Positions 1 to 64,000 of a stretch of DNA of 64,000 bases are shown piece by piece. The notes below the pieces were generated by a model. The model was not told the origin of the DNA. It made no database searches and saw only the letters and a list, made by a program, of their open reading frames with translations. Source of the stretch: Octopus vulgaris. Taxonomy: Eukaryota. Numbering within the stretch: the stretch's first letter is position 1; each line of letters starts with the position of its first letter. The stretch covers positions 2,976,001-3,040,000 of the forward strand of contig OX597837.1 of assembly GCA_951406725.2 (NCBI GenBank), in the 5' to 3' direction. A program made the position numbers and the translations under genes.

Positions 1-125
1 ATCAGGAGTGATACCGGAATGGACATGGCCAATCTGAAGGAAGCGGCCCAGGATAGAACTGACTGGAGGACACTGATCCAACGAGTAACCGAGAGTCGAC
101 TTTGACTGAGCAGATAGAGAGAGTG
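1..125 (+). mobile_element. RTE-clade LINE 3' end (truncated by window edge)
   Basis: Frame 1 reads IRSDTGMDMANLKEAAQDRTDWRTLIQRVTESRL, the typical RTE C-terminal 'A.DR..WR' motif, followed by a (GA)n tail. Confidence 0.65.
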
Positions 126-243
126 TGTGTGTGTATACAGACAGACATACACACACATGCTTGAATGGAAAGACAAAAAAAAAAGGCCCTTAACACAGTA
201 GGAACTACACATAGTATTTATAACTGTTTGATTCGGTCCCATG

Positions 244-1839
244 CTAAGGGACCTCAACTACTTCAGGCTTTGGGAATGCCGAATGGAGTAATTCAGGAAA
301 TGTATCTTTATACAGACATGAGTCATTCGCTGCAGAGAATGATTTGCCATACATATTAATGTGATATGGTTTGTCTCTGGAGTGAATACGCTTGTGCTTA
401 GACAAAGCACCACTTTGAGAAAATGATTTTCCACAGACCATGCAGTGATATGGTTTCTCTCCAGAATGAACATATTTGTGTTTAGTCAAAACACTGTTTT
501 GAGAAAATGATTTACCACAGATATCACACTGATAAGGTCTCTCTCCTGTATGACTATATTTGTGAGTAGTCAAGGTGCTATATCTAGTGAATGATTCACC
601 ACAGATATCACACTGATATGGTTTTTCTCCTGTGTGAATGTATTTGTGCTTGGTTACATCACTATTTTGGGAGAATGATTTACCACAGATATCACACTGG
701 TAAGGTTTATCACCGGAATGCATACGTTTATGGATAGTTAAATGTGATGTTTGCGAAAATGATTTACCACAGATATCACAGCGATATGGTTTCTCTCCTG
801 TGTGTGTGTGTTTGTGAGTGGTCAAGTGACCTGATTGAGAGAATGATTTACCACAGATATCACATTGGTATGGTTTCTCCCCTGTATGGATATGGATATG
901 TTCGTTCAACTTACACTTGTCAGAGAATGATTTACCACAGGTATCACAATGATATCGTCTCTCTCCTGTATGCGCGTGTCTGTGTCTCGTTAACTGACCT
1001 GCTTGAGAGAAAAATTTACCACAGATATCACACTGGTAAGGTTTCTCCCCTGTATGAATGCGTTTGTGAGCGGTTAAGTTACTTTTCATAGAGAAAGATT
1101 TACCGCAGACATTACAGCAATATGCCTGCTCTTCTTCATGACTACATCTGTTGTGTGTCCTTAACTGAATAGTTTGAGAGAATGATTTACCGCAGATATC
1201 ACAGTGATATGGTTTTTCCCCAGTATGAATACGTTTGTGCTTAGTTAAGGTACCCACTTCCTTGAATGATTTACCACAGATCTGACATTGGTATGGTTTC
1301 TCCCCAGTATGAACACGTTTGTGAGTAGTTAAGTGAACTTTCTGAAAGAATGATTTTCCACAGATATCACAGTGATAGGGTTTCTCTCCTGTATGAATAT
1401 ATTTGTGCTTGGTCAAATTACCCCTTTCAGAGAACGATTTACTGCAGATATCACAGTGATAAGGCTTCTCTCCTGTATGAATACGTTTGTGTTTATTTAA
1501 ATTACATCCTTCAGAAAATGATTTACCACAGATATCACAGTGATAAGGCTTCTCTCCTGTATGAATATACCTGTGTTTATTTAATGAACTTTTTTTAGAG
1601 TATGATTTATCACATATATTACAATGATATGGCTTATCATCTGTCTGGGTACCTTTGTGATTAGTCAAATGATCAGTTTGAGAGAATGTTTCATCAGGGA
1701 CATCAGAGTGATATAGTGTCTTGCTTACATTAATATCTTTGTGAGCAGTGAAGTTAACTTTTTGGGAAAATGATTTATCACCACAGTGCTGTAATAATTC
1801 CCCTATGGCTTTATGTGTCATCTTATCAGCAAAATCCAT
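244..1839 (-). CDS. Tandem C2H2 zinc-finger protein (ZNF-1), 531 aa, 15 intact fingers plus degenerate terminal fingers
   Basis: Open ORF with repeated CxxC-x12-HxxxH units and TGEKPY linkers. No recognisable KRAB/BTB/SCAN domain. Predicted acceptor (tatttcag) opens the exon at 2422; predicted donor (gcg|gtaagt) at 5323. Confidence 0.93.
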
Positions 1840-2556
1840 AGTTTTAGACTGTCATATATTTAATCTGCTTCTTAGAATTTTTCTTAATAATTCTTCTCTT
1901 CCACATAATTTTATTTTTTTATTTTTTGTCTTAATATTCTGTTCTTAATAATTACATCTCCTTCAATATTTCCAGCCACAGTGATCTTTGTCGATATTTA
2001 AAGATGCAGCAAATACCTTTATAAAATTGTCCAAATCCCCTTAGAGTTCAGATTATTCTATCAAACACAATGCCTATTGATTCCCATTGATTTGAATTAA
2101 TCGTGCATTGTCTCATATCTTCAAGATCTTGATGGTGTAACTACTTAATGTAGAATAACATTGTAGGGTAGGTGTGAGAGCCTGGATCTGGTCAGTTTGA
2201 ACATAAAACAGATTAACTATTTTGGCCAGATATGGCCGGTTTAAATACTAAAGGGTCAAAGGCACAAATCTATTCCATTCAAACTTCAGACAGCAATTCA
2301 ATGAAGATTTATATAAGCAAGCTTTTTATCAGTTCTCTAGGACATCTTCCTTCAGTCTTCAAAAGTTCTCAAATGTTCTTGATGCAGTTTAAGTTCCATT
2401 ATGCCAATGTTATCAGAATATTCTGAAATAAATAAAGAAACAATATAAGATAAAGAACAATATTTACAAAGCAGATATTCAACAACGGATATTTTATATA
2501 TATATTTTTTTAAAATATATTATTATTATTATTATTATTAATATAAGGAAATTAAT

Positions 2557-2720
2557 AGGCGCAGGAGTGGTTGTGTGGTGGGTGGCTTGCTAACCAACCA
2601 CATGGTTCCGGGTTCAGTCCCACTGCGTGGCATCTTGGGCAAGTGTCTTCTGCTATAGCCCTGGGCCGACCAATGCCTTGTGAGTGGATTTGGTAGACGG
2701 AAACTGAAAGAAGCCTGTCG

Positions 2721-2751
<31 letters not shown>

Positions 2752-2953
2752 TTGTTTGTCCCCCCTAACATTGCTTGACAACCGATGCTAGTGTGTTTAC
2801 GTCCCCGTCATTTAGCGGTTCGGCAAAAGAGACCGATAGAATAAGTACTGGGCTTACAAAAGAATAAGTCCCGGGGTCGATTTGCTCGACTAAAGGCGGT
2901 GCTCCAGCATGACCGCAGTCAAATGACTGAAACAAGTAAAAGAGAGTAAAGAG
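2557..2953 (+). mobile_element. tRNA-derived SINE family A (composite, CORE-like centre), full length
   Basis: A/B-box head (ggcgcaggagtgg...ggttcagtccc), 'cttgggcaagt' CORE-like motif, internal (TA/TG)n, gtaaaaga tail. Many copies in the window. Confidence 0.85.
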
Positions 2954-3194
2954 TAAATTAATATCCAAACTTCTCAAAAAGATATACCCGTGTGAAAATA
3001 CTTATTGTATTAAAAATATATTTTACTGCATTATTTAGCAGAACCAATTAAACCTTTAACTCAACAATTGAACTTTACTCTTTAATTTATCATTATTAAA
3101 TCACAGAACCTTGTGCGACATTTACATATTTGCAAACTACATCAAAATCTTCAGAGTATGTAACATTACATTATACTAATTGTAGTTAAGATAC

Positions 3195-3636
3195 CCGTGC
3201 TGGTGACACGTAAAAAGCACCGTCCGAACGTGGAAGATGCCAGCGCCGCCTGACTGGCGTCTGTGTCGTTCACACGTAAAAGCACCAGCCGATCGTGGCC
3301 ATTTGCCAGCCTCCTCTGGCCCCTGTGCTGGTGGCACGTAAAAAGTACCGTCCGAATGTGGCAGATACCAGCGCAGCCTGACTGGCGTCCGTGTCGGTGG
3401 CACGTAATAGCACCAACCGATCGTGGCCATTTGCCAGCCTCCTCTGGCCCCTGTGCCGGTGGCATGTAAAAGACACCCACTACACTCACAGAGTGGTTGG
3501 TGTCAGGAAGGGCATCCAGCTGTAGAAACACTGCCAGATCAGACTGGAGCCTGGCGCAGCCTCCTGGCTTCCCAGACCCCGGTCGAACTGTCCAACCCAT
3601 GCTAGCATGAAAAACGGACTTTAAACGATGATGATA
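3195..3636 (+). mobile_element. SINE/non-autonomous retroposon family C with internal ~58-bp tandem units and (GAT)n tail
   Basis: Repeated 'gtggcacgtaaaaagcacc' units, then 'aggaagggcatccagctgtagaaac...aacgatgatg'. Other copies at ~16600, 18535, 32085 and 60060. Confidence 0.8.
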
Positions 3637-5323
3637 CTACACAATAGTGGATGATTCAATTCTTATCTCACTAGAAACAACATTTGTCCCTGATAGTTTG
3701 TGCTTGTCTCACCCAAAGTCAGTTTATTACCAAAAGTATGCCAGCTGCAACTAAACCATTTTTTTTTTAAAGTTATGATGATAAAATGTGATTAGAAGGA
3801 AATTTTGTTGCTATTTCTAGCAGGTCATAGTGGCTCCTTCAGTGGATTTTTATTATTGATTTTAACCACTATGTCAGCTCTGACTAAGCAGACCTGTGAT
3901 CAAAGGCCAGTTATTTTCAAGGGTGTTATGGATATTGTGACATCAAACTAAAAGAAATATCATATTGATAAATGAAGATGATCAATTGAGAAAGAAAAAA
4001 AAAGAAAAGCTAACAAAAATTAATTAAAACTTTTTGGAGTACTGGTTCCTCTTAGAGCAGATATTTCATTAATTCCACCGCCTATGAAGTCGACCAAAAA
4101 TAATACACCATTATCGTTTTAATGTCCACTTTTCCATGCTCGCATGGAACAGATGGATTTTGTTGAGGAAGATTTCTGCAGTCAGATGCTTTTCCACCGG
4201 GACCACTGTTCCCAAGTGGTACCGATAAAAATTTGTAATTTAGTACTACAACAAGAAATAATTATAACTGTTTTTATATTTGAGCCTCAAATCTTGGCCG
4301 GCTTGTACCTCTCTTTCCTCAACACTTCAAAATGTCTCGAAGCTTCAAAATAACGAGAATAGACCTGAATGTCTCATCTTAATGTATTTTGGTTTTCTCC
4401 TGAATGCAGAAAAACTTGAAAACTTGTAAGTTTCCACACATCAAAATATCATTCGAAGAGACAGCTTTGAAATTAAAGTACATATTACAAGCCATCGTTT
4501 TAATCAATTCACGTAATTAATTTCATAGCAGCTGTAAATTCATCATTAAACTAGAAATATAATTCTAACATATGGGCGCAGGCATGCCTGTATTAGTTCG
4601 CTTTCCAATCCCGTGGTTTCGAGTTCAGTCCCAGTGTGCAGTATCTTGCTAATGTCTTCCACTATGGCCCTGGGTCAATCGATCAAAGCCTTGTGAGAAC
4701 GTTTGATAGACGAATACTTAATACGATAAACCCCCCCCCCCCCACAAAGATTGTAGTTTACACCATTGAGAACGTTTCTCTAGAAAATATAATTTAAAAA
4801 AGGCATTTAACAAACTCGGGCTACGGGGAGGGCGTAAATTTTAAATACTTTATTTCTCCAAATAATCGCGATCTACATCCTCTAACCTATGTAAAATTTG
4901 ACTTAGAAAAACAATTAAAGAAATTTATGAAAAAAGTCAAGGTGGGGCATACTAAAGAGAAAATTTCATTAAGGTATAAACAGTTTTTAGAAAGTTATAA
5001 TGTAACAAACTCAGCGTGTGGCAACTTCTGTAAAGCCCTACACTTTCTTTTCCCAAGAACTCTATAAAAATGAACTTTCCTTGATAGATTTCCGCAGGCG
5101 TAGAATTACAGTTAGGTCTCTTTTTCTCAAATTTCATCAAGATAATCGAACTCTATACCCTCAAAAACATCGCACAAAAGAAATTTCATAAAAAAATATA
5201 CATTTTAAACTAAGTTACGGGAAACAAACTCGGGGCGGAGGAGTCGCATATTCTGTATTAAACCCATAATTCTTTTATATATATACATTATTATAGCCTT
5301 AAAGTAAACTTTGGCCAACTTAC

Positions 5324-5492
5324 CGCTTCCAAATGCAGCCAGTGACTACTGTGTTTTCCTCTAAACTGTTAAAATAAATATCTCAGTGTCAGAATGAAGT
5401 TTAAAAAATGTTTCTTCAACTTTATTCTGCACCCAATGTTCATGAAGATACTAACTTCTTCAGCCGTAGATTCGTATCTTGTCACAACGAGG
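5324..5492 (-). promoter_or_regulatory. Putative promoter motif and non-coding first exon of ZNF-1
   Basis: 31-bp motif (5462-5492) shared with 33782 and 41116, followed ~140 nt later by a conserved tggaagcg|gtaag donor. Confidence 0.6.
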
Positions 5493-5520
5493 CAATGACC
5501 TTATAACTTGCAGTTTTGGT

Positions 5521-5880
5521 CCGTTACGTTGTGAGTTCAAATTCCGCCGAGGTCGACTTTGCCTTTCATCCTTTCGGGGTCGATAAATTAAGTACCAGCT
5601 ACGCACTGGGGTCAATGTACTCGACTTAATACCTATGTCTGTCCTTGTTTGTCCCCTCTATGTTTAGCCCCTTGTGGGTAATAAAGAAATAGGTATTTCG
5701 TCTGCCGTTACGTTGTGAATTCAAATTCCGCCGAGGTCGACTTTGCCTTTCATCCTTTAGGGATCGATAAATTAAGTACCAGTTACGCACTGGGGTCGAT
5801 GTAATCAACTTAATACCTATGTCTGTCCTTGTTTCTCCCCTCTATGTTTAGCCCCTTGTGGGTAATAAAGAAATAGGTAT
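5521..5880 (+). mobile_element. SINE family B (tRNA head plus Meta-domain-like centre), head-to-tail dimer of the 3' ~184-nt unit
   Basis: Two direct copies of 'gttcaaattccgccgaggtcgactttgcctttcatcctt...aaagaaata' joined at gaaata|ggtatttc. Confidence 0.85.
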
Positions 5881-6040
5881 GAAATATGTTTCTGTATATT
5901 AATATAGTGTTTCTTGAGGAGAGCGGATGGTAAAGATTACAAAGTTGGTAGATAACGTGCTAATACTTAATAAAATTACGATTGTTTTAAATTTTAAGCT
6001 AATCCAACGCCATGACGAAGAGAAATGAATTAAATGGATG

Positions 6041-6353
6041 TAAAGTTTGTTTATAGTGGTTGTATACTGTCAACTCAACGTGACAGTCCCGTAAGGGAAT
6101 CACACCACCGCCATTTAGCCCTAGGAAACATCGACGTTTCCTGTCGGCTTTGACACATTTTCTGTGTCCTTATATTTGCAAATGTGTCAAAGCCGACAGG
6201 AAACGTCGATGTTTCCTAGGGCTAAATGGCGGTGGTGTGATTCCCTTACGGGACTGTCACGTTGAGTTGACAGTATACAACCACTATATCGCTCCACCAC
6301 CGCTCATGTCTCTCTGAGACACTTAGAAATTCAATATTTCTAAAGTTTGTTTA
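6041..6353 (+). mobile_element. Fold-back insertion: perfect 109-bp inverted repeat plus 52-bp tail, 13-bp TSD; probable Penelope-like element terminus
   Basis: Arms 6052-6160 and 6180-6288 are exact reverse complements. taaagtttgttta is duplicated at 6041-6053 and 6341-6353. Confidence 0.8.
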
Positions 6354-8265
6354 GTTAGCTAATTAATAAAGAAGGCAGGGGCCAAATATTCTAGAGTGTG
6401 GCGAGATTGGACTGGTATTTGTAAGTTTGAGGACCACTATTAAAATATGACAAACATCACCGTCCATCATCTCTACGAACATTTCGTTTTGTGCATGTGT
6501 AGCAGGCTGGATGTGCTGTGCCATATCAGGTCAATATGATGTAGCCCACTACTGAATGTAGCGTATAGATGTAACGCTTCAAAGTTCTCGCGTCGGAGTA
6601 ACGAGTAAACATCGAAGAATCAACACCAAGAAGGAAGAAATATTATTTATGTATTTTTATTCGTTGGCCCGACAGGTAGTTAAAGAGACAATAGCAATTC
6701 TAGTGATAGTGACAAGGTTGGCTTGCTGATTAGTAGTTGATAGTGTAGAAAAAGTTTGTCTGTCAGAAGAGAGTGAAAGAGTAAGGAATGCACGGTGCTG
6801 ACTAGAAAGGAAGAAAGGATAAAGGTGCCATCGTTTTTCTTGCGGCCGAAAGGGAAGTGCTGCTCTTGGTCATGGCTGACTCAAAAGAACATGTAGCTCA
6901 TTGGTCTGGCGGACACCAAAGAGGGAAAGAGAGAGAGAGAGAGAAACTACGAGCTCTTATCAACATCTGGTGTAGAGAGGATTTCCTGCTTGTTTTGACA
7001 AGCAGCAAGCGAGTGGATTTGGTTTCAAATCTCAGGCAGGGTCAAGCCAGATCCCTACACATGCCTAACCCAATGTTGACTACAAGCTCCTATCAACAAA
7101 CCTTTAAAACTTTATTCACCACTGACATAACCCTGTTTATATCAAGTTATGGTATAAATAATTACAGCATTTCTCTTCTCTATTGTAGTAAATATAAAGA
7201 AGCCAATTTTGCATTCTAATTAAACTTGGATAAATTTGTAAAGGAGTTGGCAACCATAATCAGATATCAACATAAGCGTAGGAAGCAGGTGTGGCCAGGT
7301 ATGGTCAAAATCAGACATAGCAATTTTCTTTACTTCGGCCAGGACTTGACCTAGTTCAAGCTCCTGTATTATAAATGCGACTTCTTGGACGCTTCACACT
7401 TGCTTTGCAAAATCTGTAGCACAAACTTATTTCAGCTCACATTTCAATCCAACTATAAATCTAATATGCTTTTATGGACATCCGAAGATAAAATGCTTCC
7501 ATCGAAAATTTTTTTCATGGATGTGAAAAAGTTTTGAATTCAAGAATTCAACAAATCTGAACTCAAAGATTTTAAACAATGGTGTCTTAAATCTTTGCTC
7601 AATGTGAACTTCATGCAAAATGATGTTTAACAAAGTTCTTAAAATCGCTTCTGGTTCTTCATGCCAATCACACTTGTCTGGTGGTTCAGCGGTGCCATCC
7701 AAAATCCAGCAGTAAAATTCTTCAAACTTGTTATTTTTCATATTGTAGTGAGCCTTAGTATTTGAACTCTTTACACTAAATTATCAGTTCACAATCACAA
7801 GTGAGCCGCAGTTGGAACATTCGATCTTAACATGAACACCATTTTTTTTTTTCGACTAATCTGTTTGCAAGAGATCAGGCTACCAAACAGAACTTCATCT
7901 CAAGTGTCCTTGTGATTTGCACTTTTTTCTCCAGTTCAGCACTAGAAATCAACCAGAATTCTCATGGCATTCGAACAGAACACAACTTGGCTCCTGCCAA
8001 GCAAATCAAGGACAAAGCCTCAACAAGATCTGACATTCTGGCATCTTGAAGATAACTAATGGCCGAGCAATCACAGTTAAGTGGATCCTTAATATCCTAA
8101 TCTCTTTACGAAATTAGGATGTGAGGATTTTTGCATGTGTTCATGTTCAGCCAGCCCTTAAATAAATCTGACGTTAAATATCTAAAAGTTTTGCTTCTGT
8201 TTGTAATATACACAGCCAGCTAAATCTCACACCACGATTAATACAATAATTACACCTACCACAAG

Positions 8266-8640
8266 TGGAGGCGCAATGGTTAGGGCAGCAGACTCGCAGT
8301 TTCGATTCCCAGACCGGGCGTTGTGCGTGTTTATTGAACAAAAACACCTAAAGCTCTACGAGGCTCCGGCAGGGGGTGGTGGCAACCCCTGTTGTACTCT
8401 TTCGCTCCAACTTTCTCTCATTCTTTCTTCCTGTTTCTTGTTCCCCGACTTCCTACACAACCGCTGAGCCTGGATGCGCATTCATCCATCCGTTGATGCT
8501 CTCGGTGTCGGGGGTTGACCTGCTTTCTTTTCTGCGGGTCTCACGAATAGCAAAGGCCCATGTTTCGGACTTCTCCCATCATGCGAGCTCTGGGATCAAG
8601 ACCGTTCGCTCAACAGCAACAGCTACCATGATAATATCAA
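8266..8640 (+). mobile_element. tRNA-headed retroposon family D
   Basis: Head gtggaggcgcaatggttagggcagcagactc...ttcgattcccagaccggg is shared with 30668-30963, 35705-36006 and 61238-61651. Confidence 0.65.
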
Positions 8641-9236
8641 CCAATTGTTTTCTGAAGTTCTCAATCTCATGAATATACCTCGAAATATCAAGTGAACTTT
8701 TTTGAAGAATCGAAAACAGAATCTCTGAGCTACTCAATATGGTTTCAAAAACCACAAAAAACATCTCTCTTCACTCTCTTTTACTTGTTTCAGTCATTTG
8801 ACTGCAGCCATGCTGGAGTACCGCCTTTAGTCGGGGTCGATTAAATAAGTACCAGTTATGCACTGGAGTTGATGTAATCGACTTAATCCGTTTGTCTCCT
8901 CCGTGTTTAGCCCCTTTTGGGCAGTAAAGAAATAAGAATAATTCGAGAATAAATCAGATTTATTAAACTTCAGTTTATTAACAATATTTACAAAGTAATG
9001 GGGGTACAAACGAAGGATTCTGGGCCTCAAAGTTGAGAATGAGAAAAGATTGAAAATCTATGATGACATCTTGTAGGGAAAACATATTCAATGCAAATTA
9101 ATATACAAAGTAGTTATTGAGCCCCTTTTAACACTGAAACTGGCCATATCCAACCTCTCACGTATACCCTACAATGTTCTAAGAATAAACAATCACATCA
9201 TTGAAATTTTGAAATGATGAGATCATGCATAATTAA

Positions 9237-9456
9237 GTCTTTCGTTACCAACCCGGCTGAAACTGGCTCTGGCTCTGAGTACAAATGTTTTGTTTTCAAA
9301 AGTTCTGAATTAAAATCTTCCACCAAACCTTAGTCACAATTTATGTTCCTAACACTAGTTTAATGATAACTAAGTTATTTTACTAAGTTCTTTGTTATAT
9401 TTAAAGTAATTGAAAGAAACACAGAGCATCTTAAAATAAATACAGTAACGAAAGGG
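9237..9456. mobile_element. piggyBac-like MITE
   Basis: TTAA on both sides; terminal inverted repeats (TIRs) ..ctttcgttac / gtaacgaaaggg. Nested in an older repeat related to 2130-2260. Confidence 0.6.
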
Positions 9457-9964
9457 TTAATCCAAGGCAATGTGAATAAATAAGAATTATATTTGACAGA
9501 CTAATGTGAATGTAAAAAAATGTTTCACATATTACATCAAATACTTTACACTTATATCAGGTGGCAGGTCAACCTAATTATCAATTCATGCTATCAAAAA
9601 AAATATGATTAAATTATATAGATCTAAACCAGTAGTTTTCAACCAGCGGCCATATGGCTTTTGTGGGGTTCATATAAGATTTTGTTGTTAAAATTTATCT
9701 GCAATAAATTGGTTATACTTCTGCTGTACTCAAGAAGATCTGCCCACCACGACAGAATTGAGATCCTAAAACCAAGGCACCACATAAAAGTTTTGGTGTG
9801 GGTGTTGGTACCACATAAAAACGCCCAATACACTCTGTAAAATGGTTGGCATTAGGAAGGGCAACCAGCCATAGAAACCAAGCCAAAACAGATTACGGAA
9901 TCTGGTGTGGCACCTGGCCATGCTAGTTCCTGTGAAGCCATCCAACCCATGCCAGCATGGAAAA

Positions 9965-10163
9965 GCAGTCCAAGAATTTGGACCTGGAAATTTCCATTTC
10001 TAGTGACTTCGAGGGCCACCTCCGAGTGGTGTCGGGCGTCAACGAAGGGCCCTCGACCACAAGATGACCAAAGTTTTTTTTTTCAAGGTCTGGGGTCTCC
10101 CGCCCCTAAGCCCTAGACCATCATCTAATCACCCTTACCTGTCTTGTTGCTTAACAACAACAG
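9965..10163 (+). mobile_element. 5'-truncated retroposon end inserted in a family C SINE
   Basis: 12-bp TSD cagcatggaaaa (9953-9964 and 10164-10175) and an (AAC)n tail. Confidence 0.6.
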
Positions 10164-10784
10164 CAGCATGGAAAACGGATGTTAAATGTTGATGATAATA
10201 ATGAGGATGTTAAAGTGGTTGGTGTTAGGAAGGGCATCCAGCTACAAAAACCAAGCCAAAACAGACTGTGGAACCTGGTGCCATGTCAGTTCCTTTCAAG
10301 CTGTCCAGCCCATGCCAGTATGGATAATGGGTGTTAAATGTTGATGATGATGAATACATAAAATATTTTTATTTTTTAATACAATTCATAATATTTAATC
10401 ATAAAACCATAATAGGATTTTTTTAAAACATTGAATGGCTAACGCCAACCACTCCGAGAGTGTAGTGGGTGCTTTTATGCGCCACCAGCACGAGGGCCAG
10501 TCAGGCAGTACTGGCAACGGCCATGCTCAAATGGTGTTTTTTACATACTACCTGCACAGGAGCCAGTCCAGCGGCACTGGCAATGACCTCGCATGAATGT
10601 TTTTTCACGTGCCACCAGCACAAATGCCAGTAAGGCGACGCTGGTAATGATCATGCTCGAATGATGCTTTTTACATGCCACCAGCACGGAAGCCAGTTGA
10701 CAATTAGTAGCTGTACTAATGAGAAAAAAAAAAACAACTTAATTTAATGAGTCGTGTAGCTGTGCTAATTAGACATCAATACCA

Positions 10785-12233
10785 TCACTCTTCGGTATGA
10801 ATAGCTACATGTCGAGTTAAGTGACCTTTATGAGAGAAAGATTTTCCACAGACATCACAATGGTACGGTTTCTCACCTGTATGAATACGTTTATGTATAG
10901 TTAGGTTGTTTCTTACAGAAAATGATTTACCACAGATATCACAGTGATATGGTTTCTCACCCGTATGAATACGTTTGTGAGTAGCTAAACTGCTACTTCC
11001 AGAGAATGATTTACCACAAATATCACAGCGATGTGGTCTTGCTCCACTATGAACACTTCTGTGTCTTGTTAATTCGCTATTTTGAGAGAACGATATATCA
11101 CACACAGCACAGTGATATGGTTTCTCTCCCGAATGAATCCGCTTGTGAATAGTTAAGGTATTTCCATCGGAGAATGATTTACCACAGACGTCACAGCGAT
11201 ATGGCTTTTCACCTGTATGAATACGTTTGTGTCTAGTCAAAACACCATTTAGAGAGAATGATTTACCGCAGATATCACAGTGATATGGTTTCTCCCCAGT
11301 ATGAACGCTTTTGTGTCGAGTTAAGTCGCAAGTTCCAGAGAATGACTTACCACAAATATCACAGTGATATGGTTTCACACCTGTATGAAGACTCCTATGT
11401 CTGGTTAATTCACGATTTAAAGAAAATGATAACCCACAGGTATCACAATTAAATGGTTTCTCACCTGTATGAATGCGTTTGTGGTAAGTTAAGTCACTAC
11501 TTGTAGAGAATGATTTATCACAGGTATCACAGTGATATGGCTTTCCACCTGTATGAATATATTTGTGTCTCGTTAAGGTATTGCCATGAGAAAATGATTT
11601 ACCACAGACATCACAACGATATGGTTTCTCACCTGTATGAATACGTTTGTGTTTAGATAAGTCACTACTTGCTGAGAATAAATTACCACAGATGTCACAA
11701 TGATAAGGTTTCTCACCTGTATGTACACGTTTGTGGTTAGTTAAATAACTACATACAGAGAAGGATTTACCACAAATATCACAGGGAAATGGTTTCTCAC
11801 CTGTATGAATGTGTTTGTGTTTAGTCAAGGTACTTCCATGTGAAAATGATTTACTACAGATATCACAATGATATGGTTTCTCTCCTGAGTGGACATGTGT
11901 GTGGCGAATTAAGTGGCCTCTTTGAGAAAAAGATTTACCACAGACATCGCAGTGATATGGCTTCTCCCCTGTATGAGTACGTTTGTGTATAGTTAAGGTA
12001 TTTCCTCTAGAGAAAGATTCACCACAGATATCACACTGATATGGTTTCTCTCCTGTATGAATGTGTTTATGAGTAGTTAAGTTACCAAGTGCAGAGAATG
12101 ATTTCTCACAGATATCACAGCGATATGGTTTTTCTCCTGTATGTGTATATTTGTGTATGATAAGGTTTCCCTTTTCGGAGAATGACTTTTTACAGATATC
12201 ACAATGGTATGATTTCCCTATCTCTTTTGGCAT
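10785..12233 (-). CDS. Tandem C2H2 zinc-finger protein (ZNF-2), 17 fingers
   Basis: Open ORF; first ATG at 12233 ([11 protein letters not shown]...), whereas the ORF-track start at 12272 is GTG. Predicted acceptor (ctttcatttcag) at 12639 and donor (cag|gtaaaa) at 15577. Confidence 0.93.
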
Positions 12234-12699
12234 GTCTTTAGGAAAAACAAAAAAAAGTTTGTCACAGAACACCTTATGTAAAATTGTTCCCTCATCAAAA
12301 CATATTTTTCTTGTTTCCTCTTCTATATATTCCCATAGTGATGGAAGTTGTTCTACTGATATATTTCCATTGATACATATATATATATATGATGGTTGTA
12401 AACACCTTTACAAAATTATCCAAGATTAATCAGTTTTACAAAATCGTCATCTACATATTCCGGAAGAAAAAAGTTTTTGTTAATCTCAGTTTGGAAGAAA
12501 TATTTTCTCTAATTCACCACAGATTAATAAAATCTGGGTTATATCTGTTCTGTGTAACATCTTTTAGTCTTTAGCAGATGATAAACATTGGTGAAGCATC
12601 TGATGCGAAAGAATTTTATGCAAGTGTCATTTGATAGGCTGAAATGAAAGAGAAACGGAATAAGATAAGGAGGATACTTAAAGAGGAATATATTTCTTT

Positions 12700-13535
12700 T
12701 TTACTTGTTACGTCTGGAAGTGCAAGAATTCATGGATTTTGCAAAGGTCATGAAACTGGTGAACTTGATGGGATTAATGTTCCATTTGAACTGTGGTAAG
12801 TCAAGACCTGCAGGAAAAACATAAGCAGAGAGGAGAGAGGTGGGATCTTTTCGGTTTGAACGGCAGTTTTTAAAAATAATTTCCACGTAACTAAACACTT
12901 TTTAACTTTGTATACTGGTAGAATGTGTTTATAAAACATCGTTTTCTCTTGGCTTTATGGAGAAAATTCTATAGTTTATAAGATATTTGTTGTTGTTTTT
13001 TTCTTCAATTTCTGCAATTTCAACTAATCAATGACGTCTATTGAGGTGAAAACATTCTGTGCCGTATGAATATGTCCCTCGTTTAAGAGACAGATTGGGT
13101 TTATTTACATTTCTGAACAAAAAAAGATACCCTTCCCCCCAGCCCTAACACTAAAACAGATTGAAATGCAATAGATCGATACTAGGGTCATAATTATGGG
13201 TGACAATTTCATATGACACAGCAAGAAAAAAATGCCGTTCAAACCGAAAAGATCCGAGAGGCGATAATTTGGGTTGGAAGGATAGAGATAGGGGTCACAG
13301 CCAAGCTGGGCGGGTTTGGGCACATAGATGACGAGAGATGGAGAGACAAGTGGATTGAGTGTGTCTCAATAATGGAGGTACTAGAACAACCAGCTTCAAG
13401 GAACAGCAGCTACAGCAGTAGCTGAAGGAAAGAAAGAGACTACGTCTGTGGGTCAGAGGCTGGAGTCGAGCATCTAGATGTAACTTCGGATATCTGTCTA
13501 CGTGACAGTAGCCTTCTCAGAAGCAGGAACAAAAT
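12700..13535 (-). mobile_element. Decayed CR1/Jockey-group LINE 3' fragment split by a MITE
   Basis: Minus-strand translation LQPLTHRR...SLLSAYVFPAGLDLPQFKWNIN resembles LINE ORF2 C-termini. Confidence 0.45.
12843..13255. mobile_element. MITE family M1 (28-bp TIR GGATCTTTTCGGTTTGAACGGCAG, 8-bp TSD)
   Basis: TIRs at both ends; TSD gagaggtg/gagaggcg. Confidence 0.85.
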
Positions 13536-13537
13536 TC

Positions 13538-13981
13538 GGATCTTTTCGGTTTGAACGGCATTTTTTTCTTGCTGTGTCATATGAAATTGTCACCCATAAT
13601 TATGACCCTAGTATCGATCTATTGCATTTCAATCTGTTTTAGGGTTAGGAGTGGGGGAAGGGTATCTCTTTTTTTCTTCACAAATGTAAATAAACCCAAT
13701 CTGTTTCTTAAACGAGGGACATATTCATACGGCACAGAATGCTTTTTACCTCAATAGACGTCAGTGATTGGTTGAAATTGCAGAAATTGAAGAAAAAAGA
13801 CAACAAATATCTTGTTTTTTTTCTTCAATTTCTGCAATTTCTTCCAAACTATAGAATTTTCTCAATAAAGCCAAGAGAAAAAGGTGTTTTATAAACACAT
13901 TCTACCAGTATATGAAGTTTAAAATTTTTTAGTTGCATGGAAACCGCTAGAAAAAAACTGCCGTTCAAACCGAAAAGATCC
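13538..13981. mobile_element. MITE family M1
   Basis: TIRs and perfect TSD caaaattc; opposite orientation to the copy at 12843. Confidence 0.88.
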
Positions 13982-14667
13982 CAAAATTCTATTGTGGGCC
14001 TCACATGAACTTTGTAGAGGACCAGCAATTGTTGTTGGGAGGTGGGGGTGAAATATTTTCTGGCTTTAAGTACCTGTTTTGGGATATGCTTTCGTCAGGG
14101 AAGCATTCCTCCCTAACTAAATGCCGGGCTTGCTATCGCTAAGGAGTATCTTCTGCGATAGCGAGGCCCAACATTTGGTTTGGGAGGGGTGAAGGATTAT
14201 ATCTGTTTCTTTATTGCCCACAAGGGGCTAAACATAGAGGGGATAAACAAGGACAGAAAAACGGATTAAGTCGATCACATCAACCCCAGTGTGTAACTGC
14301 TACTTAATTTATTGACCCCGAAAGGATGAAAGGCAAAGCAGACCTCAGCGGAATTTGAACTCAGAACGTGATGGCAGATGAAATACGGCTACGCATTTCG
14401 CCTGGCGTGCTAACGATTCTGCCAGCTCGCCGCCTTTACCTCCAAAGAAGGCGTTGTCAGACTTCGCAAACAAAAACTGATGTACAGAAGAAAAGAAGTG
14501 GCAGGGACAAAACGAAACCATGGGGGTCATACCAAAATTGATTGTGGAACAGGAAGGGCCCAGTCAACACATGCTGCAGTTGTGTAATTTGATAGGAAAG
14601 TAGCGATCTCTTGGATCGGTAGTTTAAAAGTTGAGATTTAACATTGGAAGCTTAGTAACTATATTTC

Positions 14668-15283
14668 TGTACTACTAGCGAACAGTGGTCCCGGTGCGCG
14701 CCCTCGCGCCAGCTAGTCATGACTAGTCGATCCTTACTTTGTGTTTTTGTGTTATTTACTTTGTTAAAAAAATTATTTACTTTACTCTTTTACTTGTTTC
14801 AGTTATTTGACTGCGGCCATGCTGGAGCACTGCCTTTAGTCGAGGAGATCAACTCCGGGACTTATTCTTTGTAAGCCCAGTACTTATTCTACAGGTCTCT
14901 TATGCCGAACCGCTAAGTGATGAGGACGTAAACACACCAGCATCGGGACAAACACACACACACAAACACGACAGGCTTCTTTCAGTTTCCATCTACCAAA
15001 TCCACTCACAAGGCATTGGTCGGCCCGGGGCTATAGCAGAAGACACTTGCCCAAGGTGCCACGCAGTGGGACTGAACCAGGAACCATGTGGTTGGTTAGC
15101 AAGCTACTTACCACACAGCCACTCCTGCGCCTCCTACTTTGTTTAACAAAAATTATTTACTTTGTGTAAAAAAATTATTTATTTTGTGTTTTATTTACTT
15201 TGCCAGGCAGTCGTTTAGGATCGACTACTTACGACTAGCTAGCGCCGATGCGCGCACCGGGACCACTGTTCGCTAGTAGTACC
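14668..15283. mobile_element. Merlin-like MITE family M2 (TIR GGTACTACTAGCGAACAGTGGTCCCGGTGCGCG, 9-bp TSD) containing a family A SINE (~14785-15132, -)
   Basis: Long TIRs; TSD ctatatttc at 14659-14667 and 15284-15292. Confidence 0.8.
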
Positions 15284-15300
15284 CTATATTTCTATAATCT

Positions 15301-15532
15301 TATTTCTTTATTACCCACAAGGGGCTAAACACAGAGAGGACAAACAAGGACAGACAGACGGATTAAGTCGATTACATCGACCCCAGTGCGTAACTGGTAC
15401 TTAATTTATCGACCCCGAAAGGATGAAAGGCAAAGTCGACCTCGGCGGAATTTGAACTCAGAACGTAACGGCAGACGAAATACCACTAAGCATTTCGCCC
15501 GGCGTGCTAACGTTTCTGCCAGCTCGCCGCCT
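15301..15532 (-). mobile_element. Full-length SINE family B
   Basis: Complete head (ggcggcgagctggcagaaacgttagc) through tail; 16-bp TSD tatatttctataatct. Confidence 0.9.
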
Positions 15533-15822
15533 TATATTTCTATAATCTATTGATTAATTGTAAATATAAACTTTTACCTGAATCGTTCGCCTCTAAAGCT
15601 TCTTCCAGTACAGAATCGAAAATATACAAATGAACTGATGGATGAATATATTAAGGTATTTATATATACGATTATCTCGTAGATAACAGCATTATTTTTA
15701 CCTGACTTCATATAATTCTTGTTAAATTGTTTTGGTGATGCTTAATCTATGTTGGCATGTGCTCAATATCCGGTTGAGCATGCGCAAAACGTGAGAAAAC
15801 TATTCAATAAGTAAACAGAAGG

Positions 15823-16045
15823 GGTACTAGTAGCGAACAGTGGTCCCGGTGCGCGCACTCGCATATCCGAGCTAGCTAGTCGTGACTAGTCGATCCTACA
15901 ACGACTACTTAGCAAAGTAAATAAAATACAAAATAATCTTTTTTAAATAAAGTAAATAAAACACAAAGTAAGGATCGACAAGTCACGACTAGCTATCGCG
16001 GATGCGCGTGTACGCGCACCGGGACCGCTTTTCTTAAGTAGTACC
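15823..16045. mobile_element. Merlin-like MITE family M2
   Basis: Same TIR as 14668 and 41333. Followed by a tandem SINE B dimer (16046-16385, -). Confidence 0.75.
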
Positions 16046-17233
16046 TATTTCTTTACTACCCACAAGGGGCTAAACACAGAGGGGACAAACAAGGACAGAC
16101 AGACGGATTAAGCCGATTATATCGACTCGAACCTGAAAGGATGAAAGGCAAAGTCGACCTCGGCGGAATTTGAACTCAGAACGTAGCGGCAGACGAAATA
16201 CCTATTTCTTTACTACCCACAAGGGGCTAAAACACAGAGGGGACAAACAAGGACAGACATAGGTATTAAGTCGATTACATCGACCCCAGTGCGTAATTGG
16301 TACTTAATTTATCGACACCGAAAGGATGAAAGGCAAAGTCGACCACGGCGGAATTTGAACTCAGAACGTAGCGGCAGACGAAATACTTGAAATGCAATAG
16401 ATCGATACTAGGGTCATAATTATGTGTGACAATTTTATATGACACCACTAGAAAAAACTGCCGGTCAAACCGAAAAGATCCAAGAAATGTTCAGTCTGCC
16501 CACCCAGGGGTCTGTGCATTGAGCCCCAATGATTGTTTTTGTGGTCTTGGATAGCAGGAACATGTCTGGTCACAGTGATGTTATCATATTGATCAACATC
16601 AATGGAAATTGTAGCTGTGATACCAGTCCCAGTGGCACATAAGAGAACCATCCAAACGTGGCTGTTGCCAGCACCGCCCCGACTAGCATCCTTGCCGGTG
16701 GCACGCAAAAAGCACCATCCGATCGTGACTGTTTGCCAGCCTCGTCTGGCCTCTGTACCGGTGGCACGTAAAAAGCACCATCCAATTGTGGCCGTTTGCC
16801 ACCCTCGTCTGGCACCTGTGCCAGTGGCACGTAAAAAGCACCCACTACACTCACGGAGTGGATGGCGTAAGGAAGGGCATCCAGCTGTAGAAACACTACC
16901 AGATCAGACTGGGCTTGGTGCAGCCTTTTGGCTTCCCAGACCCCAGTTGAACCGTCCAACCCATGCTAGCTTGGAAAGTGGACGTTAAATGATGATGATG
17001 ATGATGATAGCTTGAAATTCCAAGAACATCGTAACACATTATGAGAATTCTATGCAACTTTGCCCGTGTATTAATTGGAAATTTCGCCCATTCTAAAAAC
17101 ATGGTTATCTCCCTTGTATTGACGGCCATAAACAGATGCAAACGCAGGCAGCTTTTATTTTCTCAAGAGATAAATAATTAGAAGCATTTCTACATATTTC
17201 TCCAATGATTTTTGTGTCTCTAAGTCCTACAGA

Positions 17234-17603
17234 AGCTTGAGAGGCGGTTGGATGGAACCTACACTCGCCTACTTATGAGAGCTTAAAATCTCTCGTGGAA
17301 GCGTCATCCAACCAAAATGCAAATATTTGGGAAACTACCACCTGTGTCATCTCTTGTGGAAGGTAGGAGAGTCCAGTTTGCTGGACATTGTTGTAGAGCT
17401 GAAAACGAGGCAATTTCTGCTCTTCTCCTCTGGAAGCCATCTACTCGCGATACCAGAGGGTGCACACTCTCCTACCCTGATGTAATCTCCAGGGATACAG
17501 GCATCCAGCAACAGGACCTCTGTAATGCTATGATGGACCGTGAAGTCTGGCGTAGCATAGTAAATTCCATTGTCTCGACCACGGTCGAACAATGATGATG
17601 ATG
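17234..17603 (+). mobile_element. 5'-truncated RTE/RTE-X LINE
   Basis: ORF ...RRVQFAGHCCRA...MMDREVWRSIV; (GAT)n tail; 12-bp TSD aagtcctacaga; empty site in the paralog at 45316-45327. Related fragment at 28633-28735. Confidence 0.85.
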
Positions 17604-19536
17604 AAGTCCTACAGAGTGAAAGCAAAGACACAGAGACGACTATAAAATATAACAATGTGCAGCATCTAACAGAAATGCATGTGCAGAATTAATTCTTGAT
17701 GCTGTGAAAGTCGATTTAATCAATGCTCGATGTGTGAAGGCGATGTAGCAGGTACAGCGCGGCTGCAATTAAGATGCTTGCCTCCCAACCACATAGTTTC
17801 AGGTTCAATCCCATTACAGGATACACTGGGCAAGTGCAGCCTTGGGCTGACCAAAGCCATGCGAGTGAATTTGGTAGACTGCAACTGGAAGAGACTCATA
17901 CATATATATAAAAATACAGGTGCAACAATGGAAAAGTGGATGCTAAAATGATGCTTACCCAGTATTGAGTCCTTATTCCATGCAGTCACATAAAACAAAA
18001 TCCAACACAGAAATAGTACAAATAGATTTTAATTGGGATAATTTACATTTCACATTAAATTGAATTCATAAATTAACAATCATCATCATCATCAACGTCC
18101 CCTTTCCATGCTGGTATGGGTTGGACAGTTTGACTGGGCTGGCATGCTGGAAGGCTGCGCCAGGCTCTATTCTAATTCGGCATGGTTTTCTATGGCTGTA
18201 TGCCCTTAATGCCAACCTCTCCAAGAGTGTAGCGGGTGCTATTAGCATGGCACCAGACTGCACTTACATGCCACTGACATGGGTGCCAATTTGTGTGAAA
18301 CTGGTATCTGCCAAGACTGTGATTTTGTTTGGCTTGATGGGTCTTCTTTTCAAGCATGACATAATGCCAAAGGTCTTGGTCAGTGCTTCCGTGAGGGCCC
18401 AACATCTGAAAGGAACTTGACCACTTTGCCTCCATGCGACCCAAAACTCACATTTTGGCACAAAACCAGCAATTTCGGAAGAGGGAATAAATCGATTACA
18501 TCGACCCCAGGGCTCAGCTGATATTTATTCTCATCTGGCCTTCGTGCTGGTGGCACGTAAAAAGCACCATCCGATCGTGGCCGTTTGCCAGACTCATCTG
18601 GCACCTGTGCAGGGGGCACGTAAAAAGCACCCACTACACTCACGGAGTGGTTGGCGTTAGGAAGGGCATCCAGCTGTAGAAACACTGCCAGATCAGACTG
18701 GGCCTGGCACAGCCTTCTGGCTTCCCAGACCCCAGTTGAACCGTCCAACCCATGCTAACATGGAAAATGGACGTTAAACGATGATGATGATGATGATGAA
18801 GGCAAAGCAAACCTTGGTGGAATAATTGATTCGTTAAATATTAGAAACCAATTTTCCCAAAGAAAAACCAATCCATACAAATCAAACTCATAAAATAAAG
18901 AAAGGTTATATGTTTTAAAAGGAAGAGCATGTCAGAGAAAAGAAAGAAAGGACAAAGAAAAGCACAGCATCCAACGAAGAAGAAGAGGGTGGATATATGG
19001 AAAATAAAGGAAGAGTCTGCTGGTGTCATCCGTTTCTCATTCATTAAATCATTAGCAAAATCGATCCTTTTAGATTCTGTTTTACATTCAAGCTTGTTTG
19101 CACATAATTCATTTTGTATAATTCTTCTGCATTCACCACAATATACAGATGTGTTTCATTTGAATATGAGACATTTTGGTACTTCTGTTTTGATGTCACT
19201 GCTTCCATACTGACCTATTTGATGGCAAAGGTTTTATAGAAGCAACTGTGAGTCTTCCACACACACAAAGAAAAAAAAAACTTGCTCAGGCCTATACCTA
19301 CAGATGCAGGTAAATGATCAATTTTGAGCAATGGCAAACCCTGTCTACCCACCCAGAAAGAAAAATAATTTGTAATAAATAAACATACAGAATGATTATT
19401 AGGGTGACTCCTAATTAGTGACCATAGAGTCTGGTGGGGAAAAAAAATTGATGGAAAAATAATTTAGTTTCTATTTTTAATATACGCTGGTAGTGTATAT
19501 TAAAATTGTTGCGTTTGAAAGGCTCATAGTCACAAA

Positions 19537-19920
19537 GGCGCAGGAGTGGGTGTGTGGTAAGTAACTTGCTTACCAACCACATGGTTCTGGGTTCAGTCCC
19601 ACTGTGTGGCACCTTGGGCAAGTGTCTTCTACTATAACTTCGAGCAGACCCAAAGCCTTGTGAGTGGATTTGGTATTGGAAACTGAAATAAACCCGTTGT
19701 GTATATATATGTGTGGGTGTGTGTGTGTGTTTGTCCCACCAACATCGCTTGACAACTGATGCTGGTATGTTTACATCCCTGTAACTTAGCAGTTCGGCAA
19801 AAGAGACCGATAGAATAAGTACTAGGCTTCCAAAGAATAAGTCCTGGGGTTGATTTGCTCGACTAAAGGCAGTGCTCCAGCATGGCCACAGTCAAATGAC
19901 TGAAACAAGTAAAAGAGTAA
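19537..19920 (+). mobile_element. SINE family A
   Basis: Full-length match to 2557-2953. Confidence 0.85.
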
Positions 19921-20054
19921 ACTAGGAATGCACGAAATGAAGTCTGCATTCCCAAAGCAGAATATGTGGAAAGCAACTGATTATTGATTGGTTAGAAATA
20001 GTCATGTGATGTGCAGAATCAATCAATCTGTGATGGACCAGATGCACGTTTAGA

Positions 20055-20457
20055 AGATCTTTTCCTTTTGAACGGCACTTCGTATGAAATTGTCACCCAT
20101 AATTATAACCCTAGTATCGATCTATTGCATTTCTATCTATTTTAGATTTAGGGTTAAGGGTTGGGGAAGGGTATCTTTTTTTCTTCACAAATGTAAATAA
20201 ACCCAATCTGTTTCTTAAAGGAGGGACATATTCATTATGCACAGAATGTTATTTACCTAAATGGACGTCAGCAATTGGTTAAAATTGCCGAAATGCTCGA
20301 AATTAAAGACGAAATATGTTACAACATATAAAATTTTCTCAATAAAGCCAAGAAAAAAATGATGTTTTATAAACACATTGTACCAGTATACAAAGTTTAA
20401 AAGTGTTTAGTTAACTAGAAATTATGTTAAAAACTGCCGTTCAAAAGGAAAAGATCC
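20055..20457. mobile_element. MITE family M1 (variant TIR GATCTTTTCCTTTTGAACGGCA)
   Basis: TIRs and perfect 8-bp TSD cgtttaga. Confidence 0.85.
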
Positions 20458-20551
20458 CGTTTAGATTTAAGCAACTGGAAGTTAGTTGTAGAAAACTGTG
20501 ACATAAAATAATTCTATATTTATTTCAGGGAATTATTTTTGAGTGATATGG

Positions 20552-21170
20552 TTACTGCTTTTTATGAATACGTAAGTGTCTAATTAAGTGACCATCTTGA
20601 GAAAACGATTTACCACAGGTATCACAATGGTATGGCCGCTCACCTGTATGGGTGCGTTTATGGTTATTTAAATGGTCATTTCTAGAGAATAATTTCCCAC
20701 AGGTAACACAGCAATATGGCTTTTCTCCTGTATGAATACGTTTGTGTTTAGCTAAATGAACATTTTGAGAGAAAGATTTACCACAGGTAACACACTGATA
20801 TGGTTTCTCACCTGTGTGAGTGCGTTTGTGACGAATTAAATGGCAATCAAGATTAAAACATTTACCACAGACATCACAACTAAATGGCCTCTCTTCTGTA
20901 TGAATAAGTTTGTGGGTGATTAAATTACTTTTGGAGAATGATTTACCACAAATATCACAACGATATGGTCTGTCACCTGTATGAGTACGTTTGTGTTTAA
21001 TTACAGCACTGCTTCGAGAGAATGTCTTGCCACAGATGTCACAATAGAATGGCATCTCTCCTGTTTGAATACGTTTAGGAGTAGTTAAAGGATTAGGCAA
21101 TAAAAATGATTCTCCACAGACTTCACACTTGTATGGCCTCTGTCTTGTATGACTGTGTTTATGAATAATC
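20552..21170 (-). pseudogene. N-terminally truncated C2H2 zinc-finger gene (ZNF-3), 6 fingers plus 1 degenerate; possibly a pseudogene
   Basis: Fingers are colinear with ZNF-5 (both end HKKQ*). The leader and ancestral ATG are absent and an in-frame stop lies at ~21173. The ORF-track start is TTG; the first ATG is at ~21054. Confidence 0.7.
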
Positions 21171-22765
21171 TCTTATATAAAATCCGTTCTGTCTGTCTGT
21201 GTGTGTGTGTCTTCTAGGATCTCGGGCATCCTCCATCCGATTGATGTATCCGAGATACAGACGTATTTTATGCCAATGTCACCGTATATTCTGAAATAAG
21301 ACAGGAATACAAAGATATAGTTAAAAAAATCTGAAGTTCAGTCATGAATATTTTACTAAGTTCCTATATACATGCTTTCCGTACGTATACGGAAAGCGTG
21401 TATATAAAATTATAGAATTATTTTGTTTGTTAATTGTTTAAATTATTTTCCATTGCTTTCGTTTTTTTTTTTACACGCGTAACAATTAAATTAATTTAAC
21501 AATTAAGAAAAAAAAATTAGGGTTAGGGTTAGGTTGAGGGTTAGTGACAGGATGTTGTCTCAGTTTTAGATGCAGCAAATGATTTTAGCTCAAAAGAGAG
21601 CATAGGATTGGTTAAAATTCAAAAATTAAACTACGTTAAACAAACAAATTACAATTTTCTCAAGAAAGTCAAGAGAAAAAAATGTTTTATTTTGACACTA
21701 CCAATATACGAAGTTTTAAAGTGTTTAGTTAACTAGAATTTGTCTGCCGTTCAAAAGGAAAAGATCCCTTTATAATATTAGTTATTAAATATTAATGTTT
21801 GTTTTTTATAAAATGGGGTATATTTGATTTGCATTAAATTATTATTTACGATTATAATCACAAGTAACACTCAAATTCTTTTCACTTCAATGTTTTTTTT
21901 TTCTGTATTTAATTTCGTTTTGCACATTTTCGTCAATTCGCTACGATCTCTTTAAAGTAAGCAAAATCAAAAAAATTTAGATGGGATGGGTTTAAAATTT
22001 CTGGTTAATGTTTACATCTTGACCCGGAAATGAAAATAAAAAAAACCAAAAAAAAAAACCACTGGAATGGGTGTAAAACAATGTCTAGGAAACGAATATG
22101 AAAAACAAACAAAATGCGCTCAAAGCAACTTCGGAAAATTCACAAAATCCGAGTTTCCCTCTCATAATTTTTAGCAAAAATGGGGGTTTCTTTCAATGAA
22201 ATTTTATATAAATATCTTTCAAAAGGCATACATTGTGACTATAAAGTAATTTGTGGGGAAAATCTTGAAGTGGGGAGAGGACTTTGGGAAAATTCCCAAG
22301 ATCCGAATTTCTATCCACTTTCAATAATTTTTTATGTTTTGGCTTCAATTTTATTTCATTTTCAATTATTTTTACGCTTTTTTAACCCTTCATCGTTAAT
22401 CTCGTTCACTTCTTTTTTTAGCATATTTGTAATCACCGACATCTAAATCCGAAAATTTTTTTTTTCAAAAAAATGCATTTTTCAATAACTGTATTACCCC
22501 CGAAAAATAATTCGAAAAAAAAAAGTTAAAATTTAAAAGTTTGGGGTTAACAATTTTGAAAACATGGTTTTTGGCAGATTCAGAATCTCCGTCATCGAAA
22601 CATAGGAATCCTCTGAAAAAATTTCAAAAAAAAAGAAAGAAAAAAAGGGTCGATTTTTTCGTGCCGGTATACTTGTAAACATTAACCAAAAGTCCTCTCC
22701 CAAACCCGATGATTCCACCCCACCCCACGTTTTCCGGGTACAAAAGTAATTAAAACAAAGTAAAT

Positions 22766-23145
22766 AGGCGCAGGAGTGGCTGTGTGGTAAGTAGCTTGCT
22801 TACGAACCACATGGTTCCGGGTTCAGTCCCACTGGGTGGCACCTTGGGTAAGTGTCTTCTATTATAGCCTCGGGCCGACCAAAGCCTTGTGAGTGGATTT
22901 GGTAGATGGAAACTGAAAGAAGCCCGTCGTATATATGTATGTATATATATATATGTATGTGCGTGTCTGTGTTTGTCCCCCCCAACATCGCTTGACAACC
23001 GATGCTGGTGTGTTTACGTCCCCGTAACTTGGCATTTCGGCATGAAAAACTGATAGAATAAGTACTAGGCTTACAAAGAATAAGTCCTGGGGTCGATTTG
23101 CTCCAGCATGGCCGCAGTCAAATGACTGAAACAAGTAAAAGAGTA
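22766..23145 (+). mobile_element. SINE family A
   Basis: Match to 2557-2953. Confidence 0.85.
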
Positions 23146-23759
23146 ACACACAAAAACGCAAAGTAAGGATCGACTACTCATGACTAGCAATGATTCCGGG
23201 ATGGGAGATCCGATTTTCCCCCACATTTTTTCCGAACAAAAATAAGGGGTTTGCGGAGCATTTGGAGGCCAGGGTACTTGATTCCATGCAAAAACCCTCC
23301 CCGTTTCTTCTTAGTGAAACGCATACACGTGTACCTCCCCAAATTTCCCCGAATCTCAGCCCTGAACTTACCTTTTCACAGTAAACCAGAGTCTTGTAAC
23401 TTTTCACCAAACAAACCATGAAACTGATTTCTTAGGAGCTCCCCAACATCTTTCGCCGTACATTCGTATCTCGCCGCAATTTATGTTTTTAGCCAATTTC
23501 GATATATATGTTTTTAGTATATTTAAAATAGAATGATAATTCATTGCTTATTTATTTAGTAAAAATTTACGTATATCTTATTTCACCGAGTATAACATAT
23601 AACCGGCGGTCTACGTGGATTAAAAAAAAAATTTTCGAAAAAAAAGTGAAAAATTAGGGAGCGGAGGATGAAATATAAATTTTGAAAACGTGCTGGTTTG
23701 GCAACATCGTAATCTCCTATATCAAAAACAGGAATCCCAAGAAATTTTAGAATAAATAA

Positions 23760-24112
23760 ATAGATAGATAGATAGATGGATGGATGGATGGATAGATAGA
23801 TGGATAGATAGATATGTAGAAAGATAGATAGATGGATAGATAGATGGATGGATGGATAGATAGATAGATAGGTAGAAAGATAGATAGATAGATAGATAAG
23901 TAGAAAGATAGTTAGATAGAGATAGATAGATAGATAGATAGAGATAGATAGATAGATAGATAGATATAGATAGATAGATAGATATAGATAGATAGAGATA
24001 GATAGATATATATATATAGATAGATAGATAGATAGATAGATAGAGATATCTAGATAGATAGATAGAGATAGATAGATAAATAAATAGAGATAGATAGATA
24101 GATAGATAGATA
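23760..24112. repeat. (GATA)n/(GGAT)n microsatellite
   Basis: Directly visible tetranucleotide array. Confidence 0.97.
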
Positions 24113-24321
24113 AATAAACGGAAATGGGTGGAAGTGCTTATGCTTCACTCCAGAAATATATACCTAAAAATCAAAGATCGCACACAAGGCGAATCTAAAA
24201 CTATGGGCGCCCACTAATAATTTTAGCGAAAATAACAGCTTCAAAATTTAGCACAGGGCCAGCAGTTTTTTTAGGGGAGACGACAAGTCGATTACATCGA
24301 CTGTAGTGATTCACTGGGTGC

Positions 24322-24786
24322 AGCTACGTTCTGAGTTCAAATTCCGCCGAGTTCGACTTTGCCTTTCATCCTTTCGGGGTCGATTAAATAAGTACCAGTT
24401 ACCCACTGGAGTCCATATAATCGACTTCACCCGTTTGCCTGTCCTTGTTTGTCCTCTCTGTGTTTAGCCCCTTATGGGTAGTAAAGAAATAGGTATTTAT
24501 TTCAGACTCCGAAAGGATGAAAAGCGAAGTCGACTTCAGTGGTATTACAACTGTGAGCTTAAAGAGAACAAATACCTATTTCTTTACTACCCACAAGGGG
24601 CTAAACACAGAGAGGATAAACAAGGACAGACAAACGGATTAAGCCGATTATATTGACCTCAGTGTGTAACTGGTACTTATTTAATCGACCCCGAAAGGAT
24701 GAAAGGCAAAGTCGACCTCGGCGGAATTTGAACTCAGAACGTAGCGGCAGACGAAATACGGCTAACGATTCTACCAGCTCGCCGCC
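24322..24786. mobile_element. Two SINE B copies, tail to tail
   Basis: + copy 24322-24497 and - copy 24571-24786. Confidence 0.8.
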
Positions 24787-25801
24787 TAAAGATAACAAAA
24801 CCATGAAGCATTTTGTTTGGTGTATTATCTATTCTGCCAACATGCTGCCTTAATTTTAACGAAAGATAACGTGAGGTTATCCTGTACTGAAAAGATATCA
24901 TTTTGTTAGTTAGTTATTTCCCCCCCTACTTTTCAGGAGGAATTCGAATTACCAAAGCACCGCCGCCAAGCCACTGGCGCCTTCGACTTTAATCAGCGCC
25001 TAACTGTTAATCTGTTATAAAACCATATTATCATGTAATACTTCTTTGTGTAATACCGCATCTACAGGCCATATACTGTACAGATATAAATAACTAAACA
25101 TCGTCATATACCAGTCTTCCCACTGGCTTTCCATATCTCGACATAGAGTGATTTCCCTTCTAAGCCACAACACCTGATCGATAACCTAATCGATAACCTC
25201 AATCTATTGACCTATAAACTCAATTGATGATGAATACCCAACAAAGAATTATATTATGGTTAGTAATATAGCTGAAATACTTTTATTTTCTAATTTGCTG
25301 ATTTAACATAACGTTTTCTATTAACGATTTATTTAATATGTATTGAAGACGGAATCACCTTCCTTCCGTAACATTTTTAATTTTATATTCTAACTAAAAA
25401 TTTCTCCGGAATCCTGTGTTTTAAACAACACCAGGAAATATAATATTGAAAACAAAATTTTTTAAAAATTTCAATTGCACTTTGTTTTTCGTTTAACAAT
25501 TTTTGATACCCCCAATTCAAAAATATAAAAACTGATCGTGAGTTTAAATATTCCGTCACTTTTACGAACGGAAAAAACAAAAATCATATATTTCTTTATT
25601 GCCCACAGGAGGCTAAACATAGAGGGGACAAACAAGGACAGACAAAGGGATCAAATCGATTATATCGACTCCAGTGCACATATGTAGGTGTACGTGTTTG
25701 TTTCTTGTCTTGGCATCATGCTAGTTGCAAATGAGCAGTACCAGTGGTGTTCGTTTTCATCCTTCCATGAAAACATATCAGGCTATAAGACAATATTATC
25801 T

Positions 25802-26215
25802 GGATCTTTTCGGTTTGAACGGCAGTTTTTTCTAGCGGTGTCATATGAAATTGTCACCCATAATTATGACCTTAGTATCGATCTATTGCATTTCAATCTG
25901 TTTTATGGTTAGGGGTGGGGGGAAGGGTATCTTTTTTTCTTCACAATTGTAAATAAACCCAATCTGTTTTTTAAACGAGGGACATATTCATACTGCACAG
26001 AATGTTTTTAAACCACAATAGATGTCAGTGATTGGTTGAAATTGCAGAAATTGAAGAAAAAAAAACAACAAATATCTTACAAACCATAGAATTTTCTCAA
26101 TAAAGCCAAGAGAAAAAAGATGTTTTATAAACACATTCTACCAGTATATGAAGTTTAAAAGTGTTTAGTTACCTAGAAATTATGTTAAAAACTGCCGTTC
26201 AAACCGAATAGATCC
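25802..26215. mobile_element. MITE family M1
   Basis: TIRs and perfect TSD tattatct. Confidence 0.88.
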
Positions 26216-26746
26216 TATTATCTTACTTGTAAATAAGTGAAGATTGGCAACATAAATGCATCCAGCCATAATAAATCTGCCTTATTGAATTCTATTTGAC
26301 CCATGCATGCATGGAAAATTGTATATCAAAACAATGATGATAGTAATGAAGATTTGTGCATATTTTGTCTTTGTCTAATGTTAAGTCTTACACTGTCATA
26401 TTTTCTTGCTTTACAGTTGTGTTACTTGGACATTCTAATGTAACCTGTAGTAGAAGACTATCATTTCTATGAGAACATCTGCTGCCAGTTATTTATGAAC
26501 TCTCTATATTCTCTAGCCTACATAACATCCATTGACATTTATTAATCTAAATATAAAAGTCTTTTTGTTTACATCAGTGTGAGAAGATTCAACTAGTCTC
26601 TGTGGTAAGTAGAAAATATATCTACATTACATATTTCCTGCACAGCTAAGCAAAGGCTTAAGATATTGAAGGCAAGGAACTGAACCACAGCTGAGTATAT
26701 ACACACAAACATTTCTCTGCTTTTAAGAATTTCATCAACACTTAAT

Positions 26747-27559
26747 ATGGAGGGTGTCGATCCCTTGAACACTTCAAATATAACTGTTTTTGCCCGTAAA
26801 GATACAGCTTCGCAAACGTGCAGTGATGAGGAAAGCTTGTGTGATGAAATGTTTACTACTAAACGAATATCGTTACACAGGAACACGTGCAAATATCGTT
26901 GTGGGATCTGTAGGAAAATATTCTCCTCAAAACAAGAAGTCTTTGCACACAGAAAAATACACAATAAGGAAAGATCTTGCTACTGTGAGATATGTGGAAA
27001 ATCTTTTGGGAATAGATCGGATCTTGTTATCCACAAAAATAGTCACAATGAAGAGAAACCCTTCCACTGTGGAATTTGCGGGAAAGCTTTTTTCTCTAAC
27101 AGTAAATTAACACGACATAAAATAGTTCACAGCGGAGAAAAACCGTTCCATTGTCAAATCTGCGGAAAATCTTTCACGCAAAATTCAAATCTTATTATTC
27201 ATAAACGAATACACACGGGGGAAAATCCATTTCACTGTGAAACATGTGGAAAGGCTTTCATTAACAATTCAAGCCTTACGATCCATGTTCGTAGCCACAC
27301 GGGAGAGAAACCATATTACTGTGAAACATGTGGTAAATCCTTCGTGGATAACAGCAATTTGACAAGACACAAACGAATCCATACTGGGGAAAAGTTTTTC
27401 CACTGTCAAACGTGCGGAAAATCTTTCATTGAAAACTCTAAGCTTACGATCCACATACGCAGCCACACTAAAGAAAAACCGTATCAGTGTGAAATCTGTG
27501 GAAGATCATTCTCTGTTAACTCCAGTCTTGTTGTCCACAAACGGGTTCACACCGGATAA
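26747..27559 (+). CDS. C2H2 zinc-finger protein (ZNF-4), 270 aa, 8 fingers
   Basis: ATG-initiated ORF with 8 CxxC..H..H units. Candidate acceptor ttgctttacag at 26416. Helix residues (NSxL-rich) and leader differ from the other five genes. Confidence 0.9.
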   Translation: MEGVDPLNTSNITVFARKDTASQTCSDEESLCDEMFTTKRISLHRNTCKYRCGICRKIFSSKQEVFAHRKIHNKERSCYCEICGKSFGNRSDLVIHKNSHNEEKPFHCGICGKAFFSNSKLTRHKIVHSGEKPFHCQICGKSFTQNSNLIIHKRIHTGENPFHCETCGKAFINNSSLTIHVRSHTGEKPYYCETCGKSFVDNSNLTRHKRIHTGEKFFHCQTCGKSFIENSKLTIHIRSHTKEKPYQCEICGRSFSVNSSLVVHKRVHTG

Positions 27560-27990
27560 GACTATCTTGTAAAATATGTGGAAAGTTTTTCATCATCATC
27601 ATCATCGTTGTTTAATGTCTGTTTTCAATAATGACATTGGTTGGAGTGTTTGACAGAAGCTGGCTAGGCTCCAATTGTCTGTTTTGGCATGGTTTTTACA
27701 GATAGATGCCCTTCCTTATGCCGACCACTTTACAGTCTGCTGGTTGCTTCTTATGTGTTACCTGCATGACTGTATTGTAAGTGTCACTGGCACAAATGCA
27801 TTTTACACAGCACCAGCACAAGTGCATCCTACATGGCACTGGCGTGAGTATTTTATGGCACACCGGCACCTGCTAGTAGCAAGTCAGAAACTGACTAAGA
27901 GGCCTGAATCCTGCGCGAATAGATGTCCATTATATGAAGAAATTACAGCAAATGGAATTTGTTGGAAACACGCTCTTAATATCACTATAT

Positions 27991-28405
27991 AGGCGCAGGA
28001 GTGGCTGTGTGGTAAGTAGCTTGCTAACCAACCACATGGTTCCGGGTTCAGTCCCACTGTGTGGCATCTTGGGCAAGTGTCTTCTGCTATAGCCCTGGGC
28101 CGACCAATGCCTTGTGAGTGGATTTGGTAGATGGAAACTGAAAGAAGCCTGTCGTATATATGTATATATATATATATATATATGTATGTGTGAGTTTGCG
28201 TGTCTGTGTTTGTCCCCCTAGCATTGCTTGACAACCGATGCTGGTGTGTTTATGTCCCCGTCACTTAGCGGTTCGGCAAAAGAGACCGATAGAATAAGTA
28301 CTGGGCTTACAAAGAGTAAGTCCCGGGGTCGATTTGTTCGACTAAAGGCGGTGCTCCAGCATGGCCGCAGTCAAATGACTGAAACAAGTAAAAGACTAAA
28401 GAGTA
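27991..28405 (+). mobile_element. SINE family A
   Basis: Near-identical to 2557-2953. Confidence 0.88.
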
Positions 28406-29089
28406 TAATAGAACAGGTAGCAACATAATTTAATCCATGTGGCCACTGTGCTAAGGAGTAGACAAGTAATGACAGGTTGAGAGAGATACCTGAATACCTG
28501 ATATTTCCCTCTGGCAAAACTTAATAAGTATACAACACATTCCTTGGATAATGGAACAGTACAGTACCTTCAATGATTCTACAAAAAAAAATAATTGTGC
28601 GTCTCCTTGTCATAAATCTTTGTGTTACCCTACCCTACCCTGATGTAATCTCCAGGGATACAGGCATCCAGCAACAGGACCTCTGTAATGCTATGACGAA
28701 CCGTGAAGTCGGTTGAACAATGATGAATGATGATGTTACCATGTGTAGCAACCACGATTGAAAACCCGCCATTCTACTTCGTAAAGGTAATTGTAAGTAC
28801 ATCCTGAATTCAATAAAACTATACACACAGTTTTATATATCAGCACACACTACACATGAATATATACACAAAGCGAATTTAAATCATACTGTGTTCTTTT
28901 TCGCTGAGGCATTGCAGTGAGTATTGTGCGCACATTATAAACACACCAACCATTGACTTCTTACATCTCTTGATTGTACATATAATTGTATCTTTTTGGA
29001 TACACACATACAATGAGGAAAGCAGGAACAGTTAACAACAATAGCAACAAAAAATAAAACATCTTATTTATCTCCCTAACAAGCGTGCT

Positions 29090-29690
29090 ATATCTTCACA
29101 TATATTGCGGGGGACTTCAATTTCCCTGAGATTGACTGGGAGGCCTTCTGTTGGCCACAAAGTGCAGACGATTTCCTTGAACTGGTGCTGAATTGAAACT
29201 GGTCCCAAGTCGATAGCTCCCCCACAAGGGGTAACAATACTTTGGATCTGCTATTTACCGCTTCTCCTGAAACAATTATTAGTGTCACCACTGAAGAACC
29301 TTTAGGTGACTCTGATCATTCCATGATCATGGCCAACTTGTCTCTGATTGGTTGTAACAAAAACCACAACCATCTTCAAACTGCCTGCTTTGGAATAAAG
29401 CAGACTGGAACCCTTATTGTACCAAGCTGCAATGCCCAAACTGGCTCGAATTTTATGCCTCTGGAGATGTGAACACTATACTTCAGAACATTCTGAATTC
29501 AATATGGACGGCACGTGCAGCATCGGTACCACGCAAACACAAAAAACTACCCAATAGTGCGATTTGGGAAACTGCAGCAGTCCGACTTGCCAGGAAAGAA
29601 TGCCGTAATGCTGAACACAACTACTGAATGCACAAATCAGAGATCAACAGGAAAAAGTGCTTTACAGATCAGTAAAACCTGAGAAATCCT
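29090..29690 (+). mobile_element. Decayed CR1-type LINE, APE endonuclease region
   Basis: Translation IAGDFNFPEIDW...PTRGNNTLDLLFT...LGDSDH, with stops and frameshifts. Confidence 0.8.
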
Positions 29691-30049
29691 TCAAATTCAA
29701 ACTCAGTCCACCAAAGAGTTTGCTTTAAAGATCTTCTTTTATCATGGTAAAATCTAGTGGAATCATTCTCTTTGACATCTCATCTTGTCGTTTACAAATG
29801 TGTTCTTAGTTGCGAAAAAACCTCTTCACTGAATTCTTTGGGAAATCTTTAATTGTGGATTATAAACTTTAAGTTTGTAATGAATATAGACTGGACAAAT
29901 AAATTCATTAGTGTGGGACACATAAAGGAATCGTTCAGAGTAAAATAAGACTACACTTATAGCCTACAACTGAATACAGACTGGACATCTCTTGTATGTA
30001 ATATAATGGAAATCATTCTTAGGGTTTAGGTCTGATAATCCTGGATAAA

Positions 30050-30346
30050 AATCTATTCACTCAATAATAAATCTCTGAACGAGATGTAAACAGTAACTGC
30101 ACGACAATGTAAGGTATACTAGCCATCTCAATATGGCTAACCACTAAGGGTGGGTGTTACTGTAGCTTTTAGCCCCAGGAGATCATCGTCTCCAGCTGAC
30201 TTTAGGCACACTTTCTAAGGGCACAGAAAGTGTGCCTAAAGTCAGCTGGAGACGATGATCTCCTGGGGCTAAAAGCTACAGTAACACCCACCCTTAGTGG
30301 TTAGCCATATTGAGATGGCTAGTATACCTTACATAATCTATTCACT
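30050..30346 (-). mobile_element. Fold-back insertion: perfect 110-bp inverted repeat plus 45-bp tail, 12-bp TSD
   Basis: Arms 30107-30216 and 30225-30334; aatctattcact duplicated at 30050-30061 and 30335-30346. Confidence 0.8.
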
Positions 30347-30667
30347 ATTTGTCATTAAAGTTTCTTACTGAGGCATAAAGTACTTTAAAAATAAAGAGGT
30401 AAAATATTATCAAGTGAAATTTGTTGGAAGTTATATTCTCATTCAAAACTCATGTTGTTAACCATAAATATATGTATGGATGCTGACATGACTGTGTGGT
30501 TAAAAAGTTTGCTTCCCAACTACTTGGTTCCAGGTTCAATCTCACCATTCAGCATCTTGGGTAAGTGTTTTCTGTTGTAGCCTGAGGCTGGCCAAATCCT
30601 TGTAAGTGGATTTGGTGGGCAGAAACTAAAAGAAGCCTGTTTTATGTGTGTGTGTGTGTGAGTTGGT

Positions 30668-30963
30668 GTTGTTGTTTGTTCCTTCTCGAGCCATGCCTGG
30701 CTCATAAGGGCCGGTTTCCCGGTTTCTTGGCGTATAGGTTCCCCACCTGGACGGGACGCTGGTCCGTCGCCGGTGAGCTGCAAGAAGCAGGAAGAAAGTT
30801 GTGGTGAAAGAGTCAGCAGAAGTTCGCTATTACCTTCTGCTGGAGCCGCGTGGAGCTTAGGTGTTTTGCTCATAAACATACACATCACCCGGTCTGAGAT
30901 TCGAACCCGCAATCCCTCGACCACGAGTCCGCTGCTCTAACCACTAGGCCATCTGCCTCCACC
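30668..30963 (-). mobile_element. tRNA-derived SINE (family D-related) nested in an older family A copy
   Basis: A/B boxes on the minus strand, (AAC)n tail, 10-bp TSD gtgagttggt. Confidence 0.8.
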
Positions 30964-31589
30964 GTGAGTTGGTATTTCCTTGTCTTGACGTCTCATGAAT
31001 TTTGTAAATAAGTGTCACCATCATATAAGTGGTCTCCTTCATTTCCCATCTTTCGTGTAAAACATGTCCAGCTATCAGGGTAAAAATGTCCTTACAGGGA
31101 CACAGGTGAGGGTCGGTGATAGCAAGGGTACCTATCTATAGAAAAATCTGCTTCAACATATTCTATCCAATATAATTGTTTGGCGTTAGGAAGGGCATCT
31201 AGCTGTAGAAACTCTGCCAGATCAAGATTGGAGCCTGGTGCAGCCATCTGGTTTGCCAGCCCTCAGTCAAAATCGTCCAACCCATGCTAGCATGGAAAGC
31301 GGACGTTAAACGATAATGATGATGATAATATGCAAGTATAGAAAAGTAGATGTTAAAATGATGATGATGATGATGAAAGTGATGGTGAAAAGAGAAGGAA
31401 AATGTTGAGATGATTTGTTGAAAATATTCTTTTATAAACAGAAATAAAAAGAAGCAATTTTGAAGAAACTCGTGTAAAATCTTAACATTAAGATTTCTGA
31501 CAAAAAATACTCTTACGTAAATTAAAATCATCGTCTTCGTTTTAGTGTTTACTTTTTCCTGCTTGCCTGGGTCAGACAAAATTGGTTGA

Positions 31590-32048
31590 GGCAGATGGAC
31601 ACATTGAAACTCCGACGTCTGGCAGCTGACTTGGCAGAAACCCATAAAATTATCAACCATCTTACAAACAATAACTCTGAGCACCTTTTCAAACTCCACC
31701 CGTCTAACACCTGTGGACATATTTACAAAGTCAGAAAACAGCACAGCTCCCATGACTTTCGGAAACATTTTTTCACGCTAAGAGTTGCTGAAGCATGGAA
31801 CAAACTGCCGGCATCAGTTGTTAGTTGTCGGAGCACTGCATCCTTCAAAACTTCCATACTTCCTGAGATTCGCCAACACTACACCTGATTTTCCCCCCCA
31901 CCCCGTACACACACAAGCGTGTATCTGACTCATACACTGTTCACTTTCCAGACATTTGTACATTACTGCATATGCTTTATATGCACTTTTGACAAGTCGT
32001 GGTGCACCTGAGCACTGTATACAATAATTTCATTATTATTATTATTAT
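31590..32048 (+). mobile_element. CR1-type LINE 3' end
   Basis: LKLRRLAADL...FFTLRVAEAWNKLP...FK ORF2 C-terminus, 3' UTR and (TTA)n tail. Second copy at 36835-37030 (-). Confidence 0.85.
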
Positions 32049-32439
32049 ACATAAATTATTATTATATTATACATTATTATATTATAGCTGTGATACCAGT
32101 GCCAGTGGCACATAAGAGAACCATCCGAATGTGGCCGTTGCCAGTGCTGCCCTGAAGCCCTCTGTGCCGGTGGCACATAAAAAGCACCATCTGATCGTGG
32201 CCGTTGCCAGCCTCACCTGGCCCCCATTCCGGTGGCACGTAAAAAGCACCCACTACACTCACGGAGTGGTTGGCGTTAGGAAGGGCATCCAGCCATAGAA
32301 ACATTGCCAGATCAGACTGGGCCTGGTGCAGCCTTCTGGCTTCCCAGACCCCAGTTGAACCGTCCAACCCATGTTAGCATGGAAAGCGGACGCTAAACGA
32401 TGATGATGATGATGATGATAATACTCTCTCAAAGTACTC

Positions 32440-32860
32440 TGCGTTAAAACACCCAGCGCTATGAGAGCACATGATGCTGAATGGTTCTGATTAGTAACCA
32501 TTCACCCAAACGAGCAGGTGTTGTTATACTTTGCAGCAATCCAGTGATGGAAAATGAGACTGAAACCAGCCACTAAGTATTGGTGGTTGACCCCATTGAA
32601 GACTTTAGATTGATCCAAATTAATAAGGGCTTCACCCATGCCAGCTCCTTTATCAATCCAGTTTATGGTGCATTACTTGAGGCGGAGGTTATAACTAGAT
32701 CTGCTTGGAATGGTGTCAGTTTGCACATCTTTGATCAGTTCCCTGACAACAAATGCCAACATCTTTGCTAACACCTTGGCCAAAATTTTGAAATCTGTGT
32801 TTAGTAGAATTATGGCCTAAAATTTTCCATTTGATCTCCCTTGTTTGGGATCTTTGAGGG
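32440..32860 (-). mobile_element. Decayed L1/Tx1-type reverse transcriptase fragment
   Basis: Minus-strand translation includes LLNTDFKILAKVLA and LINLDQSKVFNGVNHQYL. Confidence 0.75.
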
Positions 32861-32877
32861 TTTACATATAATGAAAT

Positions 32878-33191
32878 GATTAAAAAATATACTGTTGTGT
32901 CTGGGGAGAGTCATTTTCTTTTTGTGCCTTATAATTTAACACTCACCGGTAAAATTTCCACTATTTCTTATTTTTATTTTCCTACAATTTTCGTTGCGTC
33001 TTGCAACCTTTTCAAGACGCAATGAAAATTTTAGGAAAATAAGAAATAAGTGGAAATTTTACCGGTGAGTGTGTTAAATTATAAGGCACAAAAAGAAAAT
33101 GACTCTCCCCAGATACAACAGAATATGCTTCAACACACGAACTCATATAAAGAATCTTGCAAACCAAATCCAAAAACGAGATTAAAAAATA
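32878..33191 (+). mobile_element. Fold-back insertion: imperfect ~110-bp inverted repeat plus ~58-bp tail, 12-bp TSD
   Basis: Arms ~32892-33003 and 33013-33121; gattaaaaaata duplicated at 32878-32889 and 33180-33191. Confidence 0.75.
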
Positions 33192-33359
33192 ATTATACAC
33201 GGTAAACATTAAAAGAGGTAAAGTATATACAGTAACTGACAGTAAGAGAAGAACAAAAGGTGATAATAATATATTAAAAACAAGGTGTCATTATATTGCA
33301 AATATGCTGAAGTGAACTGCATACATCGAAACTGTGGCGAAAAACATAAATATAATTTC

Positions 33360-33769
33360 GGATCTTTTCGGTTTGAACGGCAGTTTTTAAAAATAATTTC
33401 CACGTAACTAAACACTTTTAAACTTCGTATACTGGTAGAATGTGTTCTAAAACATCTTTTTCTCTTGGCTTTATTTAGAAAATTCTGTAGTTTGTAAGAT
33501 AATTGTTTTTTTTTCCTTCAATTTCTACCAATCAATGACGTCTATTGAGGTAAAAAAACATTCTGTGCCGTATGAATATGTCCCTCGTTTAAGAAACAGA
33601 TCAGGTTTATTTACATTTCTGAAGAAAAAAAGATGCCCTTCCCCCACCCCTAACCCTAACCCTAAAACAGATTGGAATGCATTAGATCGATACTAGGGTC
33701 ATAATTATGGGTGACAATTTCATATGACACCGCTAGAAAAAAAAACTGCCGTTCAAACCGAAAAGATCC
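33360..33769. mobile_element. MITE family M1
   Basis: TIRs; TSD ataatttc/ataatttt; internal (CCCTAA)3. Confidence 0.87.
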
Positions 33770-33781
33770 ATAATTTTCGAA

Positions 33782-33924
33782 CCTCATTGTAACGGAATAC
33801 GAAACGACGGCCCAAAATAGTGGAGCTCAATGGACGTTGATGTGTTTACGTCTTTGAGATGAGTTTTTATGGTCTTTGGGAGAAAAGACACAACACACTG
33901 ATTCAGTGCTTACACTTGGAAACG
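33782..33924 (+). promoter_or_regulatory. Putative promoter motif and first exon of ZNF-5
   Basis: cctcattgtaacggaatacgaaacgacggc motif and tggaaacg|gttagt donor, homologous to those of ZNF-1 and ZNF-6. Confidence 0.5.
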
Positions 33925-34413
33925 GTTAGTTGACAATGGTTTGTTTTACTGAAATAATGTGTTTAAATAGTTAGGTTTCATTTAGAGCAGCGGTCGCTAT
34001 TTTTGCACGGATCAAGCGATCACGCACAGAAGGAAACGCAATTAAGGGCATCATATATAATCAAATAATTACATATAGAATACTACACATACACACATAT
34101 CTATATGTATTATATATATGTGAGTGTGTGTGTGTGAGTCTATATATATATATAGTTTTTATTTTCTAATCACTTTCGGAATTACAACAATTGGTGGCTT
34201 GGAGTTTTAACTGCTCTTTCTAGCGAGTCAGGTATCCTATTCTTCGGGTATCTTTTTTGTGAACGTACACTATATTCTTCTTGTACGCAGTAAAGAAATA
34301 TATATTCTTCTTTGAATAATATATAGTCTATTGACTAATTTTTTCTATCTCTCTAGACCACTGGTAACTAAGAATTTTTCTATGAATATTCTTGCTACCC
34401 TAAGATTTTAATT

Positions 34414-34477
<64 letters not shown>

Positions 34478-34479
<2 letters not shown>

Positions 34480-34708
34480 TTCTTTATTACCCACAAGGGC
34501 CTAAACACAGAGGGGACAAACAAGGACAGACAAGCGGATTAAGACGATTACATCGACCCCAGTGCGTAACTGGTACTTATTTAATCGACCCTGAAAGGAT
34601 GAAAGGCAAAGTCGACCTCGGTGGAATTTGGACTCAGAATGTAAAAACAGACGAAATACGGCTACGCATTTCGCCCGGCGTGCTTACGATTCTGCCAGCA
34701 CACCGCCT
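34478..34708 (-). mobile_element. SINE family B
   Basis: Full-length copy between (TA)n tracts. Further copies at 14205-14435, 40755-40986, 47189-47530 and 48333-48562. Confidence 0.85.
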
Positions 34709-35704
34709 TTATATATATATATATGTATGCACACACGTTATAGAACATTGCTGTTCTATAAAGAATTATGCCATTACATCTGGTCAACGATACAACTGGT
34801 TAGTCTAATATATTGTCAGTAAGGGAGCGAATCATAGCCCTCTGTTTTGGCAAGTAGTCCATTGTTTCTGGGTCATTACCCTTCATCGGTACTGGACACC
34901 TGCCTACTACAGAGATATAAGTAGTAGCAATACTAGACGGTAATGTGGGTTTTTTTTTGCCACTATAACATGGCTGTTCTGTAAAGAACTATGTTACTAC
35001 ATTTTAACCCAGGAAAATACAAAAACACCCTACAGTTTGCGCTTGTCAATACTTTAGAAAGTAAATTGAAACGGCATTCTTTCGATATAGCTCGACATGG
35101 TCGAGACATTTCACTTCGGGTATTTGTGTGGGTTGTGGAGTATAGAAATAACGAAATTATGCCAGCAATGTCTGAATTTAAAATTGGATTAAAAAAGCCT
35201 TGCATATTTGTTCTTACCTGTTTCAGGTGTGTATGTAAAATCCGCAAATTTCCAAGCAGAAAGCAGAATCGAACTTTCATTTGCTTCCACGGAAATACCC
35301 GAACTGAAGTGTTTTGATTTTGTCGAGTTATATCGAAAGAATGCCATCGGGCATTCCTTTGATATAGCTTATACAAAGTGGAAGAAGGGTCACTACAAAA
35401 GGTTAATACACACCCTACAGTTCAGTTAAAAGTTAATTTTATATCTAGTTTTTTAGTGTAGAAGTATAGTAAAATATTCATTGCTGAATTTCAGCATTTT
35501 CAACTACATTTTTTATTGTTTTATTTCAAAATATGAGATGACATTGGCATAAAATACTTTTGTCTGTATTTCAGATATTTCATCATCATTGCTTGTTAAA
35601 CAGGACCAATGTAAACTTGGAGAAATTCACCTATTAGCTAGCAACATCATTAGGTATTGACAAAAATCACAGTCTGTTGAAGTATAAAAAAACCGATAAA
35701 CATT

Positions 35705-36006
35705 GCCTTTTTCAAGCCTAGCCAGGCTCATGGGCCCAGTTTCCTGGTTTCTGTGGCGTGTGTGTTCCCCCCAGCTGGACAGGATGCCAGTCCATTGCAA
35801 CGTTACTCAAGAAACAGGAAGAGAGAGTGAGAGAAAGTTGTGGCAAATGAGTACAAAGGGGTCGCCACTACATCCTGCCGGAGCCTCATGGAGCTTTTAG
35901 GTGTTTTCACTCAATAAACACACACAACGCCTGGTCTGGGAATCGAAACTGCAATCCTCCGACTGCAAGTCTGCTGCCTTATCCACTGGGCCATTGCGCT
36001 TCCACT
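35705..36006 (-). mobile_element. SINE family D in the 5' UTR part of the ZNF-5 exon
   Basis: tRNA-like head at 35930-36006; absent from the paralogous ZNF-6 leader. Confidence 0.75.
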
Positions 36007-36097
36007 GTTGATGTATAGGAGAATATATATTTGTAGAAATAAAATATCTAAAGGAAAAGGAGAAAAGGCATCTGTATATATTGGTGAGCATAGAAAT

Positions 36098-36778
36098 ATG
36101 GAAAACAAGCTGAATTATAAAACACAAAGTAAAAAGATTGATTTTTCTGAAACAGCTCACTTAAGAAGTCACAAACATACTCAAACAAGTGAAAAATCGT
36201 ACTGTGATATCTGTGGGAAATTATTCACTCGAAAGAATATTGCAGTTCATAAACGCAGCCACACGGGAGAAAAACCATATCGGTGTGATATCTGTGGTAA
36301 GACATTCTCTCAAAGTTGCGCTGTAATTAAACACAAACGTACTCATACAGGTGACAAACCATATCGTTGTGAGATCTGTGGTAAATCATTCTCTGAGAGT
36401 CATAATTTAAGTAGACACAGGCGTATTCATACAGGAGAGAAGCCGTTTTGCTGTCAAATTTGTGGTACATCTTTTACGCTAAATCATCATTTGACTCGTC
36501 ACAAACACACTCACACAGGAGGTAAGCCATATCAGTGTGTTACCTGTGGTAAATCTTTCTCTCAAAATGTTCATTTAACTAAACACAAACGTATCCATAC
36601 AGGTGAAAAGCCATATTGCTGTGTTACTTGTGGTAAATCATTCTCTCGAAATGATCTCTTAACAAATCATATACGCACTCATACAGGTGAGAAGCCATAC
36701 AATTGCGACATCTGTGGCAAATCATTTTCTGAAAATGGTCCCTTAATTAAACATTCGCGTATTCATAAAAAGCAATAA
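36098..36778 (+). CDS. C2H2 zinc-finger protein (ZNF-5), 7 fingers
   Basis: Open ORF. ATG 36098 (MENKLNYK) matches the ZNF-6 start; an upstream in-frame ATG lies at 36011. Acceptor tatttcag at 35574. Confidence 0.9.
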   Translation: MENKLNYKTQSKKIDFSETAHLRSHKHTQTSEKSYCDICGKLFTRKNIAVHKRSHTGEKPYRCDICGKTFSQSCAVIKHKRTHTGDKPYRCEICGKSFSESHNLSRHRRIHTGEKPFCCQICGTSFTLNHHLTRHKHTHTGGKPYQCVTCGKSFSQNVHLTKHKRIHTGEKPYCCVTCGKSFSRNDLLTNHIRTHTGEKPYNCDICGKSFSENGPLIKHSRIHKKQ

Positions 36779-38625
36779 CTATTTCACTCAAAACTCATTT
36801 TATATCTATTTCAATAAATATAAAATAATTTATATAATAATAATAATGAAATTATTGTATACAGTGCTCAGGTGCACCACAACTTGTCAGACAGTGCGTA
36901 TAAAGCATATGCAGTAATGTACAAACGCCTGGAAAGCGGATAATGTATGAGTCAGATACATGCTTGTGTGTGTATGGAGGGGAGAAAATCAGGTGTAGTG
37001 TTGGCGAATCTCAGAAAGCATGGAAGTTTTTATGTCAATAATATATTTTTTCACACACGAAAGGAGAGATAATAGTGTATGATAATAGAATCCCCACACA
37101 GCATTTTCTCTAACCAAATGTACAAGTAAAACATACATTTGGCTTATTGCAGCTGGATTTATTCTGCACATCACATGACTGCTTTTAACCAATCAATAAT
37201 CAGCTACTTTCACTTGTTCTATTTGGGGAACGAAGATTTCCTTTGGTGTTTTCCTAGATTAAAAATAGAAACAAATATTTTCTCATAACTTTTTTATTTT
37301 TCCATCTGACTCTATGTCACTAATCATGAGACACTCTCATAACCATCCTGTATACTCTTACTCTTTACTTGTTTCAGTCATTTGACTGCAGCCATGCTGG
37401 AGCACTGCTTTTAGTCAAGCAACTCGACCCCGGGACTTATTCTCTGTAAGCCCAGTACTTATTCTATTGGTCTCTTTTGCCAAACCGCTAAGTGACGGGG
37501 ACGGAAACATACCAGCATCGGTTGTCAAGCAATGCTAGGGGGACAAAGACAGACACACAAACATAAACACGCACATACATATATACGACAGGCTTCTTTC
37601 AGTTTCCATCTACCAAATCCACTCACAAGGCATTGGTCAGCCCGAGGCTATAGCAGAAGACACTTGCCCAAGATGCCATGCAGTGGGTCTGAACCCGGAA
37701 CCATATGGTTGGTAAGCAAGCTACTTACCACACAGCCACTCCTGCACCTGTATGTTTGTTAATTAAAATTATTTTCCTTTCTGGGTAGGTTGACCGAGAG
37801 CTACCCTTGCTCAGCCTTGATCATTTACCTGCATCTCTGTGTAGGTCTGTCTTTTATCTTACTTATTTCAGTCATTTGACTGTGGCCATGCTGGGGTTTT
37901 AATTGAATGAATTGACCCCAAGATTTTTTTTTTAAACCTGGTACTTATTCTATCAGTCTCTTTCTGCTGAACTGCTAGTTTATAGAGACGTAAACACACC
38001 AAGTAGGTTGCCAAGTGGTGGTGGTGGTGGACAAACACAGACATAAACACACACATACACAACAGGATTTCAGTCTTCATCTACCAAATCCACTCACAAG
38101 TCTTTTGTTGGCCTGAAGCTATCAAGTGGGACTGAACACAGAACCATGTAATTGGAAAGCAAGCTTCTCATTACACAGCTGTACCTGTACCTAGGCAAAT
38201 TTTTTTTTTTTGTAGAAGACTGACAGTTGCTTCTACAAAACGTTTGATGTCAAATAAGTTACCAAATAAGAACCAATGACACCAAAACAGAACTACCAAA
38301 AGAAAACATCTGTATATTGTGGTGAATGCAGAAGAATTATGGAGAATGAATTATGTGCAAACAAGCTTGAATGTAAAACAGAATCTAAAAGGATCGATTT
38401 TGCTAATGATTTAATAAATGAAGAAATGGATAACACCAGCAGACTCTTCCTTTATTTTCCATATATCCACCCTCTTCTTCTTCGTTGGATGCTGTGCTTT
38501 TCTTTGTTCTTTCTTTCTTTTCTCTGACATGCTCTGCCTTCTTTTAAAACATATAATTTTTGTTTATTTCATGAGTTTGATTTGTATGGATTGGTTTTTC
38601 TTTGGGAAAATTGGTTTCTAATATT

Positions 38626-39020
38626 TAGGAGTGGCTGTGTGGTAAGTAGCTTGTTTACCAGCCACATGGTTCCGGGTTCAGTCTCACTGCGTGGCACCTT
38701 GGGCAAGTGTCTTCTACTATAGCCTCAGGCCGACCAAAGCCTTGTGAGTGGATTTGGTAGACAGAAACTGAAAGAAGCCTGTTGTATATATGTATATATA
38801 TATATGCGTGTGTGTGTTTGTGTGAGTGTATTTGTCCCCCTAGCATTGCTTGACAACCGATGCTGGTGTGTTTATGTCCCTGTTACTTAGCGGTTCGGCA
38901 ACAGAGACCGATAGAATAAGTACTGGGCTTACAAAAGAATAAGTCCCGGGGTCGAGTTGCTCGATTAAAGGCGGTGCTCCAGCATGGCTGCAGTCAAATG
39001 ACTGAAACAAGTAAAAGAGA
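38626..39020 (+). mobile_element. SINE family A
   Basis: Match to 2557-2953; absent from the paralogous site near 18835. An opposite-strand copy lies at 37357-37750. Confidence 0.85.
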
Positions 39021-39412
39021 ATCGATTATTCCACGAAGGTTTGCTTTGCCTTTCATCCTTTGGGGGTCGATAAAATAAATATCAGCTGAGCACTGGACGG
39101 TCGATGTAATCGATTTATTCCCTCTTCCAGAATGGCTGGTTTTGTGCCAAAATGTGAAACGAATATTTAAAGAATTTGTGAAAATTATAAAATTTGATTG
39201 TTATTTTATGAATTCAGTGTAATGTGGAATGTAAATTATTACAATTAAAATCTCTTTGAACTATTTCTATGTTAGATTTTGTTTAATGTGACTGCATGGG
39301 ATAAGGATTCTACATTGAGTAAGCATCATTTTAGTATTCACTTTCTCATGGCTGCATAGGTCAGATGGAATTTAGTGAGGTAGGTTTTCTACTGCTAGAT
39401 GCTCTACCTGTT

Positions 39413-39556
39413 GGATCTTTTCCTTTTGAACGGCACTTTGTAACATAATTTCTAGGTAACTAAAAAGTTTTAAACTTCGTATACTGGTAGAATGTGTTTA
39501 TAAAACATCTTTTTCTCTTGGCTTCATTGAAAGTGCCGTTCAAAAGGAAAAGATCC
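39413..39556. mobile_element. Internally deleted MITE M1
   Basis: Both TIRs present; TSD tacctgtt/tacctgtc. Confidence 0.8.
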
Positions 39557-41115
39557 TACCTGTCTTCCATCCTCTCTATTTCCAAGCAAGATTGTAGTTC
39601 TCCATGGTTCTCCATACTTTTGTGGATGACTGGAAATGAGAGACGCTGCTTGTATGATGGGATGGTCAGCTAAATTTATATCTACCACATGATTTCGAAA
39701 CAAGGACATAGATACACACATGCACATGCATTTATATATGTATGGGTTTCTTCCAGTTACTGTCAACGAAATCCACTCACAAGGCTTTGATCAGCCCAAG
39801 GCTGCAGTAGAAGACACTTGTTCAGTATGTCCTGCAGTTGGATTGAATCTGAACCTGTGGTTGGGAAGCAAATGTCTTAATTGCACGGCCTTCGTACACC
39901 AGGCAGTGGTTAAGCCTACTTTCACAGCATGAAGCATTAATTCTGCACATGCATTTCTGTAGATGCTACACATTGTTATATTTCATACTCGTCTCTACGT
40001 CTTCCCTTTGACTCTGTGGGACTTACGGTCTCGAATAATTAGAGAAAAATTCTGGCCCAACACGTTGAGTATGCACAAATGCAGAAACTACAAAAATGTA
40101 TAGAAATACTTCTAATTATCTAATGAAAAAATAAAGCTATATGCGTTTGCATCTATTTATGGCCGTCAATACAAGGGAGATAACCAGCTTCTTCGAACGG
40201 GGAAAATTTCCAATTAATACACGGACAAAGTCGCATAGAATTCTTATAATGTCTTACGATGTTCTTGGAATTTCAAGCTGTATTTTTTATAGTCTTTCTA
40301 GAAGAGTCTCAGTTTTTAGACGCAGCAAATGATTTTAGCTCAAATACAGGCGATTCATTGGTTAAAATTCGAAAAATTAAATTATGATAAACAAACGAAT
40401 TACAAATTTATCAAGAAAGCCAAGTGAAAATAATGTTTTCTTTTGACACATTCTACCAGTATACGAAGTTTTAAAGTGTTTAGTTAACTAGAAATTGTGT
40501 TGAAAACTGCCGTTCAAAAGGAAAAGATCCGAGATGGTGATAACATCACTGTGACCCGACAAGTGCCTGTTATCTAGGAACATAAAAGCAATCATTGGGG
40601 ATCCATGCACAGGTTCCTGGGTAGGCAGACTGAACATTTTTCATTAAATGTCAGGACTCGGGCTATAGAAAATTTGCCACAGACATACCACAGTAAGATT
40701 AATTTCTCGATCTGTCGTTCAAAGGGAAAAGAGCCAACACATCGTACTTATACCTATTTCTTTACTACCCACAAGGGGCTAAACGCAGAGGGTACAAACA
40801 AGGACAGACAAACGGATTAAGTCGATTATATCGACCCCAGTGCGTAACTGGTACTTATTTAATCGACCCCGAAAGGATGAAAGGCAAAGTCGACCTCGGC
40901 GGAATTTGAACTCAGAACGTAGTGGCAGACGAAATATCGCTAAGCATTTCGCCCAGCGTGCTAACGTGTCTGCCAGCTCGCCGCCCATCGACCGTAATGT
41001 AGTGTGCTATATCAATTTCTGTAGGTTTTAACGTTAAAACAAAAAAATATTATAATAAATGTGCACAAGCATGTATTTCAAAAGCAATAGGGAAAACAAC
41101 AATTTTAATCCCTAG

Positions 41116-41252
41116 CCTCGTCGTGACGAGATACGAATCCACGGCTAAAAATAGTAGAGCTTATGGTCGTTAATTACTTTGTTAACATCTATGGAAGTCC
41201 AAGTGCGCTGAAGAGGTGAATCGCCCTAACTCACTGCTTATCTATGGAAACG
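41116..41252 (+). promoter_or_regulatory. Putative promoter motif and first exon of ZNF-6
   Basis: cctcgtcgtgacgagatacgaatccacggct (3 mismatches to the ZNF-1 motif) and tggaaacg|gtaagc donor. Confidence 0.6.
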
Positions 41253-41332
41253 GTAAGCTGACAAAGGTTTCGATCATAGAATTATTCTAATTGTTATGCC
41301 CCTTGTGTTTTTTTTAGCTTATAAACCTGTTC

Positions 41333-41619
41333 GGTACTACTAGCGAACAGTGGTCCCGGTGCGCGCACTCACGCTAGCTAGTCATAAGTAGTCGATCCTA
41401 CAACGACTTTTTAACCCTAACCTTAGTTTGTTTACAAAAATAAATTATTTACTTAGTATAAAAAAAATTATTTACTTTGTTCGAAAAATATTATTTAATT
41501 TTCTTTGATATGTATTCAGCCTTGAAATACAAACATACGCGCAAGACGTTGTAGGATCGACTACTTACGACTAGCTAGCGCGTGTGCGCGCACTGGGACC
41601 ACTGTTCGCTAGTAGTACC
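41333..41619. mobile_element. Merlin-like MITE family M2
   Basis: ~75-bp imperfect TIRs; degenerate 9-bp TSD aacctgttc/aacatgtac. Confidence 0.8.
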
Positions 41620-42099
41620 AACATGTACATCTTTGTACATGTACATTGTTAAAAATAAGATTTTGTTGGCAAATTTTTAGATTAACATAAACATTAGTAA
41701 ATATGAAGAATTAGTGAAATAAGGTTTGATGATATTTGAACAGTGAATCCTATTGAGCGGTTTCATTGGTTTTTAAGCGGTATTTTTTCGTTATTTATCG
41801 CTTAATGACTTATGAAATTCGTTCAGGATTCAGCTTACATTCAGGATAGCAGTTTGAGTTAGGATTGAGCCTCCGTTTAAGGTCGCTGTCGTTTCAAGTT
41901 ATGGGAAGCTGTAATTATGGTTTAGTTAGCCTATGCGAGGCCATTCAACGGTTCCAAATGAATGACAATGCATTCAATTGTTACGTGATCAACACTGAGT
42001 TCTACCAAATTCTGTAGAATGTTCACGTTGTCACTCGCCCTGTTTTCTTTGGGTACCGACATTAACACGTGGCGATGTTGAAAGAGCGTGTCTCGTCCT

Positions 42100-42425
42100 C
42101 GAGGGGTATGTGGTTTCTCTGTTTCCGACCGCCAGAATACCTTTTTGGAATGAGCACATATTCCTGCCAGGAAAGTACGGTAAAATTACAGGTGAATCAT
42201 TCCCTTGAACGGACATGGAATCACAGGATTGGTTCAAAACCTTGATATAAGTATACACACATCTGTTGACTGGCGGTCGTTTTTACTGTGAGGTTTTTCA
42301 ATATTGGCTGGAACTGGTGCAAGACAAAATTGGACGTCCTGACGTTGAAGTCGAAATTGACGAAAGAGTTATCGTCCGCCGCAACTACAACTGGGGGCGA
42401 CGAGTAAAAACGGTCTTGTTGTATT
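42100..42425 (+). pseudogene. Merlin (IS1016/IS1595-related DDE) transposase relic
   Basis: Frameshifted + strand translation VSDRQNTFLE*AHIP...TSVDWRSF...QDKIGRPDVEVEIDERVIVRRNYNWGRRVK matches the Merlin 'KIGG.G..VEIDE....RKYNRGR' motif. Not present in the ORF track. Confidence 0.8.
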
Positions 42426-42982
42426 CTTGGTGCCTTTAACGGATCTAGTCTCATTCGCAAAATGAGCCCCCTTTAATTTTGCTCAGATTGCTTTCAATTC
42501 TAAATTTTTATTACGATCAAACAATTACTTTATCTCGTAAATTATAGAATCTGACCTTAGTCTAACACACACAGACACACACACATACAGAGAGAGAGTC
42601 TACAGTATTGAAAACAGAAGCTTGCATTGTTTAGTTAAAAGTTAATTTTATACTTATACTTTGTTAGTGTAGAAACAGCAAAATTGCTGTATTTCAGCTT
42701 TTTTTTAAAACTAAATCTTTGTAATCCTGTCTTATTTTAGAATATGAGAGAACTTTGGCTTAAAATATTTTTGTCTGTATTTCAGATACATCATCAATAT
42801 TTTCCATTTACAAAGACTAAAAGAAGCTGTTGTACAGAACAGATGTAAACATGGAGAAATTTAACTGTTTGCAGCTTCATCAGGTATTGACAACGATAAA
42901 AGTTTGTTGAAGTTTCAGAGAGTATATGTTTGTAGAAAGAAAATATCCAAAGGAAGAGAAGAAAAAACATCTGTATATTTTG

Positions 42983-43300
42983 ACTTGACTTGACTTGAGA
43001 CAGCATTCACCCGGGGTGGGTTGAGCTGGCTTCATTCATCCTCAATGCTGCATCTCTCACAAACGCTGACCAGGCCTGGTGATTTGAGGCTAACGACCGC
43101 GTGATCTCCAACAACTCCTTATTCCAGCAGCGAATGCCGTAGATATGGGGGCCTAGGTTGGGTTCCAGATCAGCCTTGACTGTCATCAGCCAGGTTTTCC
43201 ATTGTACACCACATCGCTTTCGCCAACCCTGAAGGGGAGCTGGGGCAATTGCTTCGTAGATGAATTCTCCTGGTTGACGACAGAGGGCAAATATTCCTCA
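42983..43300 (-). mobile_element. 5'-truncated RTE LINE in the ZNF-6 5' UTR
   Basis: GWRKRCGVQWKTWLMTVKADLEP...; (CAAGT)n tail; 11-bp TSD tgtatattttg; empty site in ZNF-5 near 36075. Confidence 0.82.
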
Positions 43301-43325
43301 TGTATATTTTGGTGAGCATAGAAAT

Positions 43326-44342
43326 ATGGAAAACAAGCTGAATTATAAAACAAAACGTAAAAAGACTGATTTTTCTGAAACGGCTCATATAAGTAGACAT
43401 AAATATACTCAAACAGGTTATCATTCATACGACGACGTCTCTGGTAAATTATTCCCTCAAAAGATTATGGCAGATCGAAAATGCAGTTATATAAAAAAGA
43501 AGCCATACCAATGTAATATCTGTGGTAAGGCGTTCTCTGAACGTAGTGACGTATGTAAACACAAACGTACTCATACAGGTGAGAAACCACATCGCTGTGA
43601 TGTCTGTGGTAAGTCATTCTCTGAAAGTGGTAATTTAAGTAGACACAAACGCATTCATACAGGTGAGAAGCCATATCGCTGTGATGTTTGTGGTACCTCT
43701 TTTACTTTAAATGGTCATTTAACTCGTCACAAACTCACTCACACAGGTGAGAAACCATATCGGTGTGATACCTGTGGTGAATCTTTCTCTCGAAGTGTTC
43801 ATTTAACTAAACACGAACGTATTCATACAGGTGAAAAGCCATATTGCTGTATTACCTGTGGTAAATCATTCTCTCGGAATGAATACTTAATTAAGCATAA
43901 ACGCACTCATACAGGTGAGAAGCCATACCATTGTGATACCTGTGGTAAGTCATATTCTGATCACAGTTCCTTAATTACTCACTCACGTATACATACAGGT
44001 GTGAAACCATTTCGCTGTGATGTCTGTGGGAAATCTTTTGCTCTAAATAATTACTTAACTAATCATAAACGTACTCATACGGGAGAGAAGCCATACAATT
44101 GTGACATCTGTGGTAAATCATTTTCTCAGAGAAGTTCCTTAAATAACCATTTGAATATTCATGCAAGAGGGAAACCATTCTGCTGTGATGTCTGCGGAAA
44201 ATCTTTTACTTTAAATAGTTATTTAACCAGTCATAAACGCATACATTCAGAAGAGAAGCGATATAGTTGTGATTTGTGTAGTAAATCATTTTCTCAAAAC
44301 AGTACCTTATTTAACCACTTACGTATTCATGCAAAGAAGTAA
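43326..44342 (+). CDS. C2H2 zinc-finger protein (ZNF-6), 338 aa, 10 fingers plus 1 degenerate
   Basis: ATG-initiated ORF with TGEKP linkers; candidate acceptors at 42740 and 42785. Confidence 0.93.
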
Positions 44343-45850
44343 CCATATCACTAACAAGTCTTACCCTGAAATAAATCTCTATATATATATAAACAGCAAA
44401 TTATCCGTGTGTGTGTCCTTTATACAAATCCACAATTTTTCAGTCAGAGGGCTCGCACTTTCTATGGTCGTTCAAAACTGTCCAAGAGTGGTCGTGCACA
44501 TCTTTACATTTCCCAAGTCACCCCGCAAAGCCATTAAAAAATCAATAGAAGTGACTTCTATGCAGCCATAGAAAACACTGCCAAATTAGACTAGAGCCTG
44601 GCGCAGCCTTCAAGCATGCCAGCCCAGTCAAACTGTCCAACCCATACCAGCATAGAAAGAAGACGTTGATGATGATGATTGTTAATTTATGAATTCAATT
44701 TAATGTGAAATGTAAATTATCACAATTAAAATCTGTTTGTACTATTTCTGTGTTGGATTTTGTTTTATGTGACTGCATGAAATAAGGACTCAATACTGGG
44801 TAAGCATCATTTTAGCATCCACTTTTCCATTGTTGCACCTGTATCTTTATATACATGCATATATGTATGTATGTATATATGTATGTATATGTATATATAT
44901 ATGTATATGTATATATATATGTATATGTATATGTATATATATATGTATATGTATATATGTATATGTATATATATATGTATATATGTATATATGTATATGT
45001 ATATATATATGTATATATGTATATGTATATATGTATGGGTTTCTTCCAGTTACAGTCTACCAAATTCACTCACATGGCTTTGGTCAGCCCAAGGCTGCAC
45101 TTGCCCAAAGTAGCCTGTAATGGGATTGAACCTGAAACTATGTGGTTGGGAAGCAAGCATCTTAATTGCACAGCCATACCTGCTACATCGCCTTCATACA
45201 TCGAGCAGTGATTAAATCGACTTTCACAGCATCAAGAATTAATTCTGCACATGCATTTCTGTTAGATGCTGCACATTGTTATATTTTATAGTCGCCTCTA
45301 TGTCTTCGCTTTCACTCTGTAGGACTTAGAGACACGAATCATTGGAGACAGTTTCCAGCTCAGCAAGTTGAGTGTGCACCAATGCAGAAACTACAAAAAT
45401 ATGTAGAAATACTTCGAATTATCTCTTGAGAAAATAAAAGCCGTCTGCGTTTGCATCTGTTTATGGCCATCAATACAAGGGAGATAACCATGTTTTTAGA
45501 ATGGGCGAAATTGCAGATTAATACACGGGCAAAGTTGCATAGAATTCTCATAATGTGTTACGATGTTCTTGGAATTTCAAGGTGTATTATTAGATAATCT
45601 TTCTAGAAGAGATGATGATAATATCACTGTGACTAGACATATTCCTGCTATCCAAGACCACAAAAACAATCATTGGGGCTCAATGCACAGACCCCTGGGT
45701 GGGCAGACTGAACATTTCTTCTCACTAAGTGAATAAAAATTAAATATCAGCGCTTGATTGACTTGGTGTTTATGCAATCAGAAGTGGGTATGAGACTGCC
45801 TTCCAAATTTCGTTTTTCATGCTGACACCCTCACATCCATTGCTATATAT

Positions 45851-46050
45851 CAGTGGTTTTCAACCGGGGTTCCGCCAGTACAGTACAGGGGTTCCGCAAG
45901 AAGTTACAGAACTGCTAAAGTCGGCAGTAATTTTTAAGTCTCCTGTGCAGATATGTGTGCATAAGACTATTAAATTATTGCACAGGGGTTCCCGAGCCAG
46001 TGGAATGTTTCCTTGGGGTTCCACTCCAGTAAAAAGGTTGAAAAGCACTG
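45851..46050. mobile_element. hAT (Charlie-like) MITE
   Basis: TIR cagtggttttcaacc / ggttgaaaagcactg; degenerate 8-bp TSD ctatatat/ctatagag. Confidence 0.7.
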
Positions 46051-47559
46051 CTATAGAGACATGTCTCTCAACTTATCAGGAGATACAGCAACTGTTAATC
46101 TTTTGCCAATGTGTATAAATTTTATATTGATTATATATTATATTAATTATAATATATATTTTATATTAATTAGCTGTAGCAAACAGCTAATTAAACTACA
46201 ACAACTGGTAGATTACTAATTACAGTACAACACCTGTATTACTAATGACTCTTCGATAAAAAGTATAATTCAACTGATTGACTCATTCTAATTGGTTAAC
46301 CCCTTGACGCTGGTATTACCCCAAGCATGCGAGACACTACTCCGGTTTTTTTTCATCCAATGAGGCCACACAAACAGACAAGTGCCAACGAGCTCATGTC
46401 TATTTACGTTCACCGTTACAATAACATAGTGTCGTGCATTTATGTCTACCGGTTTACGAAAACGAAGTATGTGAAGTTATTTATCATATTTATGATATGC
46501 ACGAGTTATTCTGCTCAAGTTCAAAAAATAGCTTGCGTGTGGTACAACTCAAAGCACGGTATTATGCATTGAAAGTATCCGCATGTCACTGTTCTACTGC
46601 TAGTCTCATGACTTGAACGTAACCTAAAATAGCTAAGATAATGCACGGGACGGCGAGCGCCGCACCTCAAGAGATAAAGTACACGATAGCGAACGTAAAC
46701 ATACGTCAGCCGCTAAAAAACGCTACAGTTGAACTTACGAGATGTCTAGCTGTTTTTTTTCTAGGGACGAAAATGGCCGCATAGAGGTTTCCCTCGTAAA
46801 ACCTCAAGCAGAATATTCGCAGGAAGTCTTTTATGCTGGTGTGTTTGTTTTTGTTATTTTGAGCTGTGAACTGAGAGGGGATGTCTGGATTTTTCTTTCT
46901 GTGTAAATAATAAAAAAAAAATTTGATAATTCTAGTTAAACGAGTTGAAAGAATTATCAATGAGAAGCAATTCCTTCTTTATGATTGAAGAGTTATCTCC
47001 CATAGACTTGAGGTGAAGTATGCATTGGCGATAACTAACCCCCATCCGTTGGCAGGAGCTATTTAAAAATATGGGAAGCGCTGTCTTCGCAGGTTTGCCC
47101 CCTTGGTAATTTTGGTAAGGGCTTTGTCGTGCTTTCGCTTGTACCTATTTTTTCTTAGTGCCTTTGGACATTAGTCAAATTGTGGAAGGGCGGCGAGCTG
47201 GCAGAATCGTTAGCACACCGGGCGAAATACTTAGCGGTATTTCATCTGCCGGTACGTTCTGAGTTCAAATTCCGCCGAGGTCGACTTTGTCTTTCATCCT
47301 TTCGGGGTCGATTAAATGAGTACCAGTTACGCACTGGGGTCGAGAGGACAAACAAGGGCAGACAAACGGATTAAGTCGATTATATCGACCCCAGTGATTA
47401 ACTGGTACTTATTTAATCGACCCCAAAAGGATAAAAGGCAAAGTCGACCTCGGCGGAATTTGAACTCAGAACGTAACGGCAGACGAAATACCACTATGCA
47501 TTTTGCCCGGCGTGCTAACGAATCTGCCAGGCTGTATGTGTGTGTGGCTATCATACTTC

Positions 47560-49890
47560 GTTTCGCAAGTGTTAAGGCCACTCATTGAGATGTCTCCTGG
47601 TGTTTGTGAAAGCACAGAGGACCTTTTCAACAGGGTTAATGAATGTAACCGCTCCTACAACCTGACAGATTGTATAGTAGGCAGTATGGATGTGGTATCA
47701 CTCTACCCATCTATCGACATTGACTTTGCTGTAGAAAGATGTGTGGAAATTATCTCCGAGAACGAGTTATTCTTCTGTGAGGTGAACACATTGGAACTGG
47801 GCCTCCCCCTGAAGCTCGTTTACGATAGAGAATACTTGGCTCACCACGACCTAAGTAGATTCTGTCCCACTAGGTAGACAAATGCGGTAGACAAATCGCA
47901 ATCACATCAACAGCTAGGAAAACCACCGCACATGCAGTGGGTGCAAGTTTAAAGATCACCCTACAGAACCATATAGTTAAATTCAACGAGAAGCTTTATA
48001 TACAAGTTCAGGGGATAGCCATCTGTGTCAGTGTGGCTGGGGACGTAGCTGGCCTATTCATGGTCTGATGGGCTAGAAAACTGAAATAAGCTCTTGAGGA
48101 GCACTCAGTAGTAATCAGAATGTATGGGAGATATGTGGATGACATCAACATCATGTTCAAGACACCATCGAACAATCAGACTGAAGAGAACGAGAGTTCA
48201 TGATGGAAAGCATTCAGGGTATAGCTAATTCCGTACACCAAAGCATCAGGGTAACTATAGATTACCCAACAAGGCACTCAAACAAGAGACTCCCAGTCCT
48301 TGACACAGAGCTTTGGCTAGAAACCGTTTACAAGGCGAGCTGGCAGAAACATTAGCACACCGGACGAAATGCTTAGCGGTATTAAGTCTGCCGTTACGTT
48401 CTGAGTTCAAATTCCGCTGAGGTCGACTTTGCCTTTCATCCTTTCGGGGTCGATTAAATAAGTACCAGTTACACACTGGAGTCGATGTAATCGACTTAAT
48501 TCGTTTGTCTGTCCTTTTTTGTCCCCTCTGTGTTTAGCCCCTTGTGGGCAATAAAGAAATAAGAAACCGTTAACAACAAAGTTCAAATTCTCCACTTACA
48601 CTGTATGAAACCCATGTCCTTGAAGTATGTAGTCCGTAAGAGTTCGGCTCTATCACATAATGTGAAAATTAACATATTAATAGCTGACTTAGAATAATGA
48701 AAAACATATTACCCTCTGTGCAAACCCTGGAAGAACCAGAAACACACACAAGACCTCATGCATCACATGCAATTTTCGGGAACGTAACGGCAGACGAAAT
48801 ACCTATTTCGTTACTACCCACAAGGGGCTAAACACAGAAAGGACAGACAAAGGGATTAAATCGATTACATCGACCCCAGTGCGACCCCGAAAGGATGAAA
48901 GGCAAAGTCGACCTCGGCGGAATTTGAACTCAGAATATAACGGCAGTCGAAAGATAGGATTCGAGTGTACAGTGGGGCTAGCAAGAAATTTGAAGAGATT
49001 GTGAATAAGGATGCCGATGGAACACAACCTAGTTACCGTAATAAGCAGTAGAATAGAATAGAAAGAATTTATGATAAAGGGAACAAAAAGAACACATGGT
49101 ACAATGCCGACAAGTTCCAAGGGATAATGTTTGTAGAAGCCACACCACACGGGGAACTAACCTGCAGATTTAGAAAAATCCTGAAGGATACAAAGTTGAA
49201 CATAAAAGTCATAGAAAAATTAGGGCGACCCATCAGGTCAGTAATATGCAAAACAAACCCCTTCAGAAAGACCACGTGTGTAGAGGAGAACTGTGTAGTG
49301 TGCAGGGGATAAACACAGAGAGGACAAACAAGGACAGACAAACGGATTAAGTCGATTATATCGACCCCAGTGCGTAACTGGTACTTATTTAATCGACCCC
49401 GAAAGGATGAAAGGCAAATTCCGCCGAGGTCGACTTTGCCTTTCATCCTTTCGGGGTCGATTAAATAAGTACCAGTTACGCACTGGGGTCGATATGATCG
49501 ACTTAATCCGTTTGTCTGTCCTTGTTTGTCCTCTCTGTGTTTAGCCCCATTGTGGGTAGTTAAGAAATAGATATAGTTCTGGTGTCAACTGCAAAACCAG
49601 AAACGTAGTTTATCGAATAAAATGCTTGGATGGTGATTGTGAAAACCAGAAGTCTGCATACATAGGTGAAACGGCGAGAAGTTTCGCCGAACGTATAAAT
49701 GGACATTGGCGGGAATTCAGGAATCAAAACAAGCCTCGATACTCTACTAGCATGCCAAAGAACAACATGGTGTTGTGTTGAACCGGATTAGCATAGAAAT
49801 GTTGTCTAGATATCCGGACGACACATCGCTACGACAGGTACGAGAGTCAGTCTCCATAAATGAAGCACGACCAGTTTTGAATAGTAAATA
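47560..49890 (+). mobile_element. Decayed Penelope-like element (RT, Cys-rich linker, GIY-YIG endonuclease; Neptune-like), interrupted by SINE B copies
   Basis: GSMDVVSLYPSI, LYIQVQGIAI, YGRYVDDI, C..C..C linker, NVVYRIKC...AYIGETARSFAERI; multiple stops and frameshifts. Confidence 0.85.
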
Positions 49891-50487
49891 CTCTCAATAG
49901 AAAAAAGCCTTACAAGGACCCATGGACACACACACACACACACACACACACGAATGGACACACACACACAAATACACAAACACACAGGAACTCATACACA
50001 TACGAACGCGCACACATACACACGAACACACACATATAAAGACACAGTGAGACACAGACACATGCTCACATACACACGGACACACAAACACAGACACACA
50101 CGCTCGTACACACATGTCCCCACTTACACACACGGACACGCGCACGCATACGCATGCTCATACTCATGCTCAGATAGACTTCAATTTATTCAACATTTAT
50201 CAAACAAAGAAGACGGTTAAACTGTCTTTGAGAGAAAAGTCATATGGAGGAACGCGTGCGTTTGCCAAGAAAACAAACAGAAAACCAAAACCGCTATCTT
50301 ACGTATATGAAAAATGACATATGTCAGTATTAAAAAACACACACACATTACACAAATATGTAATACGCACACACAAACATACACACACTCACTTATTCCA
50401 CAGTTATCTCCGTTCAATTCATTTTATACAAGCACATTTGTACCGAGTGATGGCGATGATGTTGGCTACGAGGATTAGCGGTTATTT

Positions 50488-50539
<52 letters not shown>

Positions 50540-50540
<1 letters not shown>

Positions 50541-50915
50541 TAGCAGTATCGCCCGGCGTTGCTCAGGTTTGTAAGGGAAATAACTATAAAGCATTTTCAG
50601 AGAGTTATAGCCCAAAATTAGCAAAAAAATGGAAAAAAATGATGGTAATTTTTTTTTAGTTAAAAAAGGTGGAGTTGCGTCCCCTAGACAGTTTACGGTT
50701 TGTGTTTCTGATTCTCGACCCCATGTCGAATTTATCGATTTTTTCAGAACTGGGGGAACTTTTCAAAATTTTCGCTGCGTTAGTTTTGAATTATGACATT
50801 GGGCTATGTGTGTGTCAAGTTTCATCAGAATCGGTTGAAAGCCGTGGTCAGGGTGAGGGTACGAGCAAACAGACACACAGAAACACGCACAGACAAACTG
50901 CCGTTTATATAGAGA
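50540..50915 (-). mobile_element. Non-autonomous Helitron in (TA)n
   Basis: Minus strand starts TC and ends with a GC-rich hairpin plus CTAG; inserted between A and T. Confidence 0.75.
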
Positions 50916-50934
50916 TATATATATATATATATAT

Positions 50935-51198
50935 AATTTCAACAATTGAGGGTAAAATTAATTAATTATTAATCAATTTCACCAAGTATTCAGTATGTAA
51001 AGGGACCATTTTAGGCGAATTCAAAATATTACATTATATATAAGGGCTTAGTAAAATAAATTACTTTGCCACATACTGGTTTAGGCAAACACTATCTGAG
51101 AGAGATCTTCTTTAAGTATTAGAAATAGCTGAAGAAATTTCTTTAGCTGCTATTTCTAATGAGTTCAGTATGTGGCAAAGTAATTTATTTTACTAAGC

Positions 51199-51209
<11 letters not shown>
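50935..51209 (-). mobile_element. Fold-back + tail element in (TA)n
   Basis: Arms 51035-51078 and 51166-51209; ~100-bp tail related to 56313-56402 and 62596-62663. Confidence 0.6.
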
Positions 51210-51249
<40 letters not shown>

Positions 51250-51250
<1 letters not shown>

Positions 51251-51749
51251 TAGCAGTATCGCCCGGCGTTGCTCGGGTTTGTAAGGGAAATAACTATATA
51301 AGCATTTTTAGAGAGTTACTTCCTTTATAGATGCCAATTCGGGCTTTCTTAGCCATTTCTGTTTTGGTGTCTTCAATCCATGAAGTCGTTGTTCTAAAAG
51401 AACGCTGATCTCCTTGACAACGCTTTACGACGTTGATTTCCTTACACTCCCTTCCCCACAGCTTCACGAGGGAGGGAAGAAGGGGGAGAAGCAAACAGGT
51501 GCAGGTGTTTGAGCGTGGACGCCAACTCCGCCGCCATCGACAAACGAAAAATTATGCATTAAAATGGAATAAAAAATGATGTTAAATTATTTTTAAAATC
51601 GTAGACTCATCGTAGACGCGCGCTAATAGCCAGACGGGCTTGATTTTAATCACGACTATAAGATACCCGAATTTGGTTAAACTGCACCGCAAAATGTGGG
51701 AGGAGTTAGGAATCTAAATCGTAGGAGACAGACACTCACACAACTACAG

Positions 51750-51755
<6 letters not shown>
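51250..51755 (-). mobile_element. Non-autonomous Helitron in (TA)n
   Basis: Same 3' end as 50540 (cccgagcaacgccggg hairpin plus ctag) with a different internal sequence. Confidence 0.72.
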
Positions 51756-51814
<59 letters not shown>

Positions 51815-51846
51815 AATGTAATATGGGACAATTATTCGGTAGCCAT

Positions 51847-51907
51847 GATAAAACTCCGAGTTTCGGATGCCGAGGTGGAAATCCACGTCGCTATCTCTTC
51901 AGTTATT
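51847..51907 (-). ncRNA. Candidate minimal type I hammerhead ribozyme
   Basis: AAUAA-CUGAAGA-[extended stem II]-GAA-ACUC-G-GAGU-U-UUAUC, inside the fold-back element 51811-52008. Confidence 0.55.
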
Positions 51908-52006
51908 CGGCCATCGGAAAAATTGCCGAATAATTGTCACATATTACATTTACAGATAAATTCCTCTACATAATATCGAGGACTCTTTCTTTCTTTTGTT
52001 GTCTTA

Positions 52007-52008
<2 letters not shown>

Positions 52009-52053
<45 letters not shown>

Positions 52054-52121
52054 ATTTTTATCAATATATATATATATATATATATACCATTTTTATCAAT
52101 ATATATATATACCATTTTTAT

Positions 52122-52164
<43 letters not shown>

Positions 52165-52197
52165 ATTTTTATCAATATATATATATATACCATTTTT

Positions 52198-52232
<35 letters not shown>

Positions 52233-52241
52233 CATTTTTAT

Positions 52242-52286
<45 letters not shown>

Positions 52287-52296
52287 ATTTTTATCA

Positions 52297-52323
<27 letters not shown>
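52009..52323. repeat. Compound minisatellite: accatttttatca x7 separated by variable (TA)n
   Basis: Units start at 52051, 52086, 52111, 52162, 52189, 52231 and 52284. Confidence 0.9.
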
Positions 52324-52330
<7 letters not shown>

Positions 52331-52804
52331 TTCCAGTTAGATTTATATGAAGTATAACCTAACATTATAGGAAGATGAATAGGTACGATCTGTAACAGCC
52401 ATTTTCTATAAATCGATAAAAGAATTTGCGTGGGTTTCCTGATATCACTGGAATAAATCTTGATTTAAATGCAAAGACAAAGAATTGTATCCTTATACTA
52501 TGTTCCAAACGTTTAGCAACGCCATCGATATCATTGTTAGTCTTAGTTATTGATTGATAAAGAAAAATTGGTCGCAAATTTATTTTATTCAATCTGGTTT
52601 ATTCAAGAGGTTGAATTTTTAAAAAAAATGTGATAAATATAAAGGCGTAGGAACGGCTGTGTGGTAAGTAGCTTGCTTACGAACCACATGGTTCCGGGTT
52701 CAGTCCCATAATAATAATACAAAACTTTCGTTTCAATAAGTTCCAAGTTACTCTGGTGGTTAAAAAAAATGTGTATCATATATGATGCATTGAAGCCAGG
52801 GAAA

Positions 52805-54021
52805 GGGAGTACCCCAAAGAAACCGGAATTTTGCAATGTTATTCTATTCACTTAGTTTTAAATGTTTACACTTTTACCGTCTTCAAAGTATTCTCCATTT
52901 GAAGCAATGTATTGGTCCAGACGCGTTTTCCAGAGTTCGAAGCAGTTCTGGAACTCTAGCTAAGTGAATGTCTTTTAACACCTCCGTTGTTTTTTTTTTA
53001 TTCACCTCTTCCACATCTGCTAATTTCGTAGCACCAGTTTTCATCATCAGTGATGATCTTAGATAAAAGGTCCGGATCAACTTCCAACTGTTCTTTCAGT
53101 TCATGACACGCATTCAGTCGTGGTTGATTTTGATCTACCACAACTATTTTCACTCGCAATTTCTCTCTTAAAATTCGTTGGCAGGAGGTCCAGAACACAC
53201 CGGTCATATCAACACGTTCGTTAATTGTTCGGTGACTGTCCTTCAAGATCAGTTCATGAATTTTCATGATGTTCTCATTCGTTCGGGAGGTCGACAGTCA
53301 TCCTGAACGAAGTTGATCTTCAAAGCGACAAGTGACCGTTCCTAAAGCGTGCAAACCACTTGTAAACTTGCATTTTGCTCATGGCAGCGTGCTTGTAAGC
53401 TGTTTGCAAGCGTCACAACTGTTTCGGCCGCTGTTTTCCACAGCACAAAAAAAAAGAAAAAAAATTTCCCGGAAGCAACGCTGTTCTTTAATTTCAGCCA
53501 TCGCAAAAATCAACGAACAGGGGAGAAGCACTAGGAGCCCTCCGTCTGTTGCGACGACGAGGGTCCCAGCTGATACGATCAACGGAACAGCTTGCTCGTG
53601 AAATTAACGTGCAAGTGGCCGAGCACTCCACAAACACGTGTACCCTTAACGTAGTTCTCGGGGAGATTCAGCGTGACAAGGCTGGCCCTTTGAAATACAG
53701 GTACTACTCATTTTTGCCAGCTGAGTGGACTGGAGCAATGTGAAATAAAGTGTCTTGCTCAAGGACACACTGCGCCGCCGGGAATTGAACTCACGACCTT
53801 ACGATCATGAGCCGAATGCCCCTAACCACTAAGCTACGCGCTTTCACGGAGAAGCACTACAAAACAGAGACACACTACGTGGCAGTAGGATTGTACTATG
53901 CAACGCCGGTCGGCAGACTGATGCCTGAGGGTCGCACCAAGTGGCTTCTAGCGGCGGAAGCCTGAACTACAACGGGCTTGTCTCGCAGAGAACGTTTCCG
54001 GTTACATTTGGTTACCTCCCC
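52805..54021 (-). mobile_element. Internally deleted mariner transposon
   Basis: Fragments KIITDDENWCY and DQYIASNGEYFEDG plus an HTH region; degenerate TIRs. Confidence 0.8.
53534..53847 (-). mobile_element. tRNA-derived SINE inserted in the mariner
   Basis: A/B boxes, 'gtccttgagcaagacacttt' core, 12-bp TSD ggagaagcacta. Related head at 63558-63808. Confidence 0.85.
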
Positions 54022-54287
54022 TTATGTCCTGTGTATCACATATGAGACACAGGGCAGGCAGCGGGTTAAAACTGATTTCTTTTGAAAACAGTGTAATGCA
54101 AAAGATTTGAAAGAGAAACAAGAGAGACAAAGTGACAGTTTACCTTGGGGTAAAGAGTAAACCGTTGTTTTGTCTTCCTCTCCATTACAATCCTTTATTT
54201 CTATTTTGCATTGTTCTGGCTTTTGAAACAAAACAGTCTTAACAATTCAAGCATACAATGGCTTCATTAAAACTGTGCTAAAGTAAC

Positions 54288-54922
54288 GTGTGTATGTATG
54301 TATGTATGTATGTATGTATGTATGTATGTATGTATGTATGTATGTATGTATGTATGTATGTATGTATGTATGTATGTATGTATGTATGTATGTATGTATG
54401 TGTGTGTATGTATGTGTGTATGTATGTATGTATGTATGTATGTATGTATGTATGTATGTATGTATGTGTTTGTGTATGTATATATGTATGTCTATCTGTG
54501 TTCGTGTGTGGCTGTCTGTATGCGTGTGTGTATATGTATGTGTACTCATGTATGTATAATGTGTGTGTGTATGTATGCATGAATATATATATATGTATGA
54601 ATGCATGTATGTTTGTATGTATTTATGGATGTAGGTATTTATCTTTGTATGTGTTTTCGAAATTAACAACAAAAATAATAGGCAAACACACACACACACA
54701 TATACATACATACATATATACACACAAATATGCACACACACATATCTAAATATATATATATATTCACATATACATACATACATTGTTATTGTTTTGTCTG
54801 TTCCTTCACGAGCCACGCGTGTCTCATACATACATACATACATTACATACATACATACATACATTACATACATACATACATACATACATTATATACATAC
54901 ATACATTACATACATACATACA

Positions 54923-54963
<41 letters not shown>

Positions 54964-55010
54964 TATATATGTATATGTATATATGTATATATGTATACAT
55001 ATATATATAC

Positions 55011-55041
<31 letters not shown>

Positions 55042-55119
55042 TATACATATATACATATATACATATATACATATATATATATGTATGTATATATATATAC
55101 ATATATACACGCACACACC

Positions 55120-55151
<32 letters not shown>

Positions 55152-55218
55152 GATACATGTATGTATATATATATGTATGTATATATATATATATATATAT
55201 ATGTATCTATATATATAT

Positions 55219-55265
<47 letters not shown>

Positions 55266-55307
55266 CATATATATATACATACATGTATCTATATATATAT
55301 ATATATA
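54288..55307. repeat. (TATG)n/(CATA)n/(TA)n microsatellite field
   Basis: Directly visible. Similar fields at 44850-45035, 57600-58060, 59080-59460 and 62200-62850. Confidence 0.97.
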
Positions 55308-55410
55308 GTTAATCCAAACATGAAAACACAAAGAGAAAACACAACAACGCGAGGACGTGGAACAAATATAGTATCATTGGATGCTCAGGAAAAGAAAGAA
55401 AGAAAGAGGA

Positions 55411-55444
55411 GTTAACGTTTCGAGCGGAGCTCTTCGTCAGAAAC
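55411..55444 (-). ncRNA. Candidate minimal type I hammerhead ribozyme
   Basis: GUUU-CUGACGA-A-GAGC-UCC-GCUC-GAAAC-GUU-AAC, with palindromic AACGUU in place of stem III. Confidence 0.6.
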
Positions 55445-56002
55445 ATAGAAAAAGGAAAGGTCCAAGGAAGGGAAGACGGAGAAAGAAAATCGCCAACGAT
55501 ACACACGCGGTCACACACACACACACACATACACACACACACACATAGAGGGAGAGGTTTGTTAGTGCAAACAGGAAATATAGAACTGTATATATTTTTA
55601 TTAATATTTAGCAGAAGTGACAGTGTATATATAAAAGACAGGACGTGTGTGTGTGTGTGTGTACGTGAATGTAATTCATGCACTCCATAAATTAGCACGC
55701 ATGCGCTGGCACTTGTCATGCAATGCAGGACACTCTGGACCTGAAGTCACTCTGTTACTTCTACTATACATATATAATCCCTCGACTATCGCGGGTGTTG
55801 TATTCCAAAACATCCACAGAAATAACTGAAATCTAAAAAAATATAAATGCCTATCGGTCACAGAAATCCACGATATACTGAGGAAACCGCGATATAAATC
55901 TACTCATATTAGCCAGAAAAATCCGTGATGTACTGAGCGCGCATAGATGAACCGCGATGTATTGAGTGCACGATAGGTGAACCATGGTATGGTGAGGAAT
56001 TA

Positions 56003-56054
<52 letters not shown>

Positions 56055-56098
56055 ATAAATGGTGGGGTTATATATATATATGTATGTATGTATGTATG

Positions 56099-56135
<37 letters not shown>

Positions 56136-56180
56136 ATATGGATATATGTATGCATGTATGTATATATATATATATATATA

Positions 56181-56397
56181 TACAAAATTTAAAGGACTGA
56201 CAACTAAAACTGGACGGTCGCTATTTTCCACGAAGAATGTGTTCTCAAGAAAAACGTCTATATCTAGCATATTGACCGTCCACTTTTAGTGGTCAGTCCT
56301 TTAAATTTTGTATGTAAAAAATATTTAATCTTCGGATTTTTTTTAATATGCTAGGCCACTGGTTTTAATTGATTAATATCAATTTCTACCCTTATTC

Positions 56398-56402
<5 letters not shown>
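56181..56402 (+). mobile_element. Fold-back + tail element in (TA)n
   Basis: Arms 56181-56219 and 56274-56312; ~90-bp tail. Confidence 0.6.
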
Positions 56403-56457
<55 letters not shown>

Positions 56458-56682
56458 TTCTCTGTTTGTTATTTTCGTTGTTCGAAAAAATGTTCGTTTC
56501 CATGGTTTTGTTTTTATGTTTTCGTTTCTGTGTTCAACGTGTTTTTGATGTCCTGTACTCATATATGCATGTATATATACATATAGATGTAGGTATGTAC
56601 TTATATGTATGCACATATGCATATATTTATATATTATTTATATTATTATATGATCGAACGCCACGCATCCATTTCCAAGTAA

Positions 56683-56748
<66 letters not shown>

Positions 56749-57105
56749 TCTCCACCCCTACCCCTTAACTTTGTCACTAATGTTTTTTAGTATAACACCT
56801 ACGCTAATTCTATAAACAAGCCTGTCAATATAAATATTCTCCTGAATTGAACTGAGACTGCCAGCCGCCACTGACCATTCAAAATACGACCATCAGGGCA
56901 CTCCCAGATTCTCCCATCCCCCTTTCCCCACCAGCCTTCTTCCTCTACTACCCTTCCAAGAACTCACAACGACCTCCGACACACAAGTGCAAACAAGGGA
57001 GTCAGAGAAAGGCAGAATGCCACTTAAATCTGAACACTACTATAGAAATATTCTTTTAAAAAAACTTTTCTTCTAATTTTTCTAAATTTAATTATTTAAT
57101 CGTTA

Positions 57106-57143
57106 CAGTTGAAAAGGTCTCAAAATGACCGAAACCGGTACTG
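57106..57143 (+). ncRNA. Degenerate minimal hammerhead motif
   Basis: CAG-UUGAAAA-GGUC-ucaaaau-GACC-GAA-ACCGGU-A-CUG; the core deviates from CUGANGA at two positions. Confidence 0.45.
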
Positions 57144-57230
57144 AAATGTTCACTATAAAATTATTTTAGCATTTTCTATTTTTGACTTGTTTTTTCATAT
57201 ATATCAACTCGTGTGTTCCTTTTCACCCTT

Positions 57231-57305
<75 letters not shown>

Positions 57306-58547
57306 CTAGCAGTAAAACCCGACTTTCCCCGAGATTAAGTTAGGATTATTAAGCTAATCAAGTTGTTTATTTCAAACCAAAGTAAGTAACATCGTTGAAA
57401 TTGGTTTATATATATATATATATGGGCAACACACACACACATGCACACACGTACTTACGTACACCTATTGCATATATGTTTTTTGTACGCATACATGTTG
57501 GTGTGTGTGTGTTTGTGTTGCCCGTATATCAACAAAACAGTTTTTTCCTCGATGGAAAATAAACAACAAAAGTCTTAACAAAAACTCAACAAAAACTATG
57601 CATAGATACATACATACATGCATGCATGGATACATACATACATAATGCATACAAACATACATACATACATACATACATACATACATTCATACATACATGC
57701 ATACATACATACATACATACATACATACATACATACATACAAACAAACAAAAATATCCTGTTGTTGATGTTGAAATTCCAGTGAAGGAGCCTTGCATCCA
57801 GGTTAGAAACCGGTTCTTTCTTCATTGGCAACAAATCTTGGAATAAAACTGAATGATGACATATATATATATATATGTGTGTGTGTGCAAATATATATAT
57901 ACACACATTCATAGATGCATAATTCATAGATACATAATTCATACATACATACATACATACATACATACATACATACATACATACATACATACATACATAC
58001 ATACATACATACATACATACATACACACACACATACATATATACATGCATACATGTATGCAAGTATGTGTGTATATATTATGTACGTACGTATGTGGCAA
58101 GTTCAGCAAGCTGTTATCGGCGCCCTGGTTGACTCGTGTTAAGAAGCAGCAATATACAAAACCCATATAATGTTTCGTATCGATCTGTAAAGCTTTCCTA
58201 AGCGTATAAATAGGGGCGACTGTTGTGTTCAGATGCCATATGGCTGTGACGTTTTTAACTCTGGGCGCAAATTATAAGCTGCGACGTAAAAGTTTTACGT
58301 CTCTCTCTTCGATTCTTGCTGAGATAGGTTTCAGCACAATGTCGCTATTCATTGCTGGGAGATAATTACAGAATTACTCTCAAATCACTGACACTGAAGA
58401 ACGCACACACACACAGAGACACGCACATCCACAACATACACACACACACACAGACACGCACACGCACATCCACAACATACACACATACGCAAATTTGAGT
58501 ATAGATACATGAATATATATATGCATGCTTGCTCTTGTAGCTATGGT

Positions 58548-58626
<79 letters not shown>

Positions 58627-58892
58627 TAATAAATAAAACATATGCATATATATATATATATGTACGTACCTACCTCTACATGTATACACACACGCATATA
58701 TGAGTACAGGACACCAAAAAAACCTCGAACACCATGAGAAACGAAAACATAGACACAAACCCAAGGAACTGGACATTTTTTTAACAACAAAAAAAATATA
58801 TAGAGTACAGGACAATTAACACAAAGAAAAAACCCCTTCTTCAGTCGCCATGGTTTCATCTACTCTACGTTTCGAAGGATATTATATATATA

Positions 58893-59048
58893 TATATATT
58901 AGAAGAAATGAGGTACTCAGAAGATCGGATGGTTTATATTTACAGATATTTATTTGTATATCACATTTTTTATATAAACCATCCGATCATCTGAGTACCT
59001 CATTTCTTCTAATATATAATACCTGTACATCATCTCCAAACCTTCCAA
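58893..59048 (+). mobile_element. Fold-back + tail element in (TA)n
   Basis: Arms 58893-58938 and 58972-59017; ~30-bp tail. Confidence 0.6.
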
Positions 59049-59077
59049 TATATATTATATATATATCTTTTATATCT

Positions 59078-59125
<48 letters not shown>

Positions 59126-59185
59126 TGTATGTATGTATGTATGTATGTATGTATGTATGTATGTATGTATGTATGTATGTATGTA

Positions 59186-59222
<37 letters not shown>

Positions 59223-59714
59223 TGATATTGATATATATACATTTACATGCACACACATACATGCACGCGCACACAGACGCACACGCACACGCACACACAC
59301 GTGCATGTGTATTTTTGTATGCACACACATTTATATGAATAAATATATTTGCGCATGTGCATACATATACGCGCGCGTATACATGCATACAAACACACAG
59401 ACACAGACACAGACCCCCCCCCACACATATATATATATATACACGCACACACATATAATTATGTCGCATGGTTAACTGTTTATAAAAAGCTTAGTCAAAT
59501 TAGGATGAAAAATTATATCTGCTACATGTGAATATTAATTTTTTCCATCAGAAAGCAACGAGTTCAGCAAAATACTTGTTGCTTCTTGAAAGTTCCAAGT
59601 GGCGAGTTTGATAGTTATTGGAGAAATTTGCCTCGGTATGAAACCAATCGTTTCCTTGGTAACCTACAAATAAAGAATATCTATCCAGCAATGAAGTGGA
59701 TGAATATTCCCGTG

Positions 59715-59960
59715 GTTGGGAATCGCTTGCCTCTGACCGCTGCGCCTGGCGTCCAGCTGTCCAAAACGGTGTTAGGCTGTTCGAGGAGAAGCGCCTCAAG
59801 AGCCTGGGCCAGAGGCGACAAGCCCGAAAAGAGAGGATCCCCAACCCTACTTCTGCTGTTACGTGCCCAACATGTGGCCGCGTCAGCGCGTCTGCCTTTG
59901 GGTTACGCTCCCACTTCCGGCGTCACTGACGTCATTGCCGAACCCCCGACAGACTTCCAT
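59715..59960 (+). mobile_element. RTE (BovB-like) LINE 3' end
   Basis: WESLASDRCAWR...CPTCGRVSASAFGLRSHFRRH, a C-terminal zinc knuckle typical of RTE ORF2. Confidence 0.75.
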
Positions 59961-61033
59961 TATTTCGATATAAGCATGTCTGTATATTTGGATCTTAGGG
60001 CTATATGCCGTGTTTGAGGAGACCTATTGAGTCAAGTACATCGACATCAAATGAAATCAAATGGAAATTATAGTTGCGGTCCCCGTGCCGTTGGCACGTA
60101 AATAGTACCCACTACACTCTCGGAGTGGTTGGCGTTAGGAAGGGCATCCAGCTGTAGAAACATTCCCAGATCAGACTGGAGTCTGGTGCAGCCTCCTGGC
60201 TTTCCAAACACCCTGTCGAACCGTCCAACCCATGCGAGCATGGAAAACACGGTCATTATACGATGATGATTATATATATATACACTTACTTGGAAAAGGA
60301 TGCGTGGCGTTCGATCATATAATAATATAAATAATATATAAATATATGCATATATACATACATATATGTACATACCTACATATATATGTATATATACATG
60401 CACATAAGAGTACAGGACATCAAAAGAACGTCGAAGACAGTGAGAAACGAAAACATAAAAACAAAAACATAGAAATCGAACTTTTTTTCGAACAACGAAA
60501 AAAAAACAGAGAAACGAGACATACAACATAAAGAATATTCCCCTTCATCAGTTGTCCCTGCTTCATCTACTCCGCTTTTTCGAAGGCAAGGACGATACGC
60601 GACTTCGTTGAAACAGCCCTTCCCGCAAAGCAAATTAAAATAAAATTTGGGATTTTTTGCGGAGGGTGAAAGTGGTAACAAGAACAGGACTGTGAGAAGA
60701 AAACTGTAAAAACAAACAGTGAGGGCTGTTAAGTCAAGACGATAGAAAAATTATTATGAACGGTAGGAAGACGAGCTTATAAAGGAGGCAGTATAAGCAC
60801 GTAAGATTATGCGGGATAAGTATCATAAGAACAAAGACAGCAACAACAACAACAAAAATAACAAGAATAAACCATGCTAAGGTGAGACCCTGTACATGGT
60901 CTCTTGATCTAAAGATAGCTGCTTAATCTCCCTCATACTGTTTAATATGGTTTTATGAATGATTGAAGGAAATATTAAGTAAGGTATTCTTAGGTCACCC
61001 CTGAACACACAGAATGATTGCAAATGTAAAAGC

Positions 61034-61195
61034 ACCAACACCACCACCACTACCACCACCACCAAGACCACAACCACAATCACCAACACGACCACTGCTG
61101 CGGCTGCCGTCACTGCCGCCACCGCCGCCACCACCACCACCACCATCACCACCACCACCACCACCACCACCACCACCACCACCGCCACCACCACC

Positions 61196-61227
<32 letters not shown>

Positions 61228-61728
61228 CAATAGCATCGTGGAGGCGCAATGGCCCAATGGTCAGGGCAGCGGACTCGCGGTCGGAGGATCGCGGTTTCGA
61301 TCCCCAGACCGGGCTACCGCCACTGCCGCCAAAACCACCGCCGCCGCCGCCGCCACCACCACCACCACCATCACTAACAACAACAACAACAACAACAGCA
61401 GCAGCAGCAGCGTGGAGGCGAAATGGCCCAATGGTCAGGGCAGCGGACTCGCGGTCGGAGGATCGCGGTTTCGATCCCCAGACCGGGCTACCGCCACTGC
61501 CGCCAAAACCACCGCCGCCGCCGCCACCACCACCACCATCACCACTAACAACAACAACAACAACAACAGCAGTAGCGTGGAGGCGAAATGGCCCAATGGT
61601 CAGGGCAGCGGACTCGCGGTCGGAGGATCGCGGTTTCGATCCCCAGACCGGACTGCCACCACTACCACCACCACTAACAACAACAACAACAACAACAACA
61701 GCAGCAAGCAGCAAGAGTAACAATAACT
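61034..61728 (+). repeat. Trinucleotide (CCA/CCG/AAC/CAG) array carrying three tandem tRNA-like SINE heads
   Basis: Near-identical ~75-bp heads start at 61238, 61412 and 61577. Confidence 0.9.
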
Positions 61729-61778
61729 CTTAATTTTCTATTTGCTAATTAGCAAAATATGGACGTGTATGACTTCTC

Positions 61779-61815
<37 letters not shown>

Positions 61816-62283
61816 CCTAGTGCGAACGATTGAATGTTCCGACTAATTGGAGAGGAGATTGGAGGCGTTATGTTCTGGCGATTGACAAAGAAATGTCATT
61901 TTCGAAAATAACTTTTGTTTGATTCCTTTCAATGATTGTTTTGTTGAAGAATTCTTTCTGATTATTTTTGTCTTCTTCTTTCTTTCTCGTTTCAGAATTC
62001 AGCTGTTAACAATTGTCTTTGACGCTAAATCACATTGAGTGACCAAACGTTATAGACAAAAGGAGAAAACAAATGAACGTTGTTAGCTAGCTACCACATT
62101 ACACTACACACTGTCTCTCTTCTTTTGTGTGTGTCTTGTGTGTGTATGTGTGTCTTGTGTGTCTTGCGTGTGAGTGTGTGTGCGCGCACAAACAAACATA
62201 TATATATACAAATGTATGTGTATGTATATGTTTGTCTTCATTTATCTGATATATATGTGTATATACATACATATACATAATAC

Positions 62284-62350
<67 letters not shown>

Positions 62351-62497
62351 CCACATACATACATACAGACACATATAAATACATGTATATATATATACAT
62401 AAATACATACACACACATATATATATATACATACATACATTATATATATATATACATATTTATATATGTATACTTATGTATATATATATTTATATAC

Positions 62498-62598
<101 letters not shown>

Positions 62599-62693
62599 GC
62601 TTTTACATGCCGAAATCTACTTGGTGAAATTAATGATTATTCCAAATTAATTAATTTCACCCTATATATATATATATATATATATACACATAC

Positions 62694-62724
<31 letters not shown>

Positions 62725-62726
62725 AC

Positions 62727-62774
<48 letters not shown>

Positions 62775-62805
62775 GTTATATGTAGATACACTCACATATA
62801 TACGT

Positions 62806-62853
<48 letters not shown>

Positions 62854-63004
62854 AAATAATCTCAAATAAAATAAAATAAATTAAGATATTTACTTTATTC
62901 TATTTTATTGTGTTTTTTTTAATGTTTCATTCCACTTCATTTCCCTGGAATATCTGAAGACTTTATATAAATAAACTAAAGAATAATTCCTTCATTTCTT
63001 CTAA

Positions 63005-63095
<91 letters not shown>

Positions 63096-63098
<3 letters not shown>

Positions 63099-63506
63099 TA
63101 GGTTTACTTTTTATAGCGTGCTTTCACTTCACTACCGAGCACAGCTCTGTGTGCCTTGGGTATGTGCTGTGATTTGTTGTGATACTCTGATGGTTATTGT
63201 ATGGAAAGTGTTCTGCGTAGGATGTGTGCAGTGCCTAGTAGTGCAATTTTCTGTATGCTATATGTGTTTGTAAGTCCTGGTGTTTTTGTTATGTATTTGT
63301 CTGAATATTTTTTTATCATGCCTAATGCACCTACTATGATAGGAATTGTTTCTGTTTTCAGATTCCACATTCTAGTTACCTCTATTTCCAGGTCTTTGTA
63401 TTTTGAGAGTTTCTCCATTTCTTTTAGAGACACGTTGTCATCTGCCGGTATTGATACATCAATTAGAAAGCATTTTTTTCTTCATGATCTCTGACAACTA
63501 TATCTG

Positions 63507-63507
<1 letters not shown>
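63096..63507 (-). mobile_element. 5'-truncated R4/Dong-clade non-LTR retrotransposon in (TAA)n
   Basis: Restriction-like endonuclease motif PDIVV...LIDVSIP...EKLSKYKDL...IPIIVGALG; (TTA)n on both flanks. Confidence 0.85.
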
Positions 63508-63557
<50 letters not shown>

Positions 63558-63808
63558 GTGAAGACGCATGGCTCAGAGGTTAGAGCGTAGAGGATACGAT
63601 CGTGAGGTTGTGAGTTCGATTCCCGGACCGGGCTGCGTGTTGTGTTCTTGAGCAAGACACTTTATTTCACGTTTCTCCAGTTAACCCAGCTGTAGAAATG
63701 AGTTGCGACATCACTGGTGCCAAGCTGTATCGGCTCCTTTGCCTTTCCCTTGGATAATATCAGTGGTAGGGAGAGGGGAAGCTGGCATGCATGGTCTCCC
63801 ACTCAGCA
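63558..63808 (+). mobile_element. tRNA-derived SINE
   Basis: A/B boxes (tggctcagagg; gagttcgattcc) and 'ttgagcaagacacttt' core; flanked by (TTA)n. Confidence 0.8.
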
Positions 63809-64000
63809 ATTATTATTATTATTATTATTGTTGTATATACTCACATATATTATCAGCTTCAGATCAAAGCTGTGCCCATACTACGGCACCACCGTTTTCC
63901 TACACTGTTATTATTGAGAGCCTCTTTGATATGTGGAATTTGCTGAATAAGGGAGTTTGATGTCGTTACCCTCATTTAAGCTTTCTGCCGTGGGGTGAGT

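Follow-up and report, generated by a model that had tools for sequence, protein, structure and literature searches.

In SINEs and LINEs of the RTE, CR1, and L2 clades, the 3' terminus of the element overlaps its target, and the type of tail sets where the TSD starts (PMC6007223). Near-identical SINEs of the AfroSINE subfamilies carry different 3' extensions and correspondingly different TSD starts, for which pairing between RNA and target is the proposed cause (PMC6007223). Head-to-tail multimers are described for bivalve SINEs, including a blood clam class in which a complete first head is followed by units whose heads are truncated at the same position (PMC11481361), and squamates have SINE-derived satellites made of head-to-tail units (PMC10702118). 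Non-LTR retrozymes carry a type I hammerhead in each unit, and rolling-circle copying is proposed for them (10.64898/2026.07.22.740005). In circRNA-derived pseudogenes, back-spliced exons leave an end-to-start junction that is fixed in genomic DNA (PMC4897178). Octopus OR2 and CORE-SINEs are named in PMC4758252, which gives template switching and recombination as the standard explanations for the exchange of SINE modules.

The window, by which we mean the whole 64-kb stretch of DNA that was analyzed, contains a 231-nt repeat, SINE B, whose positions we number 5 to 235, with the restart G of its junctions at position 52. Within the window, BLAST gave 24 HSPs and nhmmer 23 hits for SINE B, and the two methods together placed 15 3' ends at dispersed loci. 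The terminal base is identical in 14 of these ends, and the remaining one is 2 nt shorter; the 15 copies differ from the copy majority by 2.6 to 11.2%. SINE B is thus a short, dispersed, multicopy, noncoding element, as a SINE should be. Its head contains words that we take to be A- and B-box-like. ARAGORN at default settings called 0 tRNA genes in SINE B and gave inconsistent calls at a lowered threshold, on account of which a tRNA-intron reading of the head hairpin was dropped; a search of the element against Rfam returned no tRNA match. SINE B presumably resembles octopus OR2 and CORE-SINEs in its tRNA-like head and in a central domain, which it has in common with an older sister family in the window, and the window as a whole presumably resembles octopus DNA. 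Two exact-pattern scans for SINE B relatives in bacterial and archaeal genome contigs (GTDB) returned 0 loci. Six copies are full length with both ends present. Clear TSDs flank four of them (15532, 48334, 34709, and 24787), that of 40985 is partial, and 14436 has none; the variable TSD lengths are those of target-primed insertion. The monomer at 15301 to 15531 had been predicted to be full length with a TSD, and its TSD is indeed perfect.

The original prediction was that the 3' end of SINE B is joined to one internal site at seven places, and all seven junctions were found, the one at 48803 with one substitution in the tail. An eighth, at 16046 and with GGTAC, had not been listed. GGTA directly follows 8 of the 15 3' ends, including all seven listed junctions, and the match to the head restart in these eight runs for 23, 5, 16, 4, 7, 7, 5, and 24 nt before the first mismatch, whereas the other seven ends match for 0 to 1 nt. 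The 12 ends that face flanking DNA are bimodal, with a restart match of 4 to 7 nt in 5 and of 0 to 1 nt in 7. Given a GGTA frequency of 0.003 in the window, the probability that at least 5 of 12 such ends start with GGTA is 2e-10. The junction is precise and recurrent. The restart also lies where it had been placed, at the 3' edge of a loop: position 52 is the last loop base of a head hairpin of -20.3 kcal/mol. The proposed complementarity between the terminus and an internal TATTTC is a real 6-bp pairing, and a 6-bp stem with the SINE B terminus is possible at just 5 of 211 restart positions. Our sample is six junction loci in one 64-kb window, and several of the tests reported here are post hoc. 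Coordinates are collected in Table 1.

Table 1. SINE B copies, their units, and neighboring elements in the window
Coordinates	Strand	Feature
5521..5691	+	Homodimer unit a, the first; SINE B positions 65-235, 5'-truncated
5692..5875	+	Homodimer unit b; SINE B positions 52-235 (184 nt), beginning at restart; G75 shared with unit a only
5812..5824	+	Internal variant (derived) at positions 172-184; 12 of 13 bases can pair with junction
5876..5880	+	Terminal GGTAT, overlap of RNA and target
14206..14434	-	Junction-free monomer, full length; no TSD found
15301..15531	-	Junction-free reference monomer; perfect 16-nt TSD (15285-15300, 15533-15548)
15468..15505	-	Extended hairpin of tRNA-like head; restart at 15484, 3' edge of loop
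15823..16045		MITE-like element; the 16386 dimer targets its terminal GGTAC; terminus recurs in other copies
16046..16202	-	Heterodimer unit b, positions 52-235 with internal deletion; 3' end adjoins MITE-like GGTAC terminus
16203..16386	-	Heterodimer unit a, positions 53-235; 5' joint in middle of another repeat family
24270..24318	-	3' piece of host SINE, from about position 139 on; tail differs
24320..24491	+	5'-truncated SINE B copy (64-235), antisense in same host at second GGTA site
24492..24576	-	Host SINE middle, positions 52-140, 66/85 identical; begins with downstream TSD copy 24560-24576
24577..24786	-	SINE B copy with head, nested in older related SINE at its position 52
24787..24852	-	Host SINE head, 39/56 identical to SINE B 2-57; upstream TSD copy 24787-24802
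34477..34707	-	Full-length monomer without junction; TSD within TA microsatellite
40750..40985	-	Copy of full length with head, ends in GGTAT; GGT plus 5-nt match upstream (partial TSD)
48334..48561	+	Near full-length monomer without junction; TSD begins AGAAA
48780..48952	-	Positions 56-235 followed by 24 nt (positions 52-75); no TSD found
49415..49569	+	Copy with inverted 5' partner; groups with junction lineage; flank 1 mismatch from GGTAT

The junctions had further been described as reading through into a second unit, from a few nucleotides to its full length. This holds for three of the eight (5691, 16202, and 48803), where a young second unit follows: 184 nt at 5691, a unit with an internal deletion at 16202, and 24 nt at 48803. 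These three young internal junctions are non-colinear and run end to start, as in circRNA-derived pseudogenes (PMC4897178). It does not hold at 24576, 24491, and 16046, where the DNA after the junction is preexisting target: the head of an older SINE, the antisense core of that same SINE, and a MITE-like terminus, respectively. Five junction ends face flanking DNA past 4 to 7 matching bases, and it was this overlap of the short read-throughs with target DNA that had been overlooked. No junction locus has more than two units; there are two dimers and one 1.1-mer. The bivalve and squamate arrays comprise 4 to 15 units with truncated tails and are discussed as products of recombination at the DNA level (PMC11481361, PMC10702118), whereas SINE B has at most two units, complete tails, and one joint that appears at dispersed loci and target sites.

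One junction was captured with its target. Copy 24787 lies within an older relative that is about 70 to 80% identical to it, and its TSD (16/17 nt) starts at host position 52; the three host pieces around it outscore 500/500, 500/500, and 499/500 shuffles. Because the host head lies upstream, host positions 52 to 140 lie downstream, and the TSD runs from position 52, the junction at 24576 was demonstrably made at the DNA level, by an insertion with a TSD at the restart site. GGT also occurs within 17 nt of the 5' joint at four of five terminal-junction loci, twice abutting it, versus one of seven non-junction loci (binomial P = 0.003 on a background of 0.158; Fisher P = 0.07). The nested copy 24787, the antisense copy 24319 in the same host, the MITE-like GGTAC, and the upstream GGT make the preference for GGTA(T) targets the primary fact about these loci. 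As in SINEs of the RTE, CR1, and L2 clades, the 3' terminus of SINE B overlaps the start of the target or TSD (PMC6007223). Those SINEs have a microsatellite tail and, in animals, an overlap of 1 to 2 nt (PMC6007223), whereas SINE B overlaps by 4 to 7 nt of its own internal sequence and is therefore its own best target. The window has 18 GGTATTT sites, and SINE B heads or junctions account for eight of them. Within the head, position 52 is the sole sense-strand site with the GGTA(T) word and also offers the longest possible match. A second class of ends is marked by AGA, which follows 3 of the 7 non-junction ends (P = 2e-4) and looks like the tail repeated; given this class and the bimodal flanks, two tail types exist.

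The 5' joints show some further regularities. After GGT, the upstream TSD copy is short by 1 nt at 24787-24802 and by 7 nt at 40986-40993, both beside head-bearing copies on the minus strand, and at two truncated junction copies the upstream flank stops exactly at GGT. The missing bases may mark a second-strand cut after GGT. At the 5521 dimer, GGT adjoins the 5' joint (5518-5520), as a 3-nt TSD or a blunt insertion. In copy 24787 the 5' arm of the hairpin is internally deleted, and its own position 52 is a C.

These observations point to a linear RNA that guides its own insertion site, in preference to a circular one. We think it somewhat probable that Pol III read-through RNAs from junction-bearing sources carry a GGUAU(UUC) extension that pairs with the target at the nick, by which the junction would regenerate itself. 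Underlying this reading are the fixed 3' end, the GGTA overlap, the one TSD-flanked insertion at position 52, the junction copies that bear a head, and the heterodimer. A LINE reverse transcriptase would copy the tRNA-head SINE B starting at a fixed base, the end of AAGAAATA. Pol III that meets no run of T reads on past the 3' end of its template. A run of four T is absent from the reference copy 15532, and because SINE B lacks such a run, Pol III transcripts would continue into the flank of the source copy. In some source lineages that flank would be the SINE's own sequence from position 52 onward, and, as target-primed reverse transcription proceeds, the extension GGUAUUUC... may base-pair with the target strand that was nicked. 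Such lineages would insert ahead of GGTA(T) because of this pairing, and daughter copies would inherit the matching flank, presumably from the source copy. Since position 52 offers the longest match, copies would land in SINE heads and rebuild the junction there. Nested composites would then be copied as linear RNAs, with heterodimers like 16386 as the result. Head-less dimers may reflect a stall of the reverse transcriptase in the head hairpin or an RNA that had lost its 5' end. Under this reading, the RNA usually must extend beyond the 3' end into the restart sequence. A source copy of the form head-unit-young unit was not found in the window.

An equal target overlap could come from an endonuclease preference. 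Here one of two partner LINEs would cut at GGTA(T) regardless of the RNA tail, heads would be hit as bearers of the word, and dimers would be later copies of nested composites. Target overlap, GGT upstream, and both insertions into the older host, at its position 52 and antisense, would follow from such a preference, and this is the other serious rival, if a fairly unlikely one: two enzymes are required for elements with the same tail, and neither the AGA class (3 of 7 ends) nor the all-or-none match lengths are explained. A search with the last 65 nt of SINE B found no non-SINE match in the 64-kb window and thus no LINE with the SINE B tail, which counts against this rival and also against self-guided insertion by a read-through RNA.

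Three junctions call for more than insertion into a head. The possibility that all junctions are simple nested insertions was rejected for 5521, 16386, and 48952, which have no diverged head within 200 nt upstream; the best upstream candidates were equaled by 158, 418, and 312 of 500 shuffles, respectively. Because no head lies upstream, these three young internal junctions need RNA or cDNA that already crossed the junction. Tandem duplication after insertion is unlikely at 5521, where unit a lacks positions 52 to 64 that are present in unit b. It would be allowed if the upstream GGT there is positions 52 to 54 followed by a 10-nt deletion, which is possible. For empty sites, the comparison covered the flanks of 16386 and the host at 24.5 kb. 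The flanks of 16386 come from two different repeats, one of them a TTAGGG-like repeat copy to whose middle the dimer is joined, and a target deletion is therefore implied.

The 5' ends of the junction loci are themselves unevenly placed. Head sequence upstream of position 52 is present in two of the six (40985 and 24787), and the other four start at 53, 56, 64, and 65, just past the restart. All six non-junction copies that reach the head hairpin pass it (Fisher P = 0.06 against the four of six junction loci that start at 53 to 65); with the hairpin-arm deletion of 24787 counted, five of six junction loci are affected and P is about 0.015, as calculated by hand and post hoc. A simple stall of the reverse transcriptase leaves this clustering unaccounted for, which weighs against the read-through RNA. 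It would suit a circle and also a programmed template jump, in which the RNA is cut or the reverse transcriptase stops in the head loop, a terminal helix holds the 3' end beside position 52, and the enzyme jumps end to end to the same or another RNA. The jump would place the restart at the only 6-bp hairpin site, accommodates both homodimers and heterodimers, and has a parallel in reverse transcription through structured RNAs with close ends, mentioned in PMC4897178.

Predicted folds bear on this jump in both directions. Among 15 shared variants, G225 alone clearly raises the probability of the end-to-end helix in a head-less unit, from 0.07 to 0.26, and with C68 the closing helix reaches 0.52 to 0.71. 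Four of five junction units, the head-less ones of the G225/C68 lineage, have 9 to 13 end-to-end pairs, versus 0.0 to 0.7 in three of four non-junction copies; the fourth non-junction copy has 5.7. Unit 5692b, however, has 0.1, the helix is absent from folds of RNA with a head (P = 0.0), and the G225/C68 signal is one lineage and hence one datum. Moreover, a jump cannot yield the five terminal junctions, which run just 4 to 7 nt past the end and overlap target DNA. We therefore regard a programmed jump as unlikely to be the main source of the junctions.

Variants and trees were used to trace the junction units. C223 occurs in 0 of 8 junction units versus 4 of 7 others (P = 0.026), C68 in 5 of 8 versus 0 of 4 (P = 0.08), and G225 in 6 of 8 versus 2 of 7 (P = 0.13); tail type thus tracks sequence lineage. 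The tree comprises 15 units, the pieces without a 3' end (48803c, 47189, 47530, and 49421i) having been left out. It is weak, with 0 of 12 branches starred, and splits the junction units between two groups. Units a and b of 16386 belong to separate groups and are not sisters (AU P = 0.00025), as expected of a copied nested insertion. Units a and b of 5521 group as sisters (support 86/81) and are the only ones with G75, which needs template reuse, nesting within the same lineage, or tandem duplication in the source.

The original prediction had weighed itself against descent of every junction copy from a single dimeric master. Monophyly of the junction units was rejected at P = 0.03, indicating at least two lineages, and was not rejected with copy 49415 included (P = 0.064); this copy is possibly a decayed junction type. 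The other mark of such a master, that units never exceed two, was found. A chance duplication of DNA between two GGTAT words could have produced one or two dimeric masters, in the absence of any self-targeting loop. This would accord with the weak tree and with the test that includes 49415, and any terminal-junction copy is flanked by direct GGTAT repeats. We nevertheless judge this origin highly improbable. It fails on the independent position-52 insertion in the older host, on the heterodimer, and on the target overlap, and once pairing with the target is added to it, it becomes the read-through mechanism.

The original prediction itself was that the loop is cleaved and the RNA ligated into a 184-nt circle, copied by rolling reverse transcription. 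A circle would suit the homodimer 5521, which bears two junction motifs, and copy 48803, which runs across the junction and stops internally, at position 75, away from the fixed start; this end weighs against the read-through RNA. Besides its place at 5812-5824 (Table 1), a three-base internal variant occurs at 5628-5640 and in 16386a, hence in three units at two loci; with it, 12 of 13 bases are complementary to the junction in place of 9, a match reached by 2 of 300 shuffles. In circular folds of unit 5692b, the helix between the junction and the 172-184 variant has a predicted probability of 0.87 to 0.99, and the junction-linked G225 and C68 would likewise favor closure. As a linear splint at 5692b the same pairing was rejected, being weak in the ensemble (0.32 and 0.001). 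Neither the junction hairpin (5 of 211 positions) nor the variants that pair across the junction are predicted by the read-through RNA. The 48952 copy also has a private tail substitution at 48809 (minus strand) that adds one pair to the junction hairpin and improves pairing across the junction.

Several observations nonetheless make a head-less circle very unlikely as the main route. Junction copies 40985 and 24787 bear heads, and a 184-nt circle lacks positions 5 to 51; the C that 24787 has at its own position 52 is a further mismatch to a circle; the heterodimer 16386 is impossible from one circle; and one junction was made at the DNA level with a TSD. More than two units never occur, and the circularly permuted copies bounded by TSDs that a circle should leave were found at none of the six junction loci. 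A rod-like circle was rejected as well: circular folds of all five units (16386a minus its missing first G) were no better than those of shuffles, with minimum free energy z scores of -0.2 to +0.9 and 52 to 60% of bases paired. By the same token, SINE B differs from circRNA retrocopies, since two of six loci carry sequence from outside the circle and one junction is a DNA-level insertion; circle-only sequence from one template does not describe 40985, 24787, or the two units of 16386.

That no obvious ribozyme is present, as had been proposed, was borne out. Rfam at the gathering score gave 0 ribozyme hits, with none relevant at E values up to 10, and our own hammerhead and HDV-like descriptors, run without a positive control, matched no strict core on either strand of five regions. 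Like non-LTR retrozymes, SINE B occurs as dispersed monomers and dimers of a short noncoding unit (10.64898/2026.07.22.740005). Unlike them, it possesses full-length monomers, TSDs of 15 to 17 nt, and a tRNA-like head for Pol III, and because the type I hammerhead that defines the group is absent, SINE B is not a retrozyme.

A ribozyme-free variant can be framed in which the SINE RNA is cut in the head loop and closed by host enzymes into a 184-nt circle or concatemer, two lineages independently evolve end-holding helices (the G225/C68 closing stem and the 172-184 splint), and reverse transcription across the seam seeds self-targeting lineages; we hold this to be quite unlikely. The evidence from seam variants is thin because each represents one lineage, but it shows that molecules with the junction serve as sources and that there is structure at the seam. 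Such variants can result from selection for end joining, or else linear sources that bear the junction may have acquired them by templated change or RNA editing. A-to-I editing may be the origin of A/G variants among the 19 pieces, whose spectrum was scored against a majority and is thus undirected. A circle or a programmed jump may have been a minor route or the origin of the first junction.

Other repeats and reading frames share the window with SINE B. An older sister SINE family, at 18480-18527 (-), 39028-39125 (+), and 24270-24852 (-), shares the SINE B central domain (and at 24.8 kb the head too) and has a different tail. About three head-to-tail copies with a different tRNA-like head, a period of 174, and runs of CAC, CGC, and AAC triplets between them form a second SINE-derived tandem at 61166-61670 (+). 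At 47189-47530 and 49304-49569, two SINE B loci contain inverted segments, twin-priming-like or fold-back, of a kind uncommon in a SINE, with breakpoints away from the GGTA sites. A MITE-like family with GGTAC termini occupies 14669-15283, 15823-16045, and 41333-41619, with 9- to 10-nt flanking duplications at two of the three, and the monomer 15301-15531 lies just outside one of these elements. Repeats with a TTAGGG-like unit occur at 13161-13240, 13553-13632, 20080-20135, 25817-25896, and 33672-33754. A degenerate reverse transcriptase-like reading frame at 47560-48330 (+), which is flanked by SINE B copies, is presumably Penelope-like, and a short frame at 31526-31888 (+) resembles what we take to be the C terminus of a CR1/L2-type LINE protein. 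Pfam returned nothing for two reverse transcriptase-like fragments, including the first frame of 47560-48330, and nothing significant for 31526-31888, for which no link to the SINE B tail was found. Genes for C2H2 zinc finger arrays cluster at 244-1851, 10785-12407, 20552-21172, 26684-27559, 35918-36778, and 43278-44342, five of the six with an 84-bp period; together with the repeats, they presumably reflect a cephalopod genome.

Within the open-licence literature, to which our search was confined, no SINE is reported to target its own head at a fixed site through a read-through tail. Were the circle to prove true, SINE B would have a retrozyme-like life cycle without a ribozyme, which would be very surprising to specialists. 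If, as we favor, linear read-through RNAs guide insertion, then the insertion preference of a SINE would be inherited through its read-through flank and not through the LINE enzyme, and a SINE could lock into a loop that targets its own head. SINE B would then provide a natural, high-copy test of the extent to which pairing between RNA and target steers target-primed reverse transcription, and its mode of insertion would be one way for SINE dimers and constant-breakpoint tandem arrays to arise.

Follow-up and report, generated by a model that had tools for sequence, protein, structure and literature searches.

Fold-back insertions in Octopus vulgaris are truncated non-LTR retrozymes with a covarying 3' RNA fold, a likely binding and start site for a Penelope-like reverse transcriptase

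Two fold-back elements in a 64,000-nucleotide stretch of the Octopus vulgaris genome (contig OX597837.1, positions 2,976,001 to 3,040,000; hereafter the window) are 5'-truncated, head-to-head insertions with 12- to 13-bp target duplications. Both belong to non-LTR retrozymes, which occur here as abundant tandem families with a unit of approximately 353 nt and a hammerhead. The seven-stem RNA fold shared by these truncated retrozyme insertions (P1 to P7) is likely where a borrowed Penelope-like reverse transcriptase (RT)/endonuclease binds and starts cDNA at two internal points. The core stems are real, but they form the 3' part of a longer unit; the initial annotation saw only this 3' half because 5' truncation had removed the hammerhead from both window copies.

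Copy A lies between 13-bp target-site duplications with identical letters (6041 to 6053 and 6341 to 6353, plus strand) and consists of two arms that overlap by 3 nt (6180 to 6182) and share 109 nt with 0 mismatches. The short inverted arm (6054 to 6182, minus strand; covariance model [CM] match, 73.9 bits) spans the base of the hammerhead rod, P1, P2/P3, the 5' strand of P4, P5, and P6, and stops at a position designated end 1. The tail-bearing arm (6180 to 6340, plus strand; 99.6 bits) runs from the P1 loop to a second position, end 2, and contains, all on the plus strand, P2 (6191 to 6194 with 6220 to 6223), P3 (6198 to 6204 with 6211 to 6217), P4 (6229 to 6237 with 6295 to 6303), P5 (6242 to 6245 with 6250 to 6253), P6 (6254 to 6259 with 6268 to 6273), and P7 (6307 to 6312 with 6316 to 6321). 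P4 closes a junction (6229 to 6303, plus strand) that holds P5, P6, and a 21-nt single strand, and end 1, at approximately 6288, falls within that single strand. The tail between end 1 and end 2 (6289 to 6340, plus strand), made up of the 3' strand of P4, the P7 hairpin, and an AT-rich run, is found in one arm only. Copy B has 12-bp target-site duplications (30050 to 30061 and 30335 to 30346, plus strand, identical letters), a tail-bearing arm from the P1 loop to end 2 (30062 to 30216, minus strand; 152.7 bits), and a short inverted arm from the whole of P1 to end 1 (30216 to 30334, plus strand; 109.8 bits), with 110 nt shared between the arms at 0 mismatches. Its stems follow the same order as those of copy A (30071 to 30210, minus strand).

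P2 to P7 were found in both copies where the initial annotation had placed them. P1 is whole solely in the short inverted arms (6152 to 6168 in A, 30220 to 30236 in B), and both tail-bearing arms start in its loop. Copy A starts at 6054 and not, as proposed, at 6161. Within each copy (6054 to 6340 and 30062 to 30334), variants that depart from the family majority are common to both arms, which implies that one template served for both or that the arms were later homogenized. The window also contains a cluster of six C2H2 zinc-finger frames (244 to 1851, 10785 to 12407, 20552 to 21172, 26684 to 27559, 35918 to 36778, and 43278 to 44342) and another abundant SINE-like repeat of approximately 185 nt, in inverted and tandem arrangement (24319 to 24749, 5521 to 5880, 37549 to 38821, and 47342 to 48528).

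Fetched copies of types A and B run upstream into a 353- to 354-nt tandem unit, and across lineages the tandem periods are 353 to 362 nt and the monomers 352 to 370 nt. Each unit carries a single type I hammerhead with a palindromic stem III; it caps a long rod and precedes P1 by approximately 57 nt, and it is these full monomers with a type I hammerhead that identify the family as non-LTR retrozymes. The motif used for identification is one that we take to represent the hammerhead core; stems I to III are present in every lineage, and several cores deviate from the motif, with U or C substitutions at positions 3, 4, and 8 and a mismatched closing pair in stem II. The unit is too short for an RT, and copies that continue past end 2 enter the next monomer, leaving the family with no RT of its own and no LTR layout. 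Rfam 15 gave no match in the window at the gathering score, and a search at E values of up to 5 in eight loci with whole monomers returned microsatellite-driven matches and weak ones, with nothing relevant. The hammerhead of these monomers also goes undetected by Rfam models.

This organization agrees with the definition of non-LTR retrozymes in PMC7229834 and bioRxiv 10.64898/2026.07.22.740005 as short noncoding tandem units of 150 to 450 bp with one type I hammerhead. The metazoan retrozymes in these two texts likewise have such a unit (350 to 390 bp in mussel) and long target duplications, and a Penelope-like element (PLE) is proposed there as the mobilizer; the duplications in the window, at 13 and 12 bp, are longer than 4 bp. 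Expression, cleavage, and circles have been demonstrated for these metazoan retrozymes, whereas the octopus family is described here from its genomic copies. The main texts present single-sequence energy folds and call the sequences species specific, whereas the octopus family yields a covariation-based consensus and mapped ends; no covariation-based consensus, mapped insertion ends, or cephalopod was found in those main texts. A covariation-based structure for the initiation region of a retrozyme or PLE was not found in the literature, where the supplements of four key papers may hold related folds. The term "undescribed" in the initial annotation thus fits the consensus fold, of which no description was found, and does not fit the element, which belongs to a known class with a Penelope-like footprint.

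At least 12 lineages (A, B, C, D, E1, E2, F1, F2, G, H1, H2, and I), approximately 45 to 80% identical, are present in the 2.8-Gb host genome, lineage and copy counts being lower bounds. A first look gave 3032 candidates for A and 2701 for B, which are not copy numbers, and 40 of each were scored; in a full-length alignment, A and B have 178 of 341 letters in common. Clustering of 86 near-full monomers produced 12 clusters and, with four C clusters merged, nine lineages that are 43 to 79% identical. Lineage C was reached from a decayed third copy in the window (34826 to 35054, minus strand; nhmmer E value, 2e-4; CM, 40.2 bits, E value, 2e-7), in which the 3' domain (34897 to 35054) is followed by a deletion and a degenerate hammerhead at approximately 34857 to 34889. 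Lineage D came from a chance neighbor, E1, E2, F1, F2, G, H1, and H2 from pattern searches for other stem III palindromes, and lineage I, 46 to 50% identical to the others, from the covariance model in a locus fetched for another reason. A further lineage outside the 12 lies at L396 (335 to 605, minus strand) and is 80% identical to E1. Lineage D is also present in contigs from three sequencing runs guessed to be RNA and from one other, the read type itself being a guess. A metagenome scan returned 45 pattern matches (best CM E value, 0.24) and no family member.

Stem III loop palindromes differ among sister lineages (ATAT, ACGT, CATG, CCGG, TGCA, TATA, CTAG, and TCGA; compared in loci L002, L171, L094, L156, L050, L195, L079, L271, and L356), that of lineage I being 2 letters long. 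In searches for predicted palindromes, 73 of 77 matches were palindromic, with only 6 of the 36 allowed words being palindromes, and backward-pattern controls gave 0 matches. Stem III words in lineage D (n = 34) included CTAG 19 times, CTGG 11 times, and CCGG once, a wobble path linking two palindromes. Under the hammerhead position numbering that we assume, U3 and A8 replace the usual C3-G8 in lineages D and I and in a 781-codon PLE of the same genome (L079, L356, and L395), which may be a compensatory change and hints weakly at kinship among the three. Other hammerhead-like motifs, with no relation to the retrozyme family, occur at L025:872 (plus), L050:2429 (minus), and L017:744 (plus). The type I/minimal hammerheads of PLEs described in PMC4209133 share with those of octopus a short stem III, a palindromic loop, and predicted action as dimers; the octopus hammerheads differ in that stem II is short, stem I forms a very long rod, and eight palindromes coexist among sister lineages of one genome.

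Stem pairing was preserved beyond chance, as the initial annotation had proposed, in alignments larger than the original pair of copies. In a MAFFT alignment of 25 copies, which was not fitted to structure, 84.5% of 1,019 cells paired, compared with 77.5% for shuffled controls (0 of 500 reached the observed value) and 35 to 45% for slid partners, and double changes occurred at 21 of 41 pairs; further pair types were no higher than in shuffles (484 of 500). A model-fitted alignment of 150 matches, which leans toward the structure, gave 83.5% pairing and double changes at 33 of 41 pairs. In a tree-aware test of nine lineages, using per-lineage majority pairs and a null in which sites evolve independently along the tree, 259 of 261 core cells were canonical (null, 223.8 ± 6.4; maximum, 242 in 5,000 runs), with 13 extra Watson-Crick types against 2.8 expected. 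The 30 core pairs (P1 to P4, P6, and P7) were picked after the per-lineage majority pairs had been viewed; left out were P5, pairs at helix ends, and the P2/P3 cells of lineage D, which are in a shifted register. Lineages found after the model was fixed provide a cleaner test: H1 kept 30 of 30 core pairs, H2 29 of 30, and I 29 of 30 (88 of 90 in all), in model-fitted alignments resting on 4, 3, and 30 copies, respectively. In lineage I, three pairs that never vary in the remaining eleven lineages have changed on both sides. Pairing persists in 22 of the 25 cells that depart from A as well as from B. At least two Watson-Crick types occur at 15 of the 30 core pairs. These values come with the caveat that all 12 lineages are from one genome and that much of the P4/P6 covariation lies on one long branch (A/G).

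Several details of the original description changed with the wider sampling. The P2 strand agtc of copy B is present and proved private to that copy, the family having agcc. P5 exists in both window copies, but D and G lack it, and its register is displaced in A, C, and E2. P7 is kept in lineages but is almost invariant, uses another register in A, and barely covaries, with no double change at the lineage level. The gtatac motif at the base of P6 is kept in A, G, and B-like lineages and not outside them, and of the ttgag reported for the P6 loop, the loop keeps TT alone plus, mostly, an A. G-U outnumbers A-C by 9 to 2 in core cells, which points to the hammerhead-sense strand; folding energy alone does not favor that strand, whose z score is equaled or surpassed by that of the antisense in 4 of 9 lineages. 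Against shuffles, the window stretches folded with z scores of −3.04 (A) and −0.58 (B, lacking half of P1 and no more stable than its shuffles), and whole family copies folded unaided into P1 to P7 with z scores of −6.0 (A) and −1.95 (B). An alternative pairing from RNAalifold, between the 3' strand of P3/P2 and the P7 loop, was set aside for its lack of double changes.

Genomic copies end at their 3' side in two places in all lineages examined, a survey in which end 2 was inflated by the queries. When 60 loci were picked by hammerhead pattern alone, 27 ended at end 1, 16 at end 2, and 6 elsewhere, while 3 ran on (reference copies), 5 were not alignable, and 3 were duplicates; the two fixed ends account for 43 of 52 hammerhead-selected copies. 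Measured from the predicted cut, end 1 lies at +167 to +179, in the unpaired stretch that separates P6 from the 3' strand of P4, and end 2 at +208 to +236, 10 to 27 nt past P7; the tail is 45 to 59 nt long. Of 30 B copies selected by the tail only, 20 lie next to an inverted arm, which in 16 of these 20 stops at end 1; 8 of the 30 carry unique target duplications of 11 to 16 bp, the others being ambiguous in (TA)n or absent. Flanks are mostly AT rich or (TA)n, as judged by inspection. Since end 1 lies inside P4, the template must extend past the start, which implies internal initiation; this location, together with a fold that is kept while the letters near the ends change, makes the fold a likely positioning signal.

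The 5' ends of the same 30 B copies are widely spread and cluster only loosely at the bases of helices, and 8 of the 30 copies read across the hammerhead cut site; no 5' end fell at the predicted cut, the nearest being at +10. The initial annotation had offered a new ribozyme as an alternative, and a second self-cleaving activity in P1 to P7 could draw on the conserved unpaired letters in the P2/P3 internal loop and the P6 loop, on the lack of an Rfam match, on the start of both tail-bearing window arms within the P1 loop, and on the 9 of 30 5' ends that fall at +48 to +63. Those ends, however, are spread over 15 nt rather than sharing a single cut-like site, and another 9 of the 30 lie at +121 to +146, by other helix bases, a pattern that RT stops would give; each monomer already has one hammerhead, and no pseudoknot was seen. 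A second ribozyme is therefore very improbable, and the competing proposal, a structured RT-recognition or priming domain at the 3' end of a retroelement, gains support from covariation in 12 lineages and the two fixed copy ends.

The fold could instead be conserved chiefly because it serves the RNA circle itself, by making it compact and nuclease resistant, by avoiding double-stranded-RNA sensors, or by binding host proteins, with the starts set only by single-stranded, AT-rich stretches that the fold exposes. Consistent with such a role, structure extends over the entire monomer, with a hairpin and the long rod lying far from the copy ends, metazoan retrozyme RNAs are described as highly self-paired circles (PMC7229834), and both ends lie in single-stranded A/U-rich stretches. 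General stability would need no constant helix order and spacing over approximately 50% divergence, however, and the ends hold their place relative to P6, P4, and P7 while the local letters differ in A, B, D, F, and I, which makes this explanation unlikely compared with a signal for RT binding and initiation.

By analogy, the two-end pattern matches the two internal RT starts of the anole (Anolis) element PAc, a PLE of the Poseidon type, whose protein in vitro cleaves AT-rich DNA on both strands, extends them, and initiates reverse transcription at two internal positions flanking a tail, with the hammerhead upstream of the starts and its cleavage not required for insertion (PMC11167929). As given in the main text of that report, PAc is autonomous and starts inside its open reading frame (ORF), its tail is 30 to 40 nt compared with 45 to 59 nt in octopus, and its first start lies in an AC-rich stem loop, whereas the octopus retrozymes have no ORF and their end 1 lies in a single strand of a three-helix junction. 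Insertions of endonuclease-bearing PLEs (PMC8557442) also show 5' truncation, partial tandems, an inverted 5'-truncated copy, a tail at one end, and a (TA)n preference; their tail, again 30 to 40 nt, is shorter than that of octopus retrozymes, and the octopus copies have no attached RT or GIY-YIG frame.

A pathway consistent with these features would begin with transcription of tandem copies, which may self-cleave as dimers via the palindromic stem III and then circularize. On an uncut multimer or a circle, the P4/P6/P7 region would serve as docking site for a PLE protein, which would nick both strands of AT-rich DNA approximately 12 nt apart. One cDNA would be primed at end 2 and a cDNA on the opposite strand at end 1; both would stop early, often at a helix base, and a 5'-to-5' junction at a few letters common to both would create a fold-back with a tail on one arm only. 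A more ambitious version, which is conceivable but doubtful, holds that the P4 junction and P7 suffice as a signal, flexible in sequence, for loading a Penelope RT dimer and placing both starts on circular RNA, so that a dozen lineages could ride a PLE without shared sequence, with the eight hammerhead palindromes serving as private keys by which each lineage cleaves only with itself.

Candidate partners were sought among the PLEs of the genome, from a small sample of thousands of candidates. The fold was absent, by CM search, from terminal repeats in 83 PLE endonuclease loci (30 GIY-YIG, 29 of another PLE fragment, and 24 Neptune), from those of 4 long Neptune-type loci with a 1,312-codon PLE, and, with filters off, from those of 3 loci of the 781-codon PLE; none of the sampled PLE loci had an RT plus GIY-YIG frame adjoining the fold on the same strand. 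Retrozyme copies beside PLEs in L002, L079, L291, and L396 proved to be separate insertions rather than terminal repeats, and same-strand retrozyme pairs 1.4 to 3.6 kb apart were local duplications. The autonomous 781-codon PLE also leaves a two-end footprint, with ends approximately 39 nt apart, in (TA)n (L393 to L400); a resemblance of its tail hairpin to P7 was not borne out by folding (z score, −0.27). A further coding-like stretch precedes the frame of this second young family. The 1,312-codon PLE, presumably of the Neptune clade by its motifs, is very young and abundant, with an intact frame at L122 (1510 to 5448) and an endonuclease that is 100% identical in at least 70 places.

Because Xenopus retrozymes derive from PLE terminal repeats, according to bioRxiv 10.64898/2026.07.22.740005, the octopus repeats might be orphan terminal repeats of an unsampled autonomous PLE family from which the fold was inherited, and the PLE sample would leave room for one, comprising the best 150 of thousands of candidates scored, with 30 fetched per search. 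Copies past end 2 nevertheless enter the next monomer and not a reading frame, and partial dimers and trimers are common, so such an origin is very unlikely.

Penelope-like RTs are the closest kin of telomerase RT, and the fold bears on how these enzymes recognize a template and on how animal retrozyme RNA returns to DNA. With two mapped candidate starts and compensatory variants already present in nature, the 160-nt domain is a ready substrate for the existing in vitro PLE assay. With a borrowed Penelope-like protein as the likely user of the fold, mobilization of retrozymes by PLEs is supported from the anatomy of the insertions, beyond mere co-occurrence.
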